64,000 nucleotides of DNA from Candidatus Dojkabacteria bacterium. Its GTDB lineage: Bacteria; Patescibacteriota; Dojkabacteria; SC72; JAHDCA01. The stretch lies in contig CP129478.1 of assembly GCA_030583845.1 (NCBI GenBank), positions 971,686 through 1,035,685 on the forward strand, in the 5' to 3' direction. Below the pieces are notes generated by a model, which was given only the letters and a program-made list of their open reading frames with translations, did no database searches and was not told the origin of the DNA. Made by a program: the position numbers and the translations under genes. This document shows positions 1 through 64,000 of the stretch, piece by piece (position 1 is the stretch's first letter; the number at the start of each line of letters is the position of its first letter).

Positions 1-733
1 GAAAAATGAGGGCTCGGAAGTAATCATCGAACGGGTCGCCAAATTTCAAGAGAAAGATTTTCATGTAAATATCTCGATAGCAAAGACAAACTGCAAAGAA
101 ACAAGCACACTCAAGGGTGGGATTGAGGACTACTATCAGTGCTATAAATTGTTTGCCGACCGTAAAGTCGGGTCAGCATATGAAATAAATATCTCATGCC
201 CAAATACTTTTGGCGGTGAGCCATTTACAACTCCTGACAAGCTTGATCCACTGCTCGCAAAACTACGAACAGTGAAAACCGATAAGCCGCTTTATATTAA
301 GATGCCTATCAATCTGGACTGGGGTGATTTTGATGCATTGCTTCAAGTAGCGGTTAAGTACAAGGTGAATGGGGTCGTGATAGGGAATCTGACAAAGGTG
401 CGCGATGCCAGGCTTATCAAAGATGAGATTCCGGAGAACATTAAAGGCGGGATTAGCGGAAAACCAACGCAGGAGCTAAGTGACAAGCTTATATACGATA
501 CTTATGCAAAATATGGAAAGGATCTTACAATAGTTGGTGTTGGCGGGATCTTTTCCGCTGAAGATGCATATAGGAAGATCAGGCATGGGGCAAGCCTGGT
601 ACAGCTGATTACAGGGATGATCTATCAGGGTCCGCAGCTGATTGGGAAGATAAACAAAGGGCTTGTTGGTCTTATGCAGGAGGATGGCTACGCTACAATT
701 TCCGAAGCAGTCGGAGCCGATCATCGGCATTAG
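1..733 (+). CDS. pyrD: Dihydroorotate dehydrogenase (class 2-like), 3' portion; the gene starts upstream of the window
   Basis: The frame stays open to the window edge. It carries the 'VNISIAKTN', 'NISCPNT', 'GISGKP', 'GVGGI' and 'GASLVQL' motifs typical of DHODH. Confidence 0.8.
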   Translation, partial: KNEGSEVIIERVAKFQEKDFHVNISIAKTNCKETSTLKGGIEDYYQCYKLFADRKVGSAYEINISCPNTFGGEPFTTPDKLDPLLAKLRTVKTDKPLYIKMPINLDWGDFDALLQVAVKYKVNGVVIGNLTKVRDARLIKDEIPENIKGGISGKPTQELSDKLIYDTYAKYGKDLTIVGVGGIFSAEDAYRKIRHGASLVQLITGMIYQGPQLIGKINKGLVGLMQEDGYATISEAVGADHRH

Positions 734-869
734 GCAAGTTGCACTTTGCAAGTGCGACTTCGCGAAGGCGGAGTTTGTTTGACATTCGACTGTTTCATGC
801 ACAGAGTTGTTCTCACAATATGCAAATGCTATCTTAAATAACTGCTTAAAATCTTGTGGATCGACCTAA

Positions 870-1532
870 ATGAAACTAATGCCTAAACGAATTGCTACGC
901 TTCAGTTTAACAAAATCATCCTTTACCTCACCTACTCAGACATTGTAATCCTCTCCGCATGGGGGCTTATCAATCCATTTATCCAGCTCTACATGGCAGA
1001 GGAGATTAATGGCGGTACTATAGCTGCTGCAGGGTTCGCTACAACAATATTTCTTGTATTTAAAAGTGTTTTTCAGATGCCGGTCGCAAAGAGGCTTGAT
1101 GCCAATGGTGGAGAGTATGATGATTATAAATACCTTGTAGGAGGCTCATTATTAGTTGCATGGACTGCATTCCTTTTTGCTTTTGCCACAGAAGTATGGC
1201 ATGTCTATGTGATACAGGCGCTTTCAGGCTTCGCATTAGCCCTCACATTTCCGTCTTTCAACGCCATATTTACACGTCACCTCGGTAAGAATCAGGAAGC
1301 GATGGGGTGGGGGTTCTACGATACGATTGTTGGCTTGGGAACCGCATTAACCGCAGCTCTCGGTGGCTTAATGATTCAATATTTCAACTATCGAGCGATA
1401 TTTATGCTCGTGGCTATTGCTTCTGTGCTTGGAACGCTATACATCGTCGCGATCAAGGACAGCCTCTATGACTTTGAGGTCAAGAAAGGATTTAAAGGGC
1501 AAGCGAATTCCCTAAAAGGTGACAAAGCTTAG
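870..1532 (+). CDS. Integral membrane protein of about 6 TM, possibly a half-size MFS-like transporter
   Basis: Hydrophobic 220-aa ORF with several predicted TM helices; no catalytic motif recognised. Confidence 0.45.
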   Translation: MKLMPKRIATLQFNKIILYLTYSDIVILSAWGLINPFIQLYMAEEINGGTIAAAGFATTIFLVFKSVFQMPVAKRLDANGGEYDDYKYLVGGSLLVAWTAFLFAFATEVWHVYVIQALSGFALALTFPSFNAIFTRHLGKNQEAMGWGFYDTIVGLGTALTAALGGLMIQYFNYRAIFMLVAIASVLGTLYIVAIKDSLYDFEVKKGFKGQANSLKGDKA

Positions 1533-3295
1533 GCAAGCTCAAACTTCTTAAGCAGCTTCTTATTTCCCTCGATCTGGTATTGCAGCAGATCAGCATAGAT
1601 ACCTGGCTTAGTTGATAGCTCCTGGGGATTACCGATTGCCTCGATACCCTTATTGTTTAGCACGATTACTTTGTTGGCGTTCTGGATGGTTGAGAAGCGG
1701 TGAGCAATTACGATTACCATTCTGCCCTCTACCAATCGATCTACTGCCTCGCTTACCTCACTCTCGGACTTGGCGTCGAGGCTTGAAGTTGCCTCGTCTA
1801 GGATCAATATAGGCGCATCCTTGTAGATAGCGCGTGCAACCTGGATTCGCTGCTTCTGTCCACCTGAGAGGCGGATACCGCGTTCACCAACCTCGGCGTT
1901 GATTCCGCCCTTCAGGTTGGATACAAACTCCCAAGCATTAGCTTTCTTCAGCGCATCAACCACTTTGTCGTCGTCCAGCTTAGATCCGTATGCTACATTT
2001 TCTTTTATTGTAGTTGAGAAGAGCTCGCTAGCCTGGAATACAAGCGCGATATTCTCACGGACAAACTTGTGTGAAAGCTTGCTATACTGCTGGTCGTTGA
2101 GGTAGATCTCTCCCTCTGTTGGCTCATACAGCTTGAGCAGGAGATTGGCAATCGTAGTCTTGCCAGCACCGCTTGGGCCGACTAGGGCTACCATCTCATT
2201 GTGCCCAATTGAGAATGACACTTTATCCAATACTTTCTCGGAGGTGTCGTACTTAAATGAAACTTTATCAAACCTAATTTCTGGTTTCTCCACCAATTTT
2301 ACCTTTTCGTTGCCGTCAAAGTCCTCACTTGTTGGGAGATTAATGATCTCGATAAACTCTTTTGATCCTGATTCAATTGCCTGAATCTGCTCTAATATAT
2401 ATGACATGCCGAATAGCGGATATCTAGCTCGCTCAACAAGCTGCATAAGCACGATTACAGTACCAACGGTGATTACACCGATCAGGGCGTTATAGAAGAT
2501 GATTAAGCTAGTGGCGAAAAGCACCAGATAGAGCGATGTCTCACGCACGAAGTCGATTGCGTGGTACTCGTTGCTCTGTTTCCAGATAATCTTGTTAATC
2601 CCGGCTAGATAGCCAGAAACCAAGCCGTACTCTTTCGGCTCATTAGTGTAGCTTTTAACCAGCCTAATGTTGCTGATTGACTCCTGAATTCTTGATCGTG
2701 ATTGATCCTCTATCTTATTCTTCTTCTCTTCCCGCTTGCCCCAGCGCTTAGTCGAGTAGCGGCTAATTGCAGTGTAGATAGGGATAATAGCAACCATGAG
2801 CAATCCAAGCGCCAGGTTATAGTAGATCAAGATTCCGATAACGATCACACCTTGCAAGAAAGTTGGGATAATAAAATTTGTAGATACATTAACAAAGCCC
2901 TGGATTGAGACAATTCCGCGGCTGAGCTGACTCAATATTTTGCCTGACATTTCCGAGTCGTAGTAAGACTGAGGGAGTGAGAGTGCTTTCTTGTAGAAGA
3001 TCTCGGTCAGGTGCTTGCGTAGATGGCCTCCTAGGTGGTCACCAAGTCTCTGTCCTACTGATCGGATCACTAGGTATACAAGCGTGGAGAAAAGCGAAAT
3101 CGAGATAAGCCGTATGAGCTCTGTGTAAACTTTATCTTCTGCTCCTACCTGCTGGATTACTTCGTCAAGTATCTTTCCTGAGAGTAGTGGTGTAACGAGC
3201 TCGAAGAGAGTGCCCACTACGAGGAGAAGTGTGAGGGCAATCATAAGGCCGTGGAGTGGCTTTGAGAGTCTTAGAAGTGCGAATAGGTTTTTCAT
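1529..3295 (-). CDS. ABC transporter with fused permease and ATP-binding domains (MsbA/lipid-A-exporter-like)
   Basis: N-terminal 6-TM domain. Walker A 'GPSGAGKTT', ABC signature 'LSGGQKQR' and Walker B 'ILILDEATS'. Confidence 0.9.
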   Translation of the reverse strand: MKNLFALLRLSKPLHGLMIALTLLLVVGTLFELVTPLLSGKILDEVIQQVGAEDKVYTELIRLISISLFSTLVYLVIRSVGQRLGDHLGGHLRKHLTEIFYKKALSLPQSYYDSEMSGKILSQLSRGIVSIQGFVNVSTNFIIPTFLQGVIVIGILIYYNLALGLLMVAIIPIYTAISRYSTKRWGKREEKKNKIEDQSRSRIQESISNIRLVKSYTNEPKEYGLVSGYLAGINKIIWKQSNEYHAIDFVRETSLYLVLFATSLIIFYNALIGVITVGTVIVLMQLVERARYPLFGMSYILEQIQAIESGSKEFIEIINLPTSEDFDGNEKVKLVEKPEIRFDKVSFKYDTSEKVLDKVSFSIGHNEMVALVGPSGAGKTTIANLLLKLYEPTEGEIYLNDQQYSKLSHKFVRENIALVFQASELFSTTIKENVAYGSKLDDDKVVDALKKANAWEFVSNLKGGINAEVGERGIRLSGGQKQRIQVARAIYKDAPILILDEATSSLDAKSESEVSEAVDRLVEGRMVIVIAHRFSTIQNANKVIVLNNKGIEAIGNPQELSTKPGIYADLLQYQIEGNKKLLKKFELA

Positions 3296-3314
3296 GTTGT
3301 TCTATATATTCAAT

Positions 3315-3770
3315 TTAACTAACAGATCTATGTTTGAGGGGCTCGTAATCCCTCTCAAATATCTCTCCATTAACAATCCAGAAGGCATAACCATTAAATA
3401 CCAAGTAATCGCCAAGCCTACCTATCTGTGTAGTATTTGACACTGTCACTTCAAAGTCCTCCTTCATTTTCTGCGCAGTTACTGGCTTCTTACTCTTTAC
3501 AAGTAAGTATTCATTCTCCTCTCCAATTACTTTCTTGTTCTCTTTGAACGAAATAGCTGAAATCACCCAATAGTCCACTTCATTAATATCAGTTGCAATA
3601 TACCCTCCTAGTTTAAGCTCAACTGGCCCCTCATTTGTATGGATAAGTCCGTTAAATTCTCTCAATACTTTCGGTGTAATTTCTTTAACCTTTGTGATGG
3701 ACTTCTTAATGTACTTATCACCGGACTTTTCCAAGAAAAGCTTGTATTTTTCATAGCTGTATTTTCTCAT
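3315..3770 (-). CDS. Hypothetical protein
   Basis: 151-aa ORF in a compact minus-strand arrangement; no motif recognised. Confidence 0.45.
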   Translation of the reverse strand: MRKYSYEKYKLFLEKSGDKYIKKSITKVKEITPKVLREFNGLIHTNEGPVELKLGGYIATDINEVDYWVISAISFKENKKVIGEENEYLLVKSKKPVTAQKMKEDFEVTVSNTTQIGRLGDYLVFNGYAFWIVNGEIFERDYEPLKHRSVS

Positions 3771-4026
3771 TCTCTTGTGTCACTAGGCTTAAGTTCTAAC
3801 CCTTTTCCTTATTCGCTTACAGCTGGTGTGACACTTCTCTTGGTGTCGGGGAAGGCGTGCATGCTGTTCACTTCGTTCACAGTGCACGACATCACTACTT
3901 CAAGCTGCTCATTTCATTCGCAGTGAAGTAAGTGACACGACTTGTCACTGCCTCCTTTGGAGTGCAGCTTCAACACTAGTCTCCATGGTCTAGAAACGAG
4001 CACCTTCGGTGTTCATTTCTAGACCA

Positions 4027-4044
4027 TCGGGGAAACAGGACTTG
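4027..4044. repeat. Exact 18-nt duplicate of the tRNA-Pro(CGG) 3' end (T-arm/acceptor), 155 bp beyond the gene
   Basis: 'tcggggaaacaggacttg' occurs at 4027-4044 and within the tRNA at 4182-4199. Confidence 0.8.
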
Positions 4045-4178
4045 GCTCTGCATCCCCCGGCTTAAGCTCATTTCGTCGCTTAGCTCCTCATTCGCTAACA
4101 GCCGACGTAAACCTGCTCCGCAGTTTCCGCGCATGTCTCCACCCATTTACCAAAATAGTGCAACACTATTTTGGTAAA

Positions 4179-4255
4179 TGGTCGGGGAAACAGGACTTGA
4201 ACCTGCGACCTCAGCTACCCGAAAGCTGCGCTCTAGCCATCTGAGCTACTCCCGA
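4179..4255 (-). tRNA. tRNA-Pro (anticodon CGG) with an acceptor-stem irregularity; possibly degenerate or a homopolymer error
   Basis: Hand-folded cloverleaf. D-arm TAGCTCAGATGGCTAGAGC, anticodon stem/loop CAGCT-TTCGGGT-AGCTG and T-arm GCAGGTTCAAGTCCTGT. The 5' acceptor is TCGGGAG versus 3' TTCCCCG, giving a C:C mismatch at 2:71, probably one G missing relative to its paralog at 11471-11547. Confidence 0.6.
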
Positions 4256-4407
4256 GTATTCAACATTAAGCAACTGAGTTCTACTACAGTTGCGCGATCT
4301 TGGCTTACGAGGCAATCCTCGTAGAGGACTCCCGAGTGCACCCAAAAACACTCCCAAAAGACCTCACCACTAGAGATTTTAGCATAAAGACGGGCTAAAT
4401 GTCGCTT

Positions 4408-5505
4408 CTATCCAATCAAGATGCTGTGTAGCTGCTTGATAAATTCAACAACCACAGCCGAAGGAAGTAGGCTCACTGACTCGATACCATTGTCGTCGAT
4501 CATGATCCACTCCTTCTGCTCGACGGTTATATCTTTGCCCTTGCCAGAATAAACATACTCTTTTGTTATCTCAAAATCGTCAACCATCTCACCTACAATA
4601 TCAAGCGGTACAGCGTTGCGAAGCAGGACTTTTGGCACGCCGTGTAGCCCAAATGCCTTGCGAATTAGCTCATCATCCATAACCAACCGATCCTTGATTA
4701 CCTCTATTCCCTTGTCATCTCCCTCTTTGCCAACCATTCTGTGTGGCTCGCACTCAGGGTTGTCACATTTAATGAAATACTCATTGTTTTCCTCGTCATA
4801 CTCAATCAGACTAGTTGGAAAAAGAGTCAGGTGCCTTGAGCTGTTGCATACCGGACAGATTCTCCTGAATTTTATTCTTTCATTAATAACTGCTTCAGGC
4901 AGGTCAATCAGCACAAAGATGTCAGGGTCGTTTCTATAGTTAATCAGATCCCTAAAATATAATGAATATGAGATCTGATCCATATTTCTAGGGAATCCAT
5001 CGATAAAGAGGTTTACACGACCAGCAAGCTCGATCTCGCGCTTCACCAGTGCGAGGATAAACTCTGTAGGGAGAAGTGTTGATGTATCGCGGTTAATAAA
5101 CGCTTCAAATGCCTCCTCAAGCGGGATGAAGCCACGGTAGTTTTTCTCAAGATAGTTAAATAGCTCATCCTTAGCCTTCTGATCATCTTTTACCTGGTCA
5201 GTAGCTCTTACAAGGTCACCAACAGAGAGGTGCTTGATAAGATCCGAGCCAAAAATTTCGGCTAGCAGCTTTGTATATGTACCTTTGCCTGCCATCTTCT
5301 TACCAAGTAGGTAGGCGACGAAAGTATTGTCGCGGAAATAATCCTTTAACTCGGCAATCTCTTTCGGAACTTTTTCTTGGAAATACACCTTGCGCTCGGC
5401 GGGATCAGTGAGATCAAACTCTCTTGATGATTTAGGTGGCTTAGTCTTGACGATTGGAAAATCGATACCTTTCATGTCGTGTAAAGTTGAGAACTTACTG
5501 CGCAC
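4408..5505 (-). CDS. Adenylate kinase-family protein (NMP kinase), unusually long at 365 aa with N- and C-terminal extensions
   Basis: P-loop 'GKKMAGKGT', NMP-binding 'IDGFPRN', a LID-like Cys cluster 'CPVC...CDNPEC' and 'DRLVMDD'. Normal Adk is about 215 aa. Confidence 0.65.
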   Translation of the reverse strand: MRSKFSTLHDMKGIDFPIVKTKPPKSSREFDLTDPAERKVYFQEKVPKEIAELKDYFRDNTFVAYLLGKKMAGKGTYTKLLAEIFGSDLIKHLSVGDLVRATDQVKDDQKAKDELFNYLEKNYRGFIPLEEAFEAFINRDTSTLLPTEFILALVKREIELAGRVNLFIDGFPRNMDQISYSLYFRDLINYRNDPDIFVLIDLPEAVINERIKFRRICPVCNSSRHLTLFPTSLIEYDEENNEYFIKCDNPECEPHRMVGKEGDDKGIEVIKDRLVMDDELIRKAFGLHGVPKVLLRNAVPLDIVGEMVDDFEITKEYVYSGKGKDITVEQKEWIMIDDNGIESVSLLPSAVVVEFIKQLHSILIG

Positions 5506-5598
5506 ATTATATTTGTAATTGTAGCTTTGTCAAAATCATATATCATTCCCCTTATCTATGCTAAAATCCTGCTTTCGGTAATAATTGATACACTTTTA

Positions 5599-6186
5599 AT
5601 GAAAATAGGAATACAGGGTGGTGAAGGAAGCTTCAACCACTCAGCAGCATTAAAATATATATCGGAAAACGGCATCAAAAATGCTAAGATTGAATATCTG
5701 TATACATCGGAGCGAGTCTTGGCTGCCCTGGAGGCGGGGGAGGTTGATTTAGGATTGTTTGCGATATTTAATACTCTCGGTGGTGTCGTTGAGGAAAGTG
5801 CAGAGGCGATCGGCAAGCACGATTTTCAGTATGTCGATACGCTTTCCCTTCAGATCAGGCATTTCTTGATGTGCTCGCACGAGTGCTCAGCAGCAGACCT
5901 CAAGACGATCTATGCCCATCCACAGGTGTTTATCCAGTGCGCGCTGACACTGGGGAAACGGTATGCATCGGTTGAGCTCCGTTCGGGCGATGGCGAGATG
6001 ATTGATACCGCAAGAGCAGCCCAGGCCTTGGCATCTGGAGAGCTTGATAAGCATTGCGCGATCTTAGGAAACAAAGATATGGCAGAGATTTACGGCTTGA
6101 AAATTGTGGACGAGGATCTTCAGGACAGAGAAGATAACAATACACATTTTCTTATTGTCCGACCCCTTAAGCAGCTAAAAGCATAG
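5599..6186 (+). CDS. pheA: Prephenate dehydratase catalytic (PDT) domain protein lacking an ACT domain. The start is moved to the internal ATG at 5599.
   Basis: 'MKIGIQGGEGSFNHSAA' resembles the PDT N-terminus 'IAYQGxxGAYSHxAA'. The 24 aa upstream in the ORF-track model are hydrophobic and unlikely to be coding. Confidence 0.65.
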   Translation: MKIGIQGGEGSFNHSAALKYISENGIKNAKIEYLYTSERVLAALEAGEVDLGLFAIFNTLGGVVEESAEAIGKHDFQYVDTLSLQIRHFLMCSHECSAADLKTIYAHPQVFIQCALTLGKRYASVELRSGDGEMIDTARAAQALASGELDKHCAILGNKDMAEIYGLKIVDEDLQDREDNNTHFLIVRPLKQLKA

Positions 6187-6223
6187 CCCAAGCCATTGGA
6201 CTTTGTTACAATGATGCGAAGAG

Positions 6224-7180
6224 ATGGATCTACTGCTTAAACTCACAGGGATAGTAATACTGCTCTTGCTCATGATAAAGAGCGCAGGGGTAATTCGTTC
6301 GTCACTAGTCTCACTTTCTTACCGTACACGGATCAACTATTTCATAAGTGGGTTTGTATTACTGTCATTTGCATCAAGTCTCCCCGAATTTTCAATCGCC
6401 ATAAGCTCAGCCAGCCAGGATGTACCACAGCTTTCAGTGGGGAATCTATTCGGTGCAACATTGTTTTTGATGACTGTAACTGTTGGCGCGCTGGCAATAA
6501 AGCACCGCTCAATACCCTTTAAGACTATGTTTGGCAGGCGGGAAGTGATTATGTCTCTTCTCCTCATCTTTATGATGGCTGTTGTGGTTATCGACAAAAA
6601 TCTTAGCAAAGCCGACGGAGTAATCTTAATCTCAGCCTATGTGGGACTGATACTGTACCTATTATTTAAGACTAAGCGGGCAAATGACCTAAACCCGCAG
6701 CACACGAAAATAGCAAATAGTAAGTTAATACTTCTCACCATAAAGATGGTTATAGGTGTAACGGTCTTAATTGTGGCATCAAACTTCCTCGTGAATCAGG
6801 TCGTTGATGTAGCTTCAATTCTGAAAATACCAGAGGTGTTGGTTGGTATCCTTATTCTTGGTATTGGCACAAACACTCCTGAGCTAGTTGTAGCACTAAC
6901 AAGCAGCGCCACCAATGAGAATAAAATTGCAGCTGGAAACGTCCTTGGTAGTGCAACTACTAATGTAGCGATATTGGGTCTTGTAGCGATTTTAAGTCCT
7001 TATCAGCTCAATGGTTCAAGCACAATTCTTGTCGTGTCGATTATCCTGACAGTAACATGCCTAATACTAGGCTATTTCGCTTGGACCGATAAGCGTATTG
7101 TGCGCTGGGAGGGTATTGCACTTGTTTTTCTCTATCTCATTATGTTTGTTTACAGCTTGAATAAAGTGATACATTTTTGA
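6224..7180 (+). CDS. CaCA-family Na+/Ca2+ exchanger-like membrane protein (YrbG-like)
   Basis: Two internal repeat motifs, 'SLPEFSIAISSA' and 'GTNTPELVVALTS' (alpha-repeats of the CaCA family), in about 10 TM. Confidence 0.7.
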   Translation: MDLLLKLTGIVILLLLMIKSAGVIRSSLVSLSYRTRINYFISGFVLLSFASSLPEFSIAISSASQDVPQLSVGNLFGATLFLMTVTVGALAIKHRSIPFKTMFGRREVIMSLLLIFMMAVVVIDKNLSKADGVILISAYVGLILYLLFKTKRANDLNPQHTKIANSKLILLTIKMVIGVTVLIVASNFLVNQVVDVASILKIPEVLVGILILGIGTNTPELVVALTSSATNENKIAAGNVLGSATTNVAILGLVAILSPYQLNGSSTILVVSIILTVTCLILGYFAWTDKRIVRWEGIALVFLYLIMFVYSLNKVIHF

Positions 7181-7181
7181 T

Positions 7182-8678
7182 ATGGATCAGTCACAAAAGA
7201 ATGTGTTAGTCCAGGAGAGAGTTGTGTCGCCTCTATCATTGTTGGTGAATCAGCTTAAATCACCGCTGGTTTTTGTGCTCATATTTGCCGCACTGATAAC
7301 CACGGCTCTTGCTGAATATGTCGACACACTATTTATCTTGGTAGCGATTGCGATAAACAGTGCACTCGGTTTCTATCAAGAATACAAGGCTGAAAATACT
7401 TTGCAACAGCTTAAAAAACTGATCAATCCTAAAGCAGTTATTGTGCGCAACGGTAAGAAGTTCACGATAGAGTTGGCCGAGGTGATGGTAGGTGATATAG
7501 CTGAGCTTACCATAGAGCATCAGATTCCTGCCGATGGCGAGTTAGTAGAAGCGATGGGACTGACCGTGAATGAGGCTATATTGACCGGTGAATCCGTGCC
7601 AGTGCACAAATCACACGGCGATATGATCTATGCAGGGACAAGACTGCTGACTGGGCATGGATATATGAAAGTGAAATCGATTGGAGGCAATACTAGCATC
7701 GGGAAAATCGGAGCCAGTGTATCGTCAATTAGCGATACAAAGACACCTTTGCAGCATCAGCTCGGGAAGCTTGCGAGATATCTCTCGATTATTGCCGCAC
7801 TTTGTGCCGCACTGCTTTTCCTTGTCGGCTTGCTATATGGGTATGAGCTCAGCGAGATATCGACTACTGCCGTAGCCGTAGCTGTAGCATCAATCCCGGA
7901 GGGACTAGTTGTCACGCTAACAGTAATTTTAGCGGTTGGGATGCAGAAGGTGTCCAAGCAGCAGGCTATCGTGAGAAAGCTTCTCGCAGCCGAGACGTTA
8001 GGCTCTGTTACAACAGTATGCGTAGATAAGACCGGTACAGTAACAGAGGGGGTCTTAAACGTGGTACAAGAGGATTTTATAGACAATGATCTTGCGTACA
8101 GAAGCATTAGATTGTCAGAGAATGGCTCTGATCCTCTTGAAATTGCCATGAGGCAGTGGTTGGAAAAGAAACATAGCTCACAGGTTGTATCGGGGTCATG
8201 GGAAGTGAGCGAGAAAGTGGTCGATGGCATACCATTTAACAGCAAGCAAAAGTACACTGCACTACTTGGTGAGTCGTCTGGAGGGAAAATTCTATATCTA
8301 TTTGGAGCTCCCGAGGTGCTATTGGATAAATCTACTATCGATAAAAATAGCCGTGAGTTGTGGGAGGCACGTATTGCTGAGTATGCCTCCAAAGGGAAGA
8401 AAGTTATTGGTTTCGCCCACAAAGAGTACAAAGAGAATAAAAAGTTGAGCAAGAAAGATATAAGTCAGCTTGAGTGGAACGGTCTGCTCGCCCTTGATGA
8501 CCCGATCAGGCAAGGAGTGATTGAGTCTATAAGGGAGTGTCAGTCTGCTGGGATTAATTTCAAGATGATTACTGGAGATTATCTTGAGACTGGAATCGCG
8601 GTTATGAAACAGCTTGGCTTGCTTGATGAGAGCGATCATGCTCGCAGATGGCACCGCGATAACAGGTGTAGAGCTTAA
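7182..8678 (+). CDS. P-type cation-transporting ATPase, N-terminal fragment (phosphorylation domain); interrupted gene
   Basis: Phosphorylation motif 'CVDKTGTVTEG' and TM segments. It ends in out-of-frame residues after 'LGLLDESDHA'. Confidence 0.7.
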   Translation: MDQSQKNVLVQERVVSPLSLLVNQLKSPLVFVLIFAALITTALAEYVDTLFILVAIAINSALGFYQEYKAENTLQQLKKLINPKAVIVRNGKKFTIELAEVMVGDIAELTIEHQIPADGELVEAMGLTVNEAILTGESVPVHKSHGDMIYAGTRLLTGHGYMKVKSIGGNTSIGKIGASVSSISDTKTPLQHQLGKLARYLSIIAALCAALLFLVGLLYGYELSEISTTAVAVAVASIPEGLVVTLTVILAVGMQKVSKQQAIVRKLLAAETLGSVTTVCVDKTGTVTEGVLNVVQEDFIDNDLAYRSIRLSENGSDPLEIAMRQWLEKKHSSQVVSGSWEVSEKVVDGIPFNSKQKYTALLGESSGGKILYLFGAPEVLLDKSTIDKNSRELWEARIAEYASKGKKVIGFAHKEYKENKKLSKKDISQLEWNGLLALDDPIRQGVIESIRECQSAGINFKMITGDYLETGIAVMKQLGLLDESDHARRWHRDNRCRA

Positions 8679-9612
8679 AAAGCTCTCCGATGATGAGCTC
8701 CGGTCTCGTGTGGGGAAGATCATACTTTTTGCTAGAACTGACCCGATACAGAAATTGCGAATAGTAGAAGCTCTACGAGCGAATGGTGAGGTAATAGCTA
8801 TGACAGGCGATGGGGTAAACGACTCCCCAGCACTTAAATCTGCGGATATTGGGATCGTCGTGAAAGATGCGTCAGATATATCAAAAGAGGTGGCAGATAT
8901 GGTGCTCCTGGATTCAAACTTTGGGACAATCGTCAGGGCGGTCGAGGAGGGTCGTGCCATGTTCGATAATATTAAGAAAACCGTCATGTATCTGCTTATA
9001 GGAAGCTTTAGTGAGCTGATTCTTGTCATGGGAGCTATATTGCTACAGCTACCACTTCCGATTACTGCTCTGCAGATATTGTGGGTGAACCTAGTCGAAG
9101 ACGCACTGCCTGCATTATCTTTGGCATTTGAGCCAAAGGAGGGCGATCTATTAAAACAGCCACCGAGGAGCAAGAATGAGCATATCTTGGATCGCCAGAT
9201 GTTAAAGATTATTGCACTATTTGTATTAATCGCGGATGCTATGATCTTTTTAATTTTCTACTACCTACATAGAGAAAGTGTGAGCGTTGAGCTAATGCGA
9301 ACGGTAGTATTTGTAGGTGTAGGAATCAACTCTCTTTTCTATATTTTCGCCTGCAAATCCTTGCGTCACACAATTTTCAGCTACAATCCTTTCTCAAACA
9401 GGTTTATGGTTTTGTCAGTGTTAATTGGGATTGGCGCATTGATTGTAGGTGTACAGATGCCGATATTTAATTTGGTATTAGGCACAGTGCCGCTTTCGTT
9501 GGGTTATTGGACTTCCCTGTTTGGCCTTGGGCTGCTTAACTTGCTTTTGTTCGAGGTGATAAAGGTTTGGGTAAATCGTGGGAACCGTTCGACAGAAATG
9601 CAGTTGAGATAA
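8614..9612 (+). CDS. P-type cation-transporting ATPase, C-terminal fragment after a +1 frameshift
   Basis: 'MTGDGVNDSPALKSADIGI' (hinge motif GDGxNDxPAL) and C-terminal TM helices. It overlaps the upstream fragment over 8614-8678 in a different frame. Confidence 0.7.
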   Translation: MACLMRAIMLADGTAITGVELKKLSDDELRSRVGKIILFARTDPIQKLRIVEALRANGEVIAMTGDGVNDSPALKSADIGIVVKDASDISKEVADMVLLDSNFGTIVRAVEEGRAMFDNIKKTVMYLLIGSFSELILVMGAILLQLPLPITALQILWVNLVEDALPALSLAFEPKEGDLLKQPPRSKNEHILDRQMLKIIALFVLIADAMIFLIFYYLHRESVSVELMRTVVFVGVGINSLFYIFACKSLRHTIFSYNPFSNRFMVLSVLIGIGALIVGVQMPIFNLVLGTVPLSLGYWTSLFGLGLLNLLLFEVIKVWVNRGNRSTEMQLR

Positions 9613-9686
9613 AGCTATATAGACGCTTTCTTAATTAACCGAAGTTCTTAAGGAGTCAAAATTACCGATCTCAGTTCGTAAGTTAA

Positions 9687-9947
9687 TCAAAGCAAGTCTA
9701 AGATATCCTCATGCTCATTAAAAGAAACATCATCAACAATGTTATACATACACCAGAGCTTGCTTGAATAATCGTAGCCAAGATAATCGTTGTCACTGCA
9801 ATCAAATATAGGTAATACATGATTGCCAATGAAATCGCTATTCATTTCTTCTGTCGCTTTCAGTATCATATCACTCGACAGCTTACGGAGGATTATTGGT
9901 TCATCGTAGTCTGAGACATTTTCAGGGATACTCAATATCTGTTTCAC
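9687..9947 (-). CDS. Hypothetical small acidic protein (GTG start)
   Basis: 86-aa ORF with no motif. It is preceded by a separate 28-aa ORF at 9962-10048. Confidence 0.35.
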   Translation of the reverse strand: MKQILSIPENVSDYDEPIILRKLSSDMILKATEEMNSDFIGNHVLPIFDCSDNDYLGYDYSSKLWCMYNIVDDVSFNEHEDILDLL

Positions 9948-10202
9948 TAACCTGGGTAACTTTCAGGAGTAAACAATCTCAACTTTACCCACAAATGAGC
10001 TGTCTATTACTATATTGTCAGGATTACGGATCAGATCAGCAAGTTTCATGATATTTACATATTAGATTTACTAGTAATACTACCATATCGAAGTGTCATA
10101 AAAATTCCGAATCGATGAACTCTGCTGATTATCACTCGCAGTGTAGCAAGTGACAGTACTTAAACCCGTGATCTCTACTTGCCATCCACCTGCTTGCGTT
10201 AG

Positions 10203-10240
10203 TGTCAGAGTCAGAGTCAGAGTCAGAGTCAGAGTCAGTC
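10203..10240. repeat. Hexanucleotide microsatellite (GTCAGA), about 6 copies
   Basis: Direct reading of 'gtcagagtcagagtcagagtcagagtcagagtcag'. Confidence 0.9.
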
Positions 10241-10330
10241 GGGAGATCCTAAAGGATGCCTCTCGCAACGACTCCCTCAAGTTCGTCGTGCTCGAAAGCA
10301 CAGACTTATCACCTGCTTTGTAGCCTCATT

Positions 10331-10390
10331 GGTCACACTAATAAAGAAAACGACCACCTCTCGGTGGTCGTTTTCTTTATTAGTGTGACC
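10331..10390. repeat. Perfect 28-bp inverted repeat with a 4-nt loop (long hairpin), 3' of minus-strand gene 10493-11374
   Basis: ggtcacactaataaagaaaacgaccacc-tctc-ggtggtcgttttctttattagtgtgacc. It shares the 'aaaacgaccaccTYYcggtg' core with the hairpin beside tRNA-Pro at 11430-11470. Confidence 0.85.
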
Positions 10391-10492
10391 TCGCATCGTT
10401 TCGCTTTTAGGTCGGGATTCATAGGAGGAAACAAATTAACTCTACTTCACACTAAATTTTTGGTAAATATCTAGCCAAGGGAATCTTGGGAG

Positions 10493-11374
10493 CTACTCTT
10501 GACAATCAAGATCATTCGTCTTTAGTGTGGACAGTATCTCCTCAATTTTGTTATCAGATATTGATATATGTGAGATGAACAAATAAATATCATCTAACTC
10601 TATTTCATAAATATACTCTTCACCAACTAATTCAAATTGTACAGGAGTAACTATCTCATAGGAGTTGTATTTATACTTCGTAAATACGTGTCCGTTAAGA
10701 TCAACACTCCCAACCTTTTCAAATTCACCGGCAGATTGTGGCAGAAACACACGGACAAATTCTTGAAACTCGCTGTTGGATTGTACATATTCTTTTTCCT
10801 CTATGCTGATTCTAAATGAGGCAGTATCTTGCAGATACCTATCCTCTAGATAAACGTCAACCCCTGATGCTGAAATAGTATTGCATATATCGACCTTAAC
10901 CGGGGCTCCGCTCGAGAGCATTACATATGGTTCTGGTAGAGTTATCCCAAAGCCTTTAACCAAAAAATTTGAATTGCTCAAGTCTTGAGCCGAATATGAC
11001 GTCTCATTGTCATTTGCCCAAAACATTGTTTCAACACTCTCAAACCTACTTGGCATTCCACGAGTTAGCCACTCATTATAATTGATCATTACGTTATATT
11101 GCTTATACGTAAATAGTAGCGCAACTCCCAGTAAACTAACCATTACTCCCAGCAGAGTGACGTTTAGTTCTTTGCTAAAGGGCGATGACAAAAGAAGCAA
11201 TAATGCTACGATGAAAAAAGGCACTATAAAGTAGTAAGCTTCAAGTCCTGTGTGGTTTGTACGATTAAGTATGGGCCAACAAATCACTCCAATAAGAAGT
11301 AGTGAATTCAGAATCACTAAGAGTATCTGAGTGAATTTTACAAGGCGTGGTTTTGCGTTTAAATCTGTTTTCAT
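10493..11374 (-). CDS. Membrane-anchored hypothetical protein (2 N-terminal TM helices, extracytoplasmic domain)
   Basis: 293-aa ORF with N-terminal hydrophobic helices; no motif. Confidence 0.55.
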   Translation of the reverse strand: MKTDLNAKPRLVKFTQILLVILNSLLLIGVICWPILNRTNHTGLEAYYFIVPFFIVALLLLLSSPFSKELNVTLLGVMVSLLGVALLFTYKQYNVMINYNEWLTRGMPSRFESVETMFWANDNETSYSAQDLSNSNFLVKGFGITLPEPYVMLSSGAPVKVDICNTISASGVDVYLEDRYLQDTASFRISIEEKEYVQSNSEFQEFVRVFLPQSAGEFEKVGSVDLNGHVFTKYKYNSYEIVTPVQFELVGEEYIYEIELDDIYLFISHISISDNKIEEILSTLKTNDLDCQE

Positions 11375-11470
11375 GTTAGTCTTCTGATTTGATCTGCTAT
11401 TTCTATATAAATCCTGCTGCTATGACTCCACCATCACCAAAACGACCACCTTCGGTGCTCATTTTGGAGA

Positions 11471-11547
11471 TGGTCGGGGAGACAGGACTCGAACCTGCGA
11501 CCTCTACTTCCCAAAAGTAGCGTTCTAGCCATCTGAACTACTCCCCG
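11471..11547 (-). tRNA. tRNA-Pro (anticodon TGG)
   Basis: Perfect 7-bp acceptor CGGGGAG/CTCCCCG, D-arm TAGTTCAGATGGCTAGAAC, anticodon loop TTTGGGA, T-arm GCAGGTTCGAGTCCTGT, discriminator A and CCA. Confidence 0.85.
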
Positions 11548-11672
11548 AGTATTCAAGATTAAGCAACTGTGTATACAGTTGCGTGATCTTGATTTACGAG
11601 GCAGTCCTCTTGAGGACTCCCCGAGTACTTCTTGTGAGTCAAATTCTAGCTTAAAAAGCTCATTTTATCAAT

Positions 11673-12563
11673 CTATGGAACCAAGATCTTTACTACCTGC
11701 GGCATAACTTCCGCTACAATCTCATTGCCGCTAATTAATTCTCCGTCTACCTGGATATCGCTTTGGTGCTCTACAGTCAACCTTATCTTCTTTCCTCTTC
11801 TATGTGTCACGGTGTCGCTAAAGTCATCGAGATCCTTCTTGCTCACGAAGCGCTGCTCCAACAGCTTCGCGAAGTTTCGTGTCTTAAAAATTACAAGATC
11901 GAGATAGCCATCACTCGGGCTAATCATATTGGAAAGATTTAGTTGCCCAATCCCCATATTGCCCGAGTTAAGTATAGAGCATGAGTATCCTTTCTCAACA
12001 AACTTTTCTCCATCAACCTCGACATTGTACTCTATCTCTTTGCCAGCCTTGAATGCCTGCACCCCGGCTACCGAGTAGGCCAGCATTCCGAAGCGCTCCT
12101 TCATCTCGCGGCTAGCCATTTTCACCTTATCTGCGGCAAATCCCATTCCTACTCGCAAGATAAACTTGCTGCCATCTCCAAGCCTGCCCATGTCGACCTT
12201 CGTGTATCTCCACTCGCTTTTTGGCCTCGACAGTAGTGCTAAAGCTGCTTGACTATCTTGAGGTATCATAAGATCTTTTGAGAGTAAGTTTGCCGAGCCG
12301 CCTGGGATAATCGCTAGCGGGATAGGGGAGTCGATAAGGTATTGTGCTGCTGACATGACTGTACCATCGCCACCATATACAGCTATTGCGTCGGGCTTTG
12401 TTGGCAACAACTTCTTTACAAAGCTCTCAACATCTCCGCTCTTCTTCGTGATATGCAAATTCCACTCTGTCCCGTCTTCGTTCAGTGCCTTGTTGATATA
12501 GTACAAAATCGGCTCAGGCTTGCCGGATATCGGATTTACGATCAGCTCTATTCTTTTGCTCAT
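11673..12563 (-). CDS. Diacylglycerol-kinase-family lipid kinase (YegS/BmrU-like)
   Basis: 'AVYGGDGTVMSAA' (GGDGT catalytic motif of the DAGK_cat fold) and matching length. Confidence 0.75.
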   Translation of the reverse strand: MSKRIELIVNPISGKPEPILYYINKALNEDGTEWNLHITKKSGDVESFVKKLLPTKPDAIAVYGGDGTVMSAAQYLIDSPIPLAIIPGGSANLLSKDLMIPQDSQAALALLSRPKSEWRYTKVDMGRLGDGSKFILRVGMGFAADKVKMASREMKERFGMLAYSVAGVQAFKAGKEIEYNVEVDGEKFVEKGYSCSILNSGNMGIGQLNLSNMISPSDGYLDLVIFKTRNFAKLLEQRFVSKKDLDDFSDTVTHRRGKKIRLTVEHQSDIQVDGELISGNEIVAEVMPQVVKILVP

Positions 12564-12567
12564 GGCT

Positions 12568-13059
12568 CTACGGTTTAGAATTTAACTGCTCATAACGATT
12601 AATTCTCCTGCGGATATATTCTACGTCAGGATCAGCTATCATGCGCTGTCGTTTTATTAGCTCAACCGCCTCTTTTGCGCTAAATCCTTGGTTTATAAGT
12701 ATCGCTGCTGTCATAGCTACGCTTCTATGGCGTCCTTCCTTGCAATACACAAGTACATTTTTTCCTTCATCCAAGAACTCTTTCGCAATACCGGCGCCTC
12801 GTTTTAGCATCTTCATCGGTATTGGCAAGAACTTGTGGTCAAATGAAGGAAGCCAGACAACCTCAATGCTGTGGTTTGCTAGATGACGGGGAAGGTAGAA
12901 AATAGTAGAAATAATCAGATCTACGCCAAGCCTGTCGATTTCCGTTTCATCTATGCCTGAATTCCAAGCACCAATATAAAGCTGGTCTGTGATCCTAGAG
13001 ATATCTTTCATGTTTCTATTATACCTTAGCGAGAGCATAAATTGATCTAGTGACTGCAA
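12568..13059 (-). CDS. Dual-specificity / protein-tyrosine phosphatase
   Basis: CX5R active-site loop 'VYCKEGRHRS'. Confidence 0.8.
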   Translation of the reverse strand: MQSLDQFMLSLRYNRNMKDISRITDQLYIGAWNSGIDETEIDRLGVDLIISTIFYLPRHLANHSIEVVWLPSFDHKFLPIPMKMLKRGAGIAKEFLDEGKNVLVYCKEGRHRSVAMTAAILINQGFSAKEAVELIKRQRMIADPDVEYIRRRINRYEQLNSKP

Positions 13060-13088
13060 TCAGTAATTGATCGTATAATGGCAACAGT

Positions 13089-14063
13089 ATGCAAAACCAT
13101 AAGCGTTTATTGAAACTTGTTCAAAATATTCTAGTGGTAGCTCTCTTTGTCGGATCGATTTATCTTATAGCTATCAACCTAAATCTGCAGACGCTCATAG
13201 AGAAATCAGGTGAGATAAAGTTTTGGCCTACACTAGCGGTAATTTTGCTCTCAATCTTAGGGTCAGTTGTTAGAGGCTTAAGGCTGAGAGACCTTACCCT
13301 TATCCAGCTTCCACTAGGTAGCATGACTAATATCTCAATTGTTCATTCATATCTTGCCACAATGCTTCCGTTTAGACTTGGTGAGCTAGCTTTGCCTGCT
13401 CTGCTCAAGAAATTTGCAAATTACAGCCTTAGCAAGGCTTTTGGAAAGCTCGTATTCATAAGGATAATAGACACAGGTGTAATACTGATTGTTGGCGTTC
13501 TGCTTACCTTAGTGATATCTGGGCTTGGGTATATGAAAGTGGCATCAATGGTTACTTTTCTAGGGATTTTATTCTTTCTAGCAATTCTCAAGAGTGATTT
13601 TGCACTTAATATTATGCGGAAAATTCCAGGAATACGTAAAGGGAGCGGCATACTTGAGGCTGTAAACGAGGTCACTCACAAGCAGTACTTCCAAACATTG
13701 ATAACAACAGCGGCTGGGTGGGTAATCACGTATGCGGCTACATATTATGCTTTTCAGGCAGTTGGGCTTGATATATCACTTACCGTGCTTTTGGTTGCGG
13801 CAACGGTACTTACTCTTTCAGCAGTTATCCCGATCCAGACCCCGGGAATGGTAGGAACATACGAGGCGATTATGCTATTTGTATTCTCTCTCTTTGCAAT
13901 CAAAGGTGAAGGGATACTTGAAGCCATCGTGCTATCGCACATACTATCTATATCGATAAACACAGTCATAGCTGCGGTTTCTGGAGGGATACTCTTCGTC
14001 CAAGGGAAGAAGCTGGATAGAACGGCCGTTAGCCCAATAACACTCGAAGGTCTACAAGAATAG
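13089..14063 (+). CDS. Polytopic membrane protein (UPF0104 / flippase-like, tentative)
   Basis: 324 aa, about 8 TM; family assignment from general shape only. Confidence 0.5.
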   Translation: MQNHKRLLKLVQNILVVALFVGSIYLIAINLNLQTLIEKSGEIKFWPTLAVILLSILGSVVRGLRLRDLTLIQLPLGSMTNISIVHSYLATMLPFRLGELALPALLKKFANYSLSKAFGKLVFIRIIDTGVILIVGVLLTLVISGLGYMKVASMVTFLGILFFLAILKSDFALNIMRKIPGIRKGSGILEAVNEVTHKQYFQTLITTAAGWVITYAATYYAFQAVGLDISLTVLLVAATVLTLSAVIPIQTPGMVGTYEAIMLFVFSLFAIKGEGILEAIVLSHILSISINTVIAAVSGGILFVQGKKLDRTAVSPITLEGLQE

Positions 14064-14362
14064 GCTCATCAGCATTTTTGAAGCTTTCGCTACTTGCTGA
14101 GTTAGGTTTGATAAAACCTCGTGGTAATGATACTCCTCCAATAAAGGAGGCTCGAAATCCAAAGTAAGCTGATCCTTACTCATCTGGTTTTCATTTACAT
14201 TTTATTGCATTCAGACAGAAAGACTGACTAGCAGTGAAATTGAATTTCTATCTAGGGCAGGAAAGTGAGGCTGTAAGCCTCACAAAATTGAATGCGGGGA
14301 TATTATACCATAATCTTCGTGGTTTTTCACCTATCGCTGTAATTTTAGAATCTAACTGTAAG

Positions 14363-14638
14363 TTACAGAGGAAGATTCCCTAGAAAATATGCTTTAGCAC
14401 CGAATGTCTTAACCCCCGTAAATTCCTTGGGGTCGATCTCGCCAACAGCATGTTTCCACTCATAACCACTCAGTATCCAAATTACCTGAGTCGAGGTAAT
14501 GCCTAGTTTCTCACAAGCAGCCTGAATAACTTGTGAGTAGGTCGGTACAGGTCTGTAGCTTGAAAAAAGTTTATCTGGTGTGGTCGGTGTAGAGGAACTA
14601 ACTGTCTCACTATAATCCTGATCATACTCACCTACCAA
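14363..14638 (-). CDS. Hypothetical protein (weak ORF inside an 880-bp low-coding region)
   Basis: 91-aa ORF, no motif. Confidence 0.25.
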   Translation of the reverse strand: MVGEYDQDYSETVSSSTPTTPDKLFSSYRPVPTYSQVIQAACEKLGITSTQVIWILSGYEWKHAVGEIDPKEFTGVKTFGAKAYFLGNLPL

Positions 14639-14943
14639 ATCATTTTCTCGTCACAAATCAGGTTAACCCAAACAGCCATCTTATTTTGATTTTCATTTAG
14701 CGGATATCTACTTTCACTACTCATTTATTGCGGTCTTAAAAACTTAATCGTTAGCAACTCATGACTTACTTTACACCAACCTGCCCTTGATTAGCTACCT
14801 CCACGTTGCGATAGGTGAAAGGTTTCATACATTTAAAATCTAATGGAGGTTAAATACGCGGTTACGTCTCCCTCGTTGAGGCCAATTTTCAAATATTGCA
14901 ATGATCCAATATAATATAGCACGCTTAATATGATCATACTGAC

Positions 14944-15696
14944 ATGTTTGTTGTTAAAAATCTAACAGTTGCGCTCGACGAGAACGAGAAAAAGGTACTT
15001 GAATCAGTTAATATTTCAATAAACCCAGGCGAGATTCATCTGGTAATGGGTCCAAATGGCGCAGGAAAAAGCACATTGGCGAAGGCTCTAATCGGGTGGG
15101 ACGGTCTTAACTGTACTGGAGTGATCAAGCTGGATTCAACCGATATTTCTGATATGGAGATAGACACTCGAGCGCGGGAAGGGCTTTTCTATGCAGCACA
15201 GAACCCTGTTGAGGTTCCCGGAGTTCACCTGGTTGAATTTCTCAGAAATGCCTACAATTCAAGAAAATATGAGAATGAGAAAATTGACCCATGGAGCTTT
15301 ACTGAGATGTTTGAGGCGGTTGCGGATGAGCTGGGATTTGACCCTGACTTTTCAGAGCGAAACCTAAATGAAGGTTTCTCGGGCGGCGAGAAAAAAAAGT
15401 GCGAAATTTTGCAGATGATACTTTTGCGCCCAAGGTATGCAGTGCTTGATGAGATCGACTCTGGGTTGGATATTGATTCGCTAAAGAGAATATTTAGCTC
15501 CATCAACAAATTTGTGAAGGATAATGGCGTCGGGATCATCGTAATCTCGCACAATCCAAAAATTTTAGACTATATTCAGCCGGACAAAGTGCATCTCTTA
15601 AAGGGTGGAACAATTGTTGAAAGCGGAGACGGTACATTAGCTGAAAAAATCATCTCAAAAGGATATGCCGAAGAAAGCAAAGAGAAAACAGAATAA
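14944..15696 (+). CDS. sufC: Fe-S cluster assembly ATPase SufC
   Basis: 'GPNGAGKST' Walker A, 'FSGGEKKK' signature and N-terminal SufC-like 'VKNLTVALDE'. Confidence 0.9.
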   Translation: MFVVKNLTVALDENEKKVLESVNISINPGEIHLVMGPNGAGKSTLAKALIGWDGLNCTGVIKLDSTDISDMEIDTRAREGLFYAAQNPVEVPGVHLVEFLRNAYNSRKYENEKIDPWSFTEMFEAVADELGFDPDFSERNLNEGFSGGEKKKCEILQMILLRPRYAVLDEIDSGLDIDSLKRIFSSINKFVKDNGVGIIVISHNPKILDYIQPDKVHLLKGGTIVESGDGTLAEKIISKGYAEESKEKTE

Positions 15697-17053
15697 AGGG
15701 TTTGAGTTTCCAAAAGGCCTAAGTGAGGATGTAATTCGCAAGATCTCGCAGATCAAAGAAGAGCCCGATTGGATGCTTGAAATGCGTCTGGAAGCGTATA
15801 AGGTATTTCTGGAAAAGCCGATGCCTACTTGGGGGCCAGATCTTAGCGATATTGATTTTAATGATATCAAGTATTATGCAACAGCTGGCGATCGCACCCA
15901 CACATGGGATGAGGTTCCGGGGGATATTCGCCAGACATTTGATGATTTAGGAATACCCGAGCACGAGAAGAAGTTTCTAGCAGGTGTCTCTACACAGTAT
16001 GAGTCCGAGATAATCTACCACAATCTTCAGGAGCGGTATCAGGATAGCGGATTGGTCTTTGAAAGTATCGATGAAGGGCTCCATAAGTATCCGACGCTAT
16101 ATAAAGAGTATTTTGGCAAGCTGATCCCACACGATGACAATAAGTTTGCAGCACTTAATAGTGCAGTATGGAGCGGGGGGAGCTTCATATATGTGCCCAA
16201 AGGTGTGAAAATAGCTATCCCAGTGGAGACATATTTTAGAATTAACACAGAAAATATGGGGCAATTCGAGCGTACCCTCATAATCGCCGATGAAGACTCA
16301 GAGGTACACTATATCGAGGGATGCACAGCGCCACAATACAGCACCAACTCGCTGCACGCAGCTGTAGTGGAGCTTTTCGCAGCCAAAAATGCCCATATCA
16401 AGTACACTACGATCCAGAACTGGTCGAAGAATGTCTACAACTTGGTCACCAAGCGTGGCAAGGCTCAAGAAGGCGCTAGAATTGAATGGCTTGATGTGAA
16501 TATCGGCTCGAAGGTAACCATGAAGTATCCATCGGTAATCTTGGAGGGTGACAACTCGCGTGGAGAAGTACTATCTATGGCGCTCGCTGACAGTGGTCAG
16601 GATCTTGATACAGGAGCCAAAATGATCCACCTTGGTAAAAACACCTCCAGCATAATTGATTCACGCACGGTAAGCGTGGGTAGCGGAAAAGCCACATATA
16701 GAGGAATCTCGAGAATTACTTCAAGAGCAGCAAGTGCACGTGCGGTGGTTAATTGCGATGGGCTTCTGATAGACGAAGAGTCGAAATCTTATGCATACCC
16801 CCACAATATAGTTTCAAATGATAGCTCTACGCTTGAGCATGAAGCAAGCGTATCTAAGGTGAATCAAGAGCAGGTAAATTATCTAATGTCGCGAGGAATA
16901 CCGGCCGAAGAGGCACAGCAGCTGATAGTCACAGGATATGTAGACCCTGTAATCGATGAGTTGCCGCTAGAATACTCGGTAGAGCTAGAACGATTACTTC
17001 AAATTATTCTTAACCGTGAAGGAAAAGGACACCAAAAAACAGCAGCAAATTGA
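15665..17053 (+). CDS. sufB: Fe-S cluster assembly protein SufB
   Basis: 'YIEGCTAPQ', 'HLGKNTSSIIDSRTVS' and 'YLMSRGI'; overlaps sufC by 32 nt. Confidence 0.9.
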   Translation: MPKKAKRKQNKGFEFPKGLSEDVIRKISQIKEEPDWMLEMRLEAYKVFLEKPMPTWGPDLSDIDFNDIKYYATAGDRTHTWDEVPGDIRQTFDDLGIPEHEKKFLAGVSTQYESEIIYHNLQERYQDSGLVFESIDEGLHKYPTLYKEYFGKLIPHDDNKFAALNSAVWSGGSFIYVPKGVKIAIPVETYFRINTENMGQFERTLIIADEDSEVHYIEGCTAPQYSTNSLHAAVVELFAAKNAHIKYTTIQNWSKNVYNLVTKRGKAQEGARIEWLDVNIGSKVTMKYPSVILEGDNSRGEVLSMALADSGQDLDTGAKMIHLGKNTSSIIDSRTVSVGSGKATYRGISRITSRAASARAVVNCDGLLIDEESKSYAYPHNIVSNDSSTLEHEASVSKVNQEQVNYLMSRGIPAEEAQQLIVTGYVDPVIDELPLEYSVELERLLQIILNREGKGHQKTAAN

Positions 17054-17501
17054 TTTCGATAAGCTTCTTCAGGAGAAAAGCATCGAAATCGAGGTAAAGG
17101 AGAGCACAGATTTCCTAATTATGCAGAAGCTAGATCTTAACAATGAGCAGCCTGAGCTACTTCAGTTACGGTTTCTATTCGCTAAGCAGAATGTCAGCTC
17201 AGATATATTTATTAGGCTTGTGCTTGTCGGTATGACCAAGATCGACCTGCGGGTAGTTATATTTGCCCCAAATGCAATAAGCGGCATCTCCTCGAAGCTT
17301 GATATGAGGGCACTTATGCTGAGTGAGGATTCTTCAATACAGTTTGTGCCTACGCTTGAAATAGATGAAAAAGAGGTGTCGGTGGATCATAAATCAGCGA
17401 TTGGTCGTCCGGATAGGGCGATGCTGCAATATATGCTATCCAGAGGTGTAAATGAGAAGGCGGCAATAGGCTTAATTGCTGATGCTTACCTACGTTTGTA
17501 G
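17016..17501 (+). CDS. sufD: Truncated SufD-like protein (C-terminal SufBD domain only, 161 aa)
   Basis: 'DHKSAIGRPDRAMLQYMLSRGV' parallels the SufB/SufD C-terminal motif; overlaps sufB. Confidence 0.55.
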   Translation: MKEKDTKKQQQIDFDKLLQEKSIEIEVKESTDFLIMQKLDLNNEQPELLQLRFLFAKQNVSSDIFIRLVLVGMTKIDLRVVIFAPNAISGISSKLDMRALMLSEDSSIQFVPTLEIDEKEVSVDHKSAIGRPDRAMLQYMLSRGVNEKAAIGLIADAYLRL

Positions 17502-17603
17502 CTTATCACCCCGCTATAGGACTTCAAAAAAAGTAAATATAAGTTGTGCAATATTGTAATCCCCCCTATACTTAAAACGACTAAATTGTGAGCGTAAATA
17601 AGT

Positions 17604-17753
17604 ATGGACTGGCTATCAATCGGTTTGGGAATTTTACTGGGAGCAGTCGTTTTCATCGTAATCGCCAAGCTGTTTAAATTTGCTTTGAAGACAGCGATAT
17701 TTATCACAGTAGTCGTGCTCGGATTATACTTTTTAGCAAATTACATTTTTTAG
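17604..17753 (+). CDS. Possible small two-TM membrane protein (49 aa), not in the ORF track
   Basis: ATG...TAG reading 'MDWLSIGLGILLGAVVFIVIAKLFKFALKTAIFITVVVLGLYFLANYIF'. Confidence 0.3.
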   Translation: MDWLSIGLGILLGAVVFIVIAKLFKFALKTAIFITVVVLGLYFLANYIF

Positions 17754-17838
17754 ATATTACAGGATAAAAGGGGAATGTTTGGTAATGGGGATGAAGATAG
17801 TAATTCCGGTGGCACAGTAATTTAGAACATTCTTAGGG

Positions 17839-18408
17839 ATGACGAAAGAGCGTGAGATTGAATTAATACTTAAATCAAAAGAAAATATAGAGTACTTCCG
17901 TGAGGTATATGAATTCTACTTGCCTAAAATATTTGGCTATTGTATCAACCGACTTCCGAATAGAAACATTGCAGAAGATATCACCAGCAAGGTGTTCCAT
18001 GATGCTGTTAAGCAGATAGATAATTACCATCCAAGAGATGGCATCCGTTTTGGGGCATGGTTGTATAGGATTGCGCACAATAAGATTGTTGACCATATCC
18101 GCAAAGAGTCGAAGCGGAATCATACTGAGCTTAATGAGCTAATTGGTTCAGAAGAGCCGAACCATGAGAGAGAGGTAGTAGTATCTGAAGCTCAGATACG
18201 TGTTGCGAATGTTATGGCTAAGCTTGCTCCTCGCTATCAGCAAGTCTTGTCCTTACGATTTTACTCGGAACTAGATATTTCAGAGATAGCGGAAGTTATG
18301 AAACTCAAAGAGAATAATGTCTCAGTGCTACTTCATAGGGCGTCAAAGGCCTTTAAGCAGCAATTTGAGAAGGAATACTCAGAGAGTGAAATATCTGAAT
18401 TATTATAA
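17839..18408 (+). CDS. ECF-type sigma-70 family RNA polymerase sigma factor
   Basis: Region 2 'LYRIAHNKIVDHIRK' and region 4 HTH 'LDISEIAEVMKLKENNVSVLLHRASKAF'. Confidence 0.85.
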   Translation: MTKEREIELILKSKENIEYFREVYEFYLPKIFGYCINRLPNRNIAEDITSKVFHDAVKQIDNYHPRDGIRFGAWLYRIAHNKIVDHIRKESKRNHTELNELIGSEEPNHEREVVVSEAQIRVANVMAKLAPRYQQVLSLRFYSELDISEIAEVMKLKENNVSVLLHRASKAFKQQFEKEYSESEISELL

Positions 18409-18424
18409 CGATATATAACAAAGT

Positions 18425-20161
18425 ATGAAAAATCGCAACAGCAAAACGAAATTTTCAGTAGAGAGCTTTATCCTTCAGGCCAGAATTAGCCCCTCAAAAT
18501 ATGACCAGATAACCGATCAGAAATTCTCAGACATGCTTTGGGCGAAGATTTCCCAAAAAGCAGCGAAGCTTCTAGATGGCATTTCAGTAATGTCATCCTT
18601 TCTTCCTTCGATATACCCGGCTAACAGCCGGTTATTCTATTCTGGTATTGTTATTGCAGTAGCGCTGGTAGGATTGACAATATTTGCTGTAAGCAAGCCA
18701 GGAATGATTATGACACAAAGCGTGAAGAAACAGTCATACACAGGCACGATCTCATACTTATATGGTCAAACTGGGACAGAAGCTGACAGTAAACTGCTCT
18801 ATTCTATCTCTGATGGAGCAACAATAAAGGATGGCGACTCAATTCAGACCGAAGCAAATAGCAGAGCTTCGATACTATTTGAAAGTGGAGACATTGTGCG
18901 GCTCGACAACAATACTTCGTTAAAAATTAACAAGGCAAATAGCGATACAATAAGTCTAGACCTTTCGCACGGTCAGCTATATGTAAGGGCAGCGGATGAC
19001 AGAACATATATTGAAGTAAATACTGAGTATGGCAAGTATAAGAGTGAAAAGGCAGTTTATACAGTGGTGTCTAATGAGAATGAAGACGGAGTATTAGTGC
19101 TTAAGGACGAAGTAGAGGCAGAAACAAAGGCGAATAAAGTAAAAGTTGAAGAAGTAGATGAGGGTTACACATATTTCATTATGAATAGTCCAAGCTCAAG
19201 ATATTCTCTTGGACTTGGTATCCTTGAACAGTCTTTCATAACTGGGTCTGACTTTATTTCATGGAATGCCTCACAAGATAGCAAAGTCTTGGGTGGAAGC
19301 ACAAAGATTAGTGAGATCGCTTATCTAGAGAGCCCTCAGATCGCCATGAAGACACCTTATAACAGCACTGTTGAAGGCGGTACAGCTGTAATTGAAGGAC
19401 AAACCTCACCAAAAAGCACTGTAGTTATTAATGGAGAAGAGAGCAAGGTGCAGCAGAATGGAGAATTCGAGAAGAAGGTGCAGGTCGAGAATGGTAGTAA
19501 TGTGATCGAAATTGTAGCAACAGACAGCGAAGGCAATAGCGCTATCGAGACAGTTGAGGTAGTTAGTGTTGTGCCACAGGTGCCAGCGATTAAGACTAAT
19601 GCATGGGCCGAGGGTGAAGGTATGAGAGTTGCCTGGAGCATTATAGAAGGTAGCGGAGATGGTTTTGATTTCTGGAAGCTACTTTATTCTAGAGGCTCGA
19701 ATCTAGTTTTGGGTAGTGCAATTACCAGAGATGTACAGAAGACTAAAGGTGAGTATTTCATACCAATTGCAGACGGGCAGACATACAATGTAAGACTTTG
19801 CGCCTATATTAAGGCTGAAAATAGATGCTTTGCATACAGCAATATTGTGTCTGTGGCATCTCCGACCCCAATGTTTACTTCGTCACCATTTAGTGTCGAG
19901 GTCGAGGCAAACAAAGTACTTTGGGAGTATGACGGTGTTACAGAAGAAGGCTTCTTAGTCGCCTGGAGCACAGAAGAGATATCTGATAAGCTTCCTCGAT
20001 CACAGTTTAGAGTAAAGCATGTAAAGTCTAAATCAGAAGGTAAGGCCAGGCTTGAGGCTTTCCAAGGAGATGGTAGCTACAATGTGAGCATATGTGTAAA
20101 GGATGGGAAAACTTGTAGTGGTGTCCCTGAGAAGATTGATGTGGTACTTCGTGATTATTGA
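18425..20161 (+). CDS. Putative anti-sigma factor: single TM, FecR-like domain, then Ig/FN3-like beta-rich ectodomain
   Basis: It lies immediately downstream of the ECF sigma gene. It has one TM at about aa 75-95, and 'DGDSIQTEANSRASILFESGDIVRLDNNTSLKIN' is FecR-like. Confidence 0.55.
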   Translation: MKNRNSKTKFSVESFILQARISPSKYDQITDQKFSDMLWAKISQKAAKLLDGISVMSSFLPSIYPANSRLFYSGIVIAVALVGLTIFAVSKPGMIMTQSVKKQSYTGTISYLYGQTGTEADSKLLYSISDGATIKDGDSIQTEANSRASILFESGDIVRLDNNTSLKINKANSDTISLDLSHGQLYVRAADDRTYIEVNTEYGKYKSEKAVYTVVSNENEDGVLVLKDEVEAETKANKVKVEEVDEGYTYFIMNSPSSRYSLGLGILEQSFITGSDFISWNASQDSKVLGGSTKISEIAYLESPQIAMKTPYNSTVEGGTAVIEGQTSPKSTVVINGEESKVQQNGEFEKKVQVENGSNVIEIVATDSEGNSAIETVEVVSVVPQVPAIKTNAWAEGEGMRVAWSIIEGSGDGFDFWKLLYSRGSNLVLGSAITRDVQKTKGEYFIPIADGQTYNVRLCAYIKAENRCFAYSNIVSVASPTPMFTSSPFSVEVEANKVLWEYDGVTEEGFLVAWSTEEISDKLPRSQFRVKHVKSKSEGKARLEAFQGDGSYNVSICVKDGKTCSGVPEKIDVVLRDY

Positions 20162-20178
20162 GCATAAAACTCATTTTC

Positions 20179-20209
20179 TCGACAGGGTGCAGGTTTGTAG
20201 GCTATAATC
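20179..20209 (+). promoter_or_regulatory. Sigma-70-like promoter (TCGACA-N18-TATAAT) driving the lysS leader
   Basis: Seen directly: tcgaca...ggctataat. Confidence 0.35.
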
Positions 20210-20214
20210 GATCA

Positions 20215-20514
20215 GCATTGACGAGGAACTTCTGGTTGTACGATGCTTACAGTGACTCCGGTAAAGTGCGAACGGAGAACATCAAACCCGAAGCAAGACC
20301 TCCGAGCTTAGGAAGAAATCTATCTTATGATCGCAGTCAGCGATTATAGCGAATAAATAGAGAGTAGAACCTGCAGTAGAGCAAGCTGTGAATTGCTAGG
20401 CTAGCAATAGCCAACAAGGCTTAGGTAGAGATATCTGGGCAAAGCAAAGTGGTACCGCGGTTGAACGCCTTTGCAACAAGTTAATTTTGACTTGTTGCAA
20501 AGGCGTTTTGTTTT
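20215..20514 (+). promoter_or_regulatory. Probable T-box riboswitch leader (tRNA-Lys responsive) upstream of lysS
   Basis: T-box core 'AAAGUGGUACCGCGG' lies immediately 5' of an intrinsic terminator. An antiterminator can be drawn as gcaaag-[UGGUACC bulge]-gcgGUUGAAcgc-ctttgc, which competes with the terminator 5' arm. A candidate specifier hairpin, ccgGUAAAGUGCGAAcgg, contains AAA/AAG. The UGGU bulge matches discriminator A73 of tRNA-Lys. Confidence 0.6.
20464..20514 (+). terminator. Rho-independent terminator (18-bp stem, 8-nt loop, T-tract); the T-box expression-platform terminator
   Basis: aacgcctttgcaacaagt-taattttg-acttgttgcaaaggcgtt followed by ttgtttt. Confidence 0.7.
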
Positions 20515-20556
20515 AATAACTCCTGTGAGTTATACATAAATTCAGTAAAAAATAGC

Positions 20557-22548
20557 ATGAACGAAACAAAATTTGGAAGCGACCTTATAGGTCAAAGAGC
20601 TCAAAGAATAGCAAAGGTTAAGGAGCTGACGCAGCTGGGCATCAACCCCTACCCTGGGAAGGGAGAGCGTACAAAATACGCAAGTGAGATTATTGTGCAG
20701 TATGCACAGCTAGAAGGCAAAAAGGTTGTGGTAAATGGTCGTGTAATGACATGGAGGCAGCATGGGGATATCCAATTTATTGATCTACAAGATCAAACAG
20801 GGCGTATACAGCTTTACATTCGTAATGAGGAGCTAGGCGCAACCAATACGGCTGAGGGAATACTTGGCTTAGATAAGCTTCATCTACTTGATATCGGTGA
20901 CCATATCGAGGCACGTGGTACCGTAACTAAGACCAAAACTGGTCAGGAATCAGTACTTGTAACCAGTATCAAGCTTCTATCAAAGAGCATACGACCGCTT
21001 CCAAATAAGTGGCAAGGAGTTACCGACAAAGAGACTAGGTATCGAAGAAGATATCTTGATATGACGATGAATCCAGAGGTTCGCGAGATGTTTGTACGAA
21101 GAGGTGTATTCTGGAACGCTGTGCGAGACTTTATGGAGTCTACAGGCTTCACGGAGGTTAATATTCCAGTGCTGGAGCATACCACAGGAGGTGCAGATGC
21201 AAGGCCATTTGAGACATATTACGATGCGCTTGCCGAGAATTTCTACCTCAGGATATCCCACGAGCTCCCGCTTAAGCGGCTTCTAGGTGGCGGGTTTGAA
21301 AAAGTGTATGACCTCGGACCAAGATTTAGAAATGAAGGTTTTAGCGAAGAGCACCTGCCGGAGCATGTAGCCATGGAGTGGTACTGGGCTTATGCTGACT
21401 CACGCGATGGGATGAAGCTTACAGAAGAGATGTTCAAATATGTACTTGAAAAAGTTTATGGCACATTGCAGTTTGAGATCCGTGGTAACGCAGTCGATCT
21501 TAGCGGTCAATGGGAAGAGATAGACTTCTCGACAGTTGTTTGGGATAAGTTTGGTGTCAGCGTATTTGATGACACAGTTGAAAAGCTTGTAGATGTATAC
21601 GTGAAAAATGGAGGTGAGGCAGATCTCAACATGAATCGAAGCAGGGTGGCAGACGGGTTGTGGAAGCTGATTCGGAAAGATATTGTCGGGCCGGTCTTTT
21701 TGACTGGAGTTCCGAAATTCCTATCTCCGCTATCAAAAGCCAATGTGGATGATCCACGCAAGGCTGACAGATTCCATCCTATAATCCTTGGCAGTGAGAT
21801 GGCGAATGCATTTTCTGAGCTAAATGACCCGCAAGAGCAGCTTGATAGGTTCCTTGAGCAGCAAGATATGAGAGATTCTGGCGACGAAGAGGCACATATG
21901 CTTGATATAGATTTCGTAGAGATGCTCGAATATGGTATGCCGCCTGCAGTAGGGTTTGGGATGTCTGAGCGTGTATTCTGGGCATTTGAGGCTGTTACAG
22001 CCCGTGAAGGAGTGCCATTCCCGCCGATGAAGAGATTCTTTGACAATTTCTCGAAAGAGATTTATGGCGATCGAGTAGACTTTAGTAAGCTTACTTCACA
22101 TAAGAAGCCTGCATATGCAGCATCAAGCACGCCTGCATCGAACTCTAAATTTGTCATCGTGCTCAACAAAGATGTTGAAGGCTGGAGGCTTACAAATACT
22201 GTAGGACATCTGACAGCCTATCTTGGCGGCAAAGTTGGCGAGGCAGTGGTAGGTCGGGAGAGCTTCACGCTGGCAGATGGAGATAAAATATCTGCAAATT
22301 CACAGTTTCCTGTGATTACACTCGCAGCAAATCCAGGCCAGATGGTTAATTTCGCTCGGAAAGTACAAGAAACTGGATTACCATACCTTATATATGTTGA
22401 CGAGATGATTCAGTTTAACCTAGATGATCCTCTCCAAGAGGATCTCAAGGATAAAAAGCTGGATGATCTACTGATTTGGGGTATTGGTGTCTTTGGGGCA
22501 GCAGATATAATCGACCCGCTTACAAAGAAATTCAGTATGTGGGGCTAA
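20557..22548 (+). CDS. lysS: Lysyl-tRNA synthetase (class II) with an extra C-terminal domain of about 150 aa (Pth2/DUF2000-like, tentative)
   Basis: N-terminal OB anticodon-binding domain plus class II motifs ('FRNEG', 'GLGIDR'-like 'GFGMSERV'). Length 663 aa versus about 500 typical; the tail 'FVIVLNKDVEGWRLTNTVGHLTAYLGG' resembles the Pth2 fold signature. Confidence 0.85.
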   Translation: MNETKFGSDLIGQRAQRIAKVKELTQLGINPYPGKGERTKYASEIIVQYAQLEGKKVVVNGRVMTWRQHGDIQFIDLQDQTGRIQLYIRNEELGATNTAEGILGLDKLHLLDIGDHIEARGTVTKTKTGQESVLVTSIKLLSKSIRPLPNKWQGVTDKETRYRRRYLDMTMNPEVREMFVRRGVFWNAVRDFMESTGFTEVNIPVLEHTTGGADARPFETYYDALAENFYLRISHELPLKRLLGGGFEKVYDLGPRFRNEGFSEEHLPEHVAMEWYWAYADSRDGMKLTEEMFKYVLEKVYGTLQFEIRGNAVDLSGQWEEIDFSTVVWDKFGVSVFDDTVEKLVDVYVKNGGEADLNMNRSRVADGLWKLIRKDIVGPVFLTGVPKFLSPLSKANVDDPRKADRFHPIILGSEMANAFSELNDPQEQLDRFLEQQDMRDSGDEEAHMLDIDFVEMLEYGMPPAVGFGMSERVFWAFEAVTAREGVPFPPMKRFFDNFSKEIYGDRVDFSKLTSHKKPAYAASSTPASNSKFVIVLNKDVEGWRLTNTVGHLTAYLGGKVGEAVVGRESFTLADGDKISANSQFPVITLAANPGQMVNFARKVQETGLPYLIYVDEMIQFNLDDPLQEDLKDKKLDDLLIWGIGVFGAADIIDPLTKKFSMWG

Positions 22549-23738
22549 GCCATCGGTGCAGCTTGGATTGGCATTGCATCTGTTTGAGCGGCGTCCGGTA
22601 CAGAGTTTGAGGTTGCATCTGGGGCTGTAGTTGGTGCAGCTGTGAAGTCTTTGTTGCGGACCTCTTCGACACTCGGCAATACCAGCCGTGCATACTGATC
22701 AACGTTGCTTTCATCGATTGTAACAGATGTAGTCTTGCCCAACACGATCTGCTTTGTTACATAACGCGCCAATTTTTTCATGCTCTGTTCAATTCGTCTC
22801 ACACCTTGGTCGGTACCAAATGTGCTGATAAGCTTTGGCCAAGCGGTTTGTGAGATCTGTAGCTCCTCGGGCTTTAGCTCTGCATACTCCAAGACCTTAG
22901 GGAATAAATATTTCTGAGCGATGACGACTTTCTCATCGACTGTATAGTCTGGAAACTCTATAAACTCTATCCTATCTAGCAATTCGCGAGAGATAGTCTT
23001 AAAACGGTTTGCAGTCGCTATAAACAGTATCTTTGAAAGGTCTACTGGATAATCAATATAAATATCTCGAAAAGACTTGTTTTGTTGCGGATCCATTATC
23101 TCGAGCATTATCGCCATAAAGTCTTGTCTACTGCTCTCGCTTCCGCTTACCTTATCGAACTCATCAAGGAGGATCACTGGATTCATGCAGCCCGACTTCA
23201 CCATTGAGCGCACAATTTGGCCAGGAGTCCCTGTCAGGTCAGCAGCAGGCGAGCCGCGTAATTCAGTTGGAGAGCCCAATCCACCAAGTGAAATCCTGTA
23301 AAATGGTCGTCCTAGAGCAGCAGCTATAGCTTTGGCGAGGCTTGTCTTGCCCGCACCCTGCACTCCAACAAATGCTAGAACTGGCGCTGAATACTCTCTG
23401 TCTGCTGCAGCATTTTTGCGATTCAATACCGCAAGATACTCAAGCACTACCTCTTTAACGTTCTCGCTACCGTAATGCATGCTATCAATTACCTGCTTGG
23501 CCTTTACGAGGTCAAGATTGTCTTGAACATATCTGCCCCAAGGCACGCTCATGCACCAGTCAATATATTTGGCGATAGCTTCATACTCTCCAGCTGACTG
23601 ACCCTGCCTAGCCATTCGTCTGAGGCGTTTCAGCTTCATCTCAATCTGTTCTCTAAGTCCTTGAGGAAGTGTGGCTTGCTCTAGCTTACTTATTAGGTAA
23701 AGCACTTCGGCCAATTGTGTTGTCGACTCTTCTTGCAT
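22545..23738 (-). CDS. Lon-like AAA+ ATPase lacking the Lon protease (S16) domain
   Basis: The 'YIDWCMSVPWG', 'GVQGAGKTSLAKAIAAALGRPFYRISLGG', Walker B 'LLDEFDK' and 'LLDRIEFIEFPDYTVDEKVVIAQKYL' motifs track Lon residues closely. The protein ends in an Ala/Pro/Thr-rich tail with no Ser-Lys dyad domain. Confidence 0.7.
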   Translation of the reverse strand: MQEESTTQLAEVLYLISKLEQATLPQGLREQIEMKLKRLRRMARQGQSAGEYEAIAKYIDWCMSVPWGRYVQDNLDLVKAKQVIDSMHYGSENVKEVVLEYLAVLNRKNAAADREYSAPVLAFVGVQGAGKTSLAKAIAAALGRPFYRISLGGLGSPTELRGSPAADLTGTPGQIVRSMVKSGCMNPVILLDEFDKVSGSESSRQDFMAIMLEIMDPQQNKSFRDIYIDYPVDLSKILFIATANRFKTISRELLDRIEFIEFPDYTVDEKVVIAQKYLFPKVLEYAELKPEELQISQTAWPKLISTFGTDQGVRRIEQSMKKLARYVTKQIVLGKTTSVTIDESNVDQYARLVLPSVEEVRNKDFTAAPTTAPDATSNSVPDAAQTDAMPIQAAPMA

Positions 23739-23844
23739 CTTGGGCAGATAAGTAAGTTTCTTTATCTAGTTTACCACAGAGAAACTGCTACTCGACAAAC
23801 TTATAGTGCGACCACTTGTTGCCAAGTGGTCGCACTACTTTACT

Positions 23845-25905
23845 TTAACGCACCACCAATGCTGTGTAGTTTAGGTATGCCCAGTTCGAGTAGAAGGTCG
23901 CTGGGTCATAGGTAAGATAACCTCTCCATGGATCCATGACGTAGATAGCTGTCGGGTTCTCCGGTGTACCAGCAAAACCATATACTATCTCAGAATGCAT
24001 ACCCATATAGCCTGTAACCCCGGAAGGCAATGTGTAGGCACCTCTAGGCTGGCTATAACGGTTATACCACCACAGAATCACTGGATCGCCATTCTGAACA
24101 TTTCGAAGAAGATCTGTCGTATTCCAGCCTGTGTGCGTTTCAACTTGTCGGTATCCGCTAACAAAATTTGATACTGGGCCTATATGAACTCCATACCCTG
24201 ATACCCAACCGACATTCGGGTTATCGCTAGTACCAACTCCACTGCGGATCTGGTTCTCAGTCATATTTATGCCGTAATATCCCAAAACCATCCGTGTAGC
24301 AGCAATATTGCAGGTAAAGGTTTCCTGCTGGCGATAGTAAGGGATGCCACTGATTGTAAATACATTCGCGCGTGTAGTGAACCCAGTCGAGAATGCTTGA
24401 TCAGAGTCAATTCCGTAAACTGTTTTAACGCCAGCACTTACAGTTGCAGTATATCTTGTTGCATATGCTGCAGATGTAGAGAGGGTGTATCTCATCAGAT
24501 CTCCTTCCCAGCTGAATGTACCCGCGACAGACGGTGAAAGCGAGAAGTGTGATTGTGCCGACTCTTTGTCAACTGGTTGGTTAAATTGTGCGCTGATAAC
24601 AAGCCCTGCTGGCTCAATGCCTGTCGCACCGTTCGTAGGACTAAATGATGAAACAACTACTTTACCAGCCACGCCAAATGTAAAGATAATGTCTTCCTGA
24701 GTTACGCCGCTGCTACCGCTCATCAACCCTTTATTAAATTTAACAGTATACGACTGGCCTTTTGTTAGATCTGCGTTTGGAATAAATACAAATGTATAAT
24801 CATCGCGCCACTCTATTCGCCCTTCGGTTGCAGGCTCAATGCTGAAGTTATTCTCAACTTCAGCTTTATCCATTTTTTGATCGAACACGGCGATTATCTC
24901 AGAATCTGCAGGTGCGGCATTTCCTTTTGGAGACTGAGACTTAAGATATGGAGTCGTAACTGTCTTAAACTTCATATCCAAGATAGTCTCTGTGTCGCTT
25001 CGCTCGATATCTTCACCGTTCTCTACATTGTATGAGCGCAAGTTTCTGTAAATCTTTAATGTATACTCACTATCCTGTTTCAATTCTTCCTCTAGATTAA
25101 GCATATGAACATAATCACCGGATAGATCGACTGTGAACTTCACCTCAGGAGAGATCTCATACTTAAGCTCAACGAAGCTGCCTAATGGAGAATCATATTC
25201 AACATAGAGTGGTTTGTTAACAGGCACATCTGCGCTGTCAGCGTCAGGTATTGTCTGGTATATTTGTGGTACTTTGGGGCCATAGAATTCAACAGCCTGC
25301 TCATGCTGCTTCCCATCGCTCCATGGAAGTCTGATACCTGTAATATAGATTACGACTACCGAACCAGGGTAGATAGACTCTTTAGGAGTAAATTTAACCT
25401 TTCGTTTTAAGGAGTCGCTTCCCCAGATGCCTTCCCATTCCCATTTACCCTCAACTTCTGGTGACATATTAAACTTTACAGTCTCCTGATCTATCGGCAA
25501 ATCAAACTCTATTTCAATTGGCTGCTCACCCGAGACCATATATGCATTAACATCGGGTGTGGAGCCAATGACATTTGGTCTAATGATAAATGCCATGTAG
25601 AAGACCACCCACATCAATATAAGCAGCAGAATATCGAAAATTACTAGCAATATGTGATATTTCTTATCCCAAAGCCAAAGGCCAATCTTCTTATACCAGA
25701 CAGAAGTCACCTTAGCAGCTGATGCATCACCTGCCTTTTTCTTATATTTTCGGCGAATAATAAAGAATCCTACATTTATAGCTATAAGCAGTAGTAGGAA
25801 AATTATTAATACAACTACTCTTGATTCGAATGATGGGAGATACTCCTTAACATACTCTTCAAGTGCTCGAATTCTGAAATCGTTAAAGTCCATATCACTT
25901 GGCAA
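23845..25905 (-). CDS. Membrane-anchored protein with Ig-like repeats and a C-terminal C39-like (papain-fold) cysteine peptidase domain
   Basis: N-terminal TM helices and beta-rich repeats. The C-terminal 'YYRQQETFTCNIAATRMVLGYYG' is typical of the Peptidase_C39_2 family. Confidence 0.5.
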   Translation of the reverse strand: MPSDMDFNDFRIRALEEYVKEYLPSFESRVVVLIIFLLLLIAINVGFFIIRRKYKKKAGDASAAKVTSVWYKKIGLWLWDKKYHILLVIFDILLLILMWVVFYMAFIIRPNVIGSTPDVNAYMVSGEQPIEIEFDLPIDQETVKFNMSPEVEGKWEWEGIWGSDSLKRKVKFTPKESIYPGSVVVIYITGIRLPWSDGKQHEQAVEFYGPKVPQIYQTIPDADSADVPVNKPLYVEYDSPLGSFVELKYEISPEVKFTVDLSGDYVHMLNLEEELKQDSEYTLKIYRNLRSYNVENGEDIERSDTETILDMKFKTVTTPYLKSQSPKGNAAPADSEIIAVFDQKMDKAEVENNFSIEPATEGRIEWRDDYTFVFIPNADLTKGQSYTVKFNKGLMSGSSGVTQEDIIFTFGVAGKVVVSSFSPTNGATGIEPAGLVISAQFNQPVDKESAQSHFSLSPSVAGTFSWEGDLMRYTLSTSAAYATRYTATVSAGVKTVYGIDSDQAFSTGFTTRANVFTISGIPYYRQQETFTCNIAATRMVLGYYGINMTENQIRSGVGTSDNPNVGWVSGYGVHIGPVSNFVSGYRQVETHTGWNTTDLLRNVQNGDPVILWWYNRYSQPRGAYTLPSGVTGYMGMHSEIVYGFAGTPENPTAIYVMDPWRGYLTYDPATFYSNWAYLNYTALVVR

Positions 25906-27385
25906 CTAAATTATGTACATTGTTAATAGTCTCAAATATAACAGGTCCCTGGTCGTTTTCATAGCTATGTTTGCTTATCCCTTCCAAAGTGCCGCTTACA
26001 CACGGCTCATCTTTGTAGAAGTAATCTGGATGTGACAGAAAGTTGAATACTTTTGCTTCATCAACCGGTCTGCCATTGTAAATTTGACCAAACCTTCCTA
26101 GCACTTCATACGAAGAAAGTGCCGTGCAGTCACCACCATTGTTGGGATACTCCCAAATTCGCAAAATGTCGGCGGGCGATCCAGAGCCCAGATTCTGATC
26201 ATACCTGTTTGGCCTATATGGTTGCGTCTCAACCTTCAGATCCCATGGAACTGGTATGCCATTGGTGCCAAGTGTAAAGCGTGTCCTACCAGAAGAGTCG
26301 GCATAGAAGCCCTTCTGTTGCAATACTATAAGTGTATCTTCATCTGCCTGCCATCCTCCGGCTCGGAAGACTTTTGGATCTGGAAGACCACGTTCGTCAA
26401 ACTGCTTCCTCGACCAATCGATTATTTTGCCTAACTCCTGCTGAGAATAGCCATAAACCATTACATCGTATCCATCATGAGTATTCCATCCCCAAGCAGG
26501 AGTCTGCCTCACTGTTACACCGGTACTTTCGACCATGTCAAAAAACATATGAAGATGTAGGCCAATTTCATCACCTGCTGTAGCTCTTTGCTTAACCCAA
26601 TCTGTAGCTCGTGCCCGATATGCCTCTGAATATTGCTTAGAAACATAAAGCCTTGGGTTCCAGAAGTGAGTAATTGGCGCATTGTACTGATCGGATAAAT
26701 CAGCAAGCTTAGTGAAGGTCTCATCCTTGACAAGATTGCCGTCCCAGTCAAGCGTGAAATTGACATACACTGGATATGAAAGATTATATTCGAATGCCTC
26801 AGTTTCAAATTTCCCACAATCGCTGCGTATTATCGCCTTAACTTCGTATATACCAGGATTATATCTAGCCAACGGAATATCAAGCTCAAAGCTCTCTTCT
26901 TCGACGAGTGGAAGATCCGCTAAGTCATCTGTGCCAACGATAGAGTATTGAACCTGAAGATTTAGCTGATCCTTGTATGCATTAAAAAATTTCACAAACT
27001 CATTTGATGGGATGGTCGTAAATCTTAAAGTCGAGTCTGAGGGATTGTTAGTAATTAGATACCACTTACGATCGGTATAAGCCGAGTGAAAAGCCTCTCC
27101 ACCCACCTCCTCAAAGCGATTACACAGCGCCTTATCAAGCGAGACTCCCTCTACCTCACCTTCTGCTGTTGCAGAATATGCTAGGTCGACGGTGGAAATA
27201 CCAGTATTTCCCACCTCCTTCTTGTCATACATAAAGTCTGTAACGGAATATGAGAGGAATCCAACCCCTAAGAGCATGATGCCTAAAAATAGAACTTGGA
27301 AAACCAGCTTGTTCTTTTTCTTCTTTCTTCTGTAATTGTAATTTTGCGCTTTATATCTCATTTCCCGAATATTTCCTCGAGCCAT
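25895..27385 (-). CDS. Membrane-anchored secreted protein, paralog of 32420-34060 (carbohydrate esterase/deacetylase-like, tentative)
   Basis: It shares long blocks with 32420-34060 ('LHLHMFFDMV', 'PAWGWN..DGYDV', 'FRAGGW', 'FLSHPDYF'). It has an N-terminal TM. Confidence 0.45.
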   Translation of the reverse strand: MARGNIREMRYKAQNYNYRRKKKKNKLVFQVLFLGIMLLGVGFLSYSVTDFMYDKKEVGNTGISTVDLAYSATAEGEVEGVSLDKALCNRFEEVGGEAFHSAYTDRKWYLITNNPSDSTLRFTTIPSNEFVKFFNAYKDQLNLQVQYSIVGTDDLADLPLVEEESFELDIPLARYNPGIYEVKAIIRSDCGKFETEAFEYNLSYPVYVNFTLDWDGNLVKDETFTKLADLSDQYNAPITHFWNPRLYVSKQYSEAYRARATDWVKQRATAGDEIGLHLHMFFDMVESTGVTVRQTPAWGWNTHDGYDVMVYGYSQQELGKIIDWSRKQFDERGLPDPKVFRAGGWQADEDTLIVLQQKGFYADSSGRTRFTLGTNGIPVPWDLKVETQPYRPNRYDQNLGSGSPADILRIWEYPNNGGDCTALSSYEVLGRFGQIYNGRPVDEAKVFNFLSHPDYFYKDEPCVSGTLEGISKHSYENDQGPVIFETINNVHNLVAK

Positions 27386-27408
27386 TCTCTATATTGAAGC
27401 CATTTCTT

Positions 27409-28452
27409 TCAAGTAAGCTTCTTGGATCTTCTTAATTCGATTAACCGAACCAGTAGCGAGACTACAAGTATAACGAAAATCGCTGCAGCGGCAGCTCCGA
27501 TGGCGCCAAAACGCTGTCCTGCAACAAGTATACTTACAGTGTACATGACTATAACGTGAAGCTGGTAATACTCAAAGGTATAGCGGCTCATATATTTTAA
27601 TGAGCTCGCAAGCGGTTTTAATCTGGTGATTAGCTCTGAAAGTAGCAAGAAAAGGGCAGCATATGCCACCCCGTAAGCCAAGAAAAGCAGAGAAGGTGGG
27701 AACCGATCTTGCCCAAATCCTAGTCGATGCTCAGCGATATAGATCCCCGCAGCCATGATTGCAAAAGCGATCCCAAGAAACACCCGCCTATCCTTTATGT
27801 TATGGCTCCAGTAGCCCCAAGCCAGACCTATCGCCAGCACTGGGAAATAGGAAAGTAATCCAAACCTGTGAAGTTCTTCGTGGCCCACAAACAGCGCTTT
27901 GTAAGCGTTTAGCAGCTCTATTTTAAGGTCTACCTTATATAAGTATGCTGCGGCAACATAAACTACTACAGCCACAATTAGTAAAATATATGGCTTACTC
28001 AAGGATATTCTCAGATATTTCTGGAATGCGAATATAAGTATGTCCACAAGAGCAAAAGTGAGTATGAATTCTGTGAAAATTGGTACCTCTACGAAGAATA
28101 GCACGCGCATAATTTCATTAAATGAAGGAAGTGACTGATTGCTCAATATCACAACTGCAAATGCTGCCACATAGTAGCCTGACAATATATATGCAACACG
28201 TTGCCACAATTTTTCAAATGGTATCCTGTCGCCGCGATCCTTAAACTTGATTCCATATACAGAACCTGAGCAAAACAGGAAAGTGGTAAAGCAGACAGTG
28301 GCCCCTAGCCATGTAAAGAACCCAAGCCACCCTTGGTTGTCAAACTTGTAAAAAATCGCGTTGGTATGGGTAATAATCATCCACAGGACTACCGAGCCGC
28401 GTAGAAGATCTATTGAATTGTCGCGCTCGCTGTTTGGCTTTTGGGTCGACAT
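27409..28452 (-). CDS. Acyltransferase family 3 (OafA-like) membrane O-acyltransferase
   Basis: N-terminus 'IDLLRGSVVLWMIITH' and 10 TM typical of Acyl_transf_3. Confidence 0.75.
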   Translation of the reverse strand: MSTQKPNSERDNSIDLLRGSVVLWMIITHTNAIFYKFDNQGWLGFFTWLGATVCFTTFLFCSGSVYGIKFKDRGDRIPFEKLWQRVAYILSGYYVAAFAVVILSNQSLPSFNEIMRVLFFVEVPIFTEFILTFALVDILIFAFQKYLRISLSKPYILLIVAVVVYVAAAYLYKVDLKIELLNAYKALFVGHEELHRFGLLSYFPVLAIGLAWGYWSHNIKDRRVFLGIAFAIMAAGIYIAEHRLGFGQDRFPPSLLFLAYGVAYAALFLLLSELITRLKPLASSLKYMSRYTFEYYQLHVIVMYTVSILVAGQRFGAIGAAAAAIFVILVVSLLVRLIELRRSKKLT

Positions 28453-28546
28453 ATGCAGTATGATAATATGAAATGGATCGCTTGGAAATATAGCTTTTCA
28501 CGAAATCCAGCGTATTGATTGTTGAAATAAGTTAAGAACTCTAGAA

Positions 28547-30334
28547 ATGCCTACATATAACTATTCTGACAGGCGAAGCGTTGTATACAACCCGAACCGC
28601 CGAGCAAGAGAGCAACAGCAACGCAGCAAGTCTCAGAGCAAGCCACAGGGCAAGCCCCAGAGTAAGCATAGTGGTGGAAGCTTGAAGAGGATTTTAGGCT
28701 ATACATTGGTAGGATTTGTGGCCCTCAATATCATAGGGGCAGTTTTTTTCAATAATACATATCGCTCATACATTAATGCTGTTACCTATAAGGCTAAGGA
28801 GTTCCAGATAAACTACCGAACCTACAAGGTACAAATTAGCGAGGATCTTCCAGAAGATTTTGCAGCTGATTTACAAGATGCACTTGATGAAGTCGAATAT
28901 AAGGGGAAGAAGAGATATGAATTTGTCGACGGGAATGCCGATCTGCAGATTGGATACGGCTCGATTGAAGATGAGATGCTCGTTTTGAGCAACCAGGTCT
29001 TACTTCCGGTCGTCAACCTATACTCGTTAAAAGACTCAACAGACGCAAATGAGCTAAATTCTTCCTCAGTCGCACTCGTAACATTATCCAGTTATGAGAG
29101 CATTGTTACTGCACTTTTTCCAGACCAGCAGATCATAGTTGTCGAAAATACGGCAGACATTGAATGGCTAGATAGCACAATTGCAATTGTGATGATGTCT
29201 GACCTTACAGCTGATCTGAAGCTGCTAAGCTACGAGGGAGTTTACTATCTAGATAGTTTTGATAGCGGATCGCTGCCAGCAAGCCTTGGGGTCATTGAAA
29301 GCAGTGCCGACGACTCTGTTGGTAGGACATTAATCGGGCTTGCCAAGCAGGAGGTGGATGTTGAACAGGAGCTGACAGACGAGCGGGTGCTGAAGCTAAA
29401 TATGACCGGCGTGACAGCGCTTAGCCGAAATTTAGCCTTTAAGATAGATGCATCAGGTGATCCTGCATATGCAGCGACCAAGATCAGTGATTTTCTAGCC
29501 GATGCTGACCTTACCCACACATCAAATGAGGTCTCGTTCATTGATGACTGCGTGCCGGTAAGAAGCATGAGCTTCTGCTCAAACAGTGATTATTTAGCCG
29601 CTCTTGATGCTATTGGGCTAGACATAATCGAGCTTACAGGCAACCATAACAACGATTACGGCGCAGTACACAACACAAACTCAATCGGCATGTATAAGGA
29701 GAGAGGCTGGAGCTACTTCGGAGGTGGTCTGGATAGCACAGATGCAGCCAAGATCCTCTATAAAGAGGTTGATGGTACAAAGCTAGCCTTCATTGGATAT
29801 AACTATTACGACACGATGAACGGCTCAGGTGCCTTGGCTTCGGCATCTAGAGCAGGAGCAAATTCGTTCTCATTCGAGAAGATGGAAGCTGATATCAAGG
29901 CCGCAAAAGAAGCCGGCGCCGTGGTAATAGTAGACTTCCAGTTTCAGGAGTGTTACTCATATCCAGCCAGCGACGTGATTTTTCCTCCATGCTACAAAGC
30001 TTTGACGAGCCCTGACCAGGTAGGCGTATTTCGACAGGCGGTAGAGGATGGGGCAGACATCGTTGTTGGAACACAGGCGCACCAGCCACAGACATTTGAA
30101 GTGTACAATGGCAAGACAATCTTCTACGGCCTCGGAAATCTTTTTTTTGACCAGATCCCGTGGATTGGGACGCGCCAAGGGCTTGTGTTAACGCACTATT
30201 TCGTCGACGGTAAGCATGTGCAGACAAAGGTAAGCACGACTATTTATGATAATGATATGAGGCCGTATGTGACTGAGGGAGAGGATAGGGAGCTGCTGCT
30301 GGGGCTGTTGGAGGATGCGAGAGCGAGCCTTTAG
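28547..30334 (+). CDS. CapA/PGA_cap-family metallophosphatase-like capsule (poly-gamma-glutamate) biosynthesis protein, membrane-anchored
   Basis: 'IELTGNHNNDYG', 'VVGTQAHQPQ' and 'YGLGNLFFDQ' motifs of the CapA family; N-terminal TM after a basic low-complexity region. Confidence 0.7.
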   Translation: MPTYNYSDRRSVVYNPNRRAREQQQRSKSQSKPQGKPQSKHSGGSLKRILGYTLVGFVALNIIGAVFFNNTYRSYINAVTYKAKEFQINYRTYKVQISEDLPEDFAADLQDALDEVEYKGKKRYEFVDGNADLQIGYGSIEDEMLVLSNQVLLPVVNLYSLKDSTDANELNSSSVALVTLSSYESIVTALFPDQQIIVVENTADIEWLDSTIAIVMMSDLTADLKLLSYEGVYYLDSFDSGSLPASLGVIESSADDSVGRTLIGLAKQEVDVEQELTDERVLKLNMTGVTALSRNLAFKIDASGDPAYAATKISDFLADADLTHTSNEVSFIDDCVPVRSMSFCSNSDYLAALDAIGLDIIELTGNHNNDYGAVHNTNSIGMYKERGWSYFGGGLDSTDAAKILYKEVDGTKLAFIGYNYYDTMNGSGALASASRAGANSFSFEKMEADIKAAKEAGAVVIVDFQFQECYSYPASDVIFPPCYKALTSPDQVGVFRQAVEDGADIVVGTQAHQPQTFEVYNGKTIFYGLGNLFFDQIPWIGTRQGLVLTHYFVDGKHVQTKVSTTIYDNDMRPYVTEGEDRELLLGLLEDARASL

Positions 30335-30388
30335 ACGAGCCTTCTGAATGCGCTATAATAAGCGACTTAAGTTGTAATAGCCAATTAG

Positions 30389-30853
30389 ATGTTAGTTCCA
30401 GATAATTTTATACCTCCTGAGCTAGTCAAAGAGGATTATATTGCGCGTAAACTTTGTGCTAGTGATGTATATCTTGATTATCTTGCTGTAATGAGCAGCA
30501 TTGATATTATCCACAAAGTTAGGAGTGAATCGTGGCCAACTACAGACCTCACTATCGAGGATGACCTAATTGACTTATCTTGGCACCAGCGAGAGTTTGA
30601 GTATAAGAATTCCTTCGCATACACTGTAATGAGTAAGGATGAAAATGAGTGTTACGGGTGTATTTACTTTTATCATCCGAGCTTTAGGTTCCCAGATGGT
30701 TTAGATAAAGAGTATGAGGTAGATGTTTCGTGGTGGTGTACTCAGAAGATGTATGAGAATGGTTTCTATGAGAGGCTTTCAGCGGATGTGAAGGAGTGGG
30801 TGGAGAAAGAATGGCCGTTTAGGCATATTTATTACTCGAACCGCGTTCAGTGA
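30389..30853 (+). CDS. Hypothetical protein
   Basis: 154-aa ORF; no motif. Confidence 0.45.
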   Translation: MLVPDNFIPPELVKEDYIARKLCASDVYLDYLAVMSSIDIIHKVRSESWPTTDLTIEDDLIDLSWHQREFEYKNSFAYTVMSKDENECYGCIYFYHPSFRFPDGLDKEYEVDVSWWCTQKMYENGFYERLSADVKEWVEKEWPFRHIYYSNRVQ

Positions 30854-31310
30854 GGTCTTCATTTTCTGCCTTGATCTCTTCAATAAATTGACTTATTATG
30901 TCTTTGTACATTGCCTCAATCTCCTCACGTTCTCCCTTACAAGCGACATAAACACCTTCTGGGAACTCTTGCTCTATAGCCCTTCTGTACCTTTCAGATT
31001 GGTTACCAGTCACAATTGTGCATGCTGTCTGATGCTCCCTAGCTATATGTGCAATTTCTCTCCATCTTCCGTTGTATGGCCTGGTAATTATATGAAAGAC
31101 GTTGCCGGTAGAAATTATTTCTATCGCCTCTGGAATGTTACTTGCAGTGACTATCTCGGCGCCATACTGAGCAAGTGTCTTTAACCTTTCGTTATGGATA
31201 CTTCCCCAGCTTGTATCGTCTAGAATTAACAATATATTTTTTTTCTCAAGCTCTGACATTTGTGTTAAGCAACGTAACTTAGCCCCGCAACCTATAGTCA
31301 AATTATCCAT
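30819..31310 (-). CDS. Receiver (REC)-like domain protein lacking the phospho-acceptor Asp (pseudo-receiver)
   Basis: 'ILLILDD' beta1 acidic pair plus conserved T and K positions, but 'FHIITRP' where the acceptor Asp is expected. Confidence 0.45.
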   Translation of the reverse strand: MDNLTIGCGAKLRCLTQMSELEKKNILLILDDTSWGSIHNERLKTLAQYGAEIVTASNIPEAIEIISTGNVFHIITRPYNGRWREIAHIAREHQTACTIVTGNQSERYRRAIEQEFPEGVYVACKGEREEIEAMYKDIISQFIEEIKAENEDLTERGSSNKYA

Positions 31311-31353
31311 CTAAATAGACCATATGTAAAGAGTGCTCTCCGGAGGCTGTAGG

Positions 31354-31752
31354 CTATAAGGACTTTTTTAATGCACTCCAAGGGAATGGAACTCCTGTTT
31401 TGTGAAACTTCAGATGGACTAAAGGTCCAATCGTTTCAGAGGCGTTGTAGACATGCTTAGTAGCAGAACCAATATCGTCTGGATGAAGGATGACATGCGC
31501 AGGTATTCCATATTCTTGGCAGCTTAGTGCAGCCCCAAGCCACGCCCCCCCCGACAGTGCTATTACTGCGAAATCAAACCTGACTCCCTCTACAAGTGTG
31601 GCATATAGTCTTGAGGCAGAGTTAACACTATGGAATTGCGTAGATCCGTTGAGGGATTTCTTAGCTTCGCGGACAAAAGGTCTAGATCTATCATCCTCCA
31701 CGATTAATATCGATAAAGGAGGCTCTCCCTCCAGTGAACTAATTCCTTCCAT
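31354..31752 (-). CDS. Second receiver-like single-domain protein (divergent)
   Basis: 'ILIVEDD' and 'FDFAVIALSGG'; no output domain. Confidence 0.4.
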   Translation of the reverse strand: MEGISSLEGEPPLSILIVEDDRSRPFVREAKKSLNGSTQFHSVNSASRLYATLVEGVRFDFAVIALSGGAWLGAALSCQEYGIPAHVILHPDDIGSATKHVYNASETIGPLVHLKFHKTGVPFPWSALKKSL

Positions 31753-31793
31753 GAGTCTGGTACAAATAAATTCAATTTGGGCATTTAATAACT

Positions 31794-31881
31794 GGTGCTG
31801 AGGAGAGGACTCGAACCTCCACAGGATTTAACTCCCACTAGTACCTGAAACTAGCGCGTCTGCCAATTCCGCCACCCCAGC
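31794..31881 (-). tRNA. tRNA-Leu (anticodon CAG), class II with long variable arm
   Basis: Acceptor GCTGGGG/CCTCAGC, anticodon loop TTCAGGT, long variable arm TGGGAGTTAAATCCTGTG, T-arm GGAGGTTCGAGTCCTCT and CCA. Confidence 0.85.
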
Positions 31882-31916
31882 ACGATAAACATGCGAATCT
31901 TACCACAAAATTGCGA

Positions 31917-32231
31917 TTATCTCATCAATGCTCGCTCGAGCAGCTTGATCACTTCAAGCACTACAAGATAGATAAGCAGATACACAAACCATGCAATAAG
32001 TGCGTTGATATCGATCACATATCTTCCATCAATCACAATATCATTAAAGATCCCTTCAAACGGGCCGACAAATATCTGGCTTTTATCGTATACCCAAGCG
32101 ACGATCGCATTTGAGGCATTAGCATCAAATAGCAGGAATACCATTCGAAGACAGATAAGGATCTCAATTATGGTCATAATAAAGCTTACAATCCCTCTCA
32201 TCACGCTGGTTATTAATGGTCGCTGTCTCAT
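31917..32231 (-). CDS. Small membrane protein (YggT-like, tentative)
   Basis: 104 aa, 2-3 TM; weak resemblance only. Confidence 0.4.
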   Translation of the reverse strand: MRQRPLITSVMRGIVSFIMTIIEILICLRMVFLLFDANASNAIVAWVYDKSQIFVGPFEGIFNDIVIDGRYVIDINALIAWFVYLLIYLVVLEVIKLLERALMR

Positions 32232-32419
32232 AGAAATTTTGCTTAATTAAGTGTGCCACGCCGGATTGGGCATTGCTATAGCAATTTTATAACGGAAGCG
32301 GCGAGAGAGCAACATTAAAATTTAATGAAATAAGGCGTATGGCTCTGTTACAGAAGCCACCAAATTCCGTATAAACTTATAGCTTGAAATTAATGAATAA
32401 TTAATATTTTTTGATATAA

Positions 32420-34060
32420 TTGGCAATGGCACAAAACCAGCAAGGGGCTCCAGGTGGCCAGCCTTACGACAACAACCAAATTCAACAGCCGAAACAGCAA
32501 TTTACAGACCAGTCTCCCTATCTTCAGCCACGCTATGCCGACGAGCCAGAGTACCAATTTCAACCTCAAGGTAGTAAAAAGAAGGCAAAGTCGAGCAAGC
32601 TGTCAGCGATTCTTCCACTCTTTATCACAGTAGTGCTATTTGGTGCGCTTGGCTATCTAGGCTATAGAATTCTTTTCTATACACCATCAGCACCACCGGT
32701 AGAGGATAAAAAAAGCGGTGATGAGCTTAATGAAGATGATATCGCAAATGAAGCCAGCATCGTTGATCGAAGTGATGGTAGCAACTGTTCAAACTTTGAC
32801 TCATATAAAGACAGTATTTTCAGCTCAGTAAGTACGCCAAGAAAATGGATGTTAATAGGAAAAGAGTTTAGTGACGACCAAAAATCAATGGTCGTAAGTG
32901 GGGCGATGACACAGGAATATGCTGCAGCATCTGATGGTATTAAGAATTTCCATATCCGCGCGGAAGTGGTTGACCAAGGCGTCAAAGTAGAGCTAGCCCA
33001 AAAAGAGGGTGATACGAAGGCGTATCAGGGTAAGATAAACTTTGACACTGTTACACCTGGCATCCAAAAAGCAAGGATCTATATTGTGAGCTCATGCGGC
33101 TATGCATACTCTGAGACCAAAGATGTGTATGTGTCATATCCTGTATATGTTGCCTGGACATTGGACCACGAAGGTAAAAATTTCCCGTACGCATACCTCC
33201 AAAGCATCGACAATATCGCCAAGAAGCATAACAACATGCCTATTACCCATTTCTACAACCCGAGGACATTTGTATCTAGTGCTGTAAACCAGCAGTTTGC
33301 AGCCCAAAATCTGGCGTGGGTGAAGGCAAGGCAGCAGAATCATGGCGATACAATCGGGCTCCATTTGCATATGTTTTTTGATATGGTGCGCGCAGCTGGT
33401 GTAGAGCCAAAGACAGCTCCTGCATGGGGTTGGAACTCTAACGATGGCTATGATGTTCTCGTTTCAGGATATAACCATGATGAGCTCACACAGATCATTA
33501 CCTGGTCGAAGCAGTTGTTTGCTGAGAAAGGGCTTCCAGAGCCAAAGATCTTTAGAGCTGGTGGTTGGCATGCGACAACTGATACATTGATAATCCTTGA
33601 GGATAATGGTTTCGTGGCTGATTCTTCGGGAAGAAGCAGGTTTACTTCCAGCGATCCTGAACAGGGCCTTGGCCGTCACAATATCCCATTCCCTTGGATA
33701 TTAAGCACAACGACTCAACCTTACCGTCCAACCTACTACAGCCAGAATGACTCGAGCGGCTTCGGCGATGAGTTGATGACTCTTTGGGAATTTCCAAATA
33801 ACGGTCTAGACTCGACTGACAGCAATGGTACCGCACCAATACTGTTCTCATATTTTAAGGAAAACTACCCAAACCTGGGCCAGCCAATAGATAAGCGTAC
33901 AACTGTAAACTTCTTGAGCCACCCAGACTATTTCAATATAGACGCTCCTAAGATTGATGGGTTATTTACTCAGATTGATCCATATCTGTACGATAGAGAT
34001 GCAGGCCCAGTCATGTATGTGCAGTTGGACTATCTTTACGATGTATACGAGAATCACTAA
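32420..34060 (+). CDS. Membrane-anchored secreted protein, paralog of 25895-27385, with a Q/P-rich cytoplasmic N-terminus
   Basis: Shares the conserved blocks listed for its paralog; TM at about aa 60-85. Confidence 0.5.
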   Translation: MAMAQNQQGAPGGQPYDNNQIQQPKQQFTDQSPYLQPRYADEPEYQFQPQGSKKKAKSSKLSAILPLFITVVLFGALGYLGYRILFYTPSAPPVEDKKSGDELNEDDIANEASIVDRSDGSNCSNFDSYKDSIFSSVSTPRKWMLIGKEFSDDQKSMVVSGAMTQEYAAASDGIKNFHIRAEVVDQGVKVELAQKEGDTKAYQGKINFDTVTPGIQKARIYIVSSCGYAYSETKDVYVSYPVYVAWTLDHEGKNFPYAYLQSIDNIAKKHNNMPITHFYNPRTFVSSAVNQQFAAQNLAWVKARQQNHGDTIGLHLHMFFDMVRAAGVEPKTAPAWGWNSNDGYDVLVSGYNHDELTQIITWSKQLFAEKGLPEPKIFRAGGWHATTDTLIILEDNGFVADSSGRSRFTSSDPEQGLGRHNIPFPWILSTTTQPYRPTYYSQNDSSGFGDELMTLWEFPNNGLDSTDSNGTAPILFSYFKENYPNLGQPIDKRTTVNFLSHPDYFNIDAPKIDGLFTQIDPYLYDRDAGPVMYVQLDYLYDVYENH

Positions 34061-34061
34061 T

Positions 34062-35291
34062 CTATTTTCTGGTTATTACCACTACACAGCTGTTCGGATT
34101 ACCGTTGATTAGCTTCACATCTTCAATTTTGTACTCCCCCTCCCATCCTTTCAGCAAGTATTTATCAGCTAGCTTGTCGAAGGTCATGATATCAACGGCA
34201 TATCCGAGCGCCTCAAGGATGGCTTTGGCGAGGACATAATCCTCAACCTGGAATCTGGCAATAAGTCCGGTCTTTTCGCATGGTCGCATGACGATATCCT
34301 GATTCTCGGCATGGGCAGCGATCTCGCCAAGGATAAAGCAGCCACCTGGCTTAAGATATTTAGTCAGATACTGGATCGATTCAATCAGTCCGCCAGGAAA
34401 GTTTAAGCTAAAACCGGGCTTTTTGTCTTCATGCACTTCTTTAATTTGCTTGCCATGTTCGAAAGCTGCAATATCAAAAGGCACTGTTATATGCTCTATC
34501 ATGATTGCCTCGAAATCATGTCGGTCAAGTAGAGTAGGTGAGTGAGCATTTTTAAGTTGTTGTACGAATCTATCGCGATGTGGAGCTAGCTCAGTCACTT
34601 TCACCCTGAACAGCTGCTGAAACCATTGCCCATCTTCGCCTTTAATCAGGTGAAGATCGTTGCGCATCCAGATAGTGTCGAATAAATATGTGCAGTAGAT
34701 AATATCTTGGTTAGCGGGTAATTTTACGCTGCTCAGATTGAGCATGTTGGCTATCTGGTATTTGATCGTAAGATTTTGTGGGATGAAATCCAGTTTGTCA
34801 AAGTGGTATTTCGGGTCTTTTATATCTGTCGCAGTGAGATGAATCTCTAGATCGCTAAGATGGTTGGCAGTCTCAACCCATGCGTGGGCCTTGGCACCAA
34901 TTGAGAGCTCTGTAATGTCTAACTTACCCTGCGAGGTGGCTTTGGATTTCATTAAGTATGCAATCGCCCGAGTAAGCGGAGGGCAATCGTCGAAGGCTCT
35001 AGCGAGCCCCAGGCGGTTATAGAAGGCAAAATCTTGCTGTGAGTAGTATAGAGCATTGATCTGATTAAAAGCATCTGGAGTAAAGTTTGCTGTAGGCGAG
35101 AAGTGTGCTTCTTTAATTGCAATCTGGGTAGCTATTTGGCTATCTAGCTGCTGACCACTATTCTCCCGATGCGCTGACATTAGCCTCTTCAATTCAGGGG
35201 TAAAAAGGAAAATGTCGTCAACATGAGGCATATGTGAAATGAGGAGCGCTTCGATATTTGGATTGTTCTCCCAATGTATTTTTTGCAACAT
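34062..35291 (-). CDS. Hypothetical protein with a possible class-I SAM-methyltransferase-like C-terminus. The start is trimmed to the internal ATG.
   Basis: 'YLKPGGCFILGE' resembles the post-motif-II 'LKPGG' of SAM MTases. The ORF-track N-terminal 58 aa are encoded by a GC-rich hairpin region and look non-coding. Confidence 0.4.
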   Translation of the reverse strand: MLQKIHWENNPNIEALLISHMPHVDDIFLFTPELKRLMSAHRENSGQQLDSQIATQIAIKEAHFSPTANFTPDAFNQINALYYSQQDFAFYNRLGLARAFDDCPPLTRAIAYLMKSKATSQGKLDITELSIGAKAHAWVETANHLSDLEIHLTATDIKDPKYHFDKLDFIPQNLTIKYQIANMLNLSSVKLPANQDIIYCTYLFDTIWMRNDLHLIKGEDGQWFQQLFRVKVTELAPHRDRFVQQLKNAHSPTLLDRHDFEAIMIEHITVPFDIAAFEHGKQIKEVHEDKKPGFSLNFPGGLIESIQYLTKYLKPGGCFILGEIAAHAENQDIVMRPCEKTGLIARFQVEDYVLAKAILEALGYAVDIMTFDKLADKYLLKGWEGEYKIEDVKLINGNPNSCVVVITRK

Positions 35292-35427
35292 TTGCGGTTT
35301 TGCTTGTACGGGCAGCCCGGTTTGGGGCTGTATGAACCAGGGCGTCCCGGGCCCGGAACGCCCTCTGTCGGGCTGACCCTTGAATAACCCTCTCCAATAA
35401 GTATAATTATATATAGCAGCTGATTTA

Positions 35428-36057
35428 ATGTACATTAAAACCGTGTTACACGAGGCAACAGTCACAATTATTCACGACAAAATTGAGGATTTGCTGAAGC
35501 AGTACAATCCAGATAATTATGACAGGATTACACTGACGCTTGGCAAATTCTACAAATATGGCAATGGTCTAAGATTTAACCCCAATCTGAAGAAGACCAA
35601 ATTCAACAAGGTAATCGACATACTTGAGTCTGAGCCAGGCTTCTGGGATCAGATGAATAGCGAAAGTTTTACAGAGAGAAGCTATAAGAATTATTATGAG
35701 CGCAAAAGCAAGATCGGCAGCATTATTGAGCGCAACAAGATAATTAACAGCGAGCATAAGACAATTCGAGTCCCAGAAAGTCCTATAGACATACGGCTTA
35801 GCTCGTACAAGGAGAAGATCTATACAAAGGAGGTCAAATCAGCCAAAGCGCTAGTAAGCAACAAGGTGCAAAGCATTTTCATTAAAGAGTTTGTGAAAAT
35901 TATCTGCACAACAAACTCACGCCCAAATAAAAACAACCGCGAATATGTTAATTACAGTATAGAAATTGAGCTAATACCAGGACTGATAGGTCGCTACCCT
36001 CTTAATTATGTGATACATGCGATTGTTGCGCATGTTGAACTTCTGTTAGGCGAATAG
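35428..36057 (+). CDS. Hypothetical protein
   Basis: 209-aa Lys-rich ORF, no motif. Confidence 0.45.
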   Translation: MYIKTVLHEATVTIIHDKIEDLLKQYNPDNYDRITLTLGKFYKYGNGLRFNPNLKKTKFNKVIDILESEPGFWDQMNSESFTERSYKNYYERKSKIGSIIERNKIINSEHKTIRVPESPIDIRLSSYKEKIYTKEVKSAKALVSNKVQSIFIKEFVKIICTTNSRPNKNNREYVNYSIEIELIPGLIGRYPLNYVIHAIVAHVELLLGE

Positions 36058-36082
36058 CTTGTTAGGTCAATAGCTGCGATAA

Positions 36083-37003
36083 CTATCCGTAGTATTCAAT
36101 CATCTTCCGTGTCACTTCCGAGACATCCTCTTCGAGCGAGGTATGCGATTTAGAACTGAATCGCATAATCTTGTAGTTTGGCACCTTTTCATACAGTTCA
36201 AGCCTTGCTTTAACCTTTGTGTCGAAGTCGTTAATCATAAATAGCCCATCGGCTTTGTTATCGCGAAGCTCTTTGAGCAGGTCAAGCCTTTGCAGATATA
36301 CCATACTTATACGCGCTAGCTCTATCGATACATTCTTCTCAAAGCAGTCAAACATCACCTCGAGCACCTTGTCTCTAACATCCAACTTATCCTCCCAGTA
36401 ATCCCATTCAAGAACATCTAGTGATCTACGCTCGTGGTGCCACATCTTACGAAAAATATAGCGAAACTGTGAGCTGTGGATCACTGGCTTCATTTTTAGA
36501 AATAGCCTTGCTGGCAACATAGTAAAGTAGATGGGGAACTGCGAATAGTGCACTGGCGTCGCTCTGGCGACAACTTTAATCGTTTTATCCGGGTATTTTG
36601 CAGCAAATTTAGCAGCCAATACACCACCAAGCGAGCCGCCATACAGATTCACCTTACCTAGATTCAGAAGCTCTATGAAATCGGATGTAAAATCGCTGAA
36701 TTCATCTAATTCAGAGCCAACCTGGATCGCCTCAGACCAGCCAAAGCCAGGATAATCGGGGGCAATAACCCTGTATTTATGGCTTAGCTCATGAATAAAC
36801 GTAACAAATATCTCCTTCACGCTGATCCAGCCGTGTATCAAAAGCAACGGTGGCTTCTGTGATAGGTAATTTGGGTTATTGGCTGCCAATTCACCCTCCG
36901 TATCGAAATATGACACCTTCCTACCATTCAGTATCGTATTGTAGCTCGTAGGAAATTGAATTTTACTCTTCGCGTTGCGTGTATCGGGATTTTTGACCAT
37001 CAC
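36083..37003 (-). CDS. Alpha/beta-hydrolase fold protein
   Basis: 'LLLIHGW' and nucleophile elbow 'GGSLGG'. Confidence 0.75.
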   Translation of the reverse strand: MMVKNPDTRNAKSKIQFPTSYNTILNGRKVSYFDTEGELAANNPNYLSQKPPLLLIHGWISVKEIFVTFIHELSHKYRVIAPDYPGFGWSEAIQVGSELDEFSDFTSDFIELLNLGKVNLYGGSLGGVLAAKFAAKYPDKTIKVVARATPVHYSQFPIYFTMLPARLFLKMKPVIHSSQFRYIFRKMWHHERRSLDVLEWDYWEDKLDVRDKVLEVMFDCFEKNVSIELARISMVYLQRLDLLKELRDNKADGLFMINDFDTKVKARLELYEKVPNYKIMRFSSKSHTSLEEDVSEVTRKMIEYYG

Positions 37004-37106
37004 ACTCGGTAAACTTGCACTCGTTAACTATATACGGGCAATATTAGATGATTAATAGATAGTTGTATAGTGTAAATGACTCAGCAGAAAAATTGGCAAG
37101 ATACTC

Positions 37107-39059
37107 CTAACTGTTTTTCCATTTAGCACGTCTAGCCGATTTAATGAAGGTAATTATCATTATAGTCGTAATCAAAGCCGCGTAGATTGCAAGCAGCTGT
37201 CTAAGGTCACTCCCGGTGGCTACGAGCTCGCCGCTAGTCCCACCACTAGCGTTTCCACTACCGCTGCTGCCGCTGTTTGCACCTCCACTATCGCCGCTAC
37301 CGCTATCCCCGCCGCCACTATCTCCACCACCGTCATCTCCTCCGCCAGTTGATGCAGAGAGGGCAGGCAATGATACGCCTCCGGTGCCTGTTAATCCTGT
37401 TACTCGCCAATACTGATTAGAGTTAATAGTCACAATGTCTGTATCTGAATCAACCTCAAATTTCTCTATTCCACCTGAGCAATCAGGCTCGACATCCTCA
37501 AGCGACATAGCATTTGGGCAGATCATTACGGAGGTTTGCTCAGCTGTTTTGGGTACATACAGATCAAATGTACCGTAGCTGCCTGGTGCAGCAGCTAAGT
37601 TGTGCACAAATGACTTATTTAATTCTATATCGACTGCGCCGGACACAGTAGCCCAATCTCTGCTTGCGACTAGATCTATGACTAGATCTGCAAGCGGTAT
37701 GTCAGCGTTAGTTAGGAGGCGACTTACTCTATAATATCCTGTGTGCTGATGGCTCGGGTTTTCAAGATTGCTGCTATTAGCCAGATCAATCGCGTTGAGA
37801 TCGCTAGCGAGGTTCAAAATCTGCACAACATCCCCATTATCAATATCAATCATCCACACACTACCCGCTGTACCTCGCTCACCAAGTACAATAGCGTTCT
37901 GTGCAGCCCAGTATCCGATAGAGATGAAGCTTCTGTCAGCATCGTAAAGCTCATCCCAATGCTCGAGGTCACTGCTACGCATCACCCTTCCTCCGCGCTC
38001 AATGGTGTAAAGAAATCCATCGTTAGCTACCACGAACTGATTGTAATTCCTAAATGTAGGAACAGCCACATCCGCATAGCCAATATCAAAATCAAGCGTG
38101 TAAGTATCATAGCTGTTATCAGGATTAATGCCGTAAATCGTGCTGTCGTCATAGCCAAGAATAAGCAGCTGTCCGTTAAACTCGACAAAGTGGGTGCGAT
38201 GAATCTCGGTAGGAAGGGTAATTGTAGTCCAATTAGCACCATTATTATTACTGTACTGAAGGTATGGCTGGTATAAAGTAGAGTCACTACTTGAAAGAGT
38301 GTAAAGTCTGCCAGCAAATTCAGCGACGTCAAAGTTTCTATACGGCCCAGCCGGTCCAAGCGTTTCCCATACAGATCCGCCATTTGTGCTTCTAAAGATC
38401 TCGCCGTAACATGTCGTGCCAAGTACACATGTGCCAGTTTGATTATTATGTGTCCCGTCCTGCGAGCCGGTTGCTGAATAGAGCGTCCCATCGGCAGCAC
38501 GACTTATTGAGAATGTATGAATTACACCATCAAGTCCGCTAGTCTCACGATATTTAGTGAGGCTGTCACCATCAGTTATATATACATTTCCCCATTCCCA
38601 TAGCTGTGGAGGCGTACCTGTAGGCCATGGGGCAGGATCTGAACCCGCTATAACCACACTACTCCCAGTACTCACCATGTCGACAAAGCCCTGCTCGTTT
38701 AATAAGCCAATATTTGTGACTGTAGATCCATCGTACTTCACTAGCATTGAGCCGCTGGACTCAGCTGGTCTGGCGCGTCCAATACCTATAAGCAACTCGC
38801 CGTTTAGCTCTTCAAAGGCGTATGCACCAAAATGGTTAGCATTTCCGGCAGTGCCGCTTTCAGTTAGGAAAAAATTTGCCCAGTTAAAGCTTGGGGAGAG
38901 CTCCTCGAAGTTCTCATTAATGCCAGCCTCTGCAGATTTGGTTAGCTTCGACGAACTATTTACAAATAACATGCCAAACGAAGTAAGCAGAAGGAGTAGG
39001 GCGGCAGCAAGTTTTAGCTTATTTTGCATGTTGTAGCAGTGTATATTTACTTTGATCAT
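37107..39059 (-). CDS. Secreted BNR/Asp-box repeat surface protein with a Gly/Ser/Asp-rich linker and a C-terminal sorting-signal-like tail
   Basis: Signal peptide, Asp-boxes 'STNGGSVWE' and 'SNNNGANWT', a low-complexity (GGDSGG)n region, and C-terminal 'ELVATGS'+TM+'RRAKWK'. Confidence 0.6.
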   Translation of the reverse strand: MIKVNIHCYNMQNKLKLAAALLLLLTSFGMLFVNSSSKLTKSAEAGINENFEELSPSFNWANFFLTESGTAGNANHFGAYAFEELNGELLIGIGRARPAESSGSMLVKYDGSTVTNIGLLNEQGFVDMVSTGSSVVIAGSDPAPWPTGTPPQLWEWGNVYITDGDSLTKYRETSGLDGVIHTFSISRAADGTLYSATGSQDGTHNNQTGTCVLGTTCYGEIFRSTNGGSVWETLGPAGPYRNFDVAEFAGRLYTLSSSDSTLYQPYLQYSNNNGANWTTITLPTEIHRTHFVEFNGQLLILGYDDSTIYGINPDNSYDTYTLDFDIGYADVAVPTFRNYNQFVVANDGFLYTIERGGRVMRSSDLEHWDELYDADRSFISIGYWAAQNAIVLGERGTAGSVWMIDIDNGDVVQILNLASDLNAIDLANSSNLENPSHQHTGYYRVSRLLTNADIPLADLVIDLVASRDWATVSGAVDIELNKSFVHNLAAAPGSYGTFDLYVPKTAEQTSVMICPNAMSLEDVEPDCSGGIEKFEVDSDTDIVTINSNQYWRVTGLTGTGGVSLPALSASTGGGDDGGGDSGGGDSGSGDSGGANSGSSGSGNASGGTSGELVATGSDLRQLLAIYAALITTIMIITFIKSARRAKWKNS

Positions 39060-39122
39060 ACTACCCTTTGATTTGATGCTGGGTCAAGTTGGCTTGAGCT
39101 ACAAGTATGGTGTTTGCAGTAG

Positions 39123-39665
39123 TTAGTCTAGAATCGGATGGTAGCTATGCTGACGATGCGATAGATTATCAGCTCCGTATACAATTACATTGTATGGACC
39201 TGGTTTACTTAACCCCCAAGAGATAGTTATGGTAGAGCCAGCAAGGTTAAGATCAATATCAGGTGGAGGGTTTATGCAAACAAGCCCACCACCTTCAGGC
39301 GGATTGATGAAGGCGACAGGCTCAAGATTGCCCTGCTGGCCTACTATATACTCAGTACCATCTGGCAAAGAAACAACAATTTCCTCAATCCAGAGTGAAG
39401 CGCGATTTGTTCCTACTATGGCAAGCTTAAACGGGTAATTGTTATTTATTTCGACCTCTACTCCCCAAGGATGTGTCTCGATCTCGGGTAACGGCTGATC
39501 GAGCTCATACTCATGTCCTATTCCCGCACCGAAACTTCTCGCACAGTAGCCAGTATCATAGGGTGGGGGAGTGACAGTACTTTTTGCGGGCTCGGATCTG
39601 CAGCTAGCTAGAAACATAGTTGTGGCTAGTAGTGCACTCAAGCCAAAATTACCCTTTTTCATCAC
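39123..39665 (-). CDS. Putative lipoprotein
   Basis: Lipobox 'FLASC' after the signal peptide. Confidence 0.5.
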   Translation of the reverse strand: MMKKGNFGLSALLATTMFLASCRSEPAKSTVTPPPYDTGYCARSFGAGIGHEYELDQPLPEIETHPWGVEVEINNNYPFKLAIVGTNRASLWIEEIVVSLPDGTEYIVGQQGNLEPVAFINPPEGGGLVCINPPPDIDLNLAGSTITISWGLSKPGPYNVIVYGADNLSHRQHSYHPILD

Positions 39666-39747
39666 CCATTATACTATAAGGTATCCGCCGAGCCAGAATA
39701 GCTAATCGTAACCGCCCTTACATAAATGCGACTGCTATAATTGAGCC

Positions 39748-40065
39748 ATGAAATACTTCGAGCAGGTATATGAGGTAGTAAACAGAATCCCAGAGGGCAA
39801 AGTGGCCACATATGGTCAGGTTGCCTCAATCTTGGGCAATCCTAGAGCCGCACGAGTGGTTGGTTACGCGCTTAGACTGCTCACAGATGAGGAGAGACAG
39901 ATACCGTGGTGGCGAGTAGTAAATGCGAAGGGATTTCTCTCGATCGATCATGGGCATGGTGGGTTTGAGAAGGTGCTTCAGGCAGATCTATTGAGGGATG
40001 AGGGGGTCAAGGTGGATGATCAGTTTATTCTGGAGCTAGAGAGCTATCTGTGGGATGGGAGGTAG
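39748..40065 (+). CDS. Alkyltransferase-like protein (ATL; O6-alkylguanine-DNA alkyltransferase DNA-binding domain with Cys replaced by Trp)
   Basis: 'YGQVASILGNPRAARVVGYAL' HTH and 'IPWWRVVN' in place of the 'PCHRV' active site. Confidence 0.7.
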   Translation: MKYFEQVYEVVNRIPEGKVATYGQVASILGNPRAARVVGYALRLLTDEERQIPWWRVVNAKGFLSIDHGHGGFEKVLQADLLRDEGVKVDDQFILELESYLWDGR

Positions 40066-40083
40066 CTATTTCCGCTAGGGTGG

Positions 40084-40677
40084 GTGTATACTGGCCGCGT
40101 GAACCTTCCGTTTTTGAGCAGTGCTGGACATGGTGGAAGTGGGGTTCCAGAACATGGAGTAGACACAAGAGAACAACTGAAAATAGATCTTATGTCGGCC
40201 ATTCAGGAGATAATTGCTCGTAGCCATCAGAAAGGTAACTATTATGATGGTGAAGTAGATGATCAATGCTTCTTGCAATGGGCGATTGCAGAAAATCCAT
40301 TTATGGATCAGGATTCTTATTGCCGGTACGAAGCTAGAGCCAAATGGAAAGGATATGCTCAACAGCTTCGTAATGGTGAGCTGCGTACCAGAGATGAGCT
40401 TCTTGATTTTGTTAAGCTTACCTTTCAGAGAGAGGTAAGATGTCTTTTACTGACTTCAAGCCATGTGGATATAGTGAATGGAGAGTCAACCAACTTTGAG
40501 GGTAATCCAGCGCTTCAGGATGGTGGAAGCATAGAATGGTTGATCGGTATTTATTGTGCGGTGCACAGGAGGGATTTTTGTGAATTGCTTTACGCTATGG
40601 ATAATCCACCGATGGCACTTTTTAGAACGAATGGGGCTCACTCAGCTTTTATAATGCTATACAGTGGACTTAGGTAG
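40084..40677 (+). CDS. Hypothetical protein
   Basis: 197-aa ORF; preferred over the overlapping minus ORF 40075-40362 by length and composition. Confidence 0.4.
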   Translation: MYTGRVNLPFLSSAGHGGSGVPEHGVDTREQLKIDLMSAIQEIIARSHQKGNYYDGEVDDQCFLQWAIAENPFMDQDSYCRYEARAKWKGYAQQLRNGELRTRDELLDFVKLTFQREVRCLLLTSSHVDIVNGESTNFEGNPALQDGGSIEWLIGIYCAVHRRDFCELLYAMDNPPMALFRTNGAHSAFIMLYSGLR

Positions 40678-41241
40678 AAGATTGTTCTGTAAAGCAATCT
40701 TGTCTGAATAGAGATCCCGCAGTCTGTTAGTAGCTTTTGACAGAGTTGAGCTAACCGATTTCTCCCGTATACTCAAAGCCTCAGAAATCTCTTTATTTGA
40801 GAGCTCCATTCCGTAACGCATAAAGAAAATCTCTCTCTCCCTATAAGACAGCACCTCAGCCAGCTTGCGTACTTCGCGAACAAATTCCTCTATCTCAACC
40901 TGAGCCTCCACTTCGTCACCTTCAAGTGCCAGTTCAGCCTCACTCATATCAATACTCTCAATCTCCTTCATTCTGTATCTATCCGTAAGCCGATTTGCAG
41001 CAATCTTATACAACCATGTCACGAATGAAGCTCGACGATAGTCGTACTCATGAATCTTCTCAAGAAGCGTTACGTACACTTCTGAAAGAAGATCCTCACA
41101 GGTATCCCTATCTCCGCATTTCCAATAGAGATACCTAAATAGCTTGTCGTAAGTCTCTTCGTAAAGGCGTCCAAACGACTCTTTATCATTAGCAGCTTCG
41201 ACAGCAAGCTTATCAAGCTCAGTTACAGTTCGTCTGTTCAT
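40657..41241 (-). CDS. Sigma-70 family (ECF-like) sigma factor
   Basis: Region 2 'LLSEVYVTLLEKIHEYD' and region 4 'LSYREREIFFMRYGMELSNKEISEALSIREKSVSSTLSKATNRL'. Confidence 0.8.
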   Translation of the reverse strand: MNRRTVTELDKLAVEAANDKESFGRLYEETYDKLFRYLYWKCGDRDTCEDLLSEVYVTLLEKIHEYDYRRASFVTWLYKIAANRLTDRYRMKEIESIDMSEAELALEGDEVEAQVEIEEFVREVRKLAEVLSYREREIFFMRYGMELSNKEISEALSIREKSVSSTLSKATNRLRDLYSDKIALQNNLLPKSTV

Positions 41242-41249
41242 GATTCTAT

Positions 41250-42197
41250 CTAGTTTTGTTCAAGATAAGTTATCAGGTCGGACATCGGTTTGTCGGTTTT
41301 CTGCACGAGTGTTCCATCTTCTAGTCTTCTAAGAGTTAAGAAGTTGCCTTGCGTCCAACTGAGCTCAAGAAAATACCAAACACCGTCAATTTCTATATCA
41401 TACATATATATATCTTCATAAAAACTATCTGGTACTGGTCTGTCTAGATATGCATTCCACCCTTCGTGATTCCTCACATATCCACCCTGATTAATTAGTG
41501 AGTCGAGCTCCGCTACTGTGTGGGCTGTGTCTCTGTACACAGAGTTGGACAAAGTGCCACCTCTTGAATCCATATTATCTTTGACAAATTCTTCACCAAA
41601 ATACAGATCTAGAAATATCCCCGATTCCAACCAATCCATATTAACTGTAGATACAGCCCAATATTCTGCGCCATTCTCATCGTACTCTCTGGTAATATCG
41701 ACAAGATGGCCGGTATCTGGCAATGAGTATATGTATCTATCATCTGAACTCGATATAAGCTCTCCACCCATGTCTTTGATAATTTCCTGCGCACTTTCTT
41801 CATCAAAGTTACTACCAGAGAATCCAGGTCCGTCTGTGCCTTCATAATAAAGTAGCTTCACCTCCATGCCATATTTGTTGGTAGTCTTACTGCTGCCTAT
41901 ATAACAGTCGATGTTGATACCACACTCTGCAACTGCTTCAATCACTCCTTTATTGTTGAGGAAAAACATAAGGATTGAGGCGACTAGAACGAAAACGAGC
42001 ACTGTTACCGTCTTGAAACTCGCCAATTTGAGGAAGAGATGCCGAGGTTCATGCACTTGGGACGCATTAGTTCTAATTAAGTCGTCATAGCTAGCGAGAA
42101 GCTGATTCTTAAGCCTCTCTTTCAGGCCTTCATTAGTAAGGCTATCAAGAGAGTTTAATTTGTTTAGAAAATCATTCTGCTCCATATTTTTCCGCAT
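41250..42197 (-). CDS. Putative membrane anti-sigma factor (single TM, extracytoplasmic domain)
   Basis: Immediately downstream of the sigma gene; TM at about aa 62-82. Confidence 0.45.
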   Translation of the reverse strand: MRKNMEQNDFLNKLNSLDSLTNEGLKERLKNQLLASYDDLIRTNASQVHEPRHLFLKLASFKTVTVLVFVLVASILMFFLNNKGVIEAVAECGINIDCYIGSSKTTNKYGMEVKLLYYEGTDGPGFSGSNFDEESAQEIIKDMGGELISSSDDRYIYSLPDTGHLVDITREYDENGAEYWAVSTVNMDWLESGIFLDLYFGEEFVKDNMDSRGGTLSNSVYRDTAHTVAELDSLINQGGYVRNHEGWNAYLDRPVPDSFYEDIYMYDIEIDGVWYFLELSWTQGNFLTLRRLEDGTLVQKTDKPMSDLITYLEQN

Positions 42198-42325
42198 TTA
42201 TAAGCTTAGTTACTATTATATACGGATTTAGGTCATAAAATACGGCAAAAGAGGTTTAAATCTCTAGCAGAGTCAGCTTCATATAATGTATAATCCGACC
42301 GACTAAATTCTTTATAACCTTACAA

Positions 42326-42871
42326 ATGTTTCACCAAGTTCCTGTACTAAAACACGACCAGCTTATGGAAAGCTTCGAAACAGGCTCTGCCCGCCAATAT
42401 TTAGCAAAATATTTCTTAAAACTTCCCCTCGAATCTCTTGAGACGACAGGACAATATCTGTATGAAGTAGCGCTGAGGCTTCCTGATGCTGTTCACGCTC
42501 TATCCCTACAGCCATATGACAAGAGGACAGGTATTGGAGTAATGGGTGGAAAGGAGACTGATCTGCGGTCGCTACTTTATGATCATTATTGTAGCAACCA
42601 TCTATCGAGATCGCTAATTGTAACGATGCAGCAGGCACACGAGGCAGGGTTGAATATGTATGCACCAATATTTCCCATTAATGGCCAAGATTCTGCGGGA
42701 CTTTGCCGCATAGATACATATAATGAATGGGATTTCGCATTTTTAAACCCATTTTCGCCTGTGGTGATGAACCGACCACAGTTAGGTGAGGGGATGAGGT
42801 GGGAGCGACAAGAGGGGGTTGAGCTGTTCCCGATAGCCTATCCATTCAATGATCTGGCAATGACGAGGTAA
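42326..42871 (+). CDS. Hypothetical protein
   Basis: 181-aa ORF, no motif. Confidence 0.45.
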   Translation: MFHQVPVLKHDQLMESFETGSARQYLAKYFLKLPLESLETTGQYLYEVALRLPDAVHALSLQPYDKRTGIGVMGGKETDLRSLLYDHYCSNHLSRSLIVTMQQAHEAGLNMYAPIFPINGQDSAGLCRIDTYNEWDFAFLNPFSPVVMNRPQLGEGMRWERQEGVELFPIAYPFNDLAMTR

Positions 42872-42944
42872 TGGTGTAGAGTTGGAGTTTGCGCGGTGAG
42901 ATAGTATAATTGTGTGCCGCTTATGTTGTGTAAGTGTTGTTTGT

Positions 42945-43022
42945 GGTGGATGTAGCTCAATTGGTTAGAGCATCGGTTTGTGGAACCGAGGGTTGTGGGT
43001 TCAAGCCCCATCTTCCACCCCA
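42945..43022 (+). tRNA. tRNA-His (anticodon GTG) with genomically encoded G-1
   Basis: G-1 + GTGGATG acceptor, anticodon loop TTGTGGA, T-arm GTGGGTTCAAGCCCCAT, discriminator C73 pairing with G-1, and CCA. Confidence 0.85.
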
Positions 43023-43050
43023 TTCGTGACTCTTGGCAGAATTGAAGATA
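43015..43050. repeat. Direct repeat copy 1, overlapping the last 8 nt of tRNA-His; putative attL-like islet boundary
   Basis: 'ccaccccattcgtgactcttggcagaattgaagata' versus 47671-47702 'ccacattcgtgactcttagcgaattcgaatat' (13-mer exact core, about 26/32 overall). Confidence 0.5.
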
Positions 43051-43295
43051 GAATCAAACGGTTTTATCCAGTCATAACGCAGTTTTCCATCCTTGATAGA
43101 TAGGTTCTGAAGTGTAAGTGTGATAAGTTGTCGTTTCTGATCAGGTTCAGAACCCATAAATAGCTCATGACTTCTTGAAGCTAGGTTTAATAGCATTGCA
43201 GAGGTAATATAGTACTCTTCGTCTGCTTGGCTTATTAAGTTAAGCCTGTCTTCATTGTTTTTTCTGTTTAGTCCATTTAGCTCGTAAATTGTCAT
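43023..43295 (-). CDS. Hypothetical protein (islet-internal). The ORF-track model runs 66 nt into tRNA-His, so the true C-terminus is uncertain.
   Basis: 112-aa ORF whose last 22 codons are the tRNA-His complement. Confidence 0.25.
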
Positions 43296-43386
43296 ATTGG
43301 TCTGGAGTAGTACCCTTCACCCATTAACTTTTCTAATTCTTCTTTAATAGTTGATATGTTCATAGAATAAAATTTACCCCAAAATA

Positions 43387-45678
43387 CTAAAGTGATACCT
43401 CAACTTCTTGTCGGATAATCTGTTCAAGTTGAGCTGAGTTTTCTAAAATTGATTGTACATCAATATTCTCACTTGGGTCACTGACTGATAATATCCAACA
43501 ATAATTTTGCTCTATCGTTGTATCGTCATCTTCTGTTGTTAACTGAGTTATAACCTCAATCTTGCCTGCTGGAAATTTATTTCTAAAAGTCTCTGAATGT
43601 ATTAAGGAGAATTTCTTCCCATTTACTTTCTTTCTCCCTTTTAATTTGGATAAGTAAGATATTTTTTCTTCACCTGACGGTAAGACCTTAATTAAACGAA
43701 CATTCGCTTCAAGGCTGTGGCGATTATAACTATCTACATAAGCATTATTCACTGGTGGGTTGTAAACGCATGTAAATGTTATTTGAAGTTTTTTATCAAT
43801 TAATTCATTCGGGATATCTACTAAAACTCTATGCTTTTTGAAAGAACCTTTAATTGTGTCTGCATAGAGAATATTTACGTTTGATGAATTTGAAGATAAT
43901 AGCTTTGCAATATTGGGTGTACCCATACCTAAGAATTTTTGCATATTCCCCGTAGGCTGTTGTATAGGCATCTCAGCAGAGTGTATAAGCATCGCTTTTA
44001 TTGTATTAGCATAGTTATTTGTTAATTCTAGGTGCTCGTTGATGTCTGAATTATGTAAATAATCTAATGCAAATATGGCTTCTCTAGTGACTAAAGGTGT
44101 GCTGAAGCTTGTTCCGTTGTCTTTTTCAATTTTGTCCCCTACAATGCCCTCAACACCGTAGTTTCTCTTTGACTGTTCAAGATTATTATCCATACAAATC
44201 TCACCACCATGTGCGACTAACTCTGGCTTAATAATGTAATCTCTATTATGCCCTCCTCGACTGAATGGTGAAGGGGCACCATTCACTGGGCTCCACGTTG
44301 TATCATCAGTAATTTCAGCTACGGAACCGACTGTTAGCATATTAATTGCATCACTTGGGGATGCTATTTCAATACCATTTGAGCTGATAATTTCATCATA
44401 AGTCGAATATCCCAAATAGGAATCGTGGTTTCCTGAGCTTCCTATAAATAAGACATCATATTTTCTCGAATAATAATCTATTAATACAGTTATTGGATGT
44501 ATTTTCCTGCTCTCAATGGGTAATTTATTATTAATGGATAAATTATAGATTTTAACTTTTGGATATTTACCTAATGACTTTTCTATAACATCGGCTAAAG
44601 AAAATAAATCTTCTATTTCTGGTGCACCGTCAGCTCCTTGGTATAAAACCTGTAAGTTCAGAATTTGAGCAATTGGAGTTAGAGTTGAACTAGTTAATAG
44701 CGAAGTAATATTTCCCCCATATAATATTCTGCTTGCAACAAAAGTGCCGTGCGATGTATCTTCCAATTTGTGACTGGGAATATATTTCTCAGTATGAAAT
44801 ACTGATGAACTGATAGCTTTAGAATTAATACCACTATCTATCAAGCCGATTATTTCATCTGTTTGAGGGGGAGTTATGCTTATTGAGTTAATATCGATTG
44901 AAGGTAAGCTTCTACTTGCCGTCATGGCTCCAAGAGGGTATATGTATGCTATATCATCCAATTTTGCGTCAGAAAGCATAGCCTCGACTTGAGACTTCGT
45001 AATTGATGCTAAAAAGTACATTTGATTATTTATAAAAAATTTCGCATCTACTTTCTGCAAGTCGTCACTATCTAATTTTTGTGCAATTGCATTAAAAAGC
45101 ACATCGTATTGTTCAAAGGGTATATATGAAGCCATCTCAATAATACATTCGATTTTTTGATTAGGAATTTGGGATAATTTCTGAAACAAGTGCGTATCAA
45201 TTCTTTCTGTTATTTTCCTGGAATAAACGCTTGCACCTGTGAATGCATATACTTCTCTGAATGCATTTCTATCAATTGTTCTAACATCATCTAATTTCTC
45301 TTTCGCTTTAATGTATGATGCTTCCTCTAGTGATTTTTTCAGAGTTGTTAAGGACGGCAATTCAGCACTTATTATGATTTTATTATCGGTGGACGACGAT
45401 ACTATCCGAATATTATTCATATCCCACAGTCTATGAGGTTTGCTTGTTTTCGATGCTGCTTTTTCATCAAGATTAACTTCAATATACCTTCGACTGGTAA
45501 TGGATGGTTCAGATTCGATACTACTATTAACAGCACTTGTTATTGTGTTCAAACGGTTTATATATCCTTCCTCTGTTATATAGTCATCGTTTTCCCAATG
45601 AGTTTCCCAGAAATCGCTCCCGTGCGCTTGTTTCGCTTCTTTAGTTGCTTTGTTTTTTAAGGTGTAAAGAATTTCCAT
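43387..45678 (-). CDS. Cytoplasmic subtilisin-like (S8) serine peptidase; IetS-like candidate
   Basis: Catalytic triad motifs 'IGLIDSGIN' (Asp), 'HGTFVASRI' (His) and 'GTSFSTPLV' (Ser). No signal peptide, and a large N-terminal non-protease region of about 270 aa. Confidence 0.8.
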   Translation of the reverse strand: MEILYTLKNKATKEAKQAHGSDFWETHWENDDYITEEGYINRLNTITSAVNSSIESEPSITSRRYIEVNLDEKAASKTSKPHRLWDMNNIRIVSSSTDNKIIISAELPSLTTLKKSLEEASYIKAKEKLDDVRTIDRNAFREVYAFTGASVYSRKITERIDTHLFQKLSQIPNQKIECIIEMASYIPFEQYDVLFNAIAQKLDSDDLQKVDAKFFINNQMYFLASITKSQVEAMLSDAKLDDIAYIYPLGAMTASRSLPSIDINSISITPPQTDEIIGLIDSGINSKAISSSVFHTEKYIPSHKLEDTSHGTFVASRILYGGNITSLLTSSTLTPIAQILNLQVLYQGADGAPEIEDLFSLADVIEKSLGKYPKVKIYNLSINNKLPIESRKIHPITVLIDYYSRKYDVLFIGSSGNHDSYLGYSTYDEIISSNGIEIASPSDAINMLTVGSVAEITDDTTWSPVNGAPSPFSRGGHNRDYIIKPELVAHGGEICMDNNLEQSKRNYGVEGIVGDKIEKDNGTSFSTPLVTREAIFALDYLHNSDINEHLELTNNYANTIKAMLIHSAEMPIQQPTGNMQKFLGMGTPNIAKLLSSNSSNVNILYADTIKGSFKKHRVLVDIPNELIDKKLQITFTCVYNPPVNNAYVDSYNRHSLEANVRLIKVLPSGEEKISYLSKLKGRKKVNGKKFSLIHSETFRNKFPAGKIEVITQLTTEDDDTTIEQNYCWILSVSDPSENIDVQSILENSAQLEQIIRQEVEVSL

Positions 45679-45684
45679 GTTATC

Positions 45685-46800
45685 TTATGATTTTATATTA
45701 TCAATGAGAGTTGTGTATGGAATACCTGTGCTTTCGGATATTTGTTGTTTTGTAAATCCTAAATTTGTTAATTCTTGAGCTATTTTGTAAGCATCATTTT
45801 TGTTCAGTATATTTTCCATCTGCAATACTAAAAAGAGTTCTTTTAGCGAGATTATTGTAATATTTTCACTATTTTCTGCTAGTGCTAGTTTTCGTTTAAT
45901 TCTTAAAGAGATTTGTTGTATTGCTGAGCCACTTAGCCCATCGCTATATTTAACGAGTAGTTTAAGAGGTAAGTCGTTAGTACTATTCGATAAGTATGTT
46001 TGAAATAACTGTCGTCTCTCTGATATAAGTGGTAATTTTAACTCTAACCGTGTTTCAAATCTTCTCCAGAGTGCTTTATCTAAGAGTGAGTCGTGGTTTG
46101 TCGCTCCAATTAATATCGAGGATTTAGGGAAGTTGTCTATATTTTGTAGAAGTACTGTCACGACTCTTTTTAATTCTCCAAGCTCTGATGAATCATCTCT
46201 GTGTTTAGCTATTGTATCAATTTCATCCAGAAAGATTATAACATTCTCGTTTTTCGCTATTTCAAATATGGAACGAATATTCTTACCTGTTTTACCTAAG
46301 TACGAGGAAACTATTTCGTCTAATCTTACTAATATTAAAGGAAGATTTAACTCGTTAGCTATTGCATTCGCAAGAATTGTCTTTCCTGTGCCTGGTGCTC
46401 CATAAAGTAATATTGAATTAGAAGGGTAAATGTTCTCTTTTTCAAGCTTGTCACGTGCTTTCCACTCTTGAAGCCAGCTATTAATAACTTTGTGAGTAAA
46501 CTTGTCTAAAGTTACATTTGAAATAGAGATTTTTGGTGTGTTACGTTCATATAGATTCTCGTTTTTATCAATTATAATGTTGGCTCTTGTTTTTTGTCCT
46601 GAGAAACTATCTAGGAGCATCATTTCTGAGCGTATCTTTTCCAAACGTTTAACTATTTTATAATGGCCCTTTGCTTTCGCTTCTTCAATTTCCTGAATTA
46701 TCATTTTATTGACAATATTAATATTGTTCTCGGAAGCTGCTTTAATAAATTTTTCTACGAAATCAACTTTAAAGGACATTTCCGTATTTGCATAATACAT
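45685..46800 (-). CDS. AAA+ ATPase (classic AAA clade); IetA-like candidate
   Basis: 'LLYGAPGTGKT', 'IIFLDEIDTI' and 'ILIGATNHDSLLDKALWRRFE'. It is 7 nt upstream of, and co-oriented with, the S8 peptidase. Confidence 0.8.
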   Translation of the reverse strand: MYYANTEMSFKVDFVEKFIKAASENNINIVNKMIIQEIEEAKAKGHYKIVKRLEKIRSEMMLLDSFSGQKTRANIIIDKNENLYERNTPKISISNVTLDKFTHKVINSWLQEWKARDKLEKENIYPSNSILLYGAPGTGKTILANAIANELNLPLILVRLDEIVSSYLGKTGKNIRSIFEIAKNENVIIFLDEIDTIAKHRDDSSELGELKRVVTVLLQNIDNFPKSSILIGATNHDSLLDKALWRRFETRLELKLPLISERRQLFQTYLSNSTNDLPLKLLVKYSDGLSGSAIQQISLRIKRKLALAENSENITIISLKELFLVLQMENILNKNDAYKIAQELTNLGFTKQQISESTGIPYTTLIDNIKS

Positions 46801-46972
46801 TACTATATAAGTATAGGTTACAACTATAATTACGAATATGCAAGTATATATAATTCCGTAATAAGTCGTTAGCTGGCAAATTGTCGAAAATTGTTCGCGC
46901 TGAGATTGAAGCTTATCTTCAGGTTTAAGAATGCGTCACACAAAGCACCCCAATAAATACTCCATACTCACC

Positions 46973-47617
46973 TTAGCTGATAAATTCGACAATAACCTTA
47001 TTAACCTCTTCTAGAACTTTTGGTTGATACTGGTACTTATGCTCCATTTCAGGAATCTGACACCATTCTTTTGGCGCATTTGCTTTATCAAAGATCTTTC
47101 TGGTTACCGACATTGGAACCTTCTCATCTTCTTCACCAACAACAAATAAAACTGGGCAGGTAACATTCTGAATATAATCAATTGCATTATATTCTTGGGC
47201 ATCCTCAATAAACGAAAAGGGAATACTGAGCTCACCAAACTTTGAAGAAGTAACTTTGCGATAACCTGTTTCTTTCCACTCCTTATACTTTCCAGCTAGG
47301 TCATACTCACTTCCAACCTGATAAGGACTTACAATTAAGCCAAGTTTCTTCGGAGGGAATTCAGTTGCTAGGAGAGTTGCAATTATTCCTCCCATAGAGA
47401 ACCCTAGAATTATGAGTTCTTTGCTTTCTATCGCATTGAGAGTTGCTCTTGCAGTTGCGATGGTTTCTGAAAAACTATACTTGCTCATTTTATCAGGGAT
47501 GTGAGGCCATGCAATCTTAGTCACTATGTGACCAGTGGCTTGAAGCTCTTCTCCCAATTCTTTGAAAGTGACTTCTTCTGGATAACCGGTGAACCCCGGT
47601 ATAATTAATATGTCCAT
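46973..47617 (-). CDS. Alpha/beta-hydrolase (esterase) family protein
   Basis: Nucleophile elbow 'GFSMGG'. Confidence 0.65.
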   Translation of the reverse strand: MDILIIPGFTGYPEEVTFKELGEELQATGHIVTKIAWPHIPDKMSKYSFSETIATARATLNAIESKELIILGFSMGGIIATLLATEFPPKKLGLIVSPYQVGSEYDLAGKYKEWKETGYRKVTSSKFGELSIPFSFIEDAQEYNAIDYIQNVTCPVLFVVGEEDEKVPMSVTRKIFDKANAPKEWCQIPEMEHKYQYQPKVLEEVNKVIVEFIS

Positions 47618-47670
47618 AAACCAATTATAACTTCTAAAAGAAAATAGTTCCTAATCTCGTCAACTAACTG

Positions 47671-47702
47671 ACCACATTCGTGACTCTTAGCGAATTCGAA
47701 TA
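47671..47702. repeat. Direct repeat copy 2; putative attR-like islet boundary
   Basis: See copy 1. Confidence 0.5.
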
Positions 47703-47812
47703 TGGACGATAAATCTGCAGGTCAGAGTCTTGACCCTATGTGAGTCATAATTTCATCTAGCCTTGCTATCAAATCCTCCAATATCTATTCTAGCTTAGCT
47801 ATCTTCCAATCA

Positions 47813-48013
47813 CTACACACCCTCAAAAAGCGTCTCAACAAAGTTAAGAATCAAACCCATCGTTTTATCGGTAAGTGATCGCCTCTCGAGGATTTTGGGA
47901 GGGGTATTTAATGACTTAACAACCTCATCTCCAATATGCTTTCTCTCTGTAAATAGATATTCATCAATAATTTCTTGAACTTTAGATTCGTTAAGATCAT
48001 TTTCTGCACACAT
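47813..48013 (-). CDS. Small hypothetical protein
   Basis: 66-aa ORF; no motif. Confidence 0.3.
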   Translation of the reverse strand: MCAENDLNESKVQEIIDEYLFTERKHIGDEVVKSLNTPPKILERRSLTDKTMGLILNFVETLFEGV

Positions 48014-48230
48014 TTTCTTGAACTACCTGGAATTTCCGGGTAGTTGAGTTTCTATCTAACTCGCCTACTTTATATATGTTTTGAGAAGGCTCATAACTGT
48101 GTTAGTGTCTTTATCAAACAGTTTCTCTATATGTTTTTGGGTTAACCAAACGGTCTCATTTTCGAGATTAACCTCAACTGTTATTACACGGTCTGATCTT
48201 TGTAAAAGATGAGCTCTTTTTTTAAGAAAT

Positions 48231-49802
48231 TTATAAAAAGTACTGACTCATATATTGCCTCAATGAATCATCAACTATATATACATATGTTCCGTTAATA
48301 CCACGAGTGAGTAGAGTTGTATATATGTTCTTTATGTATGCTTCTAATTCTGCTGGATCAGAAATTGCTCTCTTTCCATTGAAGTCGAGGTATTTTGATT
48401 TATCAACAACCACTTTATGTTTGTTTTTGTCGTAAGAAATCTCGGGTCCAATTATTACACCTGCATAATTCAGATCATAGCCCTGAATCGTGTGAATACA
48501 CCCAATTTCATTTACTGCATTAGGTGAATTAACCCAATCTTCTGTGACACTATTCCACTTAAGCCGTGTGCCGTCAATTTCAATATCATAATCGATCTCA
48601 TTGTTTCCTTTGGTCTTCCATTCCCAGGCATATCCTGCGAGTATCCTTGAAAGACTGTAATCATAATCCTTTTCTTTGATTGCCAAGACCATATCTTTTA
48701 TATTATTAAAGAGTTTGAATTCATAGGTATAGAATTTATTTGGATACGGATTGGAGCAGTTTAAAATATCCCTTATATATTCTATATAGTCCATTCCTCC
48801 ATTGACTCTCATCTGAGAAGTTAATTTGTGGTTTACAAAGGAAATATTGTCTAATGCGTTATATTTAATGTCAGCTGGCTTTACTGACTGATACTTGTCA
48901 TAAAATAGCACTTGATGCTTTGATGATTGCAGGATCCAGTCTAATTGTGTAGCAGAGTCTTTCTCAAGTCCTAAAGATGCAGAGATCTTATCGAAATCTC
49001 TATAGTTTGTTAGGTTTACCCGTCTTTGTAGCCGATGGGCTTCGTCAACAATCAAGATATCGTACTTTTTCCTTACTACATCATTAGGACCAATTACCAT
49101 ACCTGGCGTTAGACCCTTAATATTTCTAAAGACGCGCTTAAGTGTTTTACGAAGCGATGTCATTGGAATAACAAGACCTATCTCTAAGTCTTTAGACCAT
49201 TTCTTCATGCTTAATGCTTTTACTAGATAGGTGGCTACAATTGTCTTCCCCGTTCCTGGCTCACCGGATACAAGATGGGGAATTCTTTCCCCAAATTTAA
49301 TACTGGACATTATCTTATCAACGACGTCTAGCTGATCTTGCGAGAGGGCTTTGTACGGAGAATATTTAAACAAATCACTATTTTGAATTTGAACAAGATC
49401 ATTATCGACTACTTTTAACTTTTGAAGTTCTTTCCAAATAGTCTCAAATTTAGCTTGATAACGCTCTCTATCGTAATAATTTGACTCCTGTATTCCAAAA
49501 TTAGCATTTTGTAATAGGTATTTACCATCGCCGGACATATATCTAATCAAGGAGGATTCTATGTCAAGCGTAGCAGACTTGTTATATTCATCATCTGCAA
49601 TTATATACATTGAGTTTAGCTTAGCCCTGTCTGCCTTCTCGAAATGCTGGCTAGCCCGTCTATATGCTGCTGTAGTTTCTCCAATATAGGCTTCCTTACC
49701 GTCTTCAAGAATATACACTATTGGCCAATTCTCACCGTATCGATAATCCCTTACATTTGTAAATTGATCCTTCCTGTAATTAAATTTCTTGATCTCGTAC
49801 AT
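48231..49802 (-). CDS. GIY-YIG nuclease domain fused to a DUF2075-type P-loop ATPase/helicase-like domain
   Basis: N-terminal 'PIVYILEDGKEAYIGETT...YRRASQH' (GIY-YIG). Walker A 'GEPGTGKT' and Walker B 'ILIVDEAHRLQ', with overall shape like DUF2075 proteins. Confidence 0.65.
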   Translation of the reverse strand: MYEIKKFNYRKDQFTNVRDYRYGENWPIVYILEDGKEAYIGETTAAYRRASQHFEKADRAKLNSMYIIADDEYNKSATLDIESSLIRYMSGDGKYLLQNANFGIQESNYYDRERYQAKFETIWKELQKLKVVDNDLVQIQNSDLFKYSPYKALSQDQLDVVDKIMSSIKFGERIPHLVSGEPGTGKTIVATYLVKALSMKKWSKDLEIGLVIPMTSLRKTLKRVFRNIKGLTPGMVIGPNDVVRKKYDILIVDEAHRLQRRVNLTNYRDFDKISASLGLEKDSATQLDWILQSSKHQVLFYDKYQSVKPADIKYNALDNISFVNHKLTSQMRVNGGMDYIEYIRDILNCSNPYPNKFYTYEFKLFNNIKDMVLAIKEKDYDYSLSRILAGYAWEWKTKGNNEIDYDIEIDGTRLKWNSVTEDWVNSPNAVNEIGCIHTIQGYDLNYAGVIIGPEISYDKNKHKVVVDKSKYLDFNGKRAISDPAELEAYIKNIYTTLLTRGINGTYVYIVDDSLRQYMSQYFL

Positions 49803-49804
49803 AG

Positions 49805-50131
49805 CTATTTCTTGAATTTGGTATATTTGGTGGCATTACCTTTAGCTTTCTCAACAGGATATTTTTCTTCACTTATTGCTAATTTATCTGAAGCTACTTT
49901 TTCAAGGTCAATATCTAGTGAATTTGCAAACAGAAGAAGATAGGTATAGAGGTCTGCTACTTCTGATTTAACATCCTCTAGGTCATATTTATCCGTCCAC
50001 TGGAAGCATTCTAATAACTCTCCTGCTTCGATAGATAATGATTTGGCAAGATTTTGCGGGGTATGGAACTGTTTCCAATCTCTTGCATCCCGAAAATTTA
50101 TGAGTCTTTCTAGTAATTTTGAGTGTTTCAT
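49805..50131 (-). CDS. MazG-like nucleoside triphosphate pyrophosphohydrolase (small, YpjD-like)
   Basis: 'LSIEAGELLECFQW' and 'EVADLYTYLLLFANSLDIDLE' (EExxE / ExxD helices of the MazG fold). Its stop is 3 nt from the next gene's start. Confidence 0.7.
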   Translation of the reverse strand: MKHSKLLERLINFRDARDWKQFHTPQNLAKSLSIEAGELLECFQWTDKYDLEDVKSEVADLYTYLLLFANSLDIDLEKVASDKLAISEEKYPVEKAKGNATKYTKFKK

Positions 50132-50266
50132 AAACTTAATCTTTTAATTATACTTTAACATTCTATCACTTGATGTTTAGGGGATACAGATACCCTCACA
50201 ACAATAGTTCAAACTCCAAGTTCAATTTTACTATTCTGTGTAGTTGTATTTCTGCCTGCCAGTTTA

Positions 50267-50770
50267 GTGGTCTTTTCACTCATAGGCCTTTATACTACCC
50301 CAATGCGAATCAACCTAAAAAAATACTACATAGAAATCCAATCGCCCACACTCTGCACCCTCATAGGCAGACTAAATGGCTTTGCCAACCCAGAAAGCGT
50401 CAAAGCTGGAGCATTTTACCCTTTCCTCTACCTCCGTTTTCCAGACCATCCAAATAACCCCACATGGATAAATCACGAGAAGATTCATTTTCGCCAGCAG
50501 TTGGAGTTACTTTTCATATTCTATTTCATCTTTATCGCGGCAGAGCGAATCTATTACAGATACTTCCGAAAATTATCACCATTAGACTCATATCTTGCAT
50601 CTGCATTTGAGCAGGAGTGCTACATCAATCAGAGTGATACACTGTATCTGAGTAGGCGAAGGCCGTATGCATTTCTGAAGTATATGCGTGAGAAGAGAAC
50701 TATTAGGTTTGTTGATAGAGAGGGGAATATAACGATCACAAATGACGAGCTTATCGCAATCAATAGTTAA
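50267..50770 (+). CDS. Hypothetical protein with an HExxH motif ('HEKIH'); its 3' end is copy 1 of an 89-bp repeat
   Basis: 167-aa ORF; C-terminal 'YLSRRRPYAFLKYMREKRTIRF' recurs at 58549-58637. Confidence 0.45.
   Translation: MVFSLIGLYTTPMRINLKKYYIEIQSPTLCTLIGRLNGFANPESVKAGAFYPFLYLRFPDHPNNPTWINHEKIHFRQQLELLFIFYFIFIAAERIYYRYFRKLSPLDSYLASAFEQECYINQSDTLYLSRRRPYAFLKYMREKRTIRFVDREGNITITNDELIAINS
50642..50730. repeat. 89-bp direct repeat, copy 1 (3' end of CDS 50267-50770)
   Basis: About 90% identical to 58549-58637, including a 31-nt exact block 'tatgcatttctgaagtatatgcgtgagaaga'. Confidence 0.85.
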
Positions 50771-50799
50771 AAATAACGATTAACAAGGTATAAGAATAA

Positions 50800-51282
50800 G
50801 TGAAAAAGTTCATGTTTGAGCCACTAATATATACATTTAAGAACTTCCCTTACAAATCCTGTCTAGGGCTGTCAGTATTTGAGTTTCATAAACTAACGTC
50901 CGATTTTCAGCTTTTTCAGGATGAAATTATAAAGTTGAAACCTACAATCGTTATAGGCGTAGCCAAAAGCCCTACAAACAAATCAAATTTCGAGAGTAGA
51001 GCAGTAAATCAATACAACCATGCTAAGAAGTTGGATGTAGGGGGCATTTATGAATATACTCTTGATTACCCAGAAAATGGATTTGGCAGTATTGGCATAA
51101 GCGCTGACTTTACCGATAGCTTTTGTAATTGGACAATGTATAGGATTTCGCAAATATTAGTTGGTACTGACACTAGATTACAGTTCATTCATATAGCAGA
51201 ACCAGATCTACCAGACATGGAAAAGTATCTGATGTATATCAGAGATAATAAGGTTCAATACTTATCTGTTTCAGATTCCTAA
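50800..51282 (+). CDS. Hypothetical protein
   Basis: 160-aa ORF. Confidence 0.45.
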   Translation: MKKFMFEPLIYTFKNFPYKSCLGLSVFEFHKLTSDFQLFQDEIIKLKPTIVIGVAKSPTNKSNFESRAVNQYNHAKKLDVGGIYEYTLDYPENGFGSIGISADFTDSFCNWTMYRISQILVGTDTRLQFIHIAEPDLPDMEKYLMYIRDNKVQYLSVSDS

Positions 51283-51358
51283 AATTTCGTTTGAAATGTA
51301 TAATTCACGAAATTCCTGCCCCATTTTCTTTTTACATAGCGATGAAATGCATAATTAA

Positions 51359-52048
51359 ATGAGTAAAGCATCCTTTGTAAGTGCACATAATAAAAAGGAT
51401 TGGCCATCTACCGGGAATAGATATCAACAGATCGAAGATGCAATCAGACTCAAGACAGTGTCAATTGTTGAGCTGATAGAACACAGAAAACGGAATGGAC
51501 TTCCGTCAAATGTGCTCGATCTCTTTGGACCGGGAGGTAACACAGGAAAAGCATTCATGCGAAAAGCGGACAGTTGGACCGGCATTAGATTAAATCCAGG
51601 TATAAATACACATGCAGAAGTGCTTGTAGCTGACCTATTTGATCCTGTGGCTAGAGATTCGATATGTTTGCCCGTTCAGCCAGATATTATCCTATGTAAT
51701 CCAATCGGTGCATTTGGTTTAGAAGGGATTAGAGGCCTAGACTATAAAGATTGGAGCATTTTCATGCAAGAATTTTATAGCTGGGCATATTCACACCTCT
51801 CATCAAATTACGGATTAATGTTTTCAGAATTAATGTCGTTTGTTCCAGATGGAATCTACTATAAAGCATGGCCCGAAATGTACAGGGACATGGTGAGCCA
51901 ATATATAACTGGATTGAGATCTCAAGGAGTTAATGTCACAGTACCAGCTTTAGAAACTGACACAGATGCGATGAGATCCATATTATTTGAGAAAGGTCCT
52001 GATTCGCCACACTGTTTACAGTTTGTTGAAATTGACTTGCAGGTATAA
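51359..52048 (+). CDS. Hypothetical protein with weak SAM-methyltransferase-like motifs
   Basis: 'VLDLFGPGGNTG' (motif I-like) and 'ILCNPIGAFG' (motif IV-like); tentative. Confidence 0.35.
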   Translation: MSKASFVSAHNKKDWPSTGNRYQQIEDAIRLKTVSIVELIEHRKRNGLPSNVLDLFGPGGNTGKAFMRKADSWTGIRLNPGINTHAEVLVADLFDPVARDSICLPVQPDIILCNPIGAFGLEGIRGLDYKDWSIFMQEFYSWAYSHLSSNYGLMFSELMSFVPDGIYYKAWPEMYRDMVSQYITGLRSQGVNVTVPALETDTDAMRSILFEKGPDSPHCLQFVEIDLQV

Positions 52049-52176
52049 TTTGGGGCTCACACTAGTCAAGAACCTAGCCATCATACAAACACCATTTCCC
52101 ATCCATTGAGACCCAACAATAATGTCCGTTTTACATCTCCCTGGGAATAAGTCTACCTCTTTCTTGCATACTTCTC

Positions 52177-52701
52177 CTACTTAATCCCATACTTACCATC
52201 AACAGAATCCCTAAACAAAGGCAGCCTTAACGGTTTGAAGCTTAATATCCCAAAAATTATGCTCTGCCCAAAAATAACTAGAAGAATTACCCACATAGGT
52301 AGTTCAAAATTAGTATTAATATACAAGAAATAGGAGGTTAGCTGACCTAAAATTATCGCAATTAGAAATACAGCTAAATCTAATACTAATACGTTCTTTC
52401 CTAGAATCCTTGGATAGATCCATTCTGCAACTAAAATAAAGAGGATCATGACATAAATCCCGATAATTTCAGAACTAAAAAATTTCAACGTAGACTGGTT
52501 TAATAAAATGTATTGAAAGATTGCAAAAATTAAAGCTGGATAAAAAGCGATCTTCAAATGTTCCCAAATACTTTCATTAACAGGACTAAATATAGCCATC
52601 CAAGGCCTTTTACCTCCATATTTATAAAGAAAGTGAAAAAATGAGCCTAAGATGAATATTATTGGGATTCCTATTAATTCAACAATAGCTATTTGATTCA
52701 T
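52177..52701 (-). CDS. Polytopic small membrane protein
   Basis: 174 aa, about 5 TM. Confidence 0.5.
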   Translation of the reverse strand: MNQIAIVELIGIPIIFILGSFFHFLYKYGGKRPWMAIFSPVNESIWEHLKIAFYPALIFAIFQYILLNQSTLKFFSSEIIGIYVMILFILVAEWIYPRILGKNVLVLDLAVFLIAIILGQLTSYFLYINTNFELPMWVILLVIFGQSIIFGILSFKPLRLPLFRDSVDGKYGIK

Positions 52702-52798
52702 GTGTTGTTCGTAATAGTGGAATAGCTAATTGTACACCATAACGTGGTATAATTACCTGGTGTCAGATTAAGTCAGTTTAAATTTAGCAAAGTCAGAA

Positions 52799-53164
52799 AT
52801 GTCAGAACAAAATAGATACTCTTCGCATTTTGTATGCGGAGTCATCAAATTCGACTACAAAGTCGCAGGTTTCAGAGATCTCATCACAGTCGCCCAGGAG
52901 TGGGCTAAAGACGAAAACTTCTACGAGCTAATCGTTCGTTCAGTCTCAGACAAAAATTTTGGACTTCAATTTACATATTATGCAGAGGGAACAGTAGGAG
53001 GCTGGTTTGGTGATACATACATCAAACCGCTTTTAGCGAAGTTCCCATCATATGCGGTAGATGTAGCCTATGATGGTCGTACCCGAGAGGAAGTAAAAGC
53101 GGAGGTACTAGACGGGGTAGTGGTTAGCAAATCATTGCCTATTGGGAAGGTGGTGAAGGAGTAG
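52799..53164 (+). CDS. Hypothetical protein
   Basis: 121-aa ORF. Confidence 0.45.
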   Translation: MSEQNRYSSHFVCGVIKFDYKVAGFRDLITVAQEWAKDENFYELIVRSVSDKNFGLQFTYYAEGTVGGWFGDTYIKPLLAKFPSYAVDVAYDGRTREEVKAEVLDGVVVSKSLPIGKVVKE

Positions 53165-53418
53165 GGTAGCATTTGTTGCCTAGCCGGCATCTCTGACACC
53201 AGCTGGCTAGGGAATGCTTAACTAACACAGATCTACTCTAGGATATCACTTATAGCTATTTTTCCGTGTAAGGTAAAAAACTATATTAGAATAACACTTG
53301 AGAATCACAGTTTACGTTATGACACAGATATACTACTGAAATACATAGAGGGAGTCGTAAGTGATTCTGAAAATATGGAATGTCGCAATTTATTTTAACG
53401 AGATAAACTAAAGTATTT

Positions 53419-54447
53419 ATGAAGATTATATTTTTTGTAGTTAAAGGATTGGAAGATATTGCAGAAAACGAACTGATGCAATTTGGCGTAGAGATAGAAA
53501 AGGTTGATACGAAATAAATTGTTGGTTCTTTCGCAGGTGACTTACATGATTTGTGCAATTTAAAAACTGTTGATGATTTAGCATTACTCTTTGATTCCTT
53601 TGAGGTAGGTAAGAATACGGTGATAGAAGATATTATAGAGCACGTCAGCAAAGCAAACATCAAACAATATATTCAAGTAATTGAGCAGCTAAGAGAGCTA
53701 TCAAGTAACTTCTCAATAACGATAAGCAAATACAAATCCACTGCAGATACATATGAACTGAAAGCGCAATTAGCCAGTCAACTAAGCTCTGAGCTAGATA
53801 TGCAGTTCACAGAGAAAGAGCATGAGAATTTTGACGTGCGAATAAGCATAGGGCAACAGAGGGTAGTCTTGGCTATACGCTTGTTTGCAAAACCTTTGCA
53901 TGATCGAGAATACGTTACACATAATTATTTAGGTTCATTAAAACCGACCATATCAGCATCGCTTTATAAAATGGCTTGCTCAAAAATAAAAGATAAAGAT
54001 AAAGTACAATTAGTTGATAATTTTTGCGGTAGTGGCACGATACTATGTGAGTCATTTCTACAAGGTGCAGAGGTCTCGGGTGGTGATGTGAGCCCGGAAG
54101 CTGTGAAGATGGCAGGGGAGAATTTGAAAGCTGTTGGAGCTAAAGACTTTACTCTTAAGATAGAATCTGCCTTTTCCACAGATTGGGATGAGGCGCAGTT
54201 TAACCTAGCTATTTCAAATCCACCATGGGGTGAACAACTTGAGGTTGCAAGTATGACTGAACTTTATGAAAAATCAGTAAGAGAGTATAAAAGAATATTA
54301 ACCGATGACGCTGTACTTTGCTTTATTGTCAAGAAACCTGACCTCCTAATAAAGTTTATAAAATCTCATTTCCCTAAGCATAGAATAGAAAGCCGCACTA
54401 TTAGTTTTAACGGCCAGCAGCCAACTATTGTTATTGCTTATCTATAA
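53419..54447 (+). pseudogene. THUMP/RlmL-like SAM-dependent RNA (m2G-type) methyltransferase interrupted by a single in-frame TAA at 53515-53517. The intact downstream ORF starts at TTG 53551.
   Basis: Upstream mini-ORF 'MKIIFFVVKGLEDIAENELMQFGVEIEKVDTK*' is in the same frame and continues 'IVGSFAGDLHDL...'. Downstream are 'DNFCGSGTIL' (motif I) and 'SNPPWG' (motif IV). Confidence 0.55.
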
Positions 54448-55402
54448 TATTTGTAAACTAATCGCTATGAAATATGACAACGCTACTATACGAGATAATA
54501 TTGTCAGGAGTATCGAAACAAATTACCAAATAGTTGTCGATACTGTGAGCTTTATCCCAATTGGTGAAGAAAGTTATTCCTACAAAATTAAAGGTAAGAA
54601 TAGTCAGACGTTTTTCGCCAAGTACTGTGCCAAGAAAGAAATCATTGCAAGTATTGATATAGTAAACGAGCTATTACTAAAATTAAGCAATTTTGAATTT
54701 GTAGTTCCTCCAATTCAAATAAGAGGTAAAACCTCATGCTCAGTATTGGAAGGTAAACTCTACCTGTTTCCATTTATTAATGGCACAAATATTAGCTTAG
54801 GTAATCATGATTGGGATAAAACCCTCTATGAAAGGATTTTCGACATAATGATTAAAATTCACAATTCAACTCACATTATTAATCTTAATTTACCTAAAGA
54901 AACATTTGAGAATAACTTTATTGATAGGCTTAATCTATTAGTGTCTGTAGTAGGCAACAATCAAAATTATGACAAACAAACAAACGAATTGTTGATTATG
55001 AACGAAACACTAATTCGTAAAATTATAAATCAACACACCTTATTAGGAGCGATGTATAAGAAAAAGAATTTGAGATTTGTTCTGACTCACGGTGATATTA
55101 CGGGTTTGAATATAATTAAAACAACAAAAGGGATGAAGTTAATTGATTGGGACGGTGCAATGTTTACTCCTTCCGAAAGAGACCTTAACTTTCTTTCATC
55201 AAATAAACATTTTTCAATAAAGAAATATATTACAGAAACTAAAAGTAAACATTACCCCGACTTATTAGACTACTACGGACAGCAATGGTCACTAAATAGT
55301 ATTTTAGAGAATTTCGAAGCGTTACTTTCTTCGAATATGACTAATATAAATAAAGATGACTGTATCGATGAAATTAACGAATATTTGTCATACTATAAAT
55401 AA
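54428..55402 (+). CDS. Aminoglycoside/choline-kinase-like phosphotransferase (APH fold)
   Basis: Catalytic 'LTHGDITGLN' (HGDxxxxN) and 'LIDWDGA' (DxD metal site). Confidence 0.6.
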   Translation: MLLLIYNICKLIAMKYDNATIRDNIVRSIETNYQIVVDTVSFIPIGEESYSYKIKGKNSQTFFAKYCAKKEIIASIDIVNELLLKLSNFEFVVPPIQIRGKTSCSVLEGKLYLFPFINGTNISLGNHDWDKTLYERIFDIMIKIHNSTHIINLNLPKETFENNFIDRLNLLVSVVGNNQNYDKQTNELLIMNETLIRKIINQHTLLGAMYKKKNLRFVLTHGDITGLNIIKTTKGMKLIDWDGAMFTPSERDLNFLSSNKHFSIKKYITETKSKHYPDLLDYYGQQWSLNSILENFEALLSSNMTNINKDDCIDEINEYLSYYK

Positions 55403-55563
55403 GTTTAGAGAGGGTGCTTAAGGAGGGATATGAAAATTACTTACATTAGGGTTGTTCCAGTCATAAAGCAGAAAAGCTATTTATAAACGACCTCCATTTT
55501 ATTGCACCTATGATTCTGATACTATTAGTAGCAGATATCTAAATTAATTGCCTTCCCCACTCA

Positions 55564-56334
55564 ATGAACGACAAAACCATGAAAGGACTTAACAGATCAA
55601 ATCTCGCACTATCAGCACTTCATTTCGCACAAGCATTAGCTGTGCTCTTTCTATCGAGTGCTGACCAAGGAGTCGTCCCGATTACGACCAATTACTTAAA
55701 ATTTGATCCAGCTACAAGCGCTTTAGCACCTGCAACTACCGAGCTATTTACAGTGAATCTGGCATGGTTTGTTGTTATATTTTTCTTGATCTGCTCATTA
55801 GCACATCTGAGTATTGCAACTGTATATCGCAAGAGATATGAATCAGACTTAAAGGTAGGGATAAACAAAGCAAGATGGATAGAGTACTCATTAAGCGCAA
55901 GCGTGATGATGCTGGCAATAAGCTTCCTGACCGGAATCTACGATATTTCCAGCCTAATAATGATCTTCACCCTTGTAGCTTTAATGAACCTGCTTGGACT
56001 TGCAATGGAGCTGATCAACAAAGGGAAGGAGAAGACCGACTGGTATACATACTGGCTGGGCTGTATAGCGGGGATTGTGCCCTGGATAGTGTTTGGGGTG
56101 TATGTCTTTGGCGCTAACAAGTATGGCGGTGGCAATATTCCTGACTTTGTGTACTGGATCTATGTCTCGATATTTATTTTCTTCAATTGCTTTGCGGTGA
56201 ATATGTTCTTGCAGTACAAGAAGATAGGGCCATGGAGGGATTATCTATACGGCGAGCGTGTTTATATGATTCTGAGTTTGGTAGCTAAGTCGCTACTCGC
56301 GTGGCAGGTGTTTGCTGGAGTTCTGAGACCTTAG
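55564..56334 (+). CDS. Heliorhodopsin
   Basis: 7-TM, 256 aa, with near-identical blocks to heliorhodopsin 48C12 as I recall it: 'RWIEYSLSASVMM', 'WLGCIAGIVPWI', 'FVYWIYVSIFIFFN', 'LQYKKIGPWRDYLYGERVYMILSLVAKSLLAWQVF'. The Schiff-base Lys lies in 'SLVAKS'. Confidence 0.85.
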   Translation: MNDKTMKGLNRSNLALSALHFAQALAVLFLSSADQGVVPITTNYLKFDPATSALAPATTELFTVNLAWFVVIFFLICSLAHLSIATVYRKRYESDLKVGINKARWIEYSLSASVMMLAISFLTGIYDISSLIMIFTLVALMNLLGLAMELINKGKEKTDWYTYWLGCIAGIVPWIVFGVYVFGANKYGGGNIPDFVYWIYVSIFIFFNCFAVNMFLQYKKIGPWRDYLYGERVYMILSLVAKSLLAWQVFAGVLRP

Positions 56335-56484
56335 AATTTTACAGAGCCGAAGTTACGGGTTTAATTGAATAATGAAACCTTATACCCACGGCCGTTATTG
56401 CGTTTGTAGTAGAAGTAATACTTGCGTGAATTGTGGTAGTATAAAGAAATAAAAATCATCCCTACTAGAACCTAATCAAAACAG

Positions 56485-58539
56485 ATGAGCACACTTAGTC
56501 GGAGACAGCTATTTACCCCGAGAACTTATAGCCACGAATATTCCAGCGCACAAGATGGCATGGCACAGGTAGAAAACGAGCAACAGCAAACAGCCTTCAA
56601 GAATGCGTATTCTCTAGCTATTGAAGGAGAGCCGATGTCCCAAGAGCGCTCTAGGATGATTCAAGAAGAGGCATTGAAATTCCCACCAAATATCTCTCCA
56701 AATGCTATGACCGTGGGTAGCGGCAAACCATTTGATGTTATTACTATAATAAATTATCAGTCAGTCGATCAAATCGATCAAAAGACAGGGCAGGGTATCG
56801 CTGCCCAAGCAGACCAACGGCAAGGGACTATAACTTACTTTAAACCTGAACAAAGAGGCGTTTTTTACCACGAATTGATGCATCTTGTCGACGCATCGTA
56901 CGGCTCAATTTTCAGTGACGCTAAGTTTACCGAATGGAGTGAAGATCGTTGGCCCCAACAGAATCGCGATGGGCTACCTGTGCATATGGAAAATATATAC
57001 AGCACTAAAGATTATGCAGAGTTTTTCGCAACAGCTGCAGAGTCACTCATGAAAAACCCCTCCGACCGCCTCGGTATGTTTGGTGTAACTGGTCTGACTC
57101 GTGAAGAGAAGATCAAGAAGGTAACAACGATTGCGATGCTTGAAGCTCTTAGAACCACTACGCGGGGCTTTATGGGAAAGGATTATTGGTATCAATCTAT
57201 AGCAGGACGAATGCACTGGAGGTACTGGCTAGAAGCGAAGCAGGAAGAATTTGCTGAATTTAATGTTGCAAAATATGTTGAGCTGAATGACTCAGAGAAA
57301 ACACCAGCAATAGCATTTGTTACGCAGAATAATCAACCGATTAACGCTCCTTTGCAAGAAAGCTCCGAGTATCAGTTGCATTCAAACGTTGACCATTACA
57401 TCGTTACTCACAATGGTACAAGCATAGGAATAGAGCTAGGTGTAAATGCTACAGGTTTGCGGATAATAACTGCTGATGAGAAGGTTCTTGATTTTACTAT
57501 CACTACAGACCCTATTGCGGTTGAAAATAAACTAATGCTCGTTCAAGAGAGCTTATTATCCGACTTTTCTGGATCAAGCAGCTCGATAGTTATGCCGCCA
57601 TTGATGATAACCCAATTGTATCCGTTGATAATAGCCGCTCGCGAGCGCTCACACATTAATAATACGAATACGCCCTCAACGGTAGATTACCAACCACCTA
57701 TGTCAACGACCAACAAACTGTCGAGAAGAGACTTCCTTAGACTAGGCGCGGTTTTTGCCACAATGTTGACGGCAGCTGCACTTGCTGGTTGCTCACCCTT
57801 GCCCACACCACCCGAGCCAACAGCTATAGGCAACTCGTCAACCGCAATGCCAGATCTCCCTTCTCCTGCTGACTATTCGTTACTTGAGCAGAAGTATAGA
57901 GCCTACAAAGTCTTTGATCCATACCCACGTGTAGAAACTGTGCCAGTGCCTGGAGTGTACATGAGTGAGACAAAATACAGACCAGATATCATTAAGTACG
58001 CTGACAGCATCAAGATCGTAGACGGTCAACTAGTGGTGATAATTAATGGCATACCATTTACCCAAGAAGACACGAGATTCAAAAGCGAACTTACATTTGT
58101 AAATCGGAACGATGCTACCGTTTTTCACCCATCAGCGACTTCCGCAAATTTCATTATAAAGATGGGCGCCGCAGCTCAAACCCACGAGATAATTAATATG
58201 ATTAGTACATCAGTTGAAATTGTTAAACAACAGTATCCAGGTGCGGAAATGCTTTCAGTCGGCACATTAAGTGACACCACTGTAGGCGATGGGCTCGATT
58301 CTCTACAGTATGATAACACGATCCAAGATACTCTATGGTTATATAGAGGTTACACAATAGCTGCCCCGCGTATACAGGAGATGATTGATGATTCTGCTCT
58401 ATATTTTGTACTTCGAACCAGCGACAACCAGATAAGGTGTGTGAAATTCTTTCAGATACTGCCACCGAGAGATCTTATTGATAATAGCCAGCTGCCAAAG
58501 TCACTCATGGATCAAGCAAGGTTAGTGCTTGGAGGGTAG
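56485..58539 (+). CDS. Large hypothetical protein. It has an N-terminal HExxH (zincin-like) region and an internal Tat-signal/lipobox-like segment; possibly a fusion of two genes.
   Basis: 'FYHELMHLVD' at about aa 130. At about aa 404, 'MSTTNKLSRRDFLRLGAVFATMLTAAALAGCS' has a Tat motif plus lipobox. The N-terminus 'MSTLSRRQLF' echoes it. Confidence 0.5.
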   Translation: MSTLSRRQLFTPRTYSHEYSSAQDGMAQVENEQQQTAFKNAYSLAIEGEPMSQERSRMIQEEALKFPPNISPNAMTVGSGKPFDVITIINYQSVDQIDQKTGQGIAAQADQRQGTITYFKPEQRGVFYHELMHLVDASYGSIFSDAKFTEWSEDRWPQQNRDGLPVHMENIYSTKDYAEFFATAAESLMKNPSDRLGMFGVTGLTREEKIKKVTTIAMLEALRTTTRGFMGKDYWYQSIAGRMHWRYWLEAKQEEFAEFNVAKYVELNDSEKTPAIAFVTQNNQPINAPLQESSEYQLHSNVDHYIVTHNGTSIGIELGVNATGLRIITADEKVLDFTITTDPIAVENKLMLVQESLLSDFSGSSSSIVMPPLMITQLYPLIIAARERSHINNTNTPSTVDYQPPMSTTNKLSRRDFLRLGAVFATMLTAAALAGCSPLPTPPEPTAIGNSSTAMPDLPSPADYSLLEQKYRAYKVFDPYPRVETVPVPGVYMSETKYRPDIIKYADSIKIVDGQLVVIINGIPFTQEDTRFKSELTFVNRNDATVFHPSATSANFIIKMGAAAQTHEIINMISTSVEIVKQQYPGAEMLSVGTLSDTTVGDGLDSLQYDNTIQDTLWLYRGYTIAAPRIQEMIDDSALYFVLRTSDNQIRCVKFFQILPPRDLIDNSQLPKSLMDQARLVLGG

Positions 58540-58548
58540 GGTGACGTG

Positions 58549-58637
58549 CAGTATCTGAGTAGGCGAAAGCCCTATGCATTTCTGAAGTATATGCGTGAGA
58601 AGATTAAGATTAGGTTTATTGATAAAGTGGGGATATT
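58549..58637. repeat. 89-bp direct repeat, copy 2 (immediately after, and in frame with, the TAG stop of CDS 56485-58539)
   Basis: See copy 1. It would encode 'VQYLSRRKPYAFLKYMREKIKIRFIDKVGILM*'. Confidence 0.85.
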
Positions 58638-58655
58638 AATGTGAACCTCTCACAG

Positions 58656-59483
58656 TTACGCGACCACACCCTCATATATGCAGTATCGCAGATACCCTTT
58701 CCTAGCCAACTTGTAATATTCTACCGCAGCAGTCGCATTTATGAAGGTCTTTTGTAGACCAAACAGCCTAATAAAGAAATATGGGAATCTGGCAAACCTG
58801 TACAACCTCCTGAATGATTTCTCAGCCTCAAGACTTACGTCCGTGACTTTAACATCTCTAAAGCCTGTTTTTTCCAACAGCTCCTTAAAAGTATTTCCTG
58901 TAAATTTGTCTAGACTAGCCATTGATGACCCCTCGTTAACCAGATCGTACATTCGCTTTTCATACTCGGTTAGTTCTACATCTTCATCAATCTTATATTC
59001 GAAGAAAACTGACTTCCGACCAGGCTTGACGACCCTGAAAGCCTCTTCAACCGCCTTAGCCAAGTCAGTAGCATGAGATAGTGTCTCTACAGCATATAAT
59101 CCATCAAAGCTATCATGCTCAAATGGAAGCTCCTGATACGATCCGTTGATAAATGTCGGAGGGTTATCGAGCATTGAATTGTTTTTCTTTGCTTCTTCTA
59201 CGATATAAGGGGTAAGATCGATACCAGTTATGTCTAAGCCATACCTTTGCGATAGGTCTTTCGCAACAATCCCTCTACCGCACCCTATATCGAGTACTTT
59301 GTGACCGGCTTCTAGATCGAGCTGCGCGAAGATTCTATCGTGGTGTCGCTTCTGTGCCTCCCATTCAGAGATGTTGGAATCACCGACAAGCGGATAAAGA
59401 CCGAAATGCTGTGCATCTCTTAGGAATAGTCGATATCCGATTCTTGACTCTTTTTTCCCGTAATAATCCTCGACTGTAGCCAT
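58656..59483 (-). CDS. Class I SAM-dependent methyltransferase
   Basis: Motif I 'VLDIGCGRGIVAKDL' and 'DGLYAVETLSHA'. Confidence 0.75.
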   Translation of the reverse strand: MATVEDYYGKKESRIGYRLFLRDAQHFGLYPLVGDSNISEWEAQKRHHDRIFAQLDLEAGHKVLDIGCGRGIVAKDLSQRYGLDITGIDLTPYIVEEAKKNNSMLDNPPTFINGSYQELPFEHDSFDGLYAVETLSHATDLAKAVEEAFRVVKPGRKSVFFEYKIDEDVELTEYEKRMYDLVNEGSSMASLDKFTGNTFKELLEKTGFRDVKVTDVSLEAEKSFRRLYRFARFPYFFIRLFGLQKTFINATAAVEYYKLARKGYLRYCIYEGVVA

Positions 59484-59544
59484 ATTATTGGTATTTTAAC
59501 ACAATTAGGAATCTATCCTGCCGCTAAATATGGTATAACCGCCC

Positions 59545-60192
59545 ATGTATGAATCTATTATCGCTAAAGCACTTCAACAAAGAGCAGAATACCAACTCCG
59601 CCACCAAGCCTTTCCGTGGGGAAATATGCCGAGCGAGGGTTTTGAAGCATGCTTGACCGACCCGTATGGTGAACCGTTCGAGATCTGTACTATAACTTCT
59701 GCTGGAGTACTTGTTGTTACACACAATCTTTCAGGTGGGCTTTCTGTCTTGTTTGTCAACGAAGAGGGAAATAGATGGGATATACCTTCAGAACACGTAG
59801 AATTAACAGATAGATCGCCAGCGGATACAGCAAGGCGCGAATTTCTAGAGGAAACAAGGCTCCAACTCACAACAGAACTGTATCCATTAACCTATTCAAT
59901 TAGACACAACAGTAGTAGAAGAATTGGACTGCAGTTTGTTACAGCTGCCAGCCACTTCCCAGAGCTGAATGCCGATACTTTGATTAGAGAGGACGACTTG
60001 GGCAGATTTTACTACCAGATACCTACTGAAACTGGCTTATATAGCATGGCAGAAGAGCCAATAGAGGTTTTCTTCTCGCCTAGAGACACATTGCTAAGCC
60101 TCTACAGCCGTAACCAGTGGGCATACACAAAAACCTTGGCTGCATTGGAAGAAAAAGTCGCACTTCTGCATGAGTCAGGGCTGTTACCGTAA
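59545..60192 (+). CDS. NUDIX hydrolase
   Basis: Nudix box 'PSEHVELTDRSPADTARREFLEETRLQL' (GX5EX7REUXEEXGU-like). Confidence 0.65.
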   Translation: MYESIIAKALQQRAEYQLRHQAFPWGNMPSEGFEACLTDPYGEPFEICTITSAGVLVVTHNLSGGLSVLFVNEEGNRWDIPSEHVELTDRSPADTARREFLEETRLQLTTELYPLTYSIRHNSSRRIGLQFVTAASHFPELNADTLIREDDLGRFYYQIPTETGLYSMAEEPIEVFFSPRDTLLSLYSRNQWAYTKTLAALEEKVALLHESGLLP

Positions 60193-60333
60193 AGAATCCT
60201 CTTCTAAAGCGATTTTATAATGATGTGGTTGATGGAGTGCTGTTTAAAAAGCAGACAGATGAGTGGCAAATGCCCTCAGAACCATCCACTCTATGGAAAC
60301 ATAGAGAAGCCTAAGACCACACGGAGGTGAGGT

Positions 60334-60672
60334 ATGTCAAACACATACCTGTTGTTCGCTTCTGCAGCGTTAGTGACTTTAGGCGCCTTCTTGGGGACTA
60401 GAAACAGGCGCTGGTTGCTTGTTTCCGTCGCCGGGACAGTCAGCCTGATATTTTTATGGCTGACCAACGGAAGCGAGCAGATATGGCAAGCGAATCTCTT
60501 CATCGGTGGTCTTCTGATTCTCTCCACTGTTGGGCCAATTAGCCAAAGGGCTAAAATATTGGCACAGCAAGGCGAGAAGCAGAGATCCTCGAGATGGGGG
60601 ATAGCCGCGGGCATCATTACGCTGATAAGTTCGGCACTAATGTTGCCATGGCCAATCTCCCAGCTGGGATAG
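60334..60672 (+). CDS. Small membrane protein (3-4 TM)
   Basis: 112-aa hydrophobic ORF; the overlapping minus ORF 60291-60692 looks less protein-like. Confidence 0.35.
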   Translation: MSNTYLLFASAALVTLGAFLGTRNRRWLLVSVAGTVSLIFLWLTNGSEQIWQANLFIGGLLILSTVGPISQRAKILAQQGEKQRSSRWGIAAGIITLISSALMLPWPISQLG

Positions 60673-60773
60673 GCTTGTCCTGGAGCTACCAATAAGTCCG
60701 CTTATGGGTAGCTCCACTTCAATATATGGTTGGAACTCACGAGATTCACAACAAAATAGACTATAATAGTCAG

Positions 60774-61352
60774 ATGAAAACCCTTAGCCGCACATTCTTC
60801 AGACGACCGCCAGAGCAGGTAGCACCCGATCTACTAGGCAAGCTACTAGTGAGAGAACTAGGCGGCCAACTACTAATAGGCAGAATCGTCGAGACAGAGG
60901 CATACCTAGCAGAAGATGATGACGCAGCTCACGCATCAAGAGGCAAAACAGCTGCCAATTCATCGCTTTTTCTGGACGGAGGACACGCCTATGTCCATCG
61001 AATCCACACATATTACTGCCTTGACGCTGTATGCCAGACACAAAATGCTGGGGGAAGTGTGCTTATCAGGGCGCTAGAGCCAATCCAAGGGATTGAGGCT
61101 ATGAAGAAGCTGAGAAATAAGCAAGGGCTCATGGATCTGACTACAGGGCCAGGTAAGCTATGCATGGCATTCGGCATTGATAAGAGCCTGGATGGCATTG
61201 ATCTTACAAGAAATGATTCACCATTAAGGATATGTGACGCAAATAGTAGTGGTAAATTTGCTGTAGAGATCTCTCGAAGGATAGGTATTAGTAAATCAAC
61301 TGAGTTTGAGCTAAGGTATGCACTCTCAGAAAGCAAGTTTGTATCTAGGTAG
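60774..61352 (+). CDS. DNA-3-methyladenine glycosylase (AAG/Mpg family). Start moved to the internal ATG.
   Basis: 'FFRRPPEQVAPDLLGKLLV', 'IVETEAYLAEDDDAAHASRGKT' and 'HAYVHRIHTYYCLD' match the Mpg family. Confidence 0.8.
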   Translation: MKTLSRTFFRRPPEQVAPDLLGKLLVRELGGQLLIGRIVETEAYLAEDDDAAHASRGKTAANSSLFLDGGHAYVHRIHTYYCLDAVCQTQNAGGSVLIRALEPIQGIEAMKKLRNKQGLMDLTTGPGKLCMAFGIDKSLDGIDLTRNDSPLRICDANSSGKFAVEISRRIGISKSTEFELRYALSESKFVSR

Positions 61353-61455
61353 ATACAATTCGTTAGGCATCAAGAGTATTCTCCTGCCATTATGCGATAG
61401 ACAAGCCACATACTTGCCCCTATAATCTCCAGTATATAATCTCAATCCTAGCTCA

Positions 61456-61962
61456 ATGGAAAACTCAACCGAGACAACTACAACAAACAATACAACGACT
61501 ACACCAAGCAAGAGCAAGAAAAAGCCACTTCTAATTGTTGCTATCCTCCTAATCGTTATGCTCGCAAGCTGCGCAACATGTGGAATAGCTTTCTACGTAA
61601 TTATGCAAGCGGTTGGTGAAGGAGCAAGAGATATCAATTCTACAGTGGTGGTACCACTATGTGAGGATTCCAAAAATGGTAATGTGACAAGCTACTTTTC
61701 GCCTGAGTTCAAATTAGAAAACGACGCTGAAGCTGTAGCCGAAAAGGCCTTTGGTAGCTATGAAAATTGTGACGAGCTGAAGATAGATTCCTTTTCTGCC
61801 ATCTTTACTAAACAGCACTCGGTAATGATCCAGGCAGATCTGTCTGGTACAACGGCTGATTATTCATTTAGAAACGATGATGGAGTAAGTGTTAAGCTCT
61901 ATCTGAAGCAGGATGGAGAGGCCTGGGTGATAACAAATGTCTCGTTTATTGAGCTTTATTAG
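61456..61962 (+). CDS. Membrane-anchored hypothetical protein (Thr-rich N-terminus, 1 TM)
   Basis: 168-aa ORF. Confidence 0.45.
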   Translation: MENSTETTTTNNTTTTPSKSKKKPLLIVAILLIVMLASCATCGIAFYVIMQAVGEGARDINSTVVVPLCEDSKNGNVTSYFSPEFKLENDAEAVAEKAFGSYENCDELKIDSFSAIFTKQHSVMIQADLSGTTADYSFRNDDGVSVKLYLKQDGEAWVITNVSFIELY

Positions 61963-62376
61963 GCTAACGAGATTCTCAAGATACAAATTCAAAGCCCATA
62001 GTGGTATAATCCCAGGCATTTACATTGTACTTACAAACCTAAAGACGTTATGTACGCGTTCGATCCGTATAACAACGAAGGTCGTTCATTTCCAGATGAC
62101 CCACAAAACTGCTTCCAATCAGCAATTAGGATAGTTGAAGCCCATGGCGCAGGGGATGTGTATTGGCTGCCTGAACAAGAACACTTTTATATGTTGTAGT
62201 ACCTGGGCAAGAATACGCTTTCGGCGAAAGAAACGATAAACCCAAGTTGAGTGCCTCTTATGTAGTGCAACACGGTCAACTCCAATGCATTACAGATGGT
62301 GATATTGCTCTTTGGAGCTAGTCATGTCTACCAATAAACCGTCAATAGTAGTGGCCTTATCGATAACTTTCTTTGG

Positions 62377-62700
62377 CTACTTATACCAAGGAACCATCTT
62401 CGCAGCATCAAACCCCTCAAAATTCTCAAGCCTTCCTACAACAGTTCCTATCAAGCCGTAATCCTCACCCTTCTCCCACGCCGCTTTCGAGCCATTTACA
62501 AAATCGACCAAAGCATCTCGTAGCTCAGAGTTAGAAAAAACATCAGTGACAGGCGCGCTATCGGCAGACCCACTAGGCACTTTAATAGGCGCTTTTGGCA
62601 GCTTAAATACCATCTGCTCAGCCTTTTGGAGCGTCTCTGAGTTTATACCTGGGATTGACTTAACCTCTGCGATAAGGGCTTTTACTGCTGCCTCGTCCAT
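62377..62700 (-). CDS. Hypothetical protein
   Basis: 107-aa ORF. Confidence 0.4.
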   Translation of the reverse strand: MDEAAVKALIAEVKSIPGINSETLQKAEQMVFKLPKAPIKVPSGSADSAPVTDVFSNSELRDALVDFVNGSKAAWEKGEDYGLIGTVVGRLENFEGFDAAKMVPWYK

Positions 62701-62809
62701 AATGTGAATGATGAAATATTATCTTATTAACCATTGTAGCAACCACTATTCAATTCCACAAACCTGCCAACAGATGGAGAGCCTAAGCCCCCCATCTGAA
62801 TAAACTATG

Positions 62810-63787
62810 CTACAACGTGCAGTTTGTACTGTTATGGTAGTATCGAACAGACGAGATGGTTGAAAGACCATTCTGAACTATCGGCACACCATTAGAATAG
62901 GTATCGATACCGAGATCCCACATAGAGCCGGTAATACACCGTGTCGAGCCTCCACCGTTAGCATGCTGATATATTCGCGCTGATTTGAAAGGGGGCACAT
63001 ACATAGAACGTGTAAGGTCATTAAATGTTGTTAGGTTGTATAGCCCTGGATTGACATACTGCTGCCTTGGTCCATTGCAGTTTGCGTTCTCAAAGAGATT
63101 TAGTTGAGATGCGCTAAAGGTATTGCAGTGTGAGCCATCGTGCTCAAAAGGTGCGGCGAAGATGTTTGGACCACCTGTATTGAAAAGAGCCTTACCTTGG
63201 CCCAATAGAACTCTACCTTGCTGTCCATTTAAGTATGAATAGATATTCTTATACAGCACTGAATGCAAGTGACAGTACTGCGTTCCTGTATTACCAACAA
63301 GACCTAGAAATTGTCCCGCTTGCACTGTTGTACCCACTGGAGGAGAGACCGAGCCAGAAACCAGATGAGCGCCCCTCCATGCGAAGTTGCTGTTTTGATT
63401 GGACTGAATAACTACCTGATATCCATAACCTGGATCAGGGTTCGCAACGCCTTTAAAGATAATTGTACCTGAGATAGGAACCACTACATGCTTATAGCAA
63501 TCCTCATTATAGGATCTCCAGTTCCAATCATCTGCATAGTAGTCACCACCATAATGGTAAGGACTGCCTGTCACTACCTGCCAGTTACCCGTAACACCAC
63601 CATAATTGCCCAATCGATTATCCCAGCTAGCACCTCTCTGCGCCCAGATAATATGTGAAGTCCCTGAAGAATTGAGCGCAAATGGAACCATCGCCCAAGC
63701 GCTACTTGGGACCGCCAAGATTAAGAGCGCTATTGCGATCGTCAACACACCACTCTTTACCCTCCTGAAACAACGGCGAATTGCCAT
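62810..63787 (-). CDS. Secreted M23-family (LytM-like) metallopeptidase
   Basis: Signal peptide; 'YHYGGDYYADDW' (HxxxD) and 'GNTGTQYCHLHSVLY' (HxH). Confidence 0.8.
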   Translation of the reverse strand: MAIRRCFRRVKSGVLTIAIALLILAVPSSAWAMVPFALNSSGTSHIIWAQRGASWDNRLGNYGGVTGNWQVVTGSPYHYGGDYYADDWNWRSYNEDCYKHVVVPISGTIIFKGVANPDPGYGYQVVIQSNQNSNFAWRGAHLVSGSVSPPVGTTVQAGQFLGLVGNTGTQYCHLHSVLYKNIYSYLNGQQGRVLLGQGKALFNTGGPNIFAAPFEHDGSHCNTFSASQLNLFENANCNGPRQQYVNPGLYNLTTFNDLTRSMYVPPFKSARIYQHANGGGSTRCITGSMWDLGIDTYSNGVPIVQNGLSTISSVRYYHNSTNCTL

Positions 63788-64000
63788 TCTGATATGTCTA
63801 AAAAATTATATATGCTGTACCCAAACTTATATAACTCTACTTTTAGTATCTCAAAATTTGGTAGCGAAAAGTAGTAGCGGAGCTAACCTGTAGTGCAGTA
63901 CCCATACATGTAAGTGTGGTAGTATAGATCAATGAGAATTTTGACTATCCAAAATGCATTGAGACTCGAAGAGATAGCGATGTTTGCGCTGAGTGTTATA

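Follow-up and report, generated by a model that had tools for sequence, protein, structure and literature searches.

The 64-kb window (the whole stretch of DNA analyzed here) derives from Candidatus Dojkabacteria, a CPR/Patescibacteria host with a genome of roughly 1 Mb. A complete transcriptional T-box leader occupies positions 20209-20514 of the forward strand, with a promoter on its 5′ side and lysS on its 3′ side, all on one strand. The lysS gene (20557-22548, +) encodes a class II lysyl-tRNA synthetase (LysRS) in which an OB anticodon-binding domain and a catalytic core are followed by a DUF2000 / Pth2-like domain at the C-terminus. Two genes directly precede the T-box, one for an ECF-type sigma factor (17839-18408, +) and one for a FecR-domain protein that also has Ig-like and glucodextranase-B-like domains (18425-20161, +), a pair that is syntenic in three of the related loci described below (L161, L162, and L163). 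Downstream, a convergent gene (22545-23738, -) encodes an AAA+ ATPase with a Lon-lid domain; its 4-nt overlap with lysS takes in the stop codon and leaves no space in which the two genes could have a terminator of their own.

A near-consensus, sigma-70-type promoter-like site was found at 20179-20208 (+), comprising a -35 box (TCGACA), an 18-nt spacer and a -10 box (TATAAT; 20203-20208), with 11 of 12 consensus matches and a likely start site at about 20215. The span proposed for the leader in the first-pass annotation, 20215-20514, fits a transcript that begins near this start site and runs through the last U of the U-tract. A TATAAT-like -10 box was present at the equivalent position in 12 of 13 related leaders, and among these 13 none was detected in L163. 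The stop codon of the upstream FecR-like gene is at 20161, with the leader's terminator about 300 nt further on and the promoter between them.

The 3′ part of the leader contains the T-box core, AAAGUGGUACCGCGG (20446-20460), and two structures that share sequence. The antiterminator (20444-20474, +) consists of helix A1 (GCAAAG, 20444-20449, paired with A1′ CUUUGC, 20469-20474; 6 bp), the 7-nt bulge UGGUACC (20450-20456, +) and helix A2 (GCG, 20457-20459, paired with CGC, 20466-20468, +), which is closed by the loop GUUGAA and has G20457-C20468 as its terminal pair. The intrinsic terminator (20463-20514, +) has a 21-bp stem (20463-20483 with 20488-20508), the loop AUUU and a U-tract, UUUUGUUUU (20506-20514, +). 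Its 5′ arm includes both A2′ and A1′, i.e., the 3′ half of the antiterminator, so that the two structures are mutually exclusive. The first-pass annotation had placed the core directly before a strong intrinsic terminator, had drawn the antiterminator with the terminator's 5′ arm and had put UGGU in a 7-nt bulge, and all three points agree with the structures found. The antiterminator has a predicted energy of -7.7 kcal/mol and the terminator one of -32.1 kcal/mol, an imbalance that would be usual for a switch that depends on tRNA to stay on. On both strands, the terminator hairpin (20464-20507) also drew sub-threshold matches to eukaryotic miRNA-precursor families (E down to 5e-5 locally), which are artefacts of a long, perfect, near-palindromic hairpin.

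Stem I (20214-20308, +) was delimited from the Rfam alignment, the MFE fold and a covarying closing helix. Its basal helix (AGC/GCU) is followed by a GA motif, recognized from its sequence pattern, with UGA on the 5′ strand and GA on the 3′ strand next to the basal and closing helices, both of which covary; most relatives read UGAUGA...UGAGC at this motif. The closing helix (GAGG, 20223-20226, with CCUC, 20299-20302, +) covaries among the leaders. Farther up lie an AG bulge (AGUGA, 20251-20255, +) and, as placed by the Rfam alignment and the fold, a 5-bp distal helix (CUCCG, 20256-20260, with CGGAG, 20273-20277, +) that is capped by the 12-nt loop GUAAAGUGCGAA. In the Rfam alignment, the bulge and distal loop have high posterior probabilities; as the putative platform for the tRNA elbow, they are assigned from sequence and secondary structure. 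The specifier loop is compact (2 x 5 nt), with AA on its 5′ side and C-AAG-A on its 3′ side, where the lysine codon AAG (20295-20297, +) is followed by an unpaired purine, A20298, and then by the CCUC strand of the closing helix.

Stem II (20309-20373, +) has a basal helix (UAGG/CCUG) and an apical helix (UCUAU/AUAGA), with the strands of an S-turn, AAGAAA (20313-20318, +) and GAGUAGAA (20362-20369, +), in between. At its apex, the window's leader carries an inserted 9-bp hairpin of its own (20326-20348, +), formed by UAUGAUCGC (20326-20334) and GCGAUUAUA (20340-20348). Next, as read from the sequence, is a stem IIA/B pseudoknot (20374-20397, +), with CAG (20374-20376) paired to CUG (20386-20388) as stem IIA and loop AGCAA (20380-20384) paired with UUGCU (20393-20397) as stem IIB (+). 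In the equivalents found in relatives, the sequence differs and the complementarity is kept, according to a reading by eye without a formal pair count. An extra hairpin, GGCU-AGCAAU-AGCC (20399-20412, +), separates the pseudoknot from stem III; of the 13 long-form leaders, 8 carry it, and it makes up most of the insertion seen in the Rfam alignment. Stem III (20419-20440, +) is a 9-bp helix with a GAGA tetraloop, flanked by AACAAG on its 5′ side and AAA on its 3′ side. The 3′ AA flank occurs in all 13 long-form leaders. On the 5′ side, ACAAG fits four of the five positions of RRRxG, and AAAAG, GAAAG, and GAGAG of relatives fit fully, as judged by eye.

Searching with the Rfam T-box model (RF00230) under permissive filters produced a match at 20209-20475 that covers the whole model (1-219) and scores 39.8 bits, below the curated gathering score of 93. 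The corresponding E values were 2e-7 for a 521-nt region and 2.4e-5 for both strands of the 64-kb window, in which this leader was the single T-box match; at the gathering threshold, Rfam reported four tRNAs and no T-box in the whole window. Visible reasons for the low score are some 57 inserted nt in the alignment to the model and a poor fit of both stem II and the specifier loop. When ten relatives were rescanned, eight matched RF00230 over its full length with 44.9-81.5 bits, again all below 93, and L162 and L001 were undetected at E ≤ 0.01. The window's leader thus has the lowest score among the nine leaders that match at this E value. A low covariance score together with a stem I that could not be folded was what the first-pass annotation had named as evidence against a T-box; the score is indeed sub-threshold, but stem I folds, and does so with covarying helices.

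To follow the leader beyond the window, 172 loci around related lysS genes were collected. The core AAGCARAGUGGUACCGYG was found about 90 nt upstream of lysS in L008, L161-L167, L169, and L172, and variants of it precede lysS in L001, L002, and L003, making 14 leaders including that of the window. The 13 relatives with the element are Dojkabacteria-like genomes, and in each it lies upstream of the orthologous lysS. A regex scan, followed by a scan with a clade covariance model of the T-box core and terminator (R1), was run over the window and the 172 loci (about 1.06 Mb) and revealed no lysS T-boxes beyond these 14 leaders. Two weak R1 matches in L121 were rejected as an ordinary terminator that lacks UGGNACC. 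The R1 scan detected nothing in the remaining loci, about 150 in number, most of which carry the label Saccharibacteria or Saccharimonadales. The leader is also absent from three closer relatives, L168, L170, and L171; in L168 and L171, the gaps span only about 60 nt.

Several leaders depart from the form seen in the window. In L162 (2253-2304), whose LysRS is 73% identical, stem I is truncated and has a short hairpin in place of both AG bulge and distal loop; AAG with its A, stem II with the S-turn, the pseudoknot and the terminator are kept. The leader of L003 (2282-2483) is a short form without the stem II domain, and in those of L001 (1737-1984) and L002 (2361-2395) no stem III is obvious. 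The L001 T-box is followed by an ORF of 157 aa (2000-2473; starting MEIERKW) and then by lysS, an arrangement that suggests a two-gene operon. A Pfam search with this 157-aa ORF returned no match, and a guess that it encodes a CYTH protein was dropped for want of support.

Comparison of the leaders showed that their helices are maintained by compensatory change. A UGGUACC bulge between A1 and A2, with a mutually exclusive terminator and U-tract, is present in all 14. In a pair count for the antiterminator (alignment A4), the helices were 97.6% paired and six of nine pairs were changed on both sides; on four of five measures, none of 500 shuffles came up to the real alignment, and slid controls were 35-57% paired. 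The terminator was 86% paired, and both partners had changed in 11 of its 16 pairs. RNAalifold recovered the basal, closing and next helices of stem I from 11 sequences, with compensatory changes at all 11 predicted pairs, and the closing helix alone occurs as CCUC/GAGG, UCUC/GAGA, CCCU/AGGG, CCUU/AAGG, UCCU/GGGA, CCUA/UAGG, and CAUC/GAUG. The distal helix was missed by RNAalifold because MAFFT misaligns the variable upper part of stem I; single-sequence folds were used there, and in these the AG bulge and distal hairpin were visible in most leaders. Neither the folds nor the RNAalifold alignment showed a canonical stem I S-turn (AGUA/GAA) to be conserved in the clade. In stem II (13 leaders), all seven pairs predicted by RNAalifold had changes on both sides and the S-turn strands were invariant. 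The architecture, conservation, covariation and genomic setting of the leader are established by these observations. The earlier proposal of a T-box leader upstream of lysS is accordingly upheld by the full-length RF00230 match, the order of promoter, leader and lysS, the relatives and the covariation, and stem I, the modelling of which had been suggested as a check, folds with the sequence pattern of a GA motif, a specifier loop, an AG bulge and a distal loop, and covaries in its basal and closing helices as well as in the lower helices.

All 14 leaders have G-C as the last pair of helix A2. At this position a G.U wobble is conserved in T-boxes and serves as the primary steric sensor (PMC7583486). 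We considered the G-C pair as a new type of sensor and rejected this, as it is a known minority variant (PMC11404447); citing Li et al. (2019), that paper reports that G-C can still act as a steric filter, though less often. Because G-C is a documented variant that is reported to work (PMC11404447), the lack of G.U leaves the leader's membership among the T-boxes intact.

Taking the evidence as a whole, we are highly confident that lysS is controlled by a tRNA-Lys-specific T-box riboswitch of class I (transcription-attenuating) at 20209-20514. The likeliest alternative, itself improbable, is that the window's leader is a decayed relic that no longer switches and either acts only as a constitutive attenuator or is non-functional. 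Such decay could be read from its 39.8 bits, against 44.9-81.5 bits in the eight matching relatives, from the 33-nt insertion in stem II and the extra hairpin, and from the very stable terminator (-32 kcal/mol). However, every critical element is intact in the window, namely the GA motif by its sequence pattern, AAG with its A, the AG bulge and distal loop, the S-turn strands, the pseudoknot, stem III with its AA, UGGUACC, A1, and A2. The insertions are confined to the stem II apex and the linker, L165 has a larger insertion at the same site in stem II, and the stem II region is known to range from about 10 to 200 nt in length (PMC7583486). Furthermore, a constitutive terminator of -32 kcal/mol before what is probably the sole LysRS gene would likely be lethal.

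A functional T-box that reads another tRNA is less probable still. In each of the 14 leaders, AAG and its unpaired A immediately adjoin the closing helix, whereas the two bases preceding AAG take seven different values. Invariance is confined to frame 0 (AAG, Lys) and frame +1 (AGA, Arg), which leaves arginine as a candidate; in the window's sequence alone, GCA (Ala) and CAA (Gln) are also possible frames. In frame +1, however, the codon is followed by a pyrimidine that takes part in the closing helix, so that frame 0 is the sole frame with the required unpaired purine after the codon. Frames -1 and -2 vary, and frame -1 is a stop codon (UAA) in 7 of 14 leaders. The specifier is accordingly assigned as lysine AAG, because an unpaired purine follows it, the specifier positions of the Rfam model align to it and the regulated enzyme is LysRS in every case. 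This narrows the AAA/AAG displayed in the candidate hairpin of the first-pass annotation to AAG. The third alternative, that there is no riboswitch and that the FecR-like gene's terminator merely lies beside a chance UGGUACC, takes its plausibility from a hairpin that alone would pass for a generic terminator and even draws spurious miRNA-family matches, but it is effectively refuted by the distance from the upstream stop codon with a promoter intervening, by an RF00230 match that spans the entire model and by conservation of the whole leader, with covariation, beside lysS even where the upstream gene is a different one (FecR-like, SufBD, CDP-alcohol phosphatidyltransferase or divergent ORFs).

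With tRNA-Lys as the ligand, the UGGU of the bulge would pair with the ACCA 3′ end of the tRNA, and bacterial tRNA-Lys normally has A73 as its discriminator, which fits UGGU. No tRNA-Lys gene was found in the 64-kb window or in 96 related loci. The four tRNA genes of the window are those for Pro-CGG (4179-4255, -), Pro-UGG (11471-11547, -), Leu-CAG (31793-31881, -), and His-GUG (42946-43022, +); all encode the 3′ CCA, and the discriminator is A in the two tRNA-Pro and the tRNA-Leu and C in the tRNA-His.

For the T-box riboswitch of lysS, we infer from the mechanism established for T-boxes, of which a standard account is available (PMC7583486), that tRNA is bound, its charging is sensed and readthrough follows. 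Transcription would begin just past the TATAAT box at 20203-20208. When tRNA-Lys is uncharged, its 3′ ACCA would pair with UGGU of the bulge (20450-20453) and stack on helix A1, and this pairing would stabilize the weak antiterminator (20444-20474), allowing polymerase to read through into lysS. Charged tRNA would be sterically rejected by its amino acid; the more stable terminator (20463-20508) with its U-tract would then form, and transcription would end at the U-tract, about 45 nt 5′ of the lysS start codon. The switch would thus most likely turn on lysS when tRNA-Lys is uncharged.

In the order of its elements, the Dojkabacteria leader is the same as RF00230 class I T-boxes that have stem II, e.g., that of Bacillus subtilis tyrS (PMC7583486). 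Common to both are the GA/K-turn motif (in our leader a putative one, from its sequence pattern), the specifier loop with its codon and purine, the AG bulge and distal loop, an S-turn in stem II, the IIA/B pseudoknot, stem III with AA, the UGGNACC bulge, a competing terminator with U-tract and a place before an aminoacyl-tRNA synthetase gene. It differs from them in its sub-threshold score, in a compact specifier loop without a conserved stem I S-turn, in the insertion hairpin at the stem II apex and the hairpin before stem III, in the terminal G-C of A2, and in its host, a CPR bacterium and not one of the Firmicutes. The terminal G-C is shared with the glyQS T-boxes of Streptococcus pneumoniae and Streptococcus pyogenes (PMC11404447); those, however, are glycine T-boxes without canonical stem II or IIA/B, whereas the Dojkabacteria lysine clade has stem II and the G-C is fixed in 14 of 14. 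The truncated stem I combined with stem II in L162, not in the window, resembles that of actinobacterial ileS T-boxes (PMC7583486), in which the stem II domain compensates for the truncation (PMC7583486), but L162 keeps a transcription terminator and the ileS forms act on translation.

Control of LysRS by a T-box had been described as uncommon in the first-pass annotation, and this is confirmed by Foy et al. (2010; PMC2916919), with examples in only four species among 891 genomes (Bacillus cereus, Bacillus thuringiensis, Clostridium beijerinckii, and Symbiobacterium thermophilum; PMC2916919). Two lineages of lysine T-box have been described, a Bacillus/Clostridium type and a Symbiobacterium type (PMC2916919). 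Our leader is like these in that a LysRS gene is controlled and the specifier is a lysine codon, and the regulated LysRS is of class II, as in C. beijerinckii and S. thermophilum (PMC2916919). The accompanying hint at a Firmicutes host was misleading, as annotation of the exact LysRS protein identifies Candidatus Dojkabacteria, of the CPR lineage. According to TBDB, more than 85% of T-boxes in two-codon families have an A-ending codon and lysine is among the rarest specificities (PMC7778990); the Dojkabacteria leader, in contrast, uses AAG.

The DUF2000 domain of the regulated LysRS comprises residues 531-662 (22147-22545, +), and its AlphaFold model is a confident one, with a pLDDT of 86.8. 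The best structural match of this model was Atu0240 (2GAX; E 1.7e-11), followed by Pth2-type peptidyl-tRNA hydrolases (1XTY, 2ZV3, 1RLK, 1Q7S (Bit1), and 1WN2) with a probability of 1.00 and target-normalized TM scores of 0.61-0.69. These model-based matches suggest that the domain may be a tRNA-ester hydrolase-like or tRNA-binding module fused to LysRS. The LysRS-DUF2000 fusion is common among Patescibacteria LysRS, and the LysRS of other relatives carry HD (PF01966), tRNA_bind (PF01588) or B3_4 (PF03483) instead. A literature search, incomplete in its coverage, returned no paper mentioning DUF2000.

Elsewhere in the window, a P-type cation ATPase is apparently split into two overlapping ORFs, of which the first (7182-8678, +) contains E1-E2_ATPase and Hydrolase domains and the second (8614-9612, +) Hydrolase and Cation_ATPase_C domains; the split could reflect a frameshift, a pseudogene or an assembly error. 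An ORF at 48231-49802 (-) has a strong match to the Schlafen group 3 helicase domain (E 1.2e-61) and is possibly defence-related.

Among the 19 ORFs of at least 330 aa in the 64-kb window, there was no second LysRS or other synthetase; the cell may have no LysRS besides the regulated one. We tentatively propose, as something possible rather than probable, that tRNA sensing by T-boxes is native to part of the CPR, in the form of a Dojkabacteria-centred clade with a divergent, sub-threshold lysine T-box on what is probably the sole LysRS. If so, this would break the earlier rule that a T-box-regulated LysRS is always accompanied by an unregulated second copy, and it would make the charging of tRNA-Lys a direct nutritional checkpoint in an organism that is likely host-dependent for amino acids. 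It would also be in favour of T-boxes having arisen early in the Terrabacteria lineage to which the CPR belong.

The mechanism itself is textbook, and the peculiarities of the clade (a compact specifier loop, the stem II insertion, an extra hairpin and a G-C sensor pair) are modest; what is new or little known is the host group, a clade invisible to standard annotation, and possibly the control of a sole LysRS. Within the incomplete literature coverage of our search, no paper was found that links T-boxes to CPR, Patescibacteria or Saccharibacteria, and gene regulation in Patescibacteria has been described as virtually unknown (PMC11665869). The leader provides a concrete, testable regulatory element in this group and a third setting for the rare lysine T-box, with a minority AAG specifier. 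Since the Rfam threshold misses a whole T-box clade, censuses of riboswitches in the CPR are likely undercounts. The leader also hints that lysine, or the charging of tRNA-Lys, may be a monitored nutrient signal in these reduced genomes.

What the first reader, a model, noticed from the sequence alone, without database searches (positions are those of the whole stretch)
43387..46800. Cytoplasmic AAA+ ATPase plus S8 subtilase pair (IetAS-like candidate defence module) beside tRNA-His
Two co-oriented genes 7 nt apart encode a classic-clade AAA ATPase (371 aa) followed by a 763-aa subtilisin-like protease. The protease has an intact Asp/His/Ser triad, a 270-aa non-catalytic N-terminal region and no signal peptide. 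This matches the ATPase+subtilase architecture reported, as far as I recall, as the IetAS anti-phage/anti-plasmid system (Gao et al. 2020). The pair sits in a tRNA-proximal islet and not in a housekeeping context. The host looks like a small-genome organism, so an intracellular ATPase-gated protease here could be a divergent or undescribed variant. A secreted nutritional protease is unlikely given the missing signal peptide.
Basis: partly seen in the sequence, partly recalled or inferred. Interest (0 to 1): 0.7.

Follow-up and report, generated by a model that had tools for sequence, protein, structure and literature searches.

The report
IetAS protease–ATPase defence pair in CPR bacterium
The two genes are a real but sequence-divergent copy of the known IetAS toxin–antitoxin/anti-phage pair (an AAA+ ATPase that restrains an intracellular subtilisin-like protease), carried on a small decayed mobile islet inserted at tRNA-His in an ultra-small Candidatus Dojkabacteria genome; it is a new member of a known kind, not a new system.

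Summary
On the minus strand, a 371-aa AAA+ gene (45685-46800) lies 6 nt upstream of a 763-aa S8 protease gene (43387-45678), 364 nt from tRNA-His. Both proteins match the PADLOC IetA and IetS models over nearly their full length (E 1e-93 and 1e-76) and score higher than the founding pTiC58 pair does. Both stay below NCBIfam's narrow equivalog cut-offs. The ATPase motifs, pore loop and Asp/His/Ser triad are intact, and no signal peptide or upstream start is possible. The host is Candidatus Dojkabacteria (CPR). The nearest relatives are 28-35% identical, mostly from CPR genomes, and 8 of 9 full-length ones have IetA directly upstream. The pair sits in a 4.65-kb low-GC islet bounded by a 21-nt direct repeat. 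One repeat copy overlaps the tRNA-His 3' end, next to a remnant of a serine-recombinase gene. Structure prediction adds one lead: the 270-residue IetS N-terminus folds like subtilase propeptides, so IetS resembles an uncleaved zymogen. IetA also carries a conserved C-terminal tail that is probably a helix-turn-helix. The mechanism of the family is unsolved in the literature I could search. Verdict: new member of a known kind, moderate-to-low interest.

The parts
45685..46800 (-). ietA: 371-aa classic-clade AAA+ ATPase, the presumed antitoxin/regulator
   Evidence: ORF. PADLOC IetA E 1.2e-93. NCBIfam IteA_antiphage 282 bits, below the 510-bit equivalog cut-off. Closest solved relatives are Cdc48/p97/VAT D2 domains, E about 1e-50.
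46378..46401 (-). IetA Walker A, G134-APGTGKT
   Evidence: Motif scan; conserved in all aligned IetA relatives.
46294..46302 (-). IetA pore-loop-1 Y167-L-G, within the conserved stretch SSYLGKTGKNI
   Evidence: An aromatic-hydrophobic-Gly loop at this position is the substrate-threading loop of classic-clade AAA unfoldases (established knowledge).
46222..46239 (-). IetA Walker B, IIFLDE (188-193). Sensor-1 N235 and R246/R247 follow downstream.
45688..45813 (-). IetA C-terminal tail (about residues 330-371) with the conserved motif SxSTGIPYTTLxDNIK, a probable helix-turn-helix
   Evidence: Conserved in all CPR-clade IetA sequences and recognisable in L020, L103 and L105; absent from pTiC58 IetA. 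The window's tail scores only weakly (Raf1_HTH E 0.006). The homologous tail of L105 reaches HTH_psq at 24.0 bits (cut-off 20.4), and L020's hits Xre-like antitoxin HTH at E 0.002.
43387..45678 (-). ietS: 763-aa intracellular S8 subtilase, the presumed toxin/effector
   Evidence: ORF. PADLOC IetS E 1.4e-76. NCBIfam IteS_antiphage 210 bits, below the 900-bit cut-off. AF2 model has mean pLDDT 87.5 and pTM 0.90.
44869..45678 (-). IetS N-terminal non-catalytic region (residues 1-270): a Lys-rich N-terminal tail, a long helix, then two beta-alpha-beta-beta-alpha-beta units (about 63-151 and 176-248) with a subtilase-propeptide (I9-like) fold
43963..44856 (-). IetS S8 catalytic domain (residues 275-572), with D281 (44836-44838), H310 (44749-44751), N417 (44428-44430) and S524 (44107-44109)
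43474..43887 (-). IetS C-terminal beta-sandwich domain (about residues 598-735)
42946..43022 (+). tRNA-His(GTG), the integration target
   Evidence: ARAGORN.
43017..43037 (+). att-like direct repeat, copy 1 (ACCCCATTCGTGACTCTTGGC), overlapping the last 6 nt of tRNA-His
   Evidence: Two copies with at most 2 mismatches, against none in 100 shuffles.
47671..47691 (+). att-like direct repeat, copy 2 (2 mismatches; about 28 of 36 identical when extended), marking the far end of a 4.65-kb islet
42957..43295 (-). 112-aa ORF: the C-terminal remnant of a large serine recombinase gene, with its 3' end running antisense through tRNA-His
   Evidence: Homologues are 44-85% identical, all short, and from CPR sources. 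In L107 the homologous segment follows Resolvase and Recombinase/Zn_ribbon_recom fragments in shifted frames, and likewise overlaps a tRNA (Gln) antisense.
46973..47617 (-). 214-aa alpha/beta-hydrolase gene. It is a co-oriented passenger inside the islet and not part of the conserved module.
   Evidence: Pfam hydrolase hits; not found next to IetAS in any relative.

Best explanation
This is a two-gene IetAS-family module. IetS is a cytoplasmic subtilisin-like protease that acts as a toxin/effector. IetA is a hexameric-type AAA+ ATPase that keeps IetS harmless for as long as IetA is present and hydrolysing ATP. When IetA is lost or blocked, for example by a phage protein or after loss of the element, the protease is released, cleaves cellular proteins, and the cell stops growing or dies. 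That outcome is abortive infection or post-segregational killing. The family assignment, the intact catalytic machinery of both proteins, the intracellular location, the conserved ietA-then-ietS operon and the mobile-islet context are shown here. The toxin/antitoxin roles, the abortive-infection phenotype and the requirement for protease activity are taken from experiments on homologues. The following is my own inference. IetS is built like an uncleaved subtilase zymogen, with its N-terminal propeptide-like domains as the built-in inhibitor or chaperone. IetA, which has an intact substrate-threading pore loop, acts on IetS as an unfoldase or remodeller, holding or resetting it in the inhibited state. 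IetA's conserved C-terminal HTH-like tail would give operon autoregulation, as in type II antitoxins. The module is cargo of a decayed tRNA-His-targeting serine-recombinase islet in a Candidatus Dojkabacteria genome.
Confidence: 0.8

Rival explanations
1. The pair serves mainly as an addiction (post-segregational killing) module that stabilises the islet or the larger low-GC island in the chromosome, as IetAS does for pTiC58 and SgiAT does for SGI1. In this reading it is not primarily an anti-phage defence. This differs from the best explanation in biological role, not in biochemistry, and the two roles can coexist.
For: The pair is cargo of a small integrative islet bounded by direct repeats, with a recombinase remnant. 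Characterised homologues stabilise a plasmid and a genomic island. The islet has lost its recombinase but kept the intact pair, as expected if losing the pair is lethal.
Against: Homologues of the better-matching subtype are documented anti-phage systems. A sister islet with the same recombinase family carries an R-M system, so the cargo slot looks defence-themed. Relatives also occur on predicted viral contigs.
Confidence: 0.3
2. The ATPase and the protease form a cooperative degradation machine. IetA unfolds target proteins, for example phage proteins, and feeds them to IetS, by analogy with proteasome-activating nucleotidases or FtsH. There would be no toxin-antitoxin relationship.
For: IetA's nearest relatives with known function are protein unfoldases that work with proteases: PAN, Cdc48 and FtsH. 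It has an intact pore loop.
Against: Subtilases are monomeric, open-cleft endopeptidases, not chambered proteases that need an unfoldase (established knowledge). Genetics in three homologous systems show that the ATPase neutralises a toxic protease.
Confidence: 0.07
3. The genes are an inactive relic of an old insertion, or the protease is a housekeeping or secreted nutritional enzyme that merely happens to lie next to an AAA gene.
For: The carrier islet is decayed, with a truncated recombinase. No expression data exist, and the promoter scan is uninformative.
Against: Both ORFs are full length with every catalytic motif intact. There is no signal peptide. Distribution is patchy and horizontally transferred, with conserved pairing. 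No housekeeping family matches either protein.
Confidence: 0.05

Closest known systems
IetAS anti-phage system (Gao et al. 2020 type; PADLOC IetA PDLC02196 / IetS PDLC02197; NCBIfam IteA NF042959 / IteS NF042956)
   Same: Two genes in the order ietA then ietS. Sizes match (371 and 763 aa here; model lengths 367-374 and 747-749). Profile matches cover nearly the full length, including the non-catalytic N-terminus of IetS and the C-terminal tail of IetA. The ATPase motifs and the protease triad are intact.
   Different: Scores are about half or less of the NCBIfam equivalog cut-offs. The host is a CPR bacterium. The nearest relatives form a small, mostly CPR set at 28-35% identity. Function is untested.
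IetA/IetS of Agrobacterium pTiC58 (Yamamoto et al. 2009), the founding toxin-antitoxin pair
   Same: AAA ATPase upstream of an S8 protease, abutting and co-oriented (L022). Both hit the same PADLOC families.
   Different: Only 30% identity over 253 aa (IetA) and 22% over 291 aa (IetS). pTiC58 IetA is shorter (328 aa) and lacks the C-terminal HTH-like tail. pTiC58 IetS is longer (836 aa) and best matches a different IetS sub-model, PDLC02198. It is plasmid-borne.
SgiAT (S026/S025) of Salmonella Genomic Island 1
   Same: An IetAS homologue carried by an integrated mobile island, where it promotes island maintenance (PMC5006074). This parallels the islet context here.
   Different: SgiAT is close to the pTiC58 type (50% and 36% identity to it, according to that paper). 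SGI1 integrates with a tyrosine integrase at trmE (my own knowledge), not at a tRNA gene with a serine recombinase.
Mycoplasma mycoides TA132/133 (AAA-ATPase / subtilisin-like protease TA module)
   Same: Chromosomal, in a minimal-genome bacterium. Gene sizes are nearly the same (353 and 757 aa), the antitoxin is upstream, and flanking direct repeats are reported. The antitoxin is essential while the toxin is present (PMC8562856).
   Different: The host lineage is different (Mollicutes, not CPR).
ietHAS (Liu-DS4), IetAS with an essential SNF2 helicase
   Same: It has the same IetA and IetS core (PMC13069673).
   Different: No SNF2 helicase is attached here. The nearest helicase (48231-49802) is a GIY-YIG/SLFN-g3 (DUF2075) type. 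It lies outside the repeat-bounded islet and is not conserved with the pair.
Pro-subtilases and Csp germination proteases (ProN-Tk-SP 3afg, pro-subtilisin E 3whi, PCSK9, CspB/CspC); structural analogy only
   Different: Those enzymes are secreted or spore-associated and have a single propeptide. IetS is cytoplasmic, appears to have two such units plus an N-terminal helix and tail, and is partnered with an AAA+ ATPase.
Stand-alone Y4kK_N + S8 proteins of Bacteroidota (e.g. Ulvibacter antarcticus P0010)
   Same: The S8 and C-terminal regions are homologous (about 29% identity over residues 173-741), and they score strongly on the IetS model (303 bits).
   Different: They carry a Y4kK_N domain (PF27160), which the precomputed annotation does not report for the window protein. 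No IetA lies within 5-7 kb.

Membership tests
IetAS system (broad family as modelled by PADLOC) | An AAA+ ATPase that matches an IetA profile over most of its length | tested here: met
   PDLC02196 E 1.2e-93, 312.6 bits, residues 15-365 against profile 7-364 of 374. Control: pTiC58 IetA scores 239 bits.
IetAS system (broad family as modelled by PADLOC) | An S8 peptidase that matches an IetS profile, including regions outside the catalytic domain | tested here: met
   PDLC02197 E 1.4e-76, 256.3 bits, residues 38-663 against profile 41-634 of 749. Control: pTiC58 IetS scores 85.6 bits at best. The IetS profile alone is not specific to the system, because the orphan P0010 scores 303 bits.
IetAS system (broad family as modelled by PADLOC) | The two genes are adjacent and co-oriented, with ietA upstream of ietS | tested here: met
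   6-nt gap, both on the minus strand. The same arrangement holds in 8 of 9 full-length relatives.
IetAS system (broad family as modelled by PADLOC) | Catalytically competent protease (Asp/His/Ser) and ATPase (Walker A/B, arginine finger) | tested here: met
   D281/H310/S524 and N417. GAPGTGKT, IIFLDE, N235, R246/R247.
IetAS system (broad family as modelled by PADLOC) | IetS is toxic and IetA neutralises it (toxin-antitoxin behaviour) | not testable with these tools
   Known only for homologues.
IetAS system (broad family as modelled by PADLOC) | Protection against phage (abortive infection) or against plasmids | not testable with these tools
   Known only for homologues from E. coli and B. 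cereus. No cultured host or phage exists for this Dojkabacteria lineage.
NCBIfam IteA_antiphage / IteS_antiphage equivalogs (narrow definition) | Whole-protein score at or above the curated equivalog cut-off | tested here: not met
   IteA 282.1 bits against a cut-off of 510; IteS 210.3 bits against 900. It is therefore not an equivalog of the reference proteins, only a distant member of the wider family.
ietHAS (helicase-containing IetAS variant) | An SNF2-family helicase gene within the operon | tested here: not met
   The gene upstream of ietA is an alpha/beta hydrolase. The nearest helicase is the SLFN-g3/DUF2075 type, beyond the att-like repeat, and it is not conserved.
Y4kK_N-type stand-alone subtilases | An N-terminal Y4kK_N domain (PF27160) and no partner ATPase | tested here: not met
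   The precomputed Pfam annotation of the identical protein P0001 lists only PF00082, while P0008-P0011 list PF27160. An IetA partner is present. My local Pfam copy lacks PF27160, so this rests on the precomputed annotation.
Secreted / nutritional subtilases | An N-terminal signal peptide or membrane anchor | tested here: not met
   Maximum KD(19) in the first 50 residues is 0.08, and a stop lies 2 codons upstream of the ATG. This is by hydropathy only; SignalP was not available.

The most novel reading that the evidence does not exclude
Two linked ideas are not excluded. (1) IetS-family proteases are covalent zymogens. Their tandem propeptide-like N-terminal domains would be the inhibitory element, and the IetA unfoldase would continually hold or reset them, making an ATP-dependent 'dead-man's switch'. 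This would give the first mechanistic model for a defence family whose mechanism the literature searched here still calls unknown. (2) In CPR bacteria, such modules may be shuttled as single-cassette cargo by a family of tiny serine-recombinase islets whose recombinase gene ends inside the target tRNA gene (IetAS here, HinfI R-M in L107). That would be a simple route by which ultra-small genomes exchange immunity.
Probability: 0.25. Interest if true: 0.55.

Novelty: new member of a known kind. Interest (0 to 1): 0.3.

Why it matters
Any current defence-annotation pipeline (PADLOC, DefenseFinder, PGAP) would already name this pair, so the finding itself is not a discovery. It has three modest points of value. 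First, it documents an intact abortive-infection/toxin-antitoxin module in a roughly 1-Mb CPR genome. Such organisms have little room for accessory genes, and no paper in the searchable library mentions IetAS together with CPR bacteria. Second, the confident structure model gives a testable lead for a family whose mechanism is unsolved: a zymogen-like protease with propeptide-fold N-terminal domains, paired with a pore-loop-bearing unfoldase that has an HTH-like tail. Third, the carrier points to a family of small cargo elements that may move defence genes among CPR lineages: a 4.65-kb repeat-bounded islet at tRNA-His with a serine-recombinase remnant that overlaps the tRNA.

Tried and rejected
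1. Empty-site test for the island. The left-flank gene (42326-42871) has no relatives in the metagenome collection. The right-flank heliorhodopsin has 210 relatives, but none is syntenic with the left flank. The result is inconclusive.

2. A third att-like copy at the right edge of the low-GC region (about 55.5 kb). None was found, even allowing 3 mismatches. Only the 43.0-47.7-kb islet has defined borders.

3. Promoter and terminator scan of 42.9-48.3 kb. Counts equal the shuffled expectation, so it is uninformative.

4. Sequence search of IetS against PDB. There was no hit at E <= 0.001, and no IetAS structure turned up in the literature search.

5. The genome scan with the 13-sequence alignment failed because no block was conserved enough. 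I repeated it with the 6 closest sequences.

6. The 112-aa ORF against Pfam, PADLOC, PHROGs and phage genomes gave nothing. It was resolved only through homologues and their context.

7. Yamamoto et al. 2009 (PMC2704731) is not in the held library. Its content is cited second-hand.

8. tRNA adjacency as a family trait was rejected. Only one of 11 relative loci has tRNAs nearby, and those lie about 4.4 kb away.

9. The alpha/beta hydrolase and the SLFN-type helicase as third components were rejected, because neither is conserved with the pair.

10. The local Pfam copy lacks PF27160, so I could not run that domain test myself.
Full report
**1. Observation**

The AAA gene is at 45685-46800 (371 aa) and the S8 gene is at 43387-45678 (763 aa). 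They are separated by 6 nt. tRNA-His(GTG) is at 42946-43022 on the plus strand, 364 nt beyond the IetS stop codon. GC content falls from about 0.44 to 0.33-0.36 between about 43.0 and 55.5 kb.

Pfam places AAA (PF00004) at residues 130-255 and Peptidase_S8 (PF00082) at residues 275-572. That confirms a non-catalytic N-terminal region of about 270 residues. Neither protein has a hydrophobic N-terminus or a TM-like segment. A stop codon lies two codons upstream of the IetS ATG, so a corrected start with a signal peptide is impossible.

**2. What it is**

Both proteins match the IetAS defence models:
- IetA matches PADLOC PDLC02196 at E 1.2e-93 over residues 15-365.
- IetS matches PADLOC PDLC02197 at E 1.4e-76 over residues 38-663.
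- NCBIfam's best ATPase hit and its only protease hit are IteA_antiphage (282 bits) and IteS_antiphage (210 bits). Both fall well below the equivalog cut-offs of 510 and 900 bits.

As a positive control, I fetched the founding pair from pTiC58: the adjacent 'ATP-binding protein' (328 aa) and 'S8 family peptidase' (836 aa) at 97.9-101.4 kb. That pair scores lower on the same PADLOC models than the window pair does: 239 and 86 bits against 313 and 256. Directly compared, the window proteins are only 30% (IetA, 253 aa) and 22% (IetS, 291 aa) identical to the pTiC58 proteins. The pair is therefore a member of the broad IetAS family, nearer to the anti-phage subtype than to the plasmid prototype, and divergent from both.

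**3. Catalytic competence**

IetA has all the motifs of an active classic-clade AAA+ ATPase, and they are conserved in the aligned IetA relatives:
- Walker A, GAPGTGKT (134-141)
- Walker B, IIFLDE (188-193)
- a pore-loop-1 Y167-L-G inside the conserved stretch SSYLGKTGKNI
- sensor-1 N235
- R246/R247

Its closest solved relatives are the Cdc48/p97/VAT unfoldase D2 domains, at E about 1e-50. In IetS, D281, H310 and S524 are invariant across a 51-sequence alignment, and N417 is nearly invariant.

**4. Host and relatives**

The identical IetS sequence is annotated in NCBI as from a Candidatus Dojkabacteria MAG, on a 1,036,382-bp contig. It also occurs on one Logan contig. The next-best proteins are only 28-35% identical.

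In the species-representative genome collection, the full-length relatives come from Parcubacteria, Paceibacterota (two), Saccharimonadia, Shapirobacteria and one unclassified MAG. P0006 is from a 'Patescibacteria group bacterium'.

The 270-residue N-terminal region, searched alone against 1.84 billion representatives, finds just 29 clusters. The region is always at the N-terminus, mostly of proteins of 770-870 aa, and it is never fused to anything else.

**5. Linkage**

An IetA homologue (41-49% identical) lies directly upstream of IetS in L002/L003, L004, L005, L008, L009, L010, L012 and L021. Where genes had been called, the two overlap by 1-4 nt. The more distant L020 (Polyangiaceae) and three IMG/VR viral contigs also carry the pair.

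There are two kinds of exception:
- The Saccharimonadia locus L011 has no IetA upstream.
- The Bacteroidota-type proteins match only from about residue 155-265 onward and have no IetA nearby. Several of this type (P0008-P0011) are annotated with a Y4kK_N domain.

No other gene of the window's island recurs beside the pair. The pair's GC is below the flank GC in 8 of 8 loci. The conserved, mobile unit is therefore exactly the two genes.

**6. Genomic context**

A 21-nt sequence, ACCCCATTCGTGACTCTTGGC, overlaps the last 6 nt of tRNA-His (43017-43037). It recurs with 2 mismatches at 47671-47691. No shuffle out of 100 gives two matches. The repeats bracket a 4.65-kb islet that holds a 112-aa ORF, ietS, ietA and an alpha/beta-hydrolase gene.

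The 112-aa ORF (42957-43295, minus strand) runs antisense into the tRNA. Its homologues are all short, 44-85% identical, from CPR sources and mostly on very short contigs. In L107 (a Patescibacteria MAG) the homologous segment is the last piece of a frameshifted large serine recombinase (Resolvase, then Recombinase/Zn-ribbon, then this tail). There it overlaps a tRNA-Gln gene antisense, and the adjacent cargo is a HinfI-type R-M pair.

So the window's IetAS is cargo of a decayed, tRNA-targeting serine-recombinase islet. The low-GC DNA continues to about 55.5 kb with unrelated genes. I could not define its right border or find an empty site.

**7. Structure-based leads**

- EpiP, PCSK9, CylA and CspC/CspB/CspA

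The N-terminal 270 residues, modelled alone (pLDDT 83), match subtilase and sedolisin propeptides: ProN-Tk-SP 8.3, pro-kumamolisin 7.3, PCSK9 prodomain 6.9, Alp1 propeptide 6.7, CspB 6.0, BPN' 5.8, POIA1 5.7 and cucumisin 5.3. These hits are mixed with generic ferredoxin-fold proteins.

The secondary structure suggests two beta-alpha-beta-beta-alpha-beta units, at about residues 63-151 and 176-248, preceded by a long helix and a Lys-rich tail. The first 18 residues are ordered in the full-length model but disordered in the isolated N-terminal model. This hints that the tail packs on the rest of the protein. I could not inspect the coordinates.

IetA ends in a conserved motif, SxSTGIPYTTLxDNIK, which pTiC58 IetA lacks. 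The equivalent tail of one relative passes the HTH_psq threshold, and another resembles an Xre-like antitoxin HTH. The window's own tail scores only weakly.

**8. Mechanism**

From experiments on homologues:
- IetS is the toxin and IetA the antitoxin. An ietA mutant could not be constructed, protease activity is required for defence, and the mechanism is described as unknown (PMC13069673).
- Defence is by abortive infection and can be triggered by one phage protein, SPbeta yosG (bioRxiv 10.1101/2022.08.27.505566).
- In a minimal mycoplasma, deleting the ATPase alone is lethal (PMC8562856).
- A homologue stabilises the SGI1 island (PMC5006074).

My inference is that IetS is a zymogen-like protease whose propeptide-fold domains provide built-in inhibition. 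IetA, an unfoldase-type ATPase, would hold or reset that state at the expense of ATP. Loss or inhibition of IetA would unleash the protease. The HTH-like tail would autoregulate the operon. None of these steps is shown for this locus.

**9. Verdict**

This is a new, divergent member of a known kind, in an unusual host and on an interesting small carrier. Standard annotation would already flag it, so the surprise to a specialist is limited. I found no report of an IetAS structure or mechanism, and no paper mentioning IetAS together with CPR bacteria, in the searchable library. That is weak negative evidence.

Noticed in passing
window 42957-43295 (-), 43017-43037, 47671-47691; L107 6767-8297: A family of short, highly conserved ORFs (44-85% identical across CPR lineages) represents the C-terminal tail of a large serine recombinase. 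The gene's 3' end overlaps a tRNA gene antisense: tRNA-His here and tRNA-Gln in L107. The adjacent cargo differs (IetAS here, HinfI R-M in L107). Most homologues sit on very short contigs, which suggests assembly breaks at a repeated or mobile sequence.
   Followed up: partly
window 48231-50131 (-): A 523-aa protein with a weak N-terminal GIY-YIG match and a strong SLFN-g3/DUF2075 helicase domain (weak PADLOC Nhi/AbiO matches, E about 1e-12). A 108-aa MazG-like pyrophosphatase gene lies immediately upstream of it, separated by 2 nt. This could be a second defence module in the same low-GC region.
   Followed up: no
window 47813-48013 (-): A 66-aa ORF matches only the extreme C-terminus of type I restriction R subunits (EcoR124_C, just below the Pfam cut-off). 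It looks like a gene remnant lying just outside the second att-like repeat.
   Followed up: no
window 53551-55402 (+): An overlapping gene pair. One is a UPF0020/RlmKL-like methyltransferase (PADLOC mad2 E 2e-18; weak EmtA-like 23S rRNA methyltransferase match). The other is an APH(9)-like phosphotransferase. Both are far below curated cut-offs. The pair could be a resistance or modification module at the right end of the low-GC region.
   Followed up: no
window 55564-56334 (+): A full-length heliorhodopsin (NCBIfam HeR, 316 bits against a cut-off of 100) sits at the right edge of the low-GC island in this Dojkabacteria genome. It has more than 200 relatives in metagenomes, at up to 69% identity.
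   Followed up: partly
window 50267-50770 (+): A 167-aa ORF matches a phage 'protease' PHROG (phrog_15610, E 8e-16) and has no Pfam, PADLOC or NCBIfam match.
   Followed up: no
L006, L013-L018 (Bacteroidota and Ignavibacteriae loci); P0010: Stand-alone S8 proteins of Bacteroidota with no IetA within 5-7 kb. The one tested, P0010 (Y4kK_N plus S8), scores higher on the PADLOC IetS model than genuine IetS proteins do (303 bits). An IetS hit alone is therefore not evidence of an IetAS system, and how these orphans are kept harmless is unexplained.
   Followed up: partly
L011 1265-3490: A Saccharimonadia full-length IetS relative (741 aa, 31% identical) has no IetA gene upstream or elsewhere in the 9.5-kb locus. 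It is the one exception to linkage in the CPR clade.
   Followed up: partly
L002 versus L003, downstream of 12985: Two assemblies of essentially the same Patescibacteria IetAS locus diverge about 2.6 kb downstream of IetS. L003 carries a 520-aa Resolvase-family recombinase (13116-14678) that L002 lacks. An AbiTii-like gene lies just upstream of IetA in both.
   Followed up: no
window 45619-45678 (-), IetS residues 1-20: Relatives share an N-terminal motif, PKxxxxxxxKxGGG, with a nearly invariant glycine. The window protein has AHG instead of GGG. This tail is ordered only in the full-length model, so it may dock on the body of the protein or serve as a handle for IetA.
   Followed up: no

Follow-up and report, generated by a model that had tools for sequence, protein, structure and literature searches.

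Candidatus Dojkabacteria bacterium (assembly GCA_030583845.1, contig CP129478.1) carries a small MazG-like gene followed almost directly by a gene that joins a GIY-YIG nuclease to a DUF2075 ATPase. Do these two genes form one functional unit, and if so, does that unit defend the cell? Here we addressed both questions for the 64,000-nt stretch that contains the pair (positions 971,686 to 1,035,685 of the contig's forward strand, hereafter the window), in which a preliminary description had proposed a two-gene defence or abortive-infection module. Both open reading frames lie on the minus strand where that description placed them, and Pfam and motif comparisons bear out its assignment of MazG-like, GIY-YIG and DUF2075 Walker A/B ATPase domains (Table 1). 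The intergenic gap, given as 3 nt, needs a small correction. As read from the sequence, the MazG-like stop codon TAG (49807-49805) is followed by CT and then by the helicase ATG at 49802, so the spacer is 2 nt.

Domains and catalytic residues of the two proteins

Table 1 Features of the gene pair, in window coordinates.
Feature	Position	Strand	Details and basis
MazG-like gene	49805..50131	-	108 aa; first gene of the pair; DCTPP1/RS21-C6-like all-alpha NTP pyrophosphohydrolase
GIY-YIG + DUF2075/Schlafen-type SF1B helicase fusion gene	48231..49802	-	523 aa; second gene of the pair
GIY-YIG nuclease domain, ~aa 27-101	49500..49724	-	Pfam on isolated N-domain; Y30, Y39-G41, R49, E82, N99
SF1B helicase/DUF2075 (SLFN-g3) core, ~aa 153-511	48270..49346	-	PF09848, E = 1.2e-61; Foldseek
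Walker A/helicase motif I, GEPGTGKT, aa 180-187	49242..49265	-	Invariant in alignment A1
Walker B/motif II, DEAH, aa 253-256	49035..49046	-	D253, E254 and H256 invariant, A255 nearly so (alignment A1)
AT-rich intergenic region upstream of the MazG gene	50132..50266	-	Presumed promoter region of the two-gene operon; sequence reading

The MazG-like protein matches PF12643 at 48.5 bits (E = 1e-12; cut-off 27) and PF03819 at 26 bits (cut-off 22). Its metal-binding motif, EXXE(12-28)EXXD, is intact as E35-A-G-E38 and E57-V-A-D60, and these four acidic residues are conserved and nearly invariant across 24-25 aligned partner MazG proteins. Against the PDB, the protein matches the pyrophosphatase 4qgp (9e-17) and DCTPP1/RS21-C6 (4e-14). 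DCTPP1, the mammalian dCTP pyrophosphatase 1, prefers 5-modified dCTP. A DCTPP1-like substrate preference is assumed here for the window MazG from a sequence similarity of ~30-40%. Residues W19, W45 and Y64, together with E35, E38, E57 and D60, align with RS21-C6 W47, W73 and Y102 and with E63, E66, E95 and D98.

The 523-aa partner is 100% identical to P0001, a 'DUF2075 domain-containing protein' of Candidatus Dojkabacteria bacterium. It matches PF09848 (SLFN-g3_helicase/DUF2075) at 209.5 bits over aa 177-511, and its Walker A (GEPGTGKT) and Walker B (DEAH) motifs are invariant across 24 homologues; the Walker A positions found invariant in alignment A1 are G180, P182, G183, T184, G185, K186 and T187. 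The best Foldseek matches of the helicase in the PDB are Dna2, Upf1, RecD2, RecD, SLFN11/14, nsp13, Dda and Pif1, with E values of 5e-11 to 1e-7. Against the Pfam GIY-YIG family (PF01541), the full-length protein scores 20.1 bits, under the cut-off of 22.6, and the isolated N-terminal 135 aa score 23.5 bits, above it. Across the family, 20 of 22 members match Pfam GIY-YIG (best E = 1.8e-8), and the catalytic residues Y30, Y39, G41, R49, E82 and N99 are invariant in 22-24 homologues at identities down to 33%, so that the GIY-YIG motif named in the preliminary description does align. An AF2 model of the whole protein (pLDDT 86.7) predicts the order beta-beta-alpha-beta-alpha for the N-domain. 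Foldseek returned nothing significant for the isolated GIY-YIG domain, and a sequence-profile search of the PDB gave marginal GIY-YIG matches only. Pfam identified no modified-base reader of the SRA, EVE/PUA, MrcB_N or DUF3427 type in either window protein.

As previously described, the pair stands just outside an islet at tRNA-His. The islet spans 4.65 kb directly after the tRNA gene, between the two copies (43017-43052 and 47671-47706; 78% identical) of an imperfect direct repeat of 36 nt. Its genes are IetS, IetA and an alpha/beta hydrolase. PADLOC matched IetA and IetS with E values of 1e-93 and 1e-76, and IetAS lies ~1.4 kb from the pair. The region around the pair has a low GC content, 0.33-0.38 versus ~0.44, as a mobile element might. 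In a consensus promoter scan of positions 47600-50500, promoter-like sites were fewer than in shuffled controls, and for this reason no promoter can be named for the pair. A RhuM-like fragment suspected at 48075-48229 was dropped, being without Pfam support.

Co-occurrence, mobility and gene neighbourhood

The co-occurrence of the two genes is near-obligate and is recovered from either side. When the search started from the helicase, a MazG gene adjoined it in 34 of 40 genome loci; two of the six remaining loci are truncated by contig ends. When it started from MazG, a DUF2075 gene adjoined it in 58 of 79 metagenome loci, which de-replication turns into 53 of 54 informative clusters. Paired loci span CPR bacteria, Bacteroidota, Actinomycetota, Bacillota, Verrucomicrobiota, Pseudomonas and Archaea, and this co-conservation across phyla agrees with the two-gene module first suggested. 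The helicase family search returned at least 7,900 protein clusters, and identities of 55% or more are reached in homologues of different phyla, including Archaea. Within the GIY-YIG class, the pairwise distances between MazG proteins correlate with those between their partners (r = 0.84). By longest-ORF calls, the two genes in most homologues stand -92 to +50 nt apart, and 4-nt overlaps are frequent. The MazG gene is upstream in some loci and downstream in others; such a varying order speaks for a functional link and against read-through. The helicase can do without MazG, since its gene occurs alone at two loci (L009 and L095) and with a decayed copy at a third (L012).

In three Dojkabacteria genomes, the window included, the pair occupies three different chromosomal sites, and it is present on ~25 cross-checked Bacillus cereus-group megaplasmids and on one haloarchaeal plasmid. 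On a B. thuringiensis/B. cereus megaplasmid (NC_020394.1), a class A pair lies at 104617-106776. These positions rule out a housekeeping MazG/YpjD gene at a fixed locus, which the preliminary description had named as a finding that would undo its reading. Chance adjacency of a housekeeping MazG/YpjD-type gene and an unrelated DUF2075 gene is scarcely credible. Small MazG-like genes are indeed widespread, and their phage and prophage copies mostly lack DUF2075 (found in 2 of 49 MazG-bearing viral contigs), but the co-occurrence counts across phyla and the movement of the pair as a unit between sites already refute such an explanation. MazG and helicase are not chance neighbours but a mobile pair that has stayed together in both bacteria and archaea.

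Among 50,697 phage records, just four weak or short matches to the pair were found; taken with the viral-contig count, this indicates that the pair is not typically phage-borne. Nor is there a third conserved gene among the 112 flanking proteins of 40 loci, in which no family recurs and the commonest Pfam families have only three members. An apparent MazG-DUF2075 fusion in Clavibacter (L013, a 1101-aa ORF) was rejected as a long open frame in high-GC DNA, with MazG as a separate ORF in another frame.

The preliminary description had pointed to a defence-gene context, and such genes are found both here (IetAS) and at other loci, where they comprise AbiD, PDC-S46 (2e-252), HKD+Snf2, MADS mad3/mad8, DruE and a type IV REase. 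On a Priestia plasmid the pair is accompanied by an ABC-three-component system and by type I RM genes, and a MutT gene lies within the Priestia operon. Ordinary housekeeping genes also make up many of the pair's neighbours. Near an unpaired MazG (L119), a Y-family polymerase-like gene was recognised by eye only.

Neighbours at other loci also suggest a link between the window pair and modified bases. PLD-SNF2-DUF3427 type IV enzymes flank the pair at L025, L100 and L137, and MrcB_N (McrB-type reader) proteins flank MazG or DUF2075 at L042, L176 and L095. In 32 of 49 viral-contig loci, a gene of the window MazG subfamily immediately precedes that of a ~325-aa protein; the C-terminal half of this protein matches the 5mC/5hmC-dependent EVE-HNH enzyme VcaM4I (PDB 6YEX, E = 1.6e-13). 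The subfamily also adjoins McrB-N-HNH nucleases, which likewise cut modified DNA.

Candidate function and competing explanations

The reading that we favour, and hold with about as much conviction as doubt, is that the two genes make up a single mobile cassette, transcribed together, whose most likely role is to guard the cell against phage and other invading DNA, with a nuclease-helicase effector and a nucleotide-pool accessory, and possibly aimed at cytosine-modified DNA. The 523-aa protein would be the effector: its SF1B motor would load on and unwind foreign DNA, and the fused GIY-YIG nuclease would cut it, in a layout that would follow the nuclease-DUF2075 plan of Nhi and Nhi-like with a different nuclease fold. 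MazG would be the accessory, a DCTPP1-like dNTP pyrophosphohydrolase working on the nucleotide pool. In our preferred version it would hydrolyse 5-methyl- or 5-hydroxymethyl-dCTP, which could starve phages that build modified DNA, or could prevent the host chromosome from taking up modified nucleotides that are salvaged when DNA is degraded, and so spare the host as a target. A broader proposal, which we find doubtful, is that DCTPP1-like MazG is an accessory dedicated to those nucleases whose target is base-modified DNA (GIY-YIG-DUF2075 and PD-(D/E)xK-DUF2075, VcaM4I-like HNH and McrB-N-HNH proteins). It would destroy 5-methyl- or 5-hydroxymethyl-dCTP, thereby denying precursors to phage and keeping the host chromosome free of modified nucleotides recycled from phage DNA, so that a type IV-like nuclease would not turn on its own cell.

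A pair of this kind has already been considered for defence. Table S2 of Millman et al. 2022 (bioRxiv 10.1101/2022.05.11.491447) includes a candidate system, 'Pyrophosphatase', consisting of MazG-like and DUF2075 genes and picked because these genes cluster in defence islands. Of its two constructs, SG192 (Bacillus firmus LK28) could be cloned, with no toxicity reported, and showed no defence in a challenge with 26 phages, and SG193 (B. thuringiensis Lr3/2) failed at cloning, which is why the system was never named or validated. Full-text literature searches found no description of the MazG-DUF2075 pair, which surfaced solely in this supplementary table. The preliminary description had not recognised the pairing as a named system; it is indeed unnamed, yet it had already been shortlisted and its SG192 version had given a null result.

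Tight linkage, two-way co-occurrence, co-inheritance, variable gene order, mobility, defence neighbours, the shortlisting by Millman et al. and the link to modified cytosine all count for defence. Against it count the null result of SG192 (a homologous pair of the PD-(D/E)xK-like class), the lack of a reader domain, a similarity to Nhi-like that is confined to the P-loop, the PADLOC results (no model for the window MazG, and weak partial Nhi and AbiO matches only for the helicase), the housekeeping neighbours and the helicases without MazG. Weighing these, we consider the pair a probable but unproven anti-phage module, and the defence-module reading of the preliminary description is partly supported.

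A division of labour with MazG as accessory has to be set against one with MazG as effector, in which the helicase-nuclease would sense infection and MazG would drain dNTPs (dNTP to dNMP + PPi), blocking phage replication. Such nucleotide depletion or abortive infection had been suggested earlier for this locus. [quoted passage not shown] 2022), are established. We nevertheless think it unlikely. Members of this MazG subfamily are also found beside HNH nucleases that stand alone and need no sensor, as would be expected of an accessory more than of an effector; the 108-aa MazG has no regulatory domain, and the helicase's own intact nuclease is already a plausible effector. The comparative evidence instead favours a MazG that assists nucleases directed at DNA, several of which depend on DNA modification. 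To about the same degree we doubt a role in genome maintenance, in which the GIY-YIG-helicase would process damaged or stalled replication DNA, MazG would clean out non-canonical dNTPs, and some versions would be triggered by RecA-stimulated self-cleavage. House-cleaning is the classical task of DCTPP1 and MazG proteins, and replication stress elicits a response from SLFN11; both would be in line with such a role. Of the 120 closest homologues among the matches listed, 28 carry at their C-terminus a LexA-type Peptidase_S24 domain in which the GDSM and Lys motifs can be seen and for which a Cys-Gly cleavage site is predicted, and an S24 gene lies between the MazG and DUF2075 genes at one locus (L142). 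The MutT gene of the Priestia operon and the polymerase-like gene near the unpaired MazG have a similar bearing. However, RecA-sensing S24 domains would equally fit the sensing of phage replication, and the distribution of the pair is patchy and mobile (plasmids, islands), with no fixed chromosomal position. The pair also recurs beside restriction, Abi, Druantia-type and IetAS genes, and its enrichment in defence islands was seen in an independent screen (Millman et al. 2022).

Tight gene coupling, a small gene before a large nuclease gene and frequent occurrence on plasmids would also be expected of an addiction element, in which MazG would neutralise a toxic nuclease-helicase, for example by removing a nucleotide activator, and so stabilise a mobile element. 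In E. coli, the mazG gene follows the toxin-antitoxin genes mazEF, and the failed cloning of SG193 would be in line with such an element. We regard this explanation as very unlikely: intact helicases occur with no MazG or a decayed one, MazG keeps its full catalytic residues and pairs with unrelated nucleases too, and SG192 could be cloned.

The favoured reading, a nuclease-helicase effector with a nucleotide-pool accessory, concerns a very widespread relative of the validated single-gene Nhi and Nhi-like systems that is nearly always packaged with a small dNTP pyrophosphatase. So far the package has appeared on one shortlist and in one test, of another architecture; it was then dropped, no phenotype having been seen. 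Phages that lose their DNA methylase escape the validated Nhi-like protein; this escape, together with the position of MazG beside VcaM4I-like and McrB-N nucleases, gives a concrete reason to retest the pair with modified-cytosine phages. If the modified-cytosine hypothesis is correct, it would explain how cells safely run modification-dependent nucleases, and it would link two human protein families, DCTPP1 and the Schlafens, to one ancestral immune module. The broader and more doubtful proposal would, if true, amount to a new principle, in which sanitation of the nucleotide pool protects a cell from its own modification-dependent restriction, and to a prokaryotic pairing of the ancestors of two human genome-guardian families, DCTPP1 and the Schlafen helicases. 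The pair is among the few defence-like cassettes that recur in tiny CPR genomes (Dojkabacteria, Saccharibacteria), and if the hypothesis fails it will still be a well-documented conserved gene pair.

Comparison with known systems

The 'Pyrophosphatase' candidate of Millman et al. 2022 has a ~100-aa MazG-like protein next to DUF2075, as in the window, and the window MazG is 45% identical to that of SG193 and 43% identical to that of SG192. The DUF2075 proteins of SG192 and SG193 contain a ~260-aa PD-(D/E)xK-like N-terminus, whereas the window protein has a GIY-YIG domain instead. SG192 DUF2075 is 54% identical to a MazG-linked class B protein (L025).

Nhi of Staphylococcus epidermidis (Bari et al. 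2022) and Nhi-like of B. cereus (SG141; Millman et al. 2022) are validated anti-phage proteins in which an N-terminal nuclease precedes a DUF2075 SF1B helicase, the same layout as in the window. Their nuclease is of the PD-(D/E)xK type and they are single genes without MazG, in contrast to the GIY-YIG domain and MazG partner seen here. Membership in Nhi or Nhi-like by sequence was rejected: the PADLOC Nhi match covers only aa 140-379 (E = 1.7e-12), and the BLAST match to SG141 covers only the P-loop.

HNH proteins that resemble VcaM4I, one of the VcaM4I/TspA15I-type EVE-HNH modification-dependent restriction endonucleases, are partnered by the window MazG subfamily, whereas the window protein has no EVE, PUA or HNH domain. 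The papers on VcaM4I and TspA15I (PMC7897488, PMC6765204) mention no pyrophosphatase neighbour; the 2019 paper of these records NTPases of the DUF2075 type as neighbours of type IV enzymes and refers to fusions of GIY-YIG with DUF2075. The enzymes of Tal et al. 2022 act on the deoxynucleotide pool during infection, as MazG may do, but they belong to other families with other chemistry and, unlike the pair, are single-gene systems without a nuclease-helicase.

The closest solved relatives of the window MazG, archaeal 4qgp and DCTPP1, have the EXXE...EXXD metal site and the Trp/Trp/Tyr positions in common with it. DCTPP1 is a eukaryotic house-cleaning enzyme without a nuclease partner, whereas the window MazG has one. 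Human SLFN11 and SLFN14 (Schlafen group 3) belong to the same PF09848 family as the window helicase and are among the top structural matches of its core. The Schlafens carry an N-terminal nuclease that cuts tRNA and rRNA and have no linked MazG; the window protein joins this type of helicase to a GIY-YIG domain, with a MazG gene beside it.

Nuclease-helicase and MazG-like genes

Both ORFs lie on the minus strand where the preliminary description placed them, and the gap between the MazG-like stop and the helicase ATG measures 2 nt rather than 3. For the 523-aa protein there is a 100% identical database entry, 'DUF2075 domain-containing protein [Candidatus Dojkabacteria bacterium]', which assigns the window to a CPR bacterium. 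Over residues 177-511 the large protein fits PF09848 (the Schlafen group 3 helicase family, once called DUF2075) with 209.5 bits. Across 24 homologs its Walker A sequence GEPGTGKT (180-187) and Walker B sequence DEAH (253-256) are invariant, as are the other SF1 motif residues Q330, R332, T438, Q440, G441, and R500. The best structural matches of an AlphaFold2 model (pLDDT 86.7) are the SF1B helicases Dna2, Upf1, RecD2, RecD, SLFN11, SLFN14, nsp13, Dda, and Pif1. The GIY-YIG Pfam score is 20.1 bits for the full-length protein, just under the cut-off of 22.6, and 23.5 bits when only the N-terminal 135 residues are scored; a match is also obtained for 20 of 22 family members. Positions Y30, Y39, G41, R49, E82, and N99, the catalytic set, are invariant in homologs down to 33% identity, and the predicted secondary structure of this domain follows a beta-beta-alpha-beta-alpha order. 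We accept the proposed fusion of GIY-YIG to a DUF2075 Walker A/B ATPase.

The 108-aa MazG-like protein matches Pfam PF12643 (48.5 bits, cut-off 27) and MazG PF03819 (26 bits, cut-off 22), with no match in PADLOC or NCBIfam profile searches. Among solved structures, its nearest relatives are 4qgp, a pyrophosphatase from an archaeon (E 9e-17), and DCTPP1/RS21-C6, the mammalian dCTP pyrophosphatase 1 (E 4e-14). It retains all four acidic metal ligands (E35, E38, E57, D60), which are nearly invariant among 25 aligned partner MazG proteins. In a HMMER alignment these acidic residues fall on RS21-C6 E63, E66, E95, and D98, and W19, W45, and Y64 correspond to W47, W73, and Y102, positions which we take to be the metal site and nucleotide pocket. 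DCTPP1 prefers 5-modified dCTP.

Conservation, architecture and genomic setting of the pair

An alignment of the 24 homologs retrieved 40 loci from one-genome-per-species contigs, and a same-strand MazG-like ORF adjoins the helicase in 34, a decayed copy (L012) included; contig ends truncate two of the six loci without it. Among the hosts are Saccharibacteria, Pedobacter, Arthrobacter, Clavibacter, Kocuria, Nesterenkonia, Collinsella, Eggerthella, Solobacterium, Lachnospiraceae, Verrucomicrobia, and Pseudomonas. From the MazG side, the MazG ORF was detectable in 79 of the best 80 metagenome loci: a DUF2075 gene adjoins it in 58, 16 are too short to tell, and the five informative negatives form one near-identical cluster. 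De-replication leaves 54 informative clusters, 53 of them with the pair. Co-conservation in relatives, on which the preliminary description had made its proposal depend, is therefore strong in both directions, and the pairing is near-obligate across bacteria and archaea. Spacing is mostly -92 to +50 nt (longest-ORF calls), with many 4-nt overlaps, and MazG is mostly upstream, sometimes downstream, of the helicase. Pairwise distances of MazG and partner correlate in the GIY-YIG class (r = 0.84, a figure to which host phylogeny contributes). Plasmid records number 99 with MazG and 112 with the helicase; the two are adjacent in ~25 B. cereus-group megaplasmids (cross-checked by coordinates), and a haloarchaeal plasmid bears the pair with a 5-nt spacer.

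Some loci depart from this pattern. In L012 (5549-5872) MazG is in frame only in its C-terminal third, a sign of decay, and L018 (3571-5214) has just a 137-aa ORF at the C-terminal end of the helicase match, where the gene may be interrupted. The sole informative cluster without DUF2075 (L118-L136; e.g., L119 1013-4994) comes from human-gut contigs; by eye only, its MazG is preceded by Y-family DNA polymerase-like and YolD-like genes; downstream of MazG comes a 220-aa protein for which Pfam gave no match.

Two helicase classes share the MazG partner: class A, the GIY-YIG and DUF2075 type of the window, and class B, with another N-terminus of ~260 aa that has an 'ELKQW' motif, resembles PD-(D/E)xK nucleases on visual inspection, and matches PADLOC PDC-S41 weakly. 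Some members of both classes carry a C-terminal LexA-type Peptidase_S24 domain, which is found in 28 of the 120 closest homologs listed, was confirmed in L005 (5917-8100) and L032 (3890-6280), and is absent from the window protein. In L142 (4325-4741) it is a separate gene between MazG and helicase (E 4e-18). The aligned GDSM (Ser) and Lys motifs, together with a Cys-Gly site, suggest a switch operated by RecA-stimulated self-cleavage.

The window pair lies within a low-GC block of about 13 kb (~43-56 kb; 0.33-0.38 vs ~0.44), in which defense and non-defense genes are mixed.

Features of the low-GC block, with two viral MazG-HNH examples (positions in the window unless a locus is named)
Feature	Position	Strand	Remarks
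tRNA-His	42946-43022		islet lies directly after
Imperfect 36-nt direct repeat	43017-43052 and 47671-47706		78% identical; brackets 4.65-kb islet
IetS	43387-45678	-	E 1e-76
IetA	45685-46800	-	E 1e-93
Alpha/beta hydrolase	46973-47617		islet member beside IetS, IetA
Probable type I restriction R-subunit remnant, 66-aa ORF	47813-48013	-	EcoR124_C, E 6.9e-5, 23.0 bits (cut-off 23.1)
GIY-YIG + DUF2075 ORF, 523 aa	48231-49802	-	ORF reading; ATG at 49802
MazG-like ORF, 108 aa	49805-50131	-	ORF reading; TAG stop at 49807-49805
Three ORFs, 167, 160, 229 aa	50267-52048	+	divergent from MazG gene; in low-GC region
DUF6512 membrane protein	52177-52701		non-defense
UPF0020-type methyltransferase	53551-54447		non-defense
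APH-like kinase	54428-55402		non-defense
Heliorhodopsin, full-length	55564-56334	+	PF18761, E 1e-93; edge of low-GC region
MazG + ~325-aa HNH	L043 4944-6316; L053 4986-6311		IMG/VR contigs (L043-L086)

IetA and IetS in the tRNA-His islet make up a complete IetAS defense system. The 66-aa ORF between the islet and the pair, which matches only the last ~65 positions of EcoR124_C (the type I R-subunit C-terminal domain), is probably left over from a decayed type I R-M locus. A RhuM-like fragment considered at 48075-48229 received no support from Pfam. For the three divergent ORFs, searches of Pfam, PADLOC, and NCBIfam gave no match; they could be additional cargo of the island.

Two other Dojkabacteria genomes bear the pair, with helicases 78% and 68% identical to that of the window. 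One copy is flanked by IF3/L35/L20 and ThrRS, and the other by a methyltransferase and RNase HII/L19. These different neighborhoods indicate that the pair moves as a unit, and they rule out MazG as a housekeeping gene at a fixed position. Elsewhere, the pair adjoins AbiD (L009), PDC-S46 (L005, E 2e-252), an HKD+Snf2 protein (L017), the MADS proteins mad3/mad8 (L019), a type IV restriction enzyme (L025), and a DruE-like protein (L022; judged by ORF size, L026 is arranged alike). On a Priestia plasmid its neighbors include type I RM genes and an ABC-three-component system. A pooled flank scan found C5 methyltransferases, CBASS cyclase models, TIR domains, and an MvaI/BcnI REase, with ordinary genes making up many other neighbors and no conserved third gene. 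The pair frequently resides in defense islands.

MazG beside putative modified-cytosine nucleases

Viral and prophage contigs carry the same MazG subfamily (42-54% identical), which DUF2075 adjoins in just 2 of 49 loci. In 32 of the 49, a ~325-aa protein lies 0-34 nt downstream of MazG, and its C-terminal half matches PDB 6YEX (E 1.6e-13), the 5mC/5hmC-dependent EVE-HNH endonuclease VcaM4I; its N-terminal half showed no significant match to an EVE domain. This MazG and HNH pair is not described in two papers on modification-dependent restriction enzymes (PMC7897488, PMC6765204). In the viral contig L042, a MrcB_N-HNH protein overlaps the MazG start. A Priestia aryabhattai plasmid (L176, 4349-8255) has a four-gene run of MutT, MrcB_N protein, MazG, and class B DUF2075, placing MrcB_N, MazG, and DUF2075 in a single operon; the surrounding island, which has the ABC-three-component system and type I RM genes, also holds an MBL hydrolase and a restriction endonuclease. 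Upstream of a class A helicase on a Paenibacillus plasmid, a MrcB_N-HNH protein takes MazG's place. In three loci (L025, L100, L137) MazG-DUF2075 is preceded by PLD-SNF2-DUF3427 type IV enzymes, and on B. thuringiensis plasmid pIS56-233 the pair has a VcaM4I-like HNH gene 0.5 kb upstream. The grouping of MazG sequences tends to follow partner class, with frequent switches, and sequences of different classes are about as similar (44-49% identity) as those within class A (48%). A single MazG family serves three kinds of nuclease and is shared with modification-dependent ones.

Near the pair, L094 has a second NTP pyrophosphatase, annotated as a (d)NTP pyrophosphohydrolase, and L142 a weak, sub-threshold PRA-PH-like match.

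Predicted function and known systems

The window cassette is a two-gene, tightly linked, intact, and mobile unit. We give roughly an even chance to the prediction that the pair is a general defense cassette, in which the nuclease-helicase would act as effector against foreign DNA and MazG as a nucleotide-pool accessory. Its substrates would likely be modified dCTPs, and it may either starve modified-DNA phages or keep the mark out of the host chromosome; we put forward action on modified dCTPs only as a tentative mechanism. Counted against these readings are the negative result for the published construct SG192, the existence of helicase genes without MazG, and the lack of any modified-base reader domain in the window proteins, as well as the S24 fusions and the MutT neighbor, which would fit a DNA-damage role too.

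What the preliminary description observed is confirmed, and its reading as a candidate defense or abortive-infection module is supported in part; abortive infection by nucleotide depletion ranks below the defense-cassette reading and seems unlikely. A repair or SOS module is improbable too. That the genes form an addiction pair is highly unlikely, and, set beside the near-obligate pairing, mere chance neighborhood has an almost negligible probability.

Nhi (PD-(D/E)xK and DUF2075; Bari et al. 2022) and Nhi-like (Millman et al. 2022) are validated single-gene defenses; the window protein has the same nuclease-DUF2075 layout but shares neither their nuclease fold nor their sequence. Phages are reported to escape the validated Nhi-like protein through loss of a phage DNA methylase. 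A 2019 paper on modification-dependent enzymes mentions GIY-YIG as a possible fusion partner of DUF2075 and places DUF2075 NTPases next to some type IV enzymes; full-text literature searches found no mention of DUF2075 with MazG or pyrophosphatase. The preliminary description had recognized no named system, and the pairing indeed has no established name, but it is already listed as 'Pyrophosphatase', one of 45 candidates picked by defense-island enrichment (Millman et al. 2022, Table S2, bioRxiv 10.1101/2022.05.11.491447). There, SG192 from Bacillus firmus (a 98-aa pyrophosphatase with a 643-aa DUF2075 protein) is marked 'x' under 'observed defense', and SG193 from B. thuringiensis 'Cloning failed'. 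The window MazG is 45% identical to the SG193 pyrophosphatase and 43% to that of SG192, whose helicase shares 54% identity with a class B protein of our survey. The pairing is therefore a published, unvalidated candidate, and the window cassette is a candidate GIY-YIG-class form of a known kind, which comprises the nuclease-DUF2075 defense proteins and the 'Pyrophosphatase' candidate.

Follow-up and report, generated by a model that had tools for sequence, protein, structure and literature searches.

Two direct repeats bracket a 7.9-kb segment in the window studied here (the whole 64,000-nt stretch of a Candidatus Dojkabacteria bacterium genome that was analysed), the first copy forming the 3′ end of a gene for a small HExxH protein and the second following directly, in the same frame, on the TAG stop codon of a 684-aa open reading frame (ORF). 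This arrangement raises the question of whether the second copy is a hidden tail of the 684-aa protein, a small gene in its own right, or what a rearrangement has left behind. We conclude that copy 2 is not a hidden tail of the 684-aa protein, and that it is a non-functional 3′ gene remnant and recombination scar, with a probability of roughly 0.85.

The direct repeat, which an earlier note on this DNA had described, proved to be real: the repeat search returned 50631-50726 and 58538-58633 as a pair of 96 nt with 84% identity and a start-to-start spacing of 7907, and over 50631-50731 and 58538-58638 the copies are about 82-85% identical, with 18 mismatches in 101 nt. Across the 89 nt delimited earlier (50642-50730 and 58549-58637), the identity is 85.4% instead of the approximately 90% then given, and the similarity does not begin 10 nt past the TAG, as had been stated, but already at the stop codon itself (TAG GGT GAC versus CAG AGT GAT). 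The mismatches are clustered, leaving a run of 31 nt without any (permutation P = 0.012), and the 53 nt around this perfect core contain only two mismatches, whereas the repeat arms are about 30% different. Of the 17 core codons, only one differs between the copies, and this change is synonymous; the differences of copy 2 from copy 1 in the tail are almost all non-synonymous. The window contains the core 30-mer at exactly two places, and it is absent from all of 100 shuffles. An identical core embedded in more diverged arms, as is characteristic of e14-type integration, is therefore seen at this repeat pair with modest support, the statistical case for a separate core standing at P about 0.01.

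The earlier note correctly recognized copy 1 as the 3′ end of the small coding sequence, except that the gene starts in the NCBI annotation at 50303, not at 50267 (Table 1). Its product matches phrog_15610, an uncharacterised family labelled 'protease' (E = 6e-16), with which it shares two invariant motifs, INHEKIH and FExE, as well as the terminal YLxxRxxYAWLKY; the region 50303-50770 thus encodes INHEKIH, FExE(A/C)Y and the C-terminal YLxxRxxYA(W/F)LKY within the family length range of 105-155 aa, although the protein is extended at its N-terminus and also carries a tail of 25 residues modelled with low confidence. The conserved C-terminus of the family, YLxxRxPYA[FW]LKY, is what copy 1 encodes, and in every family member this module ends a free-standing protein of approximately 105-155 aa. 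The AlphaFold model of the small protein (pLDDT 84) found no meaningful match in the PDB (best E = 2.5), and PDB sequence searches with the small protein or its family found none. The family is common in phage and viral contigs, with at least 427 relatives, while the nearest homologues, 143 and 145 aa long, share 53% identity and lie in unrelated gene contexts. In 80 viral loci the small family is an internal phage gene whose 3′ end is never duplicated, and its downstream neighbours, 60 of which were scanned in viral loci, are ordinary phage genes without an integrase among them; therefore, the small gene is not a recognised integration target.

Copy 2 comprises the last 34 codons only of a gene of this family. 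It was rightly placed in the frame of the 684-aa ORF, its codons 58540-58641 reading GDVQYLSRRKPYAFLKYMREKIKIRFIDKVGILM ahead of a TGA, but it carries only the last of the phrog_15610 motifs, without the HExxH and FExE part and without a start of its own, and the sequence upstream of it bears no resemblance to the remainder of the small gene; it is thus a gene fragment instead of a member of the family. Its stop codon and that of the convergent methyltransferase gene form what looks like a native, compact gene end.

Table 1. Coordinates of the features discussed, in positions of the window
Feature	Coordinates	Strand	Remarks
tRNA-His	42946-43022	+	left edge of low-GC island
Large serine recombinase, C-terminal stump	43020-43295	-	about 90 aa; 3′ end overlaps tRNA-His
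IetS-like S8 peptidase and IetA-like AAA ATPase (anti-phage pair)	43387-46800	-	
Second copy of the 36 nt 43017-43052	47671-47706	+	78% identical; tRNA end and recombinase gene end
Small HExxH protein gene, intact	50303-50770	+	155 aa, QY318_04815; HEKIH and FEQECY motif
Repeat copy 1	50631-50731	+	about residues 110-143 of the small protein, including the conserved C-terminal motif YLSRRRPYAFLKY
Perfect core, copy 1	50666-50696	+	31 nt; proposed crossover segment
Segment between repeats	50771-58536	.	eight ORFs, mosaic composition
160-aa ORF of no assigned family	50800-51282		between repeats
229-aa ORF of no assigned family	51359-52048		between repeats
DUF6512	52177-52701	-	between repeats
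121-aa ORF of no assigned family	52799-53164		between repeats
RMKL-like methyltransferase with in-frame TAA	53419-54447		between repeats
APH-family kinase	54428-55402		between repeats
Heliorhodopsin	55564-56334		between repeats
684-aa orphan ORF	56485-58539	+	659 aa at NCBI, QY318_04855; ends at TAG 58537-58539
Repeat copy 2	58538-58644	+	3′-terminal fragment of a small-HExxH-family gene; 34 codons and TGA 58642-58644
Perfect core, copy 2	58573-58603	+	31 nt, identical to that of copy 1
Class I SAM methyltransferase gene, convergent	58656-59483	-	stop codon 11 nt from fragment stop

The segment between the repeats is a mosaic in composition. In five of its genes GC3 is as low as 0.30-0.35, at or below the minimum (0.347) seen among 43 background genes, and one of the five is a pseudogene, whereas GC3 in the 121-aa ORF, the heliorhodopsin gene and the 684-aa ORF resembles that of the host (0.41-0.49). 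The heliorhodopsin looks native to the lineage, judging from the wide occurrence of heliorhodopsins 66-75% identical in Dojkabacteria; its synteny is not conserved in three Dojkabacteria relatives. As a separate observation, the 684-aa ORF contains an internal Tat-like lipoprotein signal from residue 406 (ATG at 57700), and its two halves are unrelated to each other. No integrase, excisionase or transposase was found among the ORFs at 50.8-58.5 kb with Pfam, NCBIfam, PHROGs and PADLOC, and a tblastn search with one serine and one tyrosine recombinase likewise gave none between the repeats. Its only match (43020-43280; 36% identity, E = 4e-10) covers the C-terminal 90 residues of a 'recombinase family protein' 499 aa in length and marks the stump beside the tRNA-His. 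The neighbourhood is demonstrably a site of repeated integration and decay of mobile DNA: the 36-nt copies at 43017-43052 and 47671-47706 bracket a module of IetAS plus a hydrolase, and the region also holds a C-terminal stump of hsdR and a methyltransferase pseudogene. The tRNA-His with its overlapping recombinase, imperfect repeat and IetAS, 7 kb to the left, resembles the tRNA islands that grow with large serine recombinases by tandem accretion; however, the tRNA is the target there, while the repeat studied here sits in a protein-coding gene, and no copy of the tRNA-His 3′ end was found as a distal island border or near the 50.6-58.6 kb repeat.

Based on these findings, we tentatively propose, at slightly less than even odds, that the two copies are the scar of an old insertion through a single (Campbell-type) crossover in the 3′ end of the small gene, and from the present arrangement we infer how the crossover took place, in which direction it ran and what the ancestral locus looked like. 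In that locus, the tRNA-His would have been followed by a small gene encoding about 144 aa (50303-50696 joined to 58604-58644), which converged on the gene for the methyltransferase. DNA bearing a diverged copy of approximately 100 nt of the small gene's 3′ end would then have come in and recombined with it inside the 31-53-nt near-identical core, upon which the small gene would still have had an uninterrupted reading frame, now closed by a surrogate 3′ end (the right arm of copy 1), and its original 3′ end (the right arm of copy 2) would have been displaced 7.9 kb downstream, to its present place immediately behind the TAG that ends the 684-aa ORF. The enzyme responsible may have been a recombinase that acted in trans or has been lost, or the host homologous-recombination machinery may have served instead. 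The expected empty-site junction would read GGCGAAGGCCG + core + TTAAGATTAGG, and the circle junction GGCGAAAGCCC + core + GAACTATTAGG.

The arrangement itself argues for such an insertion, since direct repeats flank the segment with the intact gene end at the left and a 3′-only fragment at the right, which is the asymmetry that integration at the 3′ end of a gene should leave, and since copy 2 aligns with the C-terminus of free-standing small proteins while the rest of the gene is missing upstream. The uneven distribution of mismatches, with a perfect core between divergent arms, points in the same direction, as does the position of the fragment stop next to that of the methyltransferase, where the rebuilt 144-aa gene would closely match the length of the two nearest homologues. 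It is also consistent with the host-like GC3 of the small gene (0.468) followed to the right by the five low-GC3 genes, one of them decayed, and with a neighbourhood containing the serine-recombinase stump, a second imperfect direct repeat and the hsdR stump. Furthermore, an established example of this architecture is e14 in E. coli, with the C-terminal pseudogene icdC flanking icd (PMC13626634). As with e14 and phage 21 in icd, a complete gene whose last part is supplied by the insert stands at one end, a diverged 3′ fragment of the same gene lies in direct orientation at the other, and an intact, if chimeric, gene would result if the two recombined (PMC13626634). However, e14 has its own integrase and excises upon SOS induction, whereas no recombinase lies between the repeats here, and within the present insert both the heliorhodopsin and the 684-aa ORF seem native. 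Besides the missing integrase and the mosaic insert with its native-looking genes, the modest statistical case for a distinct core and the finding that the small gene is not a recognised integration target in viral loci also count against the insertion. No empty site, circular junction or second example was found, and the collections searched contain no close relative of the locus: there was none of the flanking methyltransferase in the GTDB species genomes or JGI metagenomes, none of the small gene in the JGI metagenomes with the small-protein alignment as query, and none in the viral contigs scanned with a back-translated core pattern.

The same remnant could, though this is rather unlikely, be that of a truncated paralogue. 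Two full small genes, brought by two related mobile elements or an old duplication, would once have stood in direct orientation, and a deletion would have removed the 5′ two-thirds of the downstream copy with everything between that copy and the 684-aa ORF. Repeated arrival is plausible for a family that is phage-borne and so frequent in viral contigs, several other genes in the region are truncated, and neither the lack of an integrase between the repeats nor the native look of the heliorhodopsin and the 684-aa ORF would call for explanation. However, the perfect 31-nt core, with almost no synonymous change between arms diverged by about 30%, would need an extra process, namely gene conversion or purifying selection before the truncation, and it would be left unexplained why the remnant is the exact gene end abutting the convergent gene. 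Among the readings that the earlier note had offered, the recombination footprint is the class that is supported; that it inserted a heliorhodopsin cassette is doubtful in view of the host-like composition of the heliorhodopsin and the 684-aa ORF, the wide occurrence of such heliorhodopsins in Dojkabacteria and the lack of a recombinase between the repeats.

It is very improbable that the arrangement is an artefact of assembly or population mixture, in which an uninterrupted small gene and a separate 7.9-kb circle or a variant strain were joined via the shared core. Exact-protein look-ups for the locus gave only one extra contig, of the same strain, and this independent k-mer-based Logan contig (SRR24881069), 100% identical to 58574-61323, stops exactly at the core edge, so the core is a branch point in the read graph. 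However, only 31 nt are identical while the arms are about 30% diverged, so that ordinary reads span the core unambiguously, and the record is a 1.04-Mb contig. If Logan assemblies use k = 31, a break at a repeated 31-mer is expected for the integrated form too.

The idea that copy 2 belongs to the 684-aa protein, with the TAG being a sequencing error, a recent nonsense mutation or a readthrough site in a product of 718 aa with a shared C-terminal module, is largely refuted and has very little probability left. It was suggested by a tail that starts immediately at the TAG without a change of frame, and by the HExxH strings of both bracketing proteins, which had been pointed out earlier and are indeed present (HEKIH and HELMH), but the 684-aa ORF and the small family are not homologous (hhalign probability 0.05%). 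Among 5.8 billion proteins the ORF found only itself, and exhaustive HMMER against 1.84 billion representatives gave only one weak partial match; the comparison with orthologs that the earlier note had recommended thus offers none with a fused or conserved extension, and the tail comes from another family. In addition, TAG is the commonest stop in the window (31 of 60 long ORFs), so that neither a reassigned stop nor an unusual or leaky context is apparent, no Rfam or other RNA element and no terminator-like element was found in copy 2, an in-frame position is a one-in-three event, and the mostly non-synonymous changes of the tail also speak against it. Therefore, neither paralogues sharing a C-terminal module, one interrupted by a nonsense codon, nor stop-codon readthrough, both raised by the earlier note, is supported, the module always ending a free-standing protein. 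A functional mini-gene in copy 2 (32 codons from GTG 58546, whose peptide would mimic the small protein's C-terminus) has a negligible chance, because the GGAGG at 58531-58535, 10 nt upstream of that in-frame GTG, simply codes for the last Gly-Gly of the 684-aa ORF, a Shine-Dalgarno-like motif occurs at 0 of the 50 window gene starts checked, which deprives the GGAGG of meaning as a signal here and led to the rejection of a Shine-Dalgarno-driven mini-ORF, and no promoter-like site was found at copy 2.

For annotation, the 34 codons after the TAG are a gene fragment and should not be merged into the 684-aa protein. Overall, the finding is an ordinary one, a leftover gene tail from an old rearrangement in a region rich in mobile DNA, and it shows a reduced CPR genome with a local hotspot, at the tRNA-His island and the small-gene end, where foreign DNA builds up and decays. 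A further-reaching reading, which we regard as improbable, is that the 7.9-kb segment is an integrase-less cassette that would move or be lost when recombination, homologous or in trans, takes place at the 31-53-nt conserved core within a phage-derived gene for a small metalloprotease-like protein, and in that case the heliorhodopsin and its neighbours would be a gain-and-loss module in Dojkabacteria populations. If the direct repeats still recombine, the heliorhodopsin-containing block could be lost in one step, which would bear on the distribution of this light-sensing gene in Dojkabacteria.

A repeat search over 49-60.5 kb confirmed, with small corrections, the direct repeat that an earlier note had described as bracketing about 7.9 kb, and returned it as the sole outstanding one: 50631-50726 and 58538-58633 align over 96 nt at 84% identity, with a spacing of 7907 nt. 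The repeat itself stood but the claimed identity of ~90% did not, as 85.4% was measured over the span then proposed. A 31-nt core (50666-50696 and 58573-58603) is perfect in both copies; the window contains its 30-mer exactly two times, and none of 100 shuffles contains it. The 53 nt around the core hold 2 mismatches, while the arms differ by ~30% (permutation P = 0.012); the 17 core codons contain 1 synonymous change between copies, and the differences in the arms are nearly all non-synonymous. As claimed, copy 2 continues the frame of the 684-aa ORF, but it does not start 10 nt past the TAG, since in a gapped alignment similarity begins at the TAG itself; it stops near the stop of the fragment, with no alignable sequence up- or downstream of the copies. 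Copy 2 reads GDVQYLSRRKPYAFLKYMREKIKIRFIDKVGILM, followed by TGA at 58642-58644. Both locus-tagged proteins listed below have identical counterparts in a 'Candidatus Dojkabacteria bacterium' MAG, on a contig of 1,036,382 bp, so the window derives from a small CPR/Patescibacteria genome.

Features around the two repeat copies (window positions)
Feature	Position	Strand	Remark	Locus tag
tRNA-His	42946-43022			
Serine-recombinase C-terminal stump, ~90 aa	43020-43295	-	overlaps tRNA-His	
IetS/IetA-like anti-phage pair	43387-46800			
Hydrolase gene			after the IetS/IetA-like pair	
hsdR C-terminal stump	47813-48013			
GIY-YIG/DUF2075 (Schlafen-type) helicase	48231-49802			
MazG-like gene	49805-50131			
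Small CDS (155-aa HExxH protein)	50303-50770	+	copy 1 within 3′ end	QY318_04815
RMKL-like (UPF0020) methyltransferase	53419-54447		in-frame TAA at 53515-53517	
684-aa ORF	56485-58539	+	TAG 58537-58539	QY318_04855
Convergent class I SAM methyltransferase	58656-59483	-	right of copy 2	

Apart from itself, the small protein finds 36 relatives in the database; most are 105-123 aa long, and the two closest (53% identity) have 143 and 145 aa. Its family hits phrog_15610 (label 'protease', E = 6e-16) and no Pfam or NCBIfam model; the AlphaFold model of the small protein (mean pLDDT 84, confident to about residue 130) has no meaningful PDB fold match, nor does its sequence match any PDB entry. At least 427 relatives occur in IMG/VR contigs, inside co-directional phage gene arrays where the neighbours are helicases, capsid, portal and gp32-like genes, not integrases. 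In two IMG/VR contigs a 46-nt direct repeat (89% identical) flanks a small HExxH homologue (L019 3541-3586/4001-4046 and L020 4050-4095/4510-4555). Across the family INHEKIH and FExE are invariant and the C-terminal YLxxRxPYA(W/F)LKY is conserved. Because the repeat spans exactly this last motif plus the variable tail, and tblastx with the two closest homologues matches nothing but 58543-58590 at the copy 2 locus, copy 2 is the last 34 codons of a small-family gene and nothing more.

Copy 2 is very probably a gene remnant left by recombination, through either integration or truncation of a paralogue, and the best reading, at a probability of about 45%, treats the pair of copies as the scar of an e14-like recombination. 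In E. coli, e14 leaves icd intact with its end supplied by the element, and icdC, a C-terminal pseudogene, lies across the element (PMC13626634); likewise, the gene is complete here at the left copy, and at the right copy there is only a 3′ end, in direct orientation. A crossover inside the core between two diverged homologues would yield a perfect core within diverged arms, and joining the copy 1 left arm, the core and the copy 2 right arm would give a gene of 144 aa, which matches the closest homologues in length. The 11 nt between the stops of the fragment and the convergent methyltransferase gene also count for this reading, because a native gene end in a compact genome looks so.

Against integration, no recombinase lies within the 7.9 kb between the repeats, and the insert has a mosaic composition, with a heliorhodopsin typical of the lineage. 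With a background GC3 of 0.437 ± 0.046 (minimum 0.347), the small gene is host-like (0.468), five genes to its right fall to 0.30-0.35, and the 121-aa ORF, the heliorhodopsin (0.49) and the 684-aa ORF (0.41) are host-like. Among the five, the RMKL-like methyltransferase is probably a pseudogene or split gene, its TAA separating the first 32 codons (MKIIFFVVKGLEDIAENELMQFGVEIEKVDTK) from the remainder. Dojkabacteria commonly carry heliorhodopsins at 66-75% identity (see also PMC9166423), and in the three relatives compared these stand in contexts not syntenic with the window. Of the recombination footprint proposed earlier, the recombination itself survives, while the lineage-typical heliorhodopsin and the missing recombinase make the insertion of a heliorhodopsin cassette doubtful. 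No empty site was found, because GTDB species genomes, JGI metagenomes and viral contigs held no close relative of the locus, and 80 viral loci and 60 downstream neighbours gave no sign of the small family as a habitual integration target. The main rival, likewise within the remnant class, is that a second full-length paralogue of the small gene lost its 5′ two-thirds by deletion, which we regard as possible but somewhat less likely than integration.

As to the heliorhodopsin, an APH-family kinase lies directly upstream on the same strand both in the window (54428-56334) and in another Dojkabacteria genome, GCA_016929645.1 (L087 8903-10768), the two kinases being only very distantly related. 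The window and a third genome (L091 5260-10768) also share, at 34% identity, a DUF6512 membrane protein within 3-4 kb upstream of the heliorhodopsin; a loose functional linkage may lie behind this.

The more interesting alternatives of the earlier note are not supported. The 684-aa ORF matched only itself in a 5.8-billion-protein index, and an exhaustive HMMER search of 1.84 billion representatives added to the self-match just one weak hit over 58 residues (partial, E = 5e-6), so neither collection offers an ortholog in which the tail could be fused. HExxH strings are indeed present in both bracketing proteins, but not by shared origin: profile comparison of the ORF with the small family gave a probability of 0.05%, and the strings are therefore coincidental. 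TAG is the commonest stop in the window (31/60 long ORFs), and copy 2 is not accompanied by any Rfam family, terminator-like site or promoter-like site. Given these results and the non-synonymous arm changes, a shared C-terminal module, a nonsense-interrupted paralogue and stop-codon readthrough all lack support, and copy 2 is very unlikely to be a tail of the 684-aa protein, short of a base-call error at the TAG. An independent Logan contig (L005, SRR24881069) equals 58574-61323 at 100% identity and stops short of the TAG; it reproduces the right flank, and its end falls precisely one base within the core, as expected if the repeat makes a k-mer graph branch there.

Within the 684-aa ORF, residues 406-437, at an internal ATG (57700), form a canonical Tat-like lipoprotein signal (MSTTNKLSRRDFLRLGAVFATMLTAAALAGCS), and the N-terminus likewise begins MSTLSRRQLF; the two halves share no similarity. 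Possibly two genes have been read as one ORF here, or translation from the internal start yields the C-terminal 279 aa. Of 50 gene starts checked in the window, none is preceded by a Shine-Dalgarno-like motif in the adjoining 20 nt, and the upstream regions are AT-rich, several with TATAAT-like boxes close to the start, a pattern that points to non-SD or leaderless initiation in the genome.

Left of the small gene, 42946-50131 forms a low-GC defence island beside tRNA-His. GC drops from ~0.44 to 0.30-0.38 between 43,023 and ~55,450, starting at the 3′ end of the tRNA, where the stump of a large serine recombinase aligns at 36% identity (E = 4e-10) with the C-terminal end of a recombinase of 499 aa. 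The tRNA-end/recombinase-end junction is copied as a 36-nt imperfect direct repeat (43017-43052 and 47671-47706) that brackets the IetAS module, both copies encoding one recombinase C-terminal peptide, SIFxxAKSHExG. Several mobile elements have demonstrably entered this neighbourhood and decayed in it, which also counts for the integration reading. The repeat that brackets the 7.9 kb is real but ordinary, and copy 2 calls for annotation as a gene remnant.
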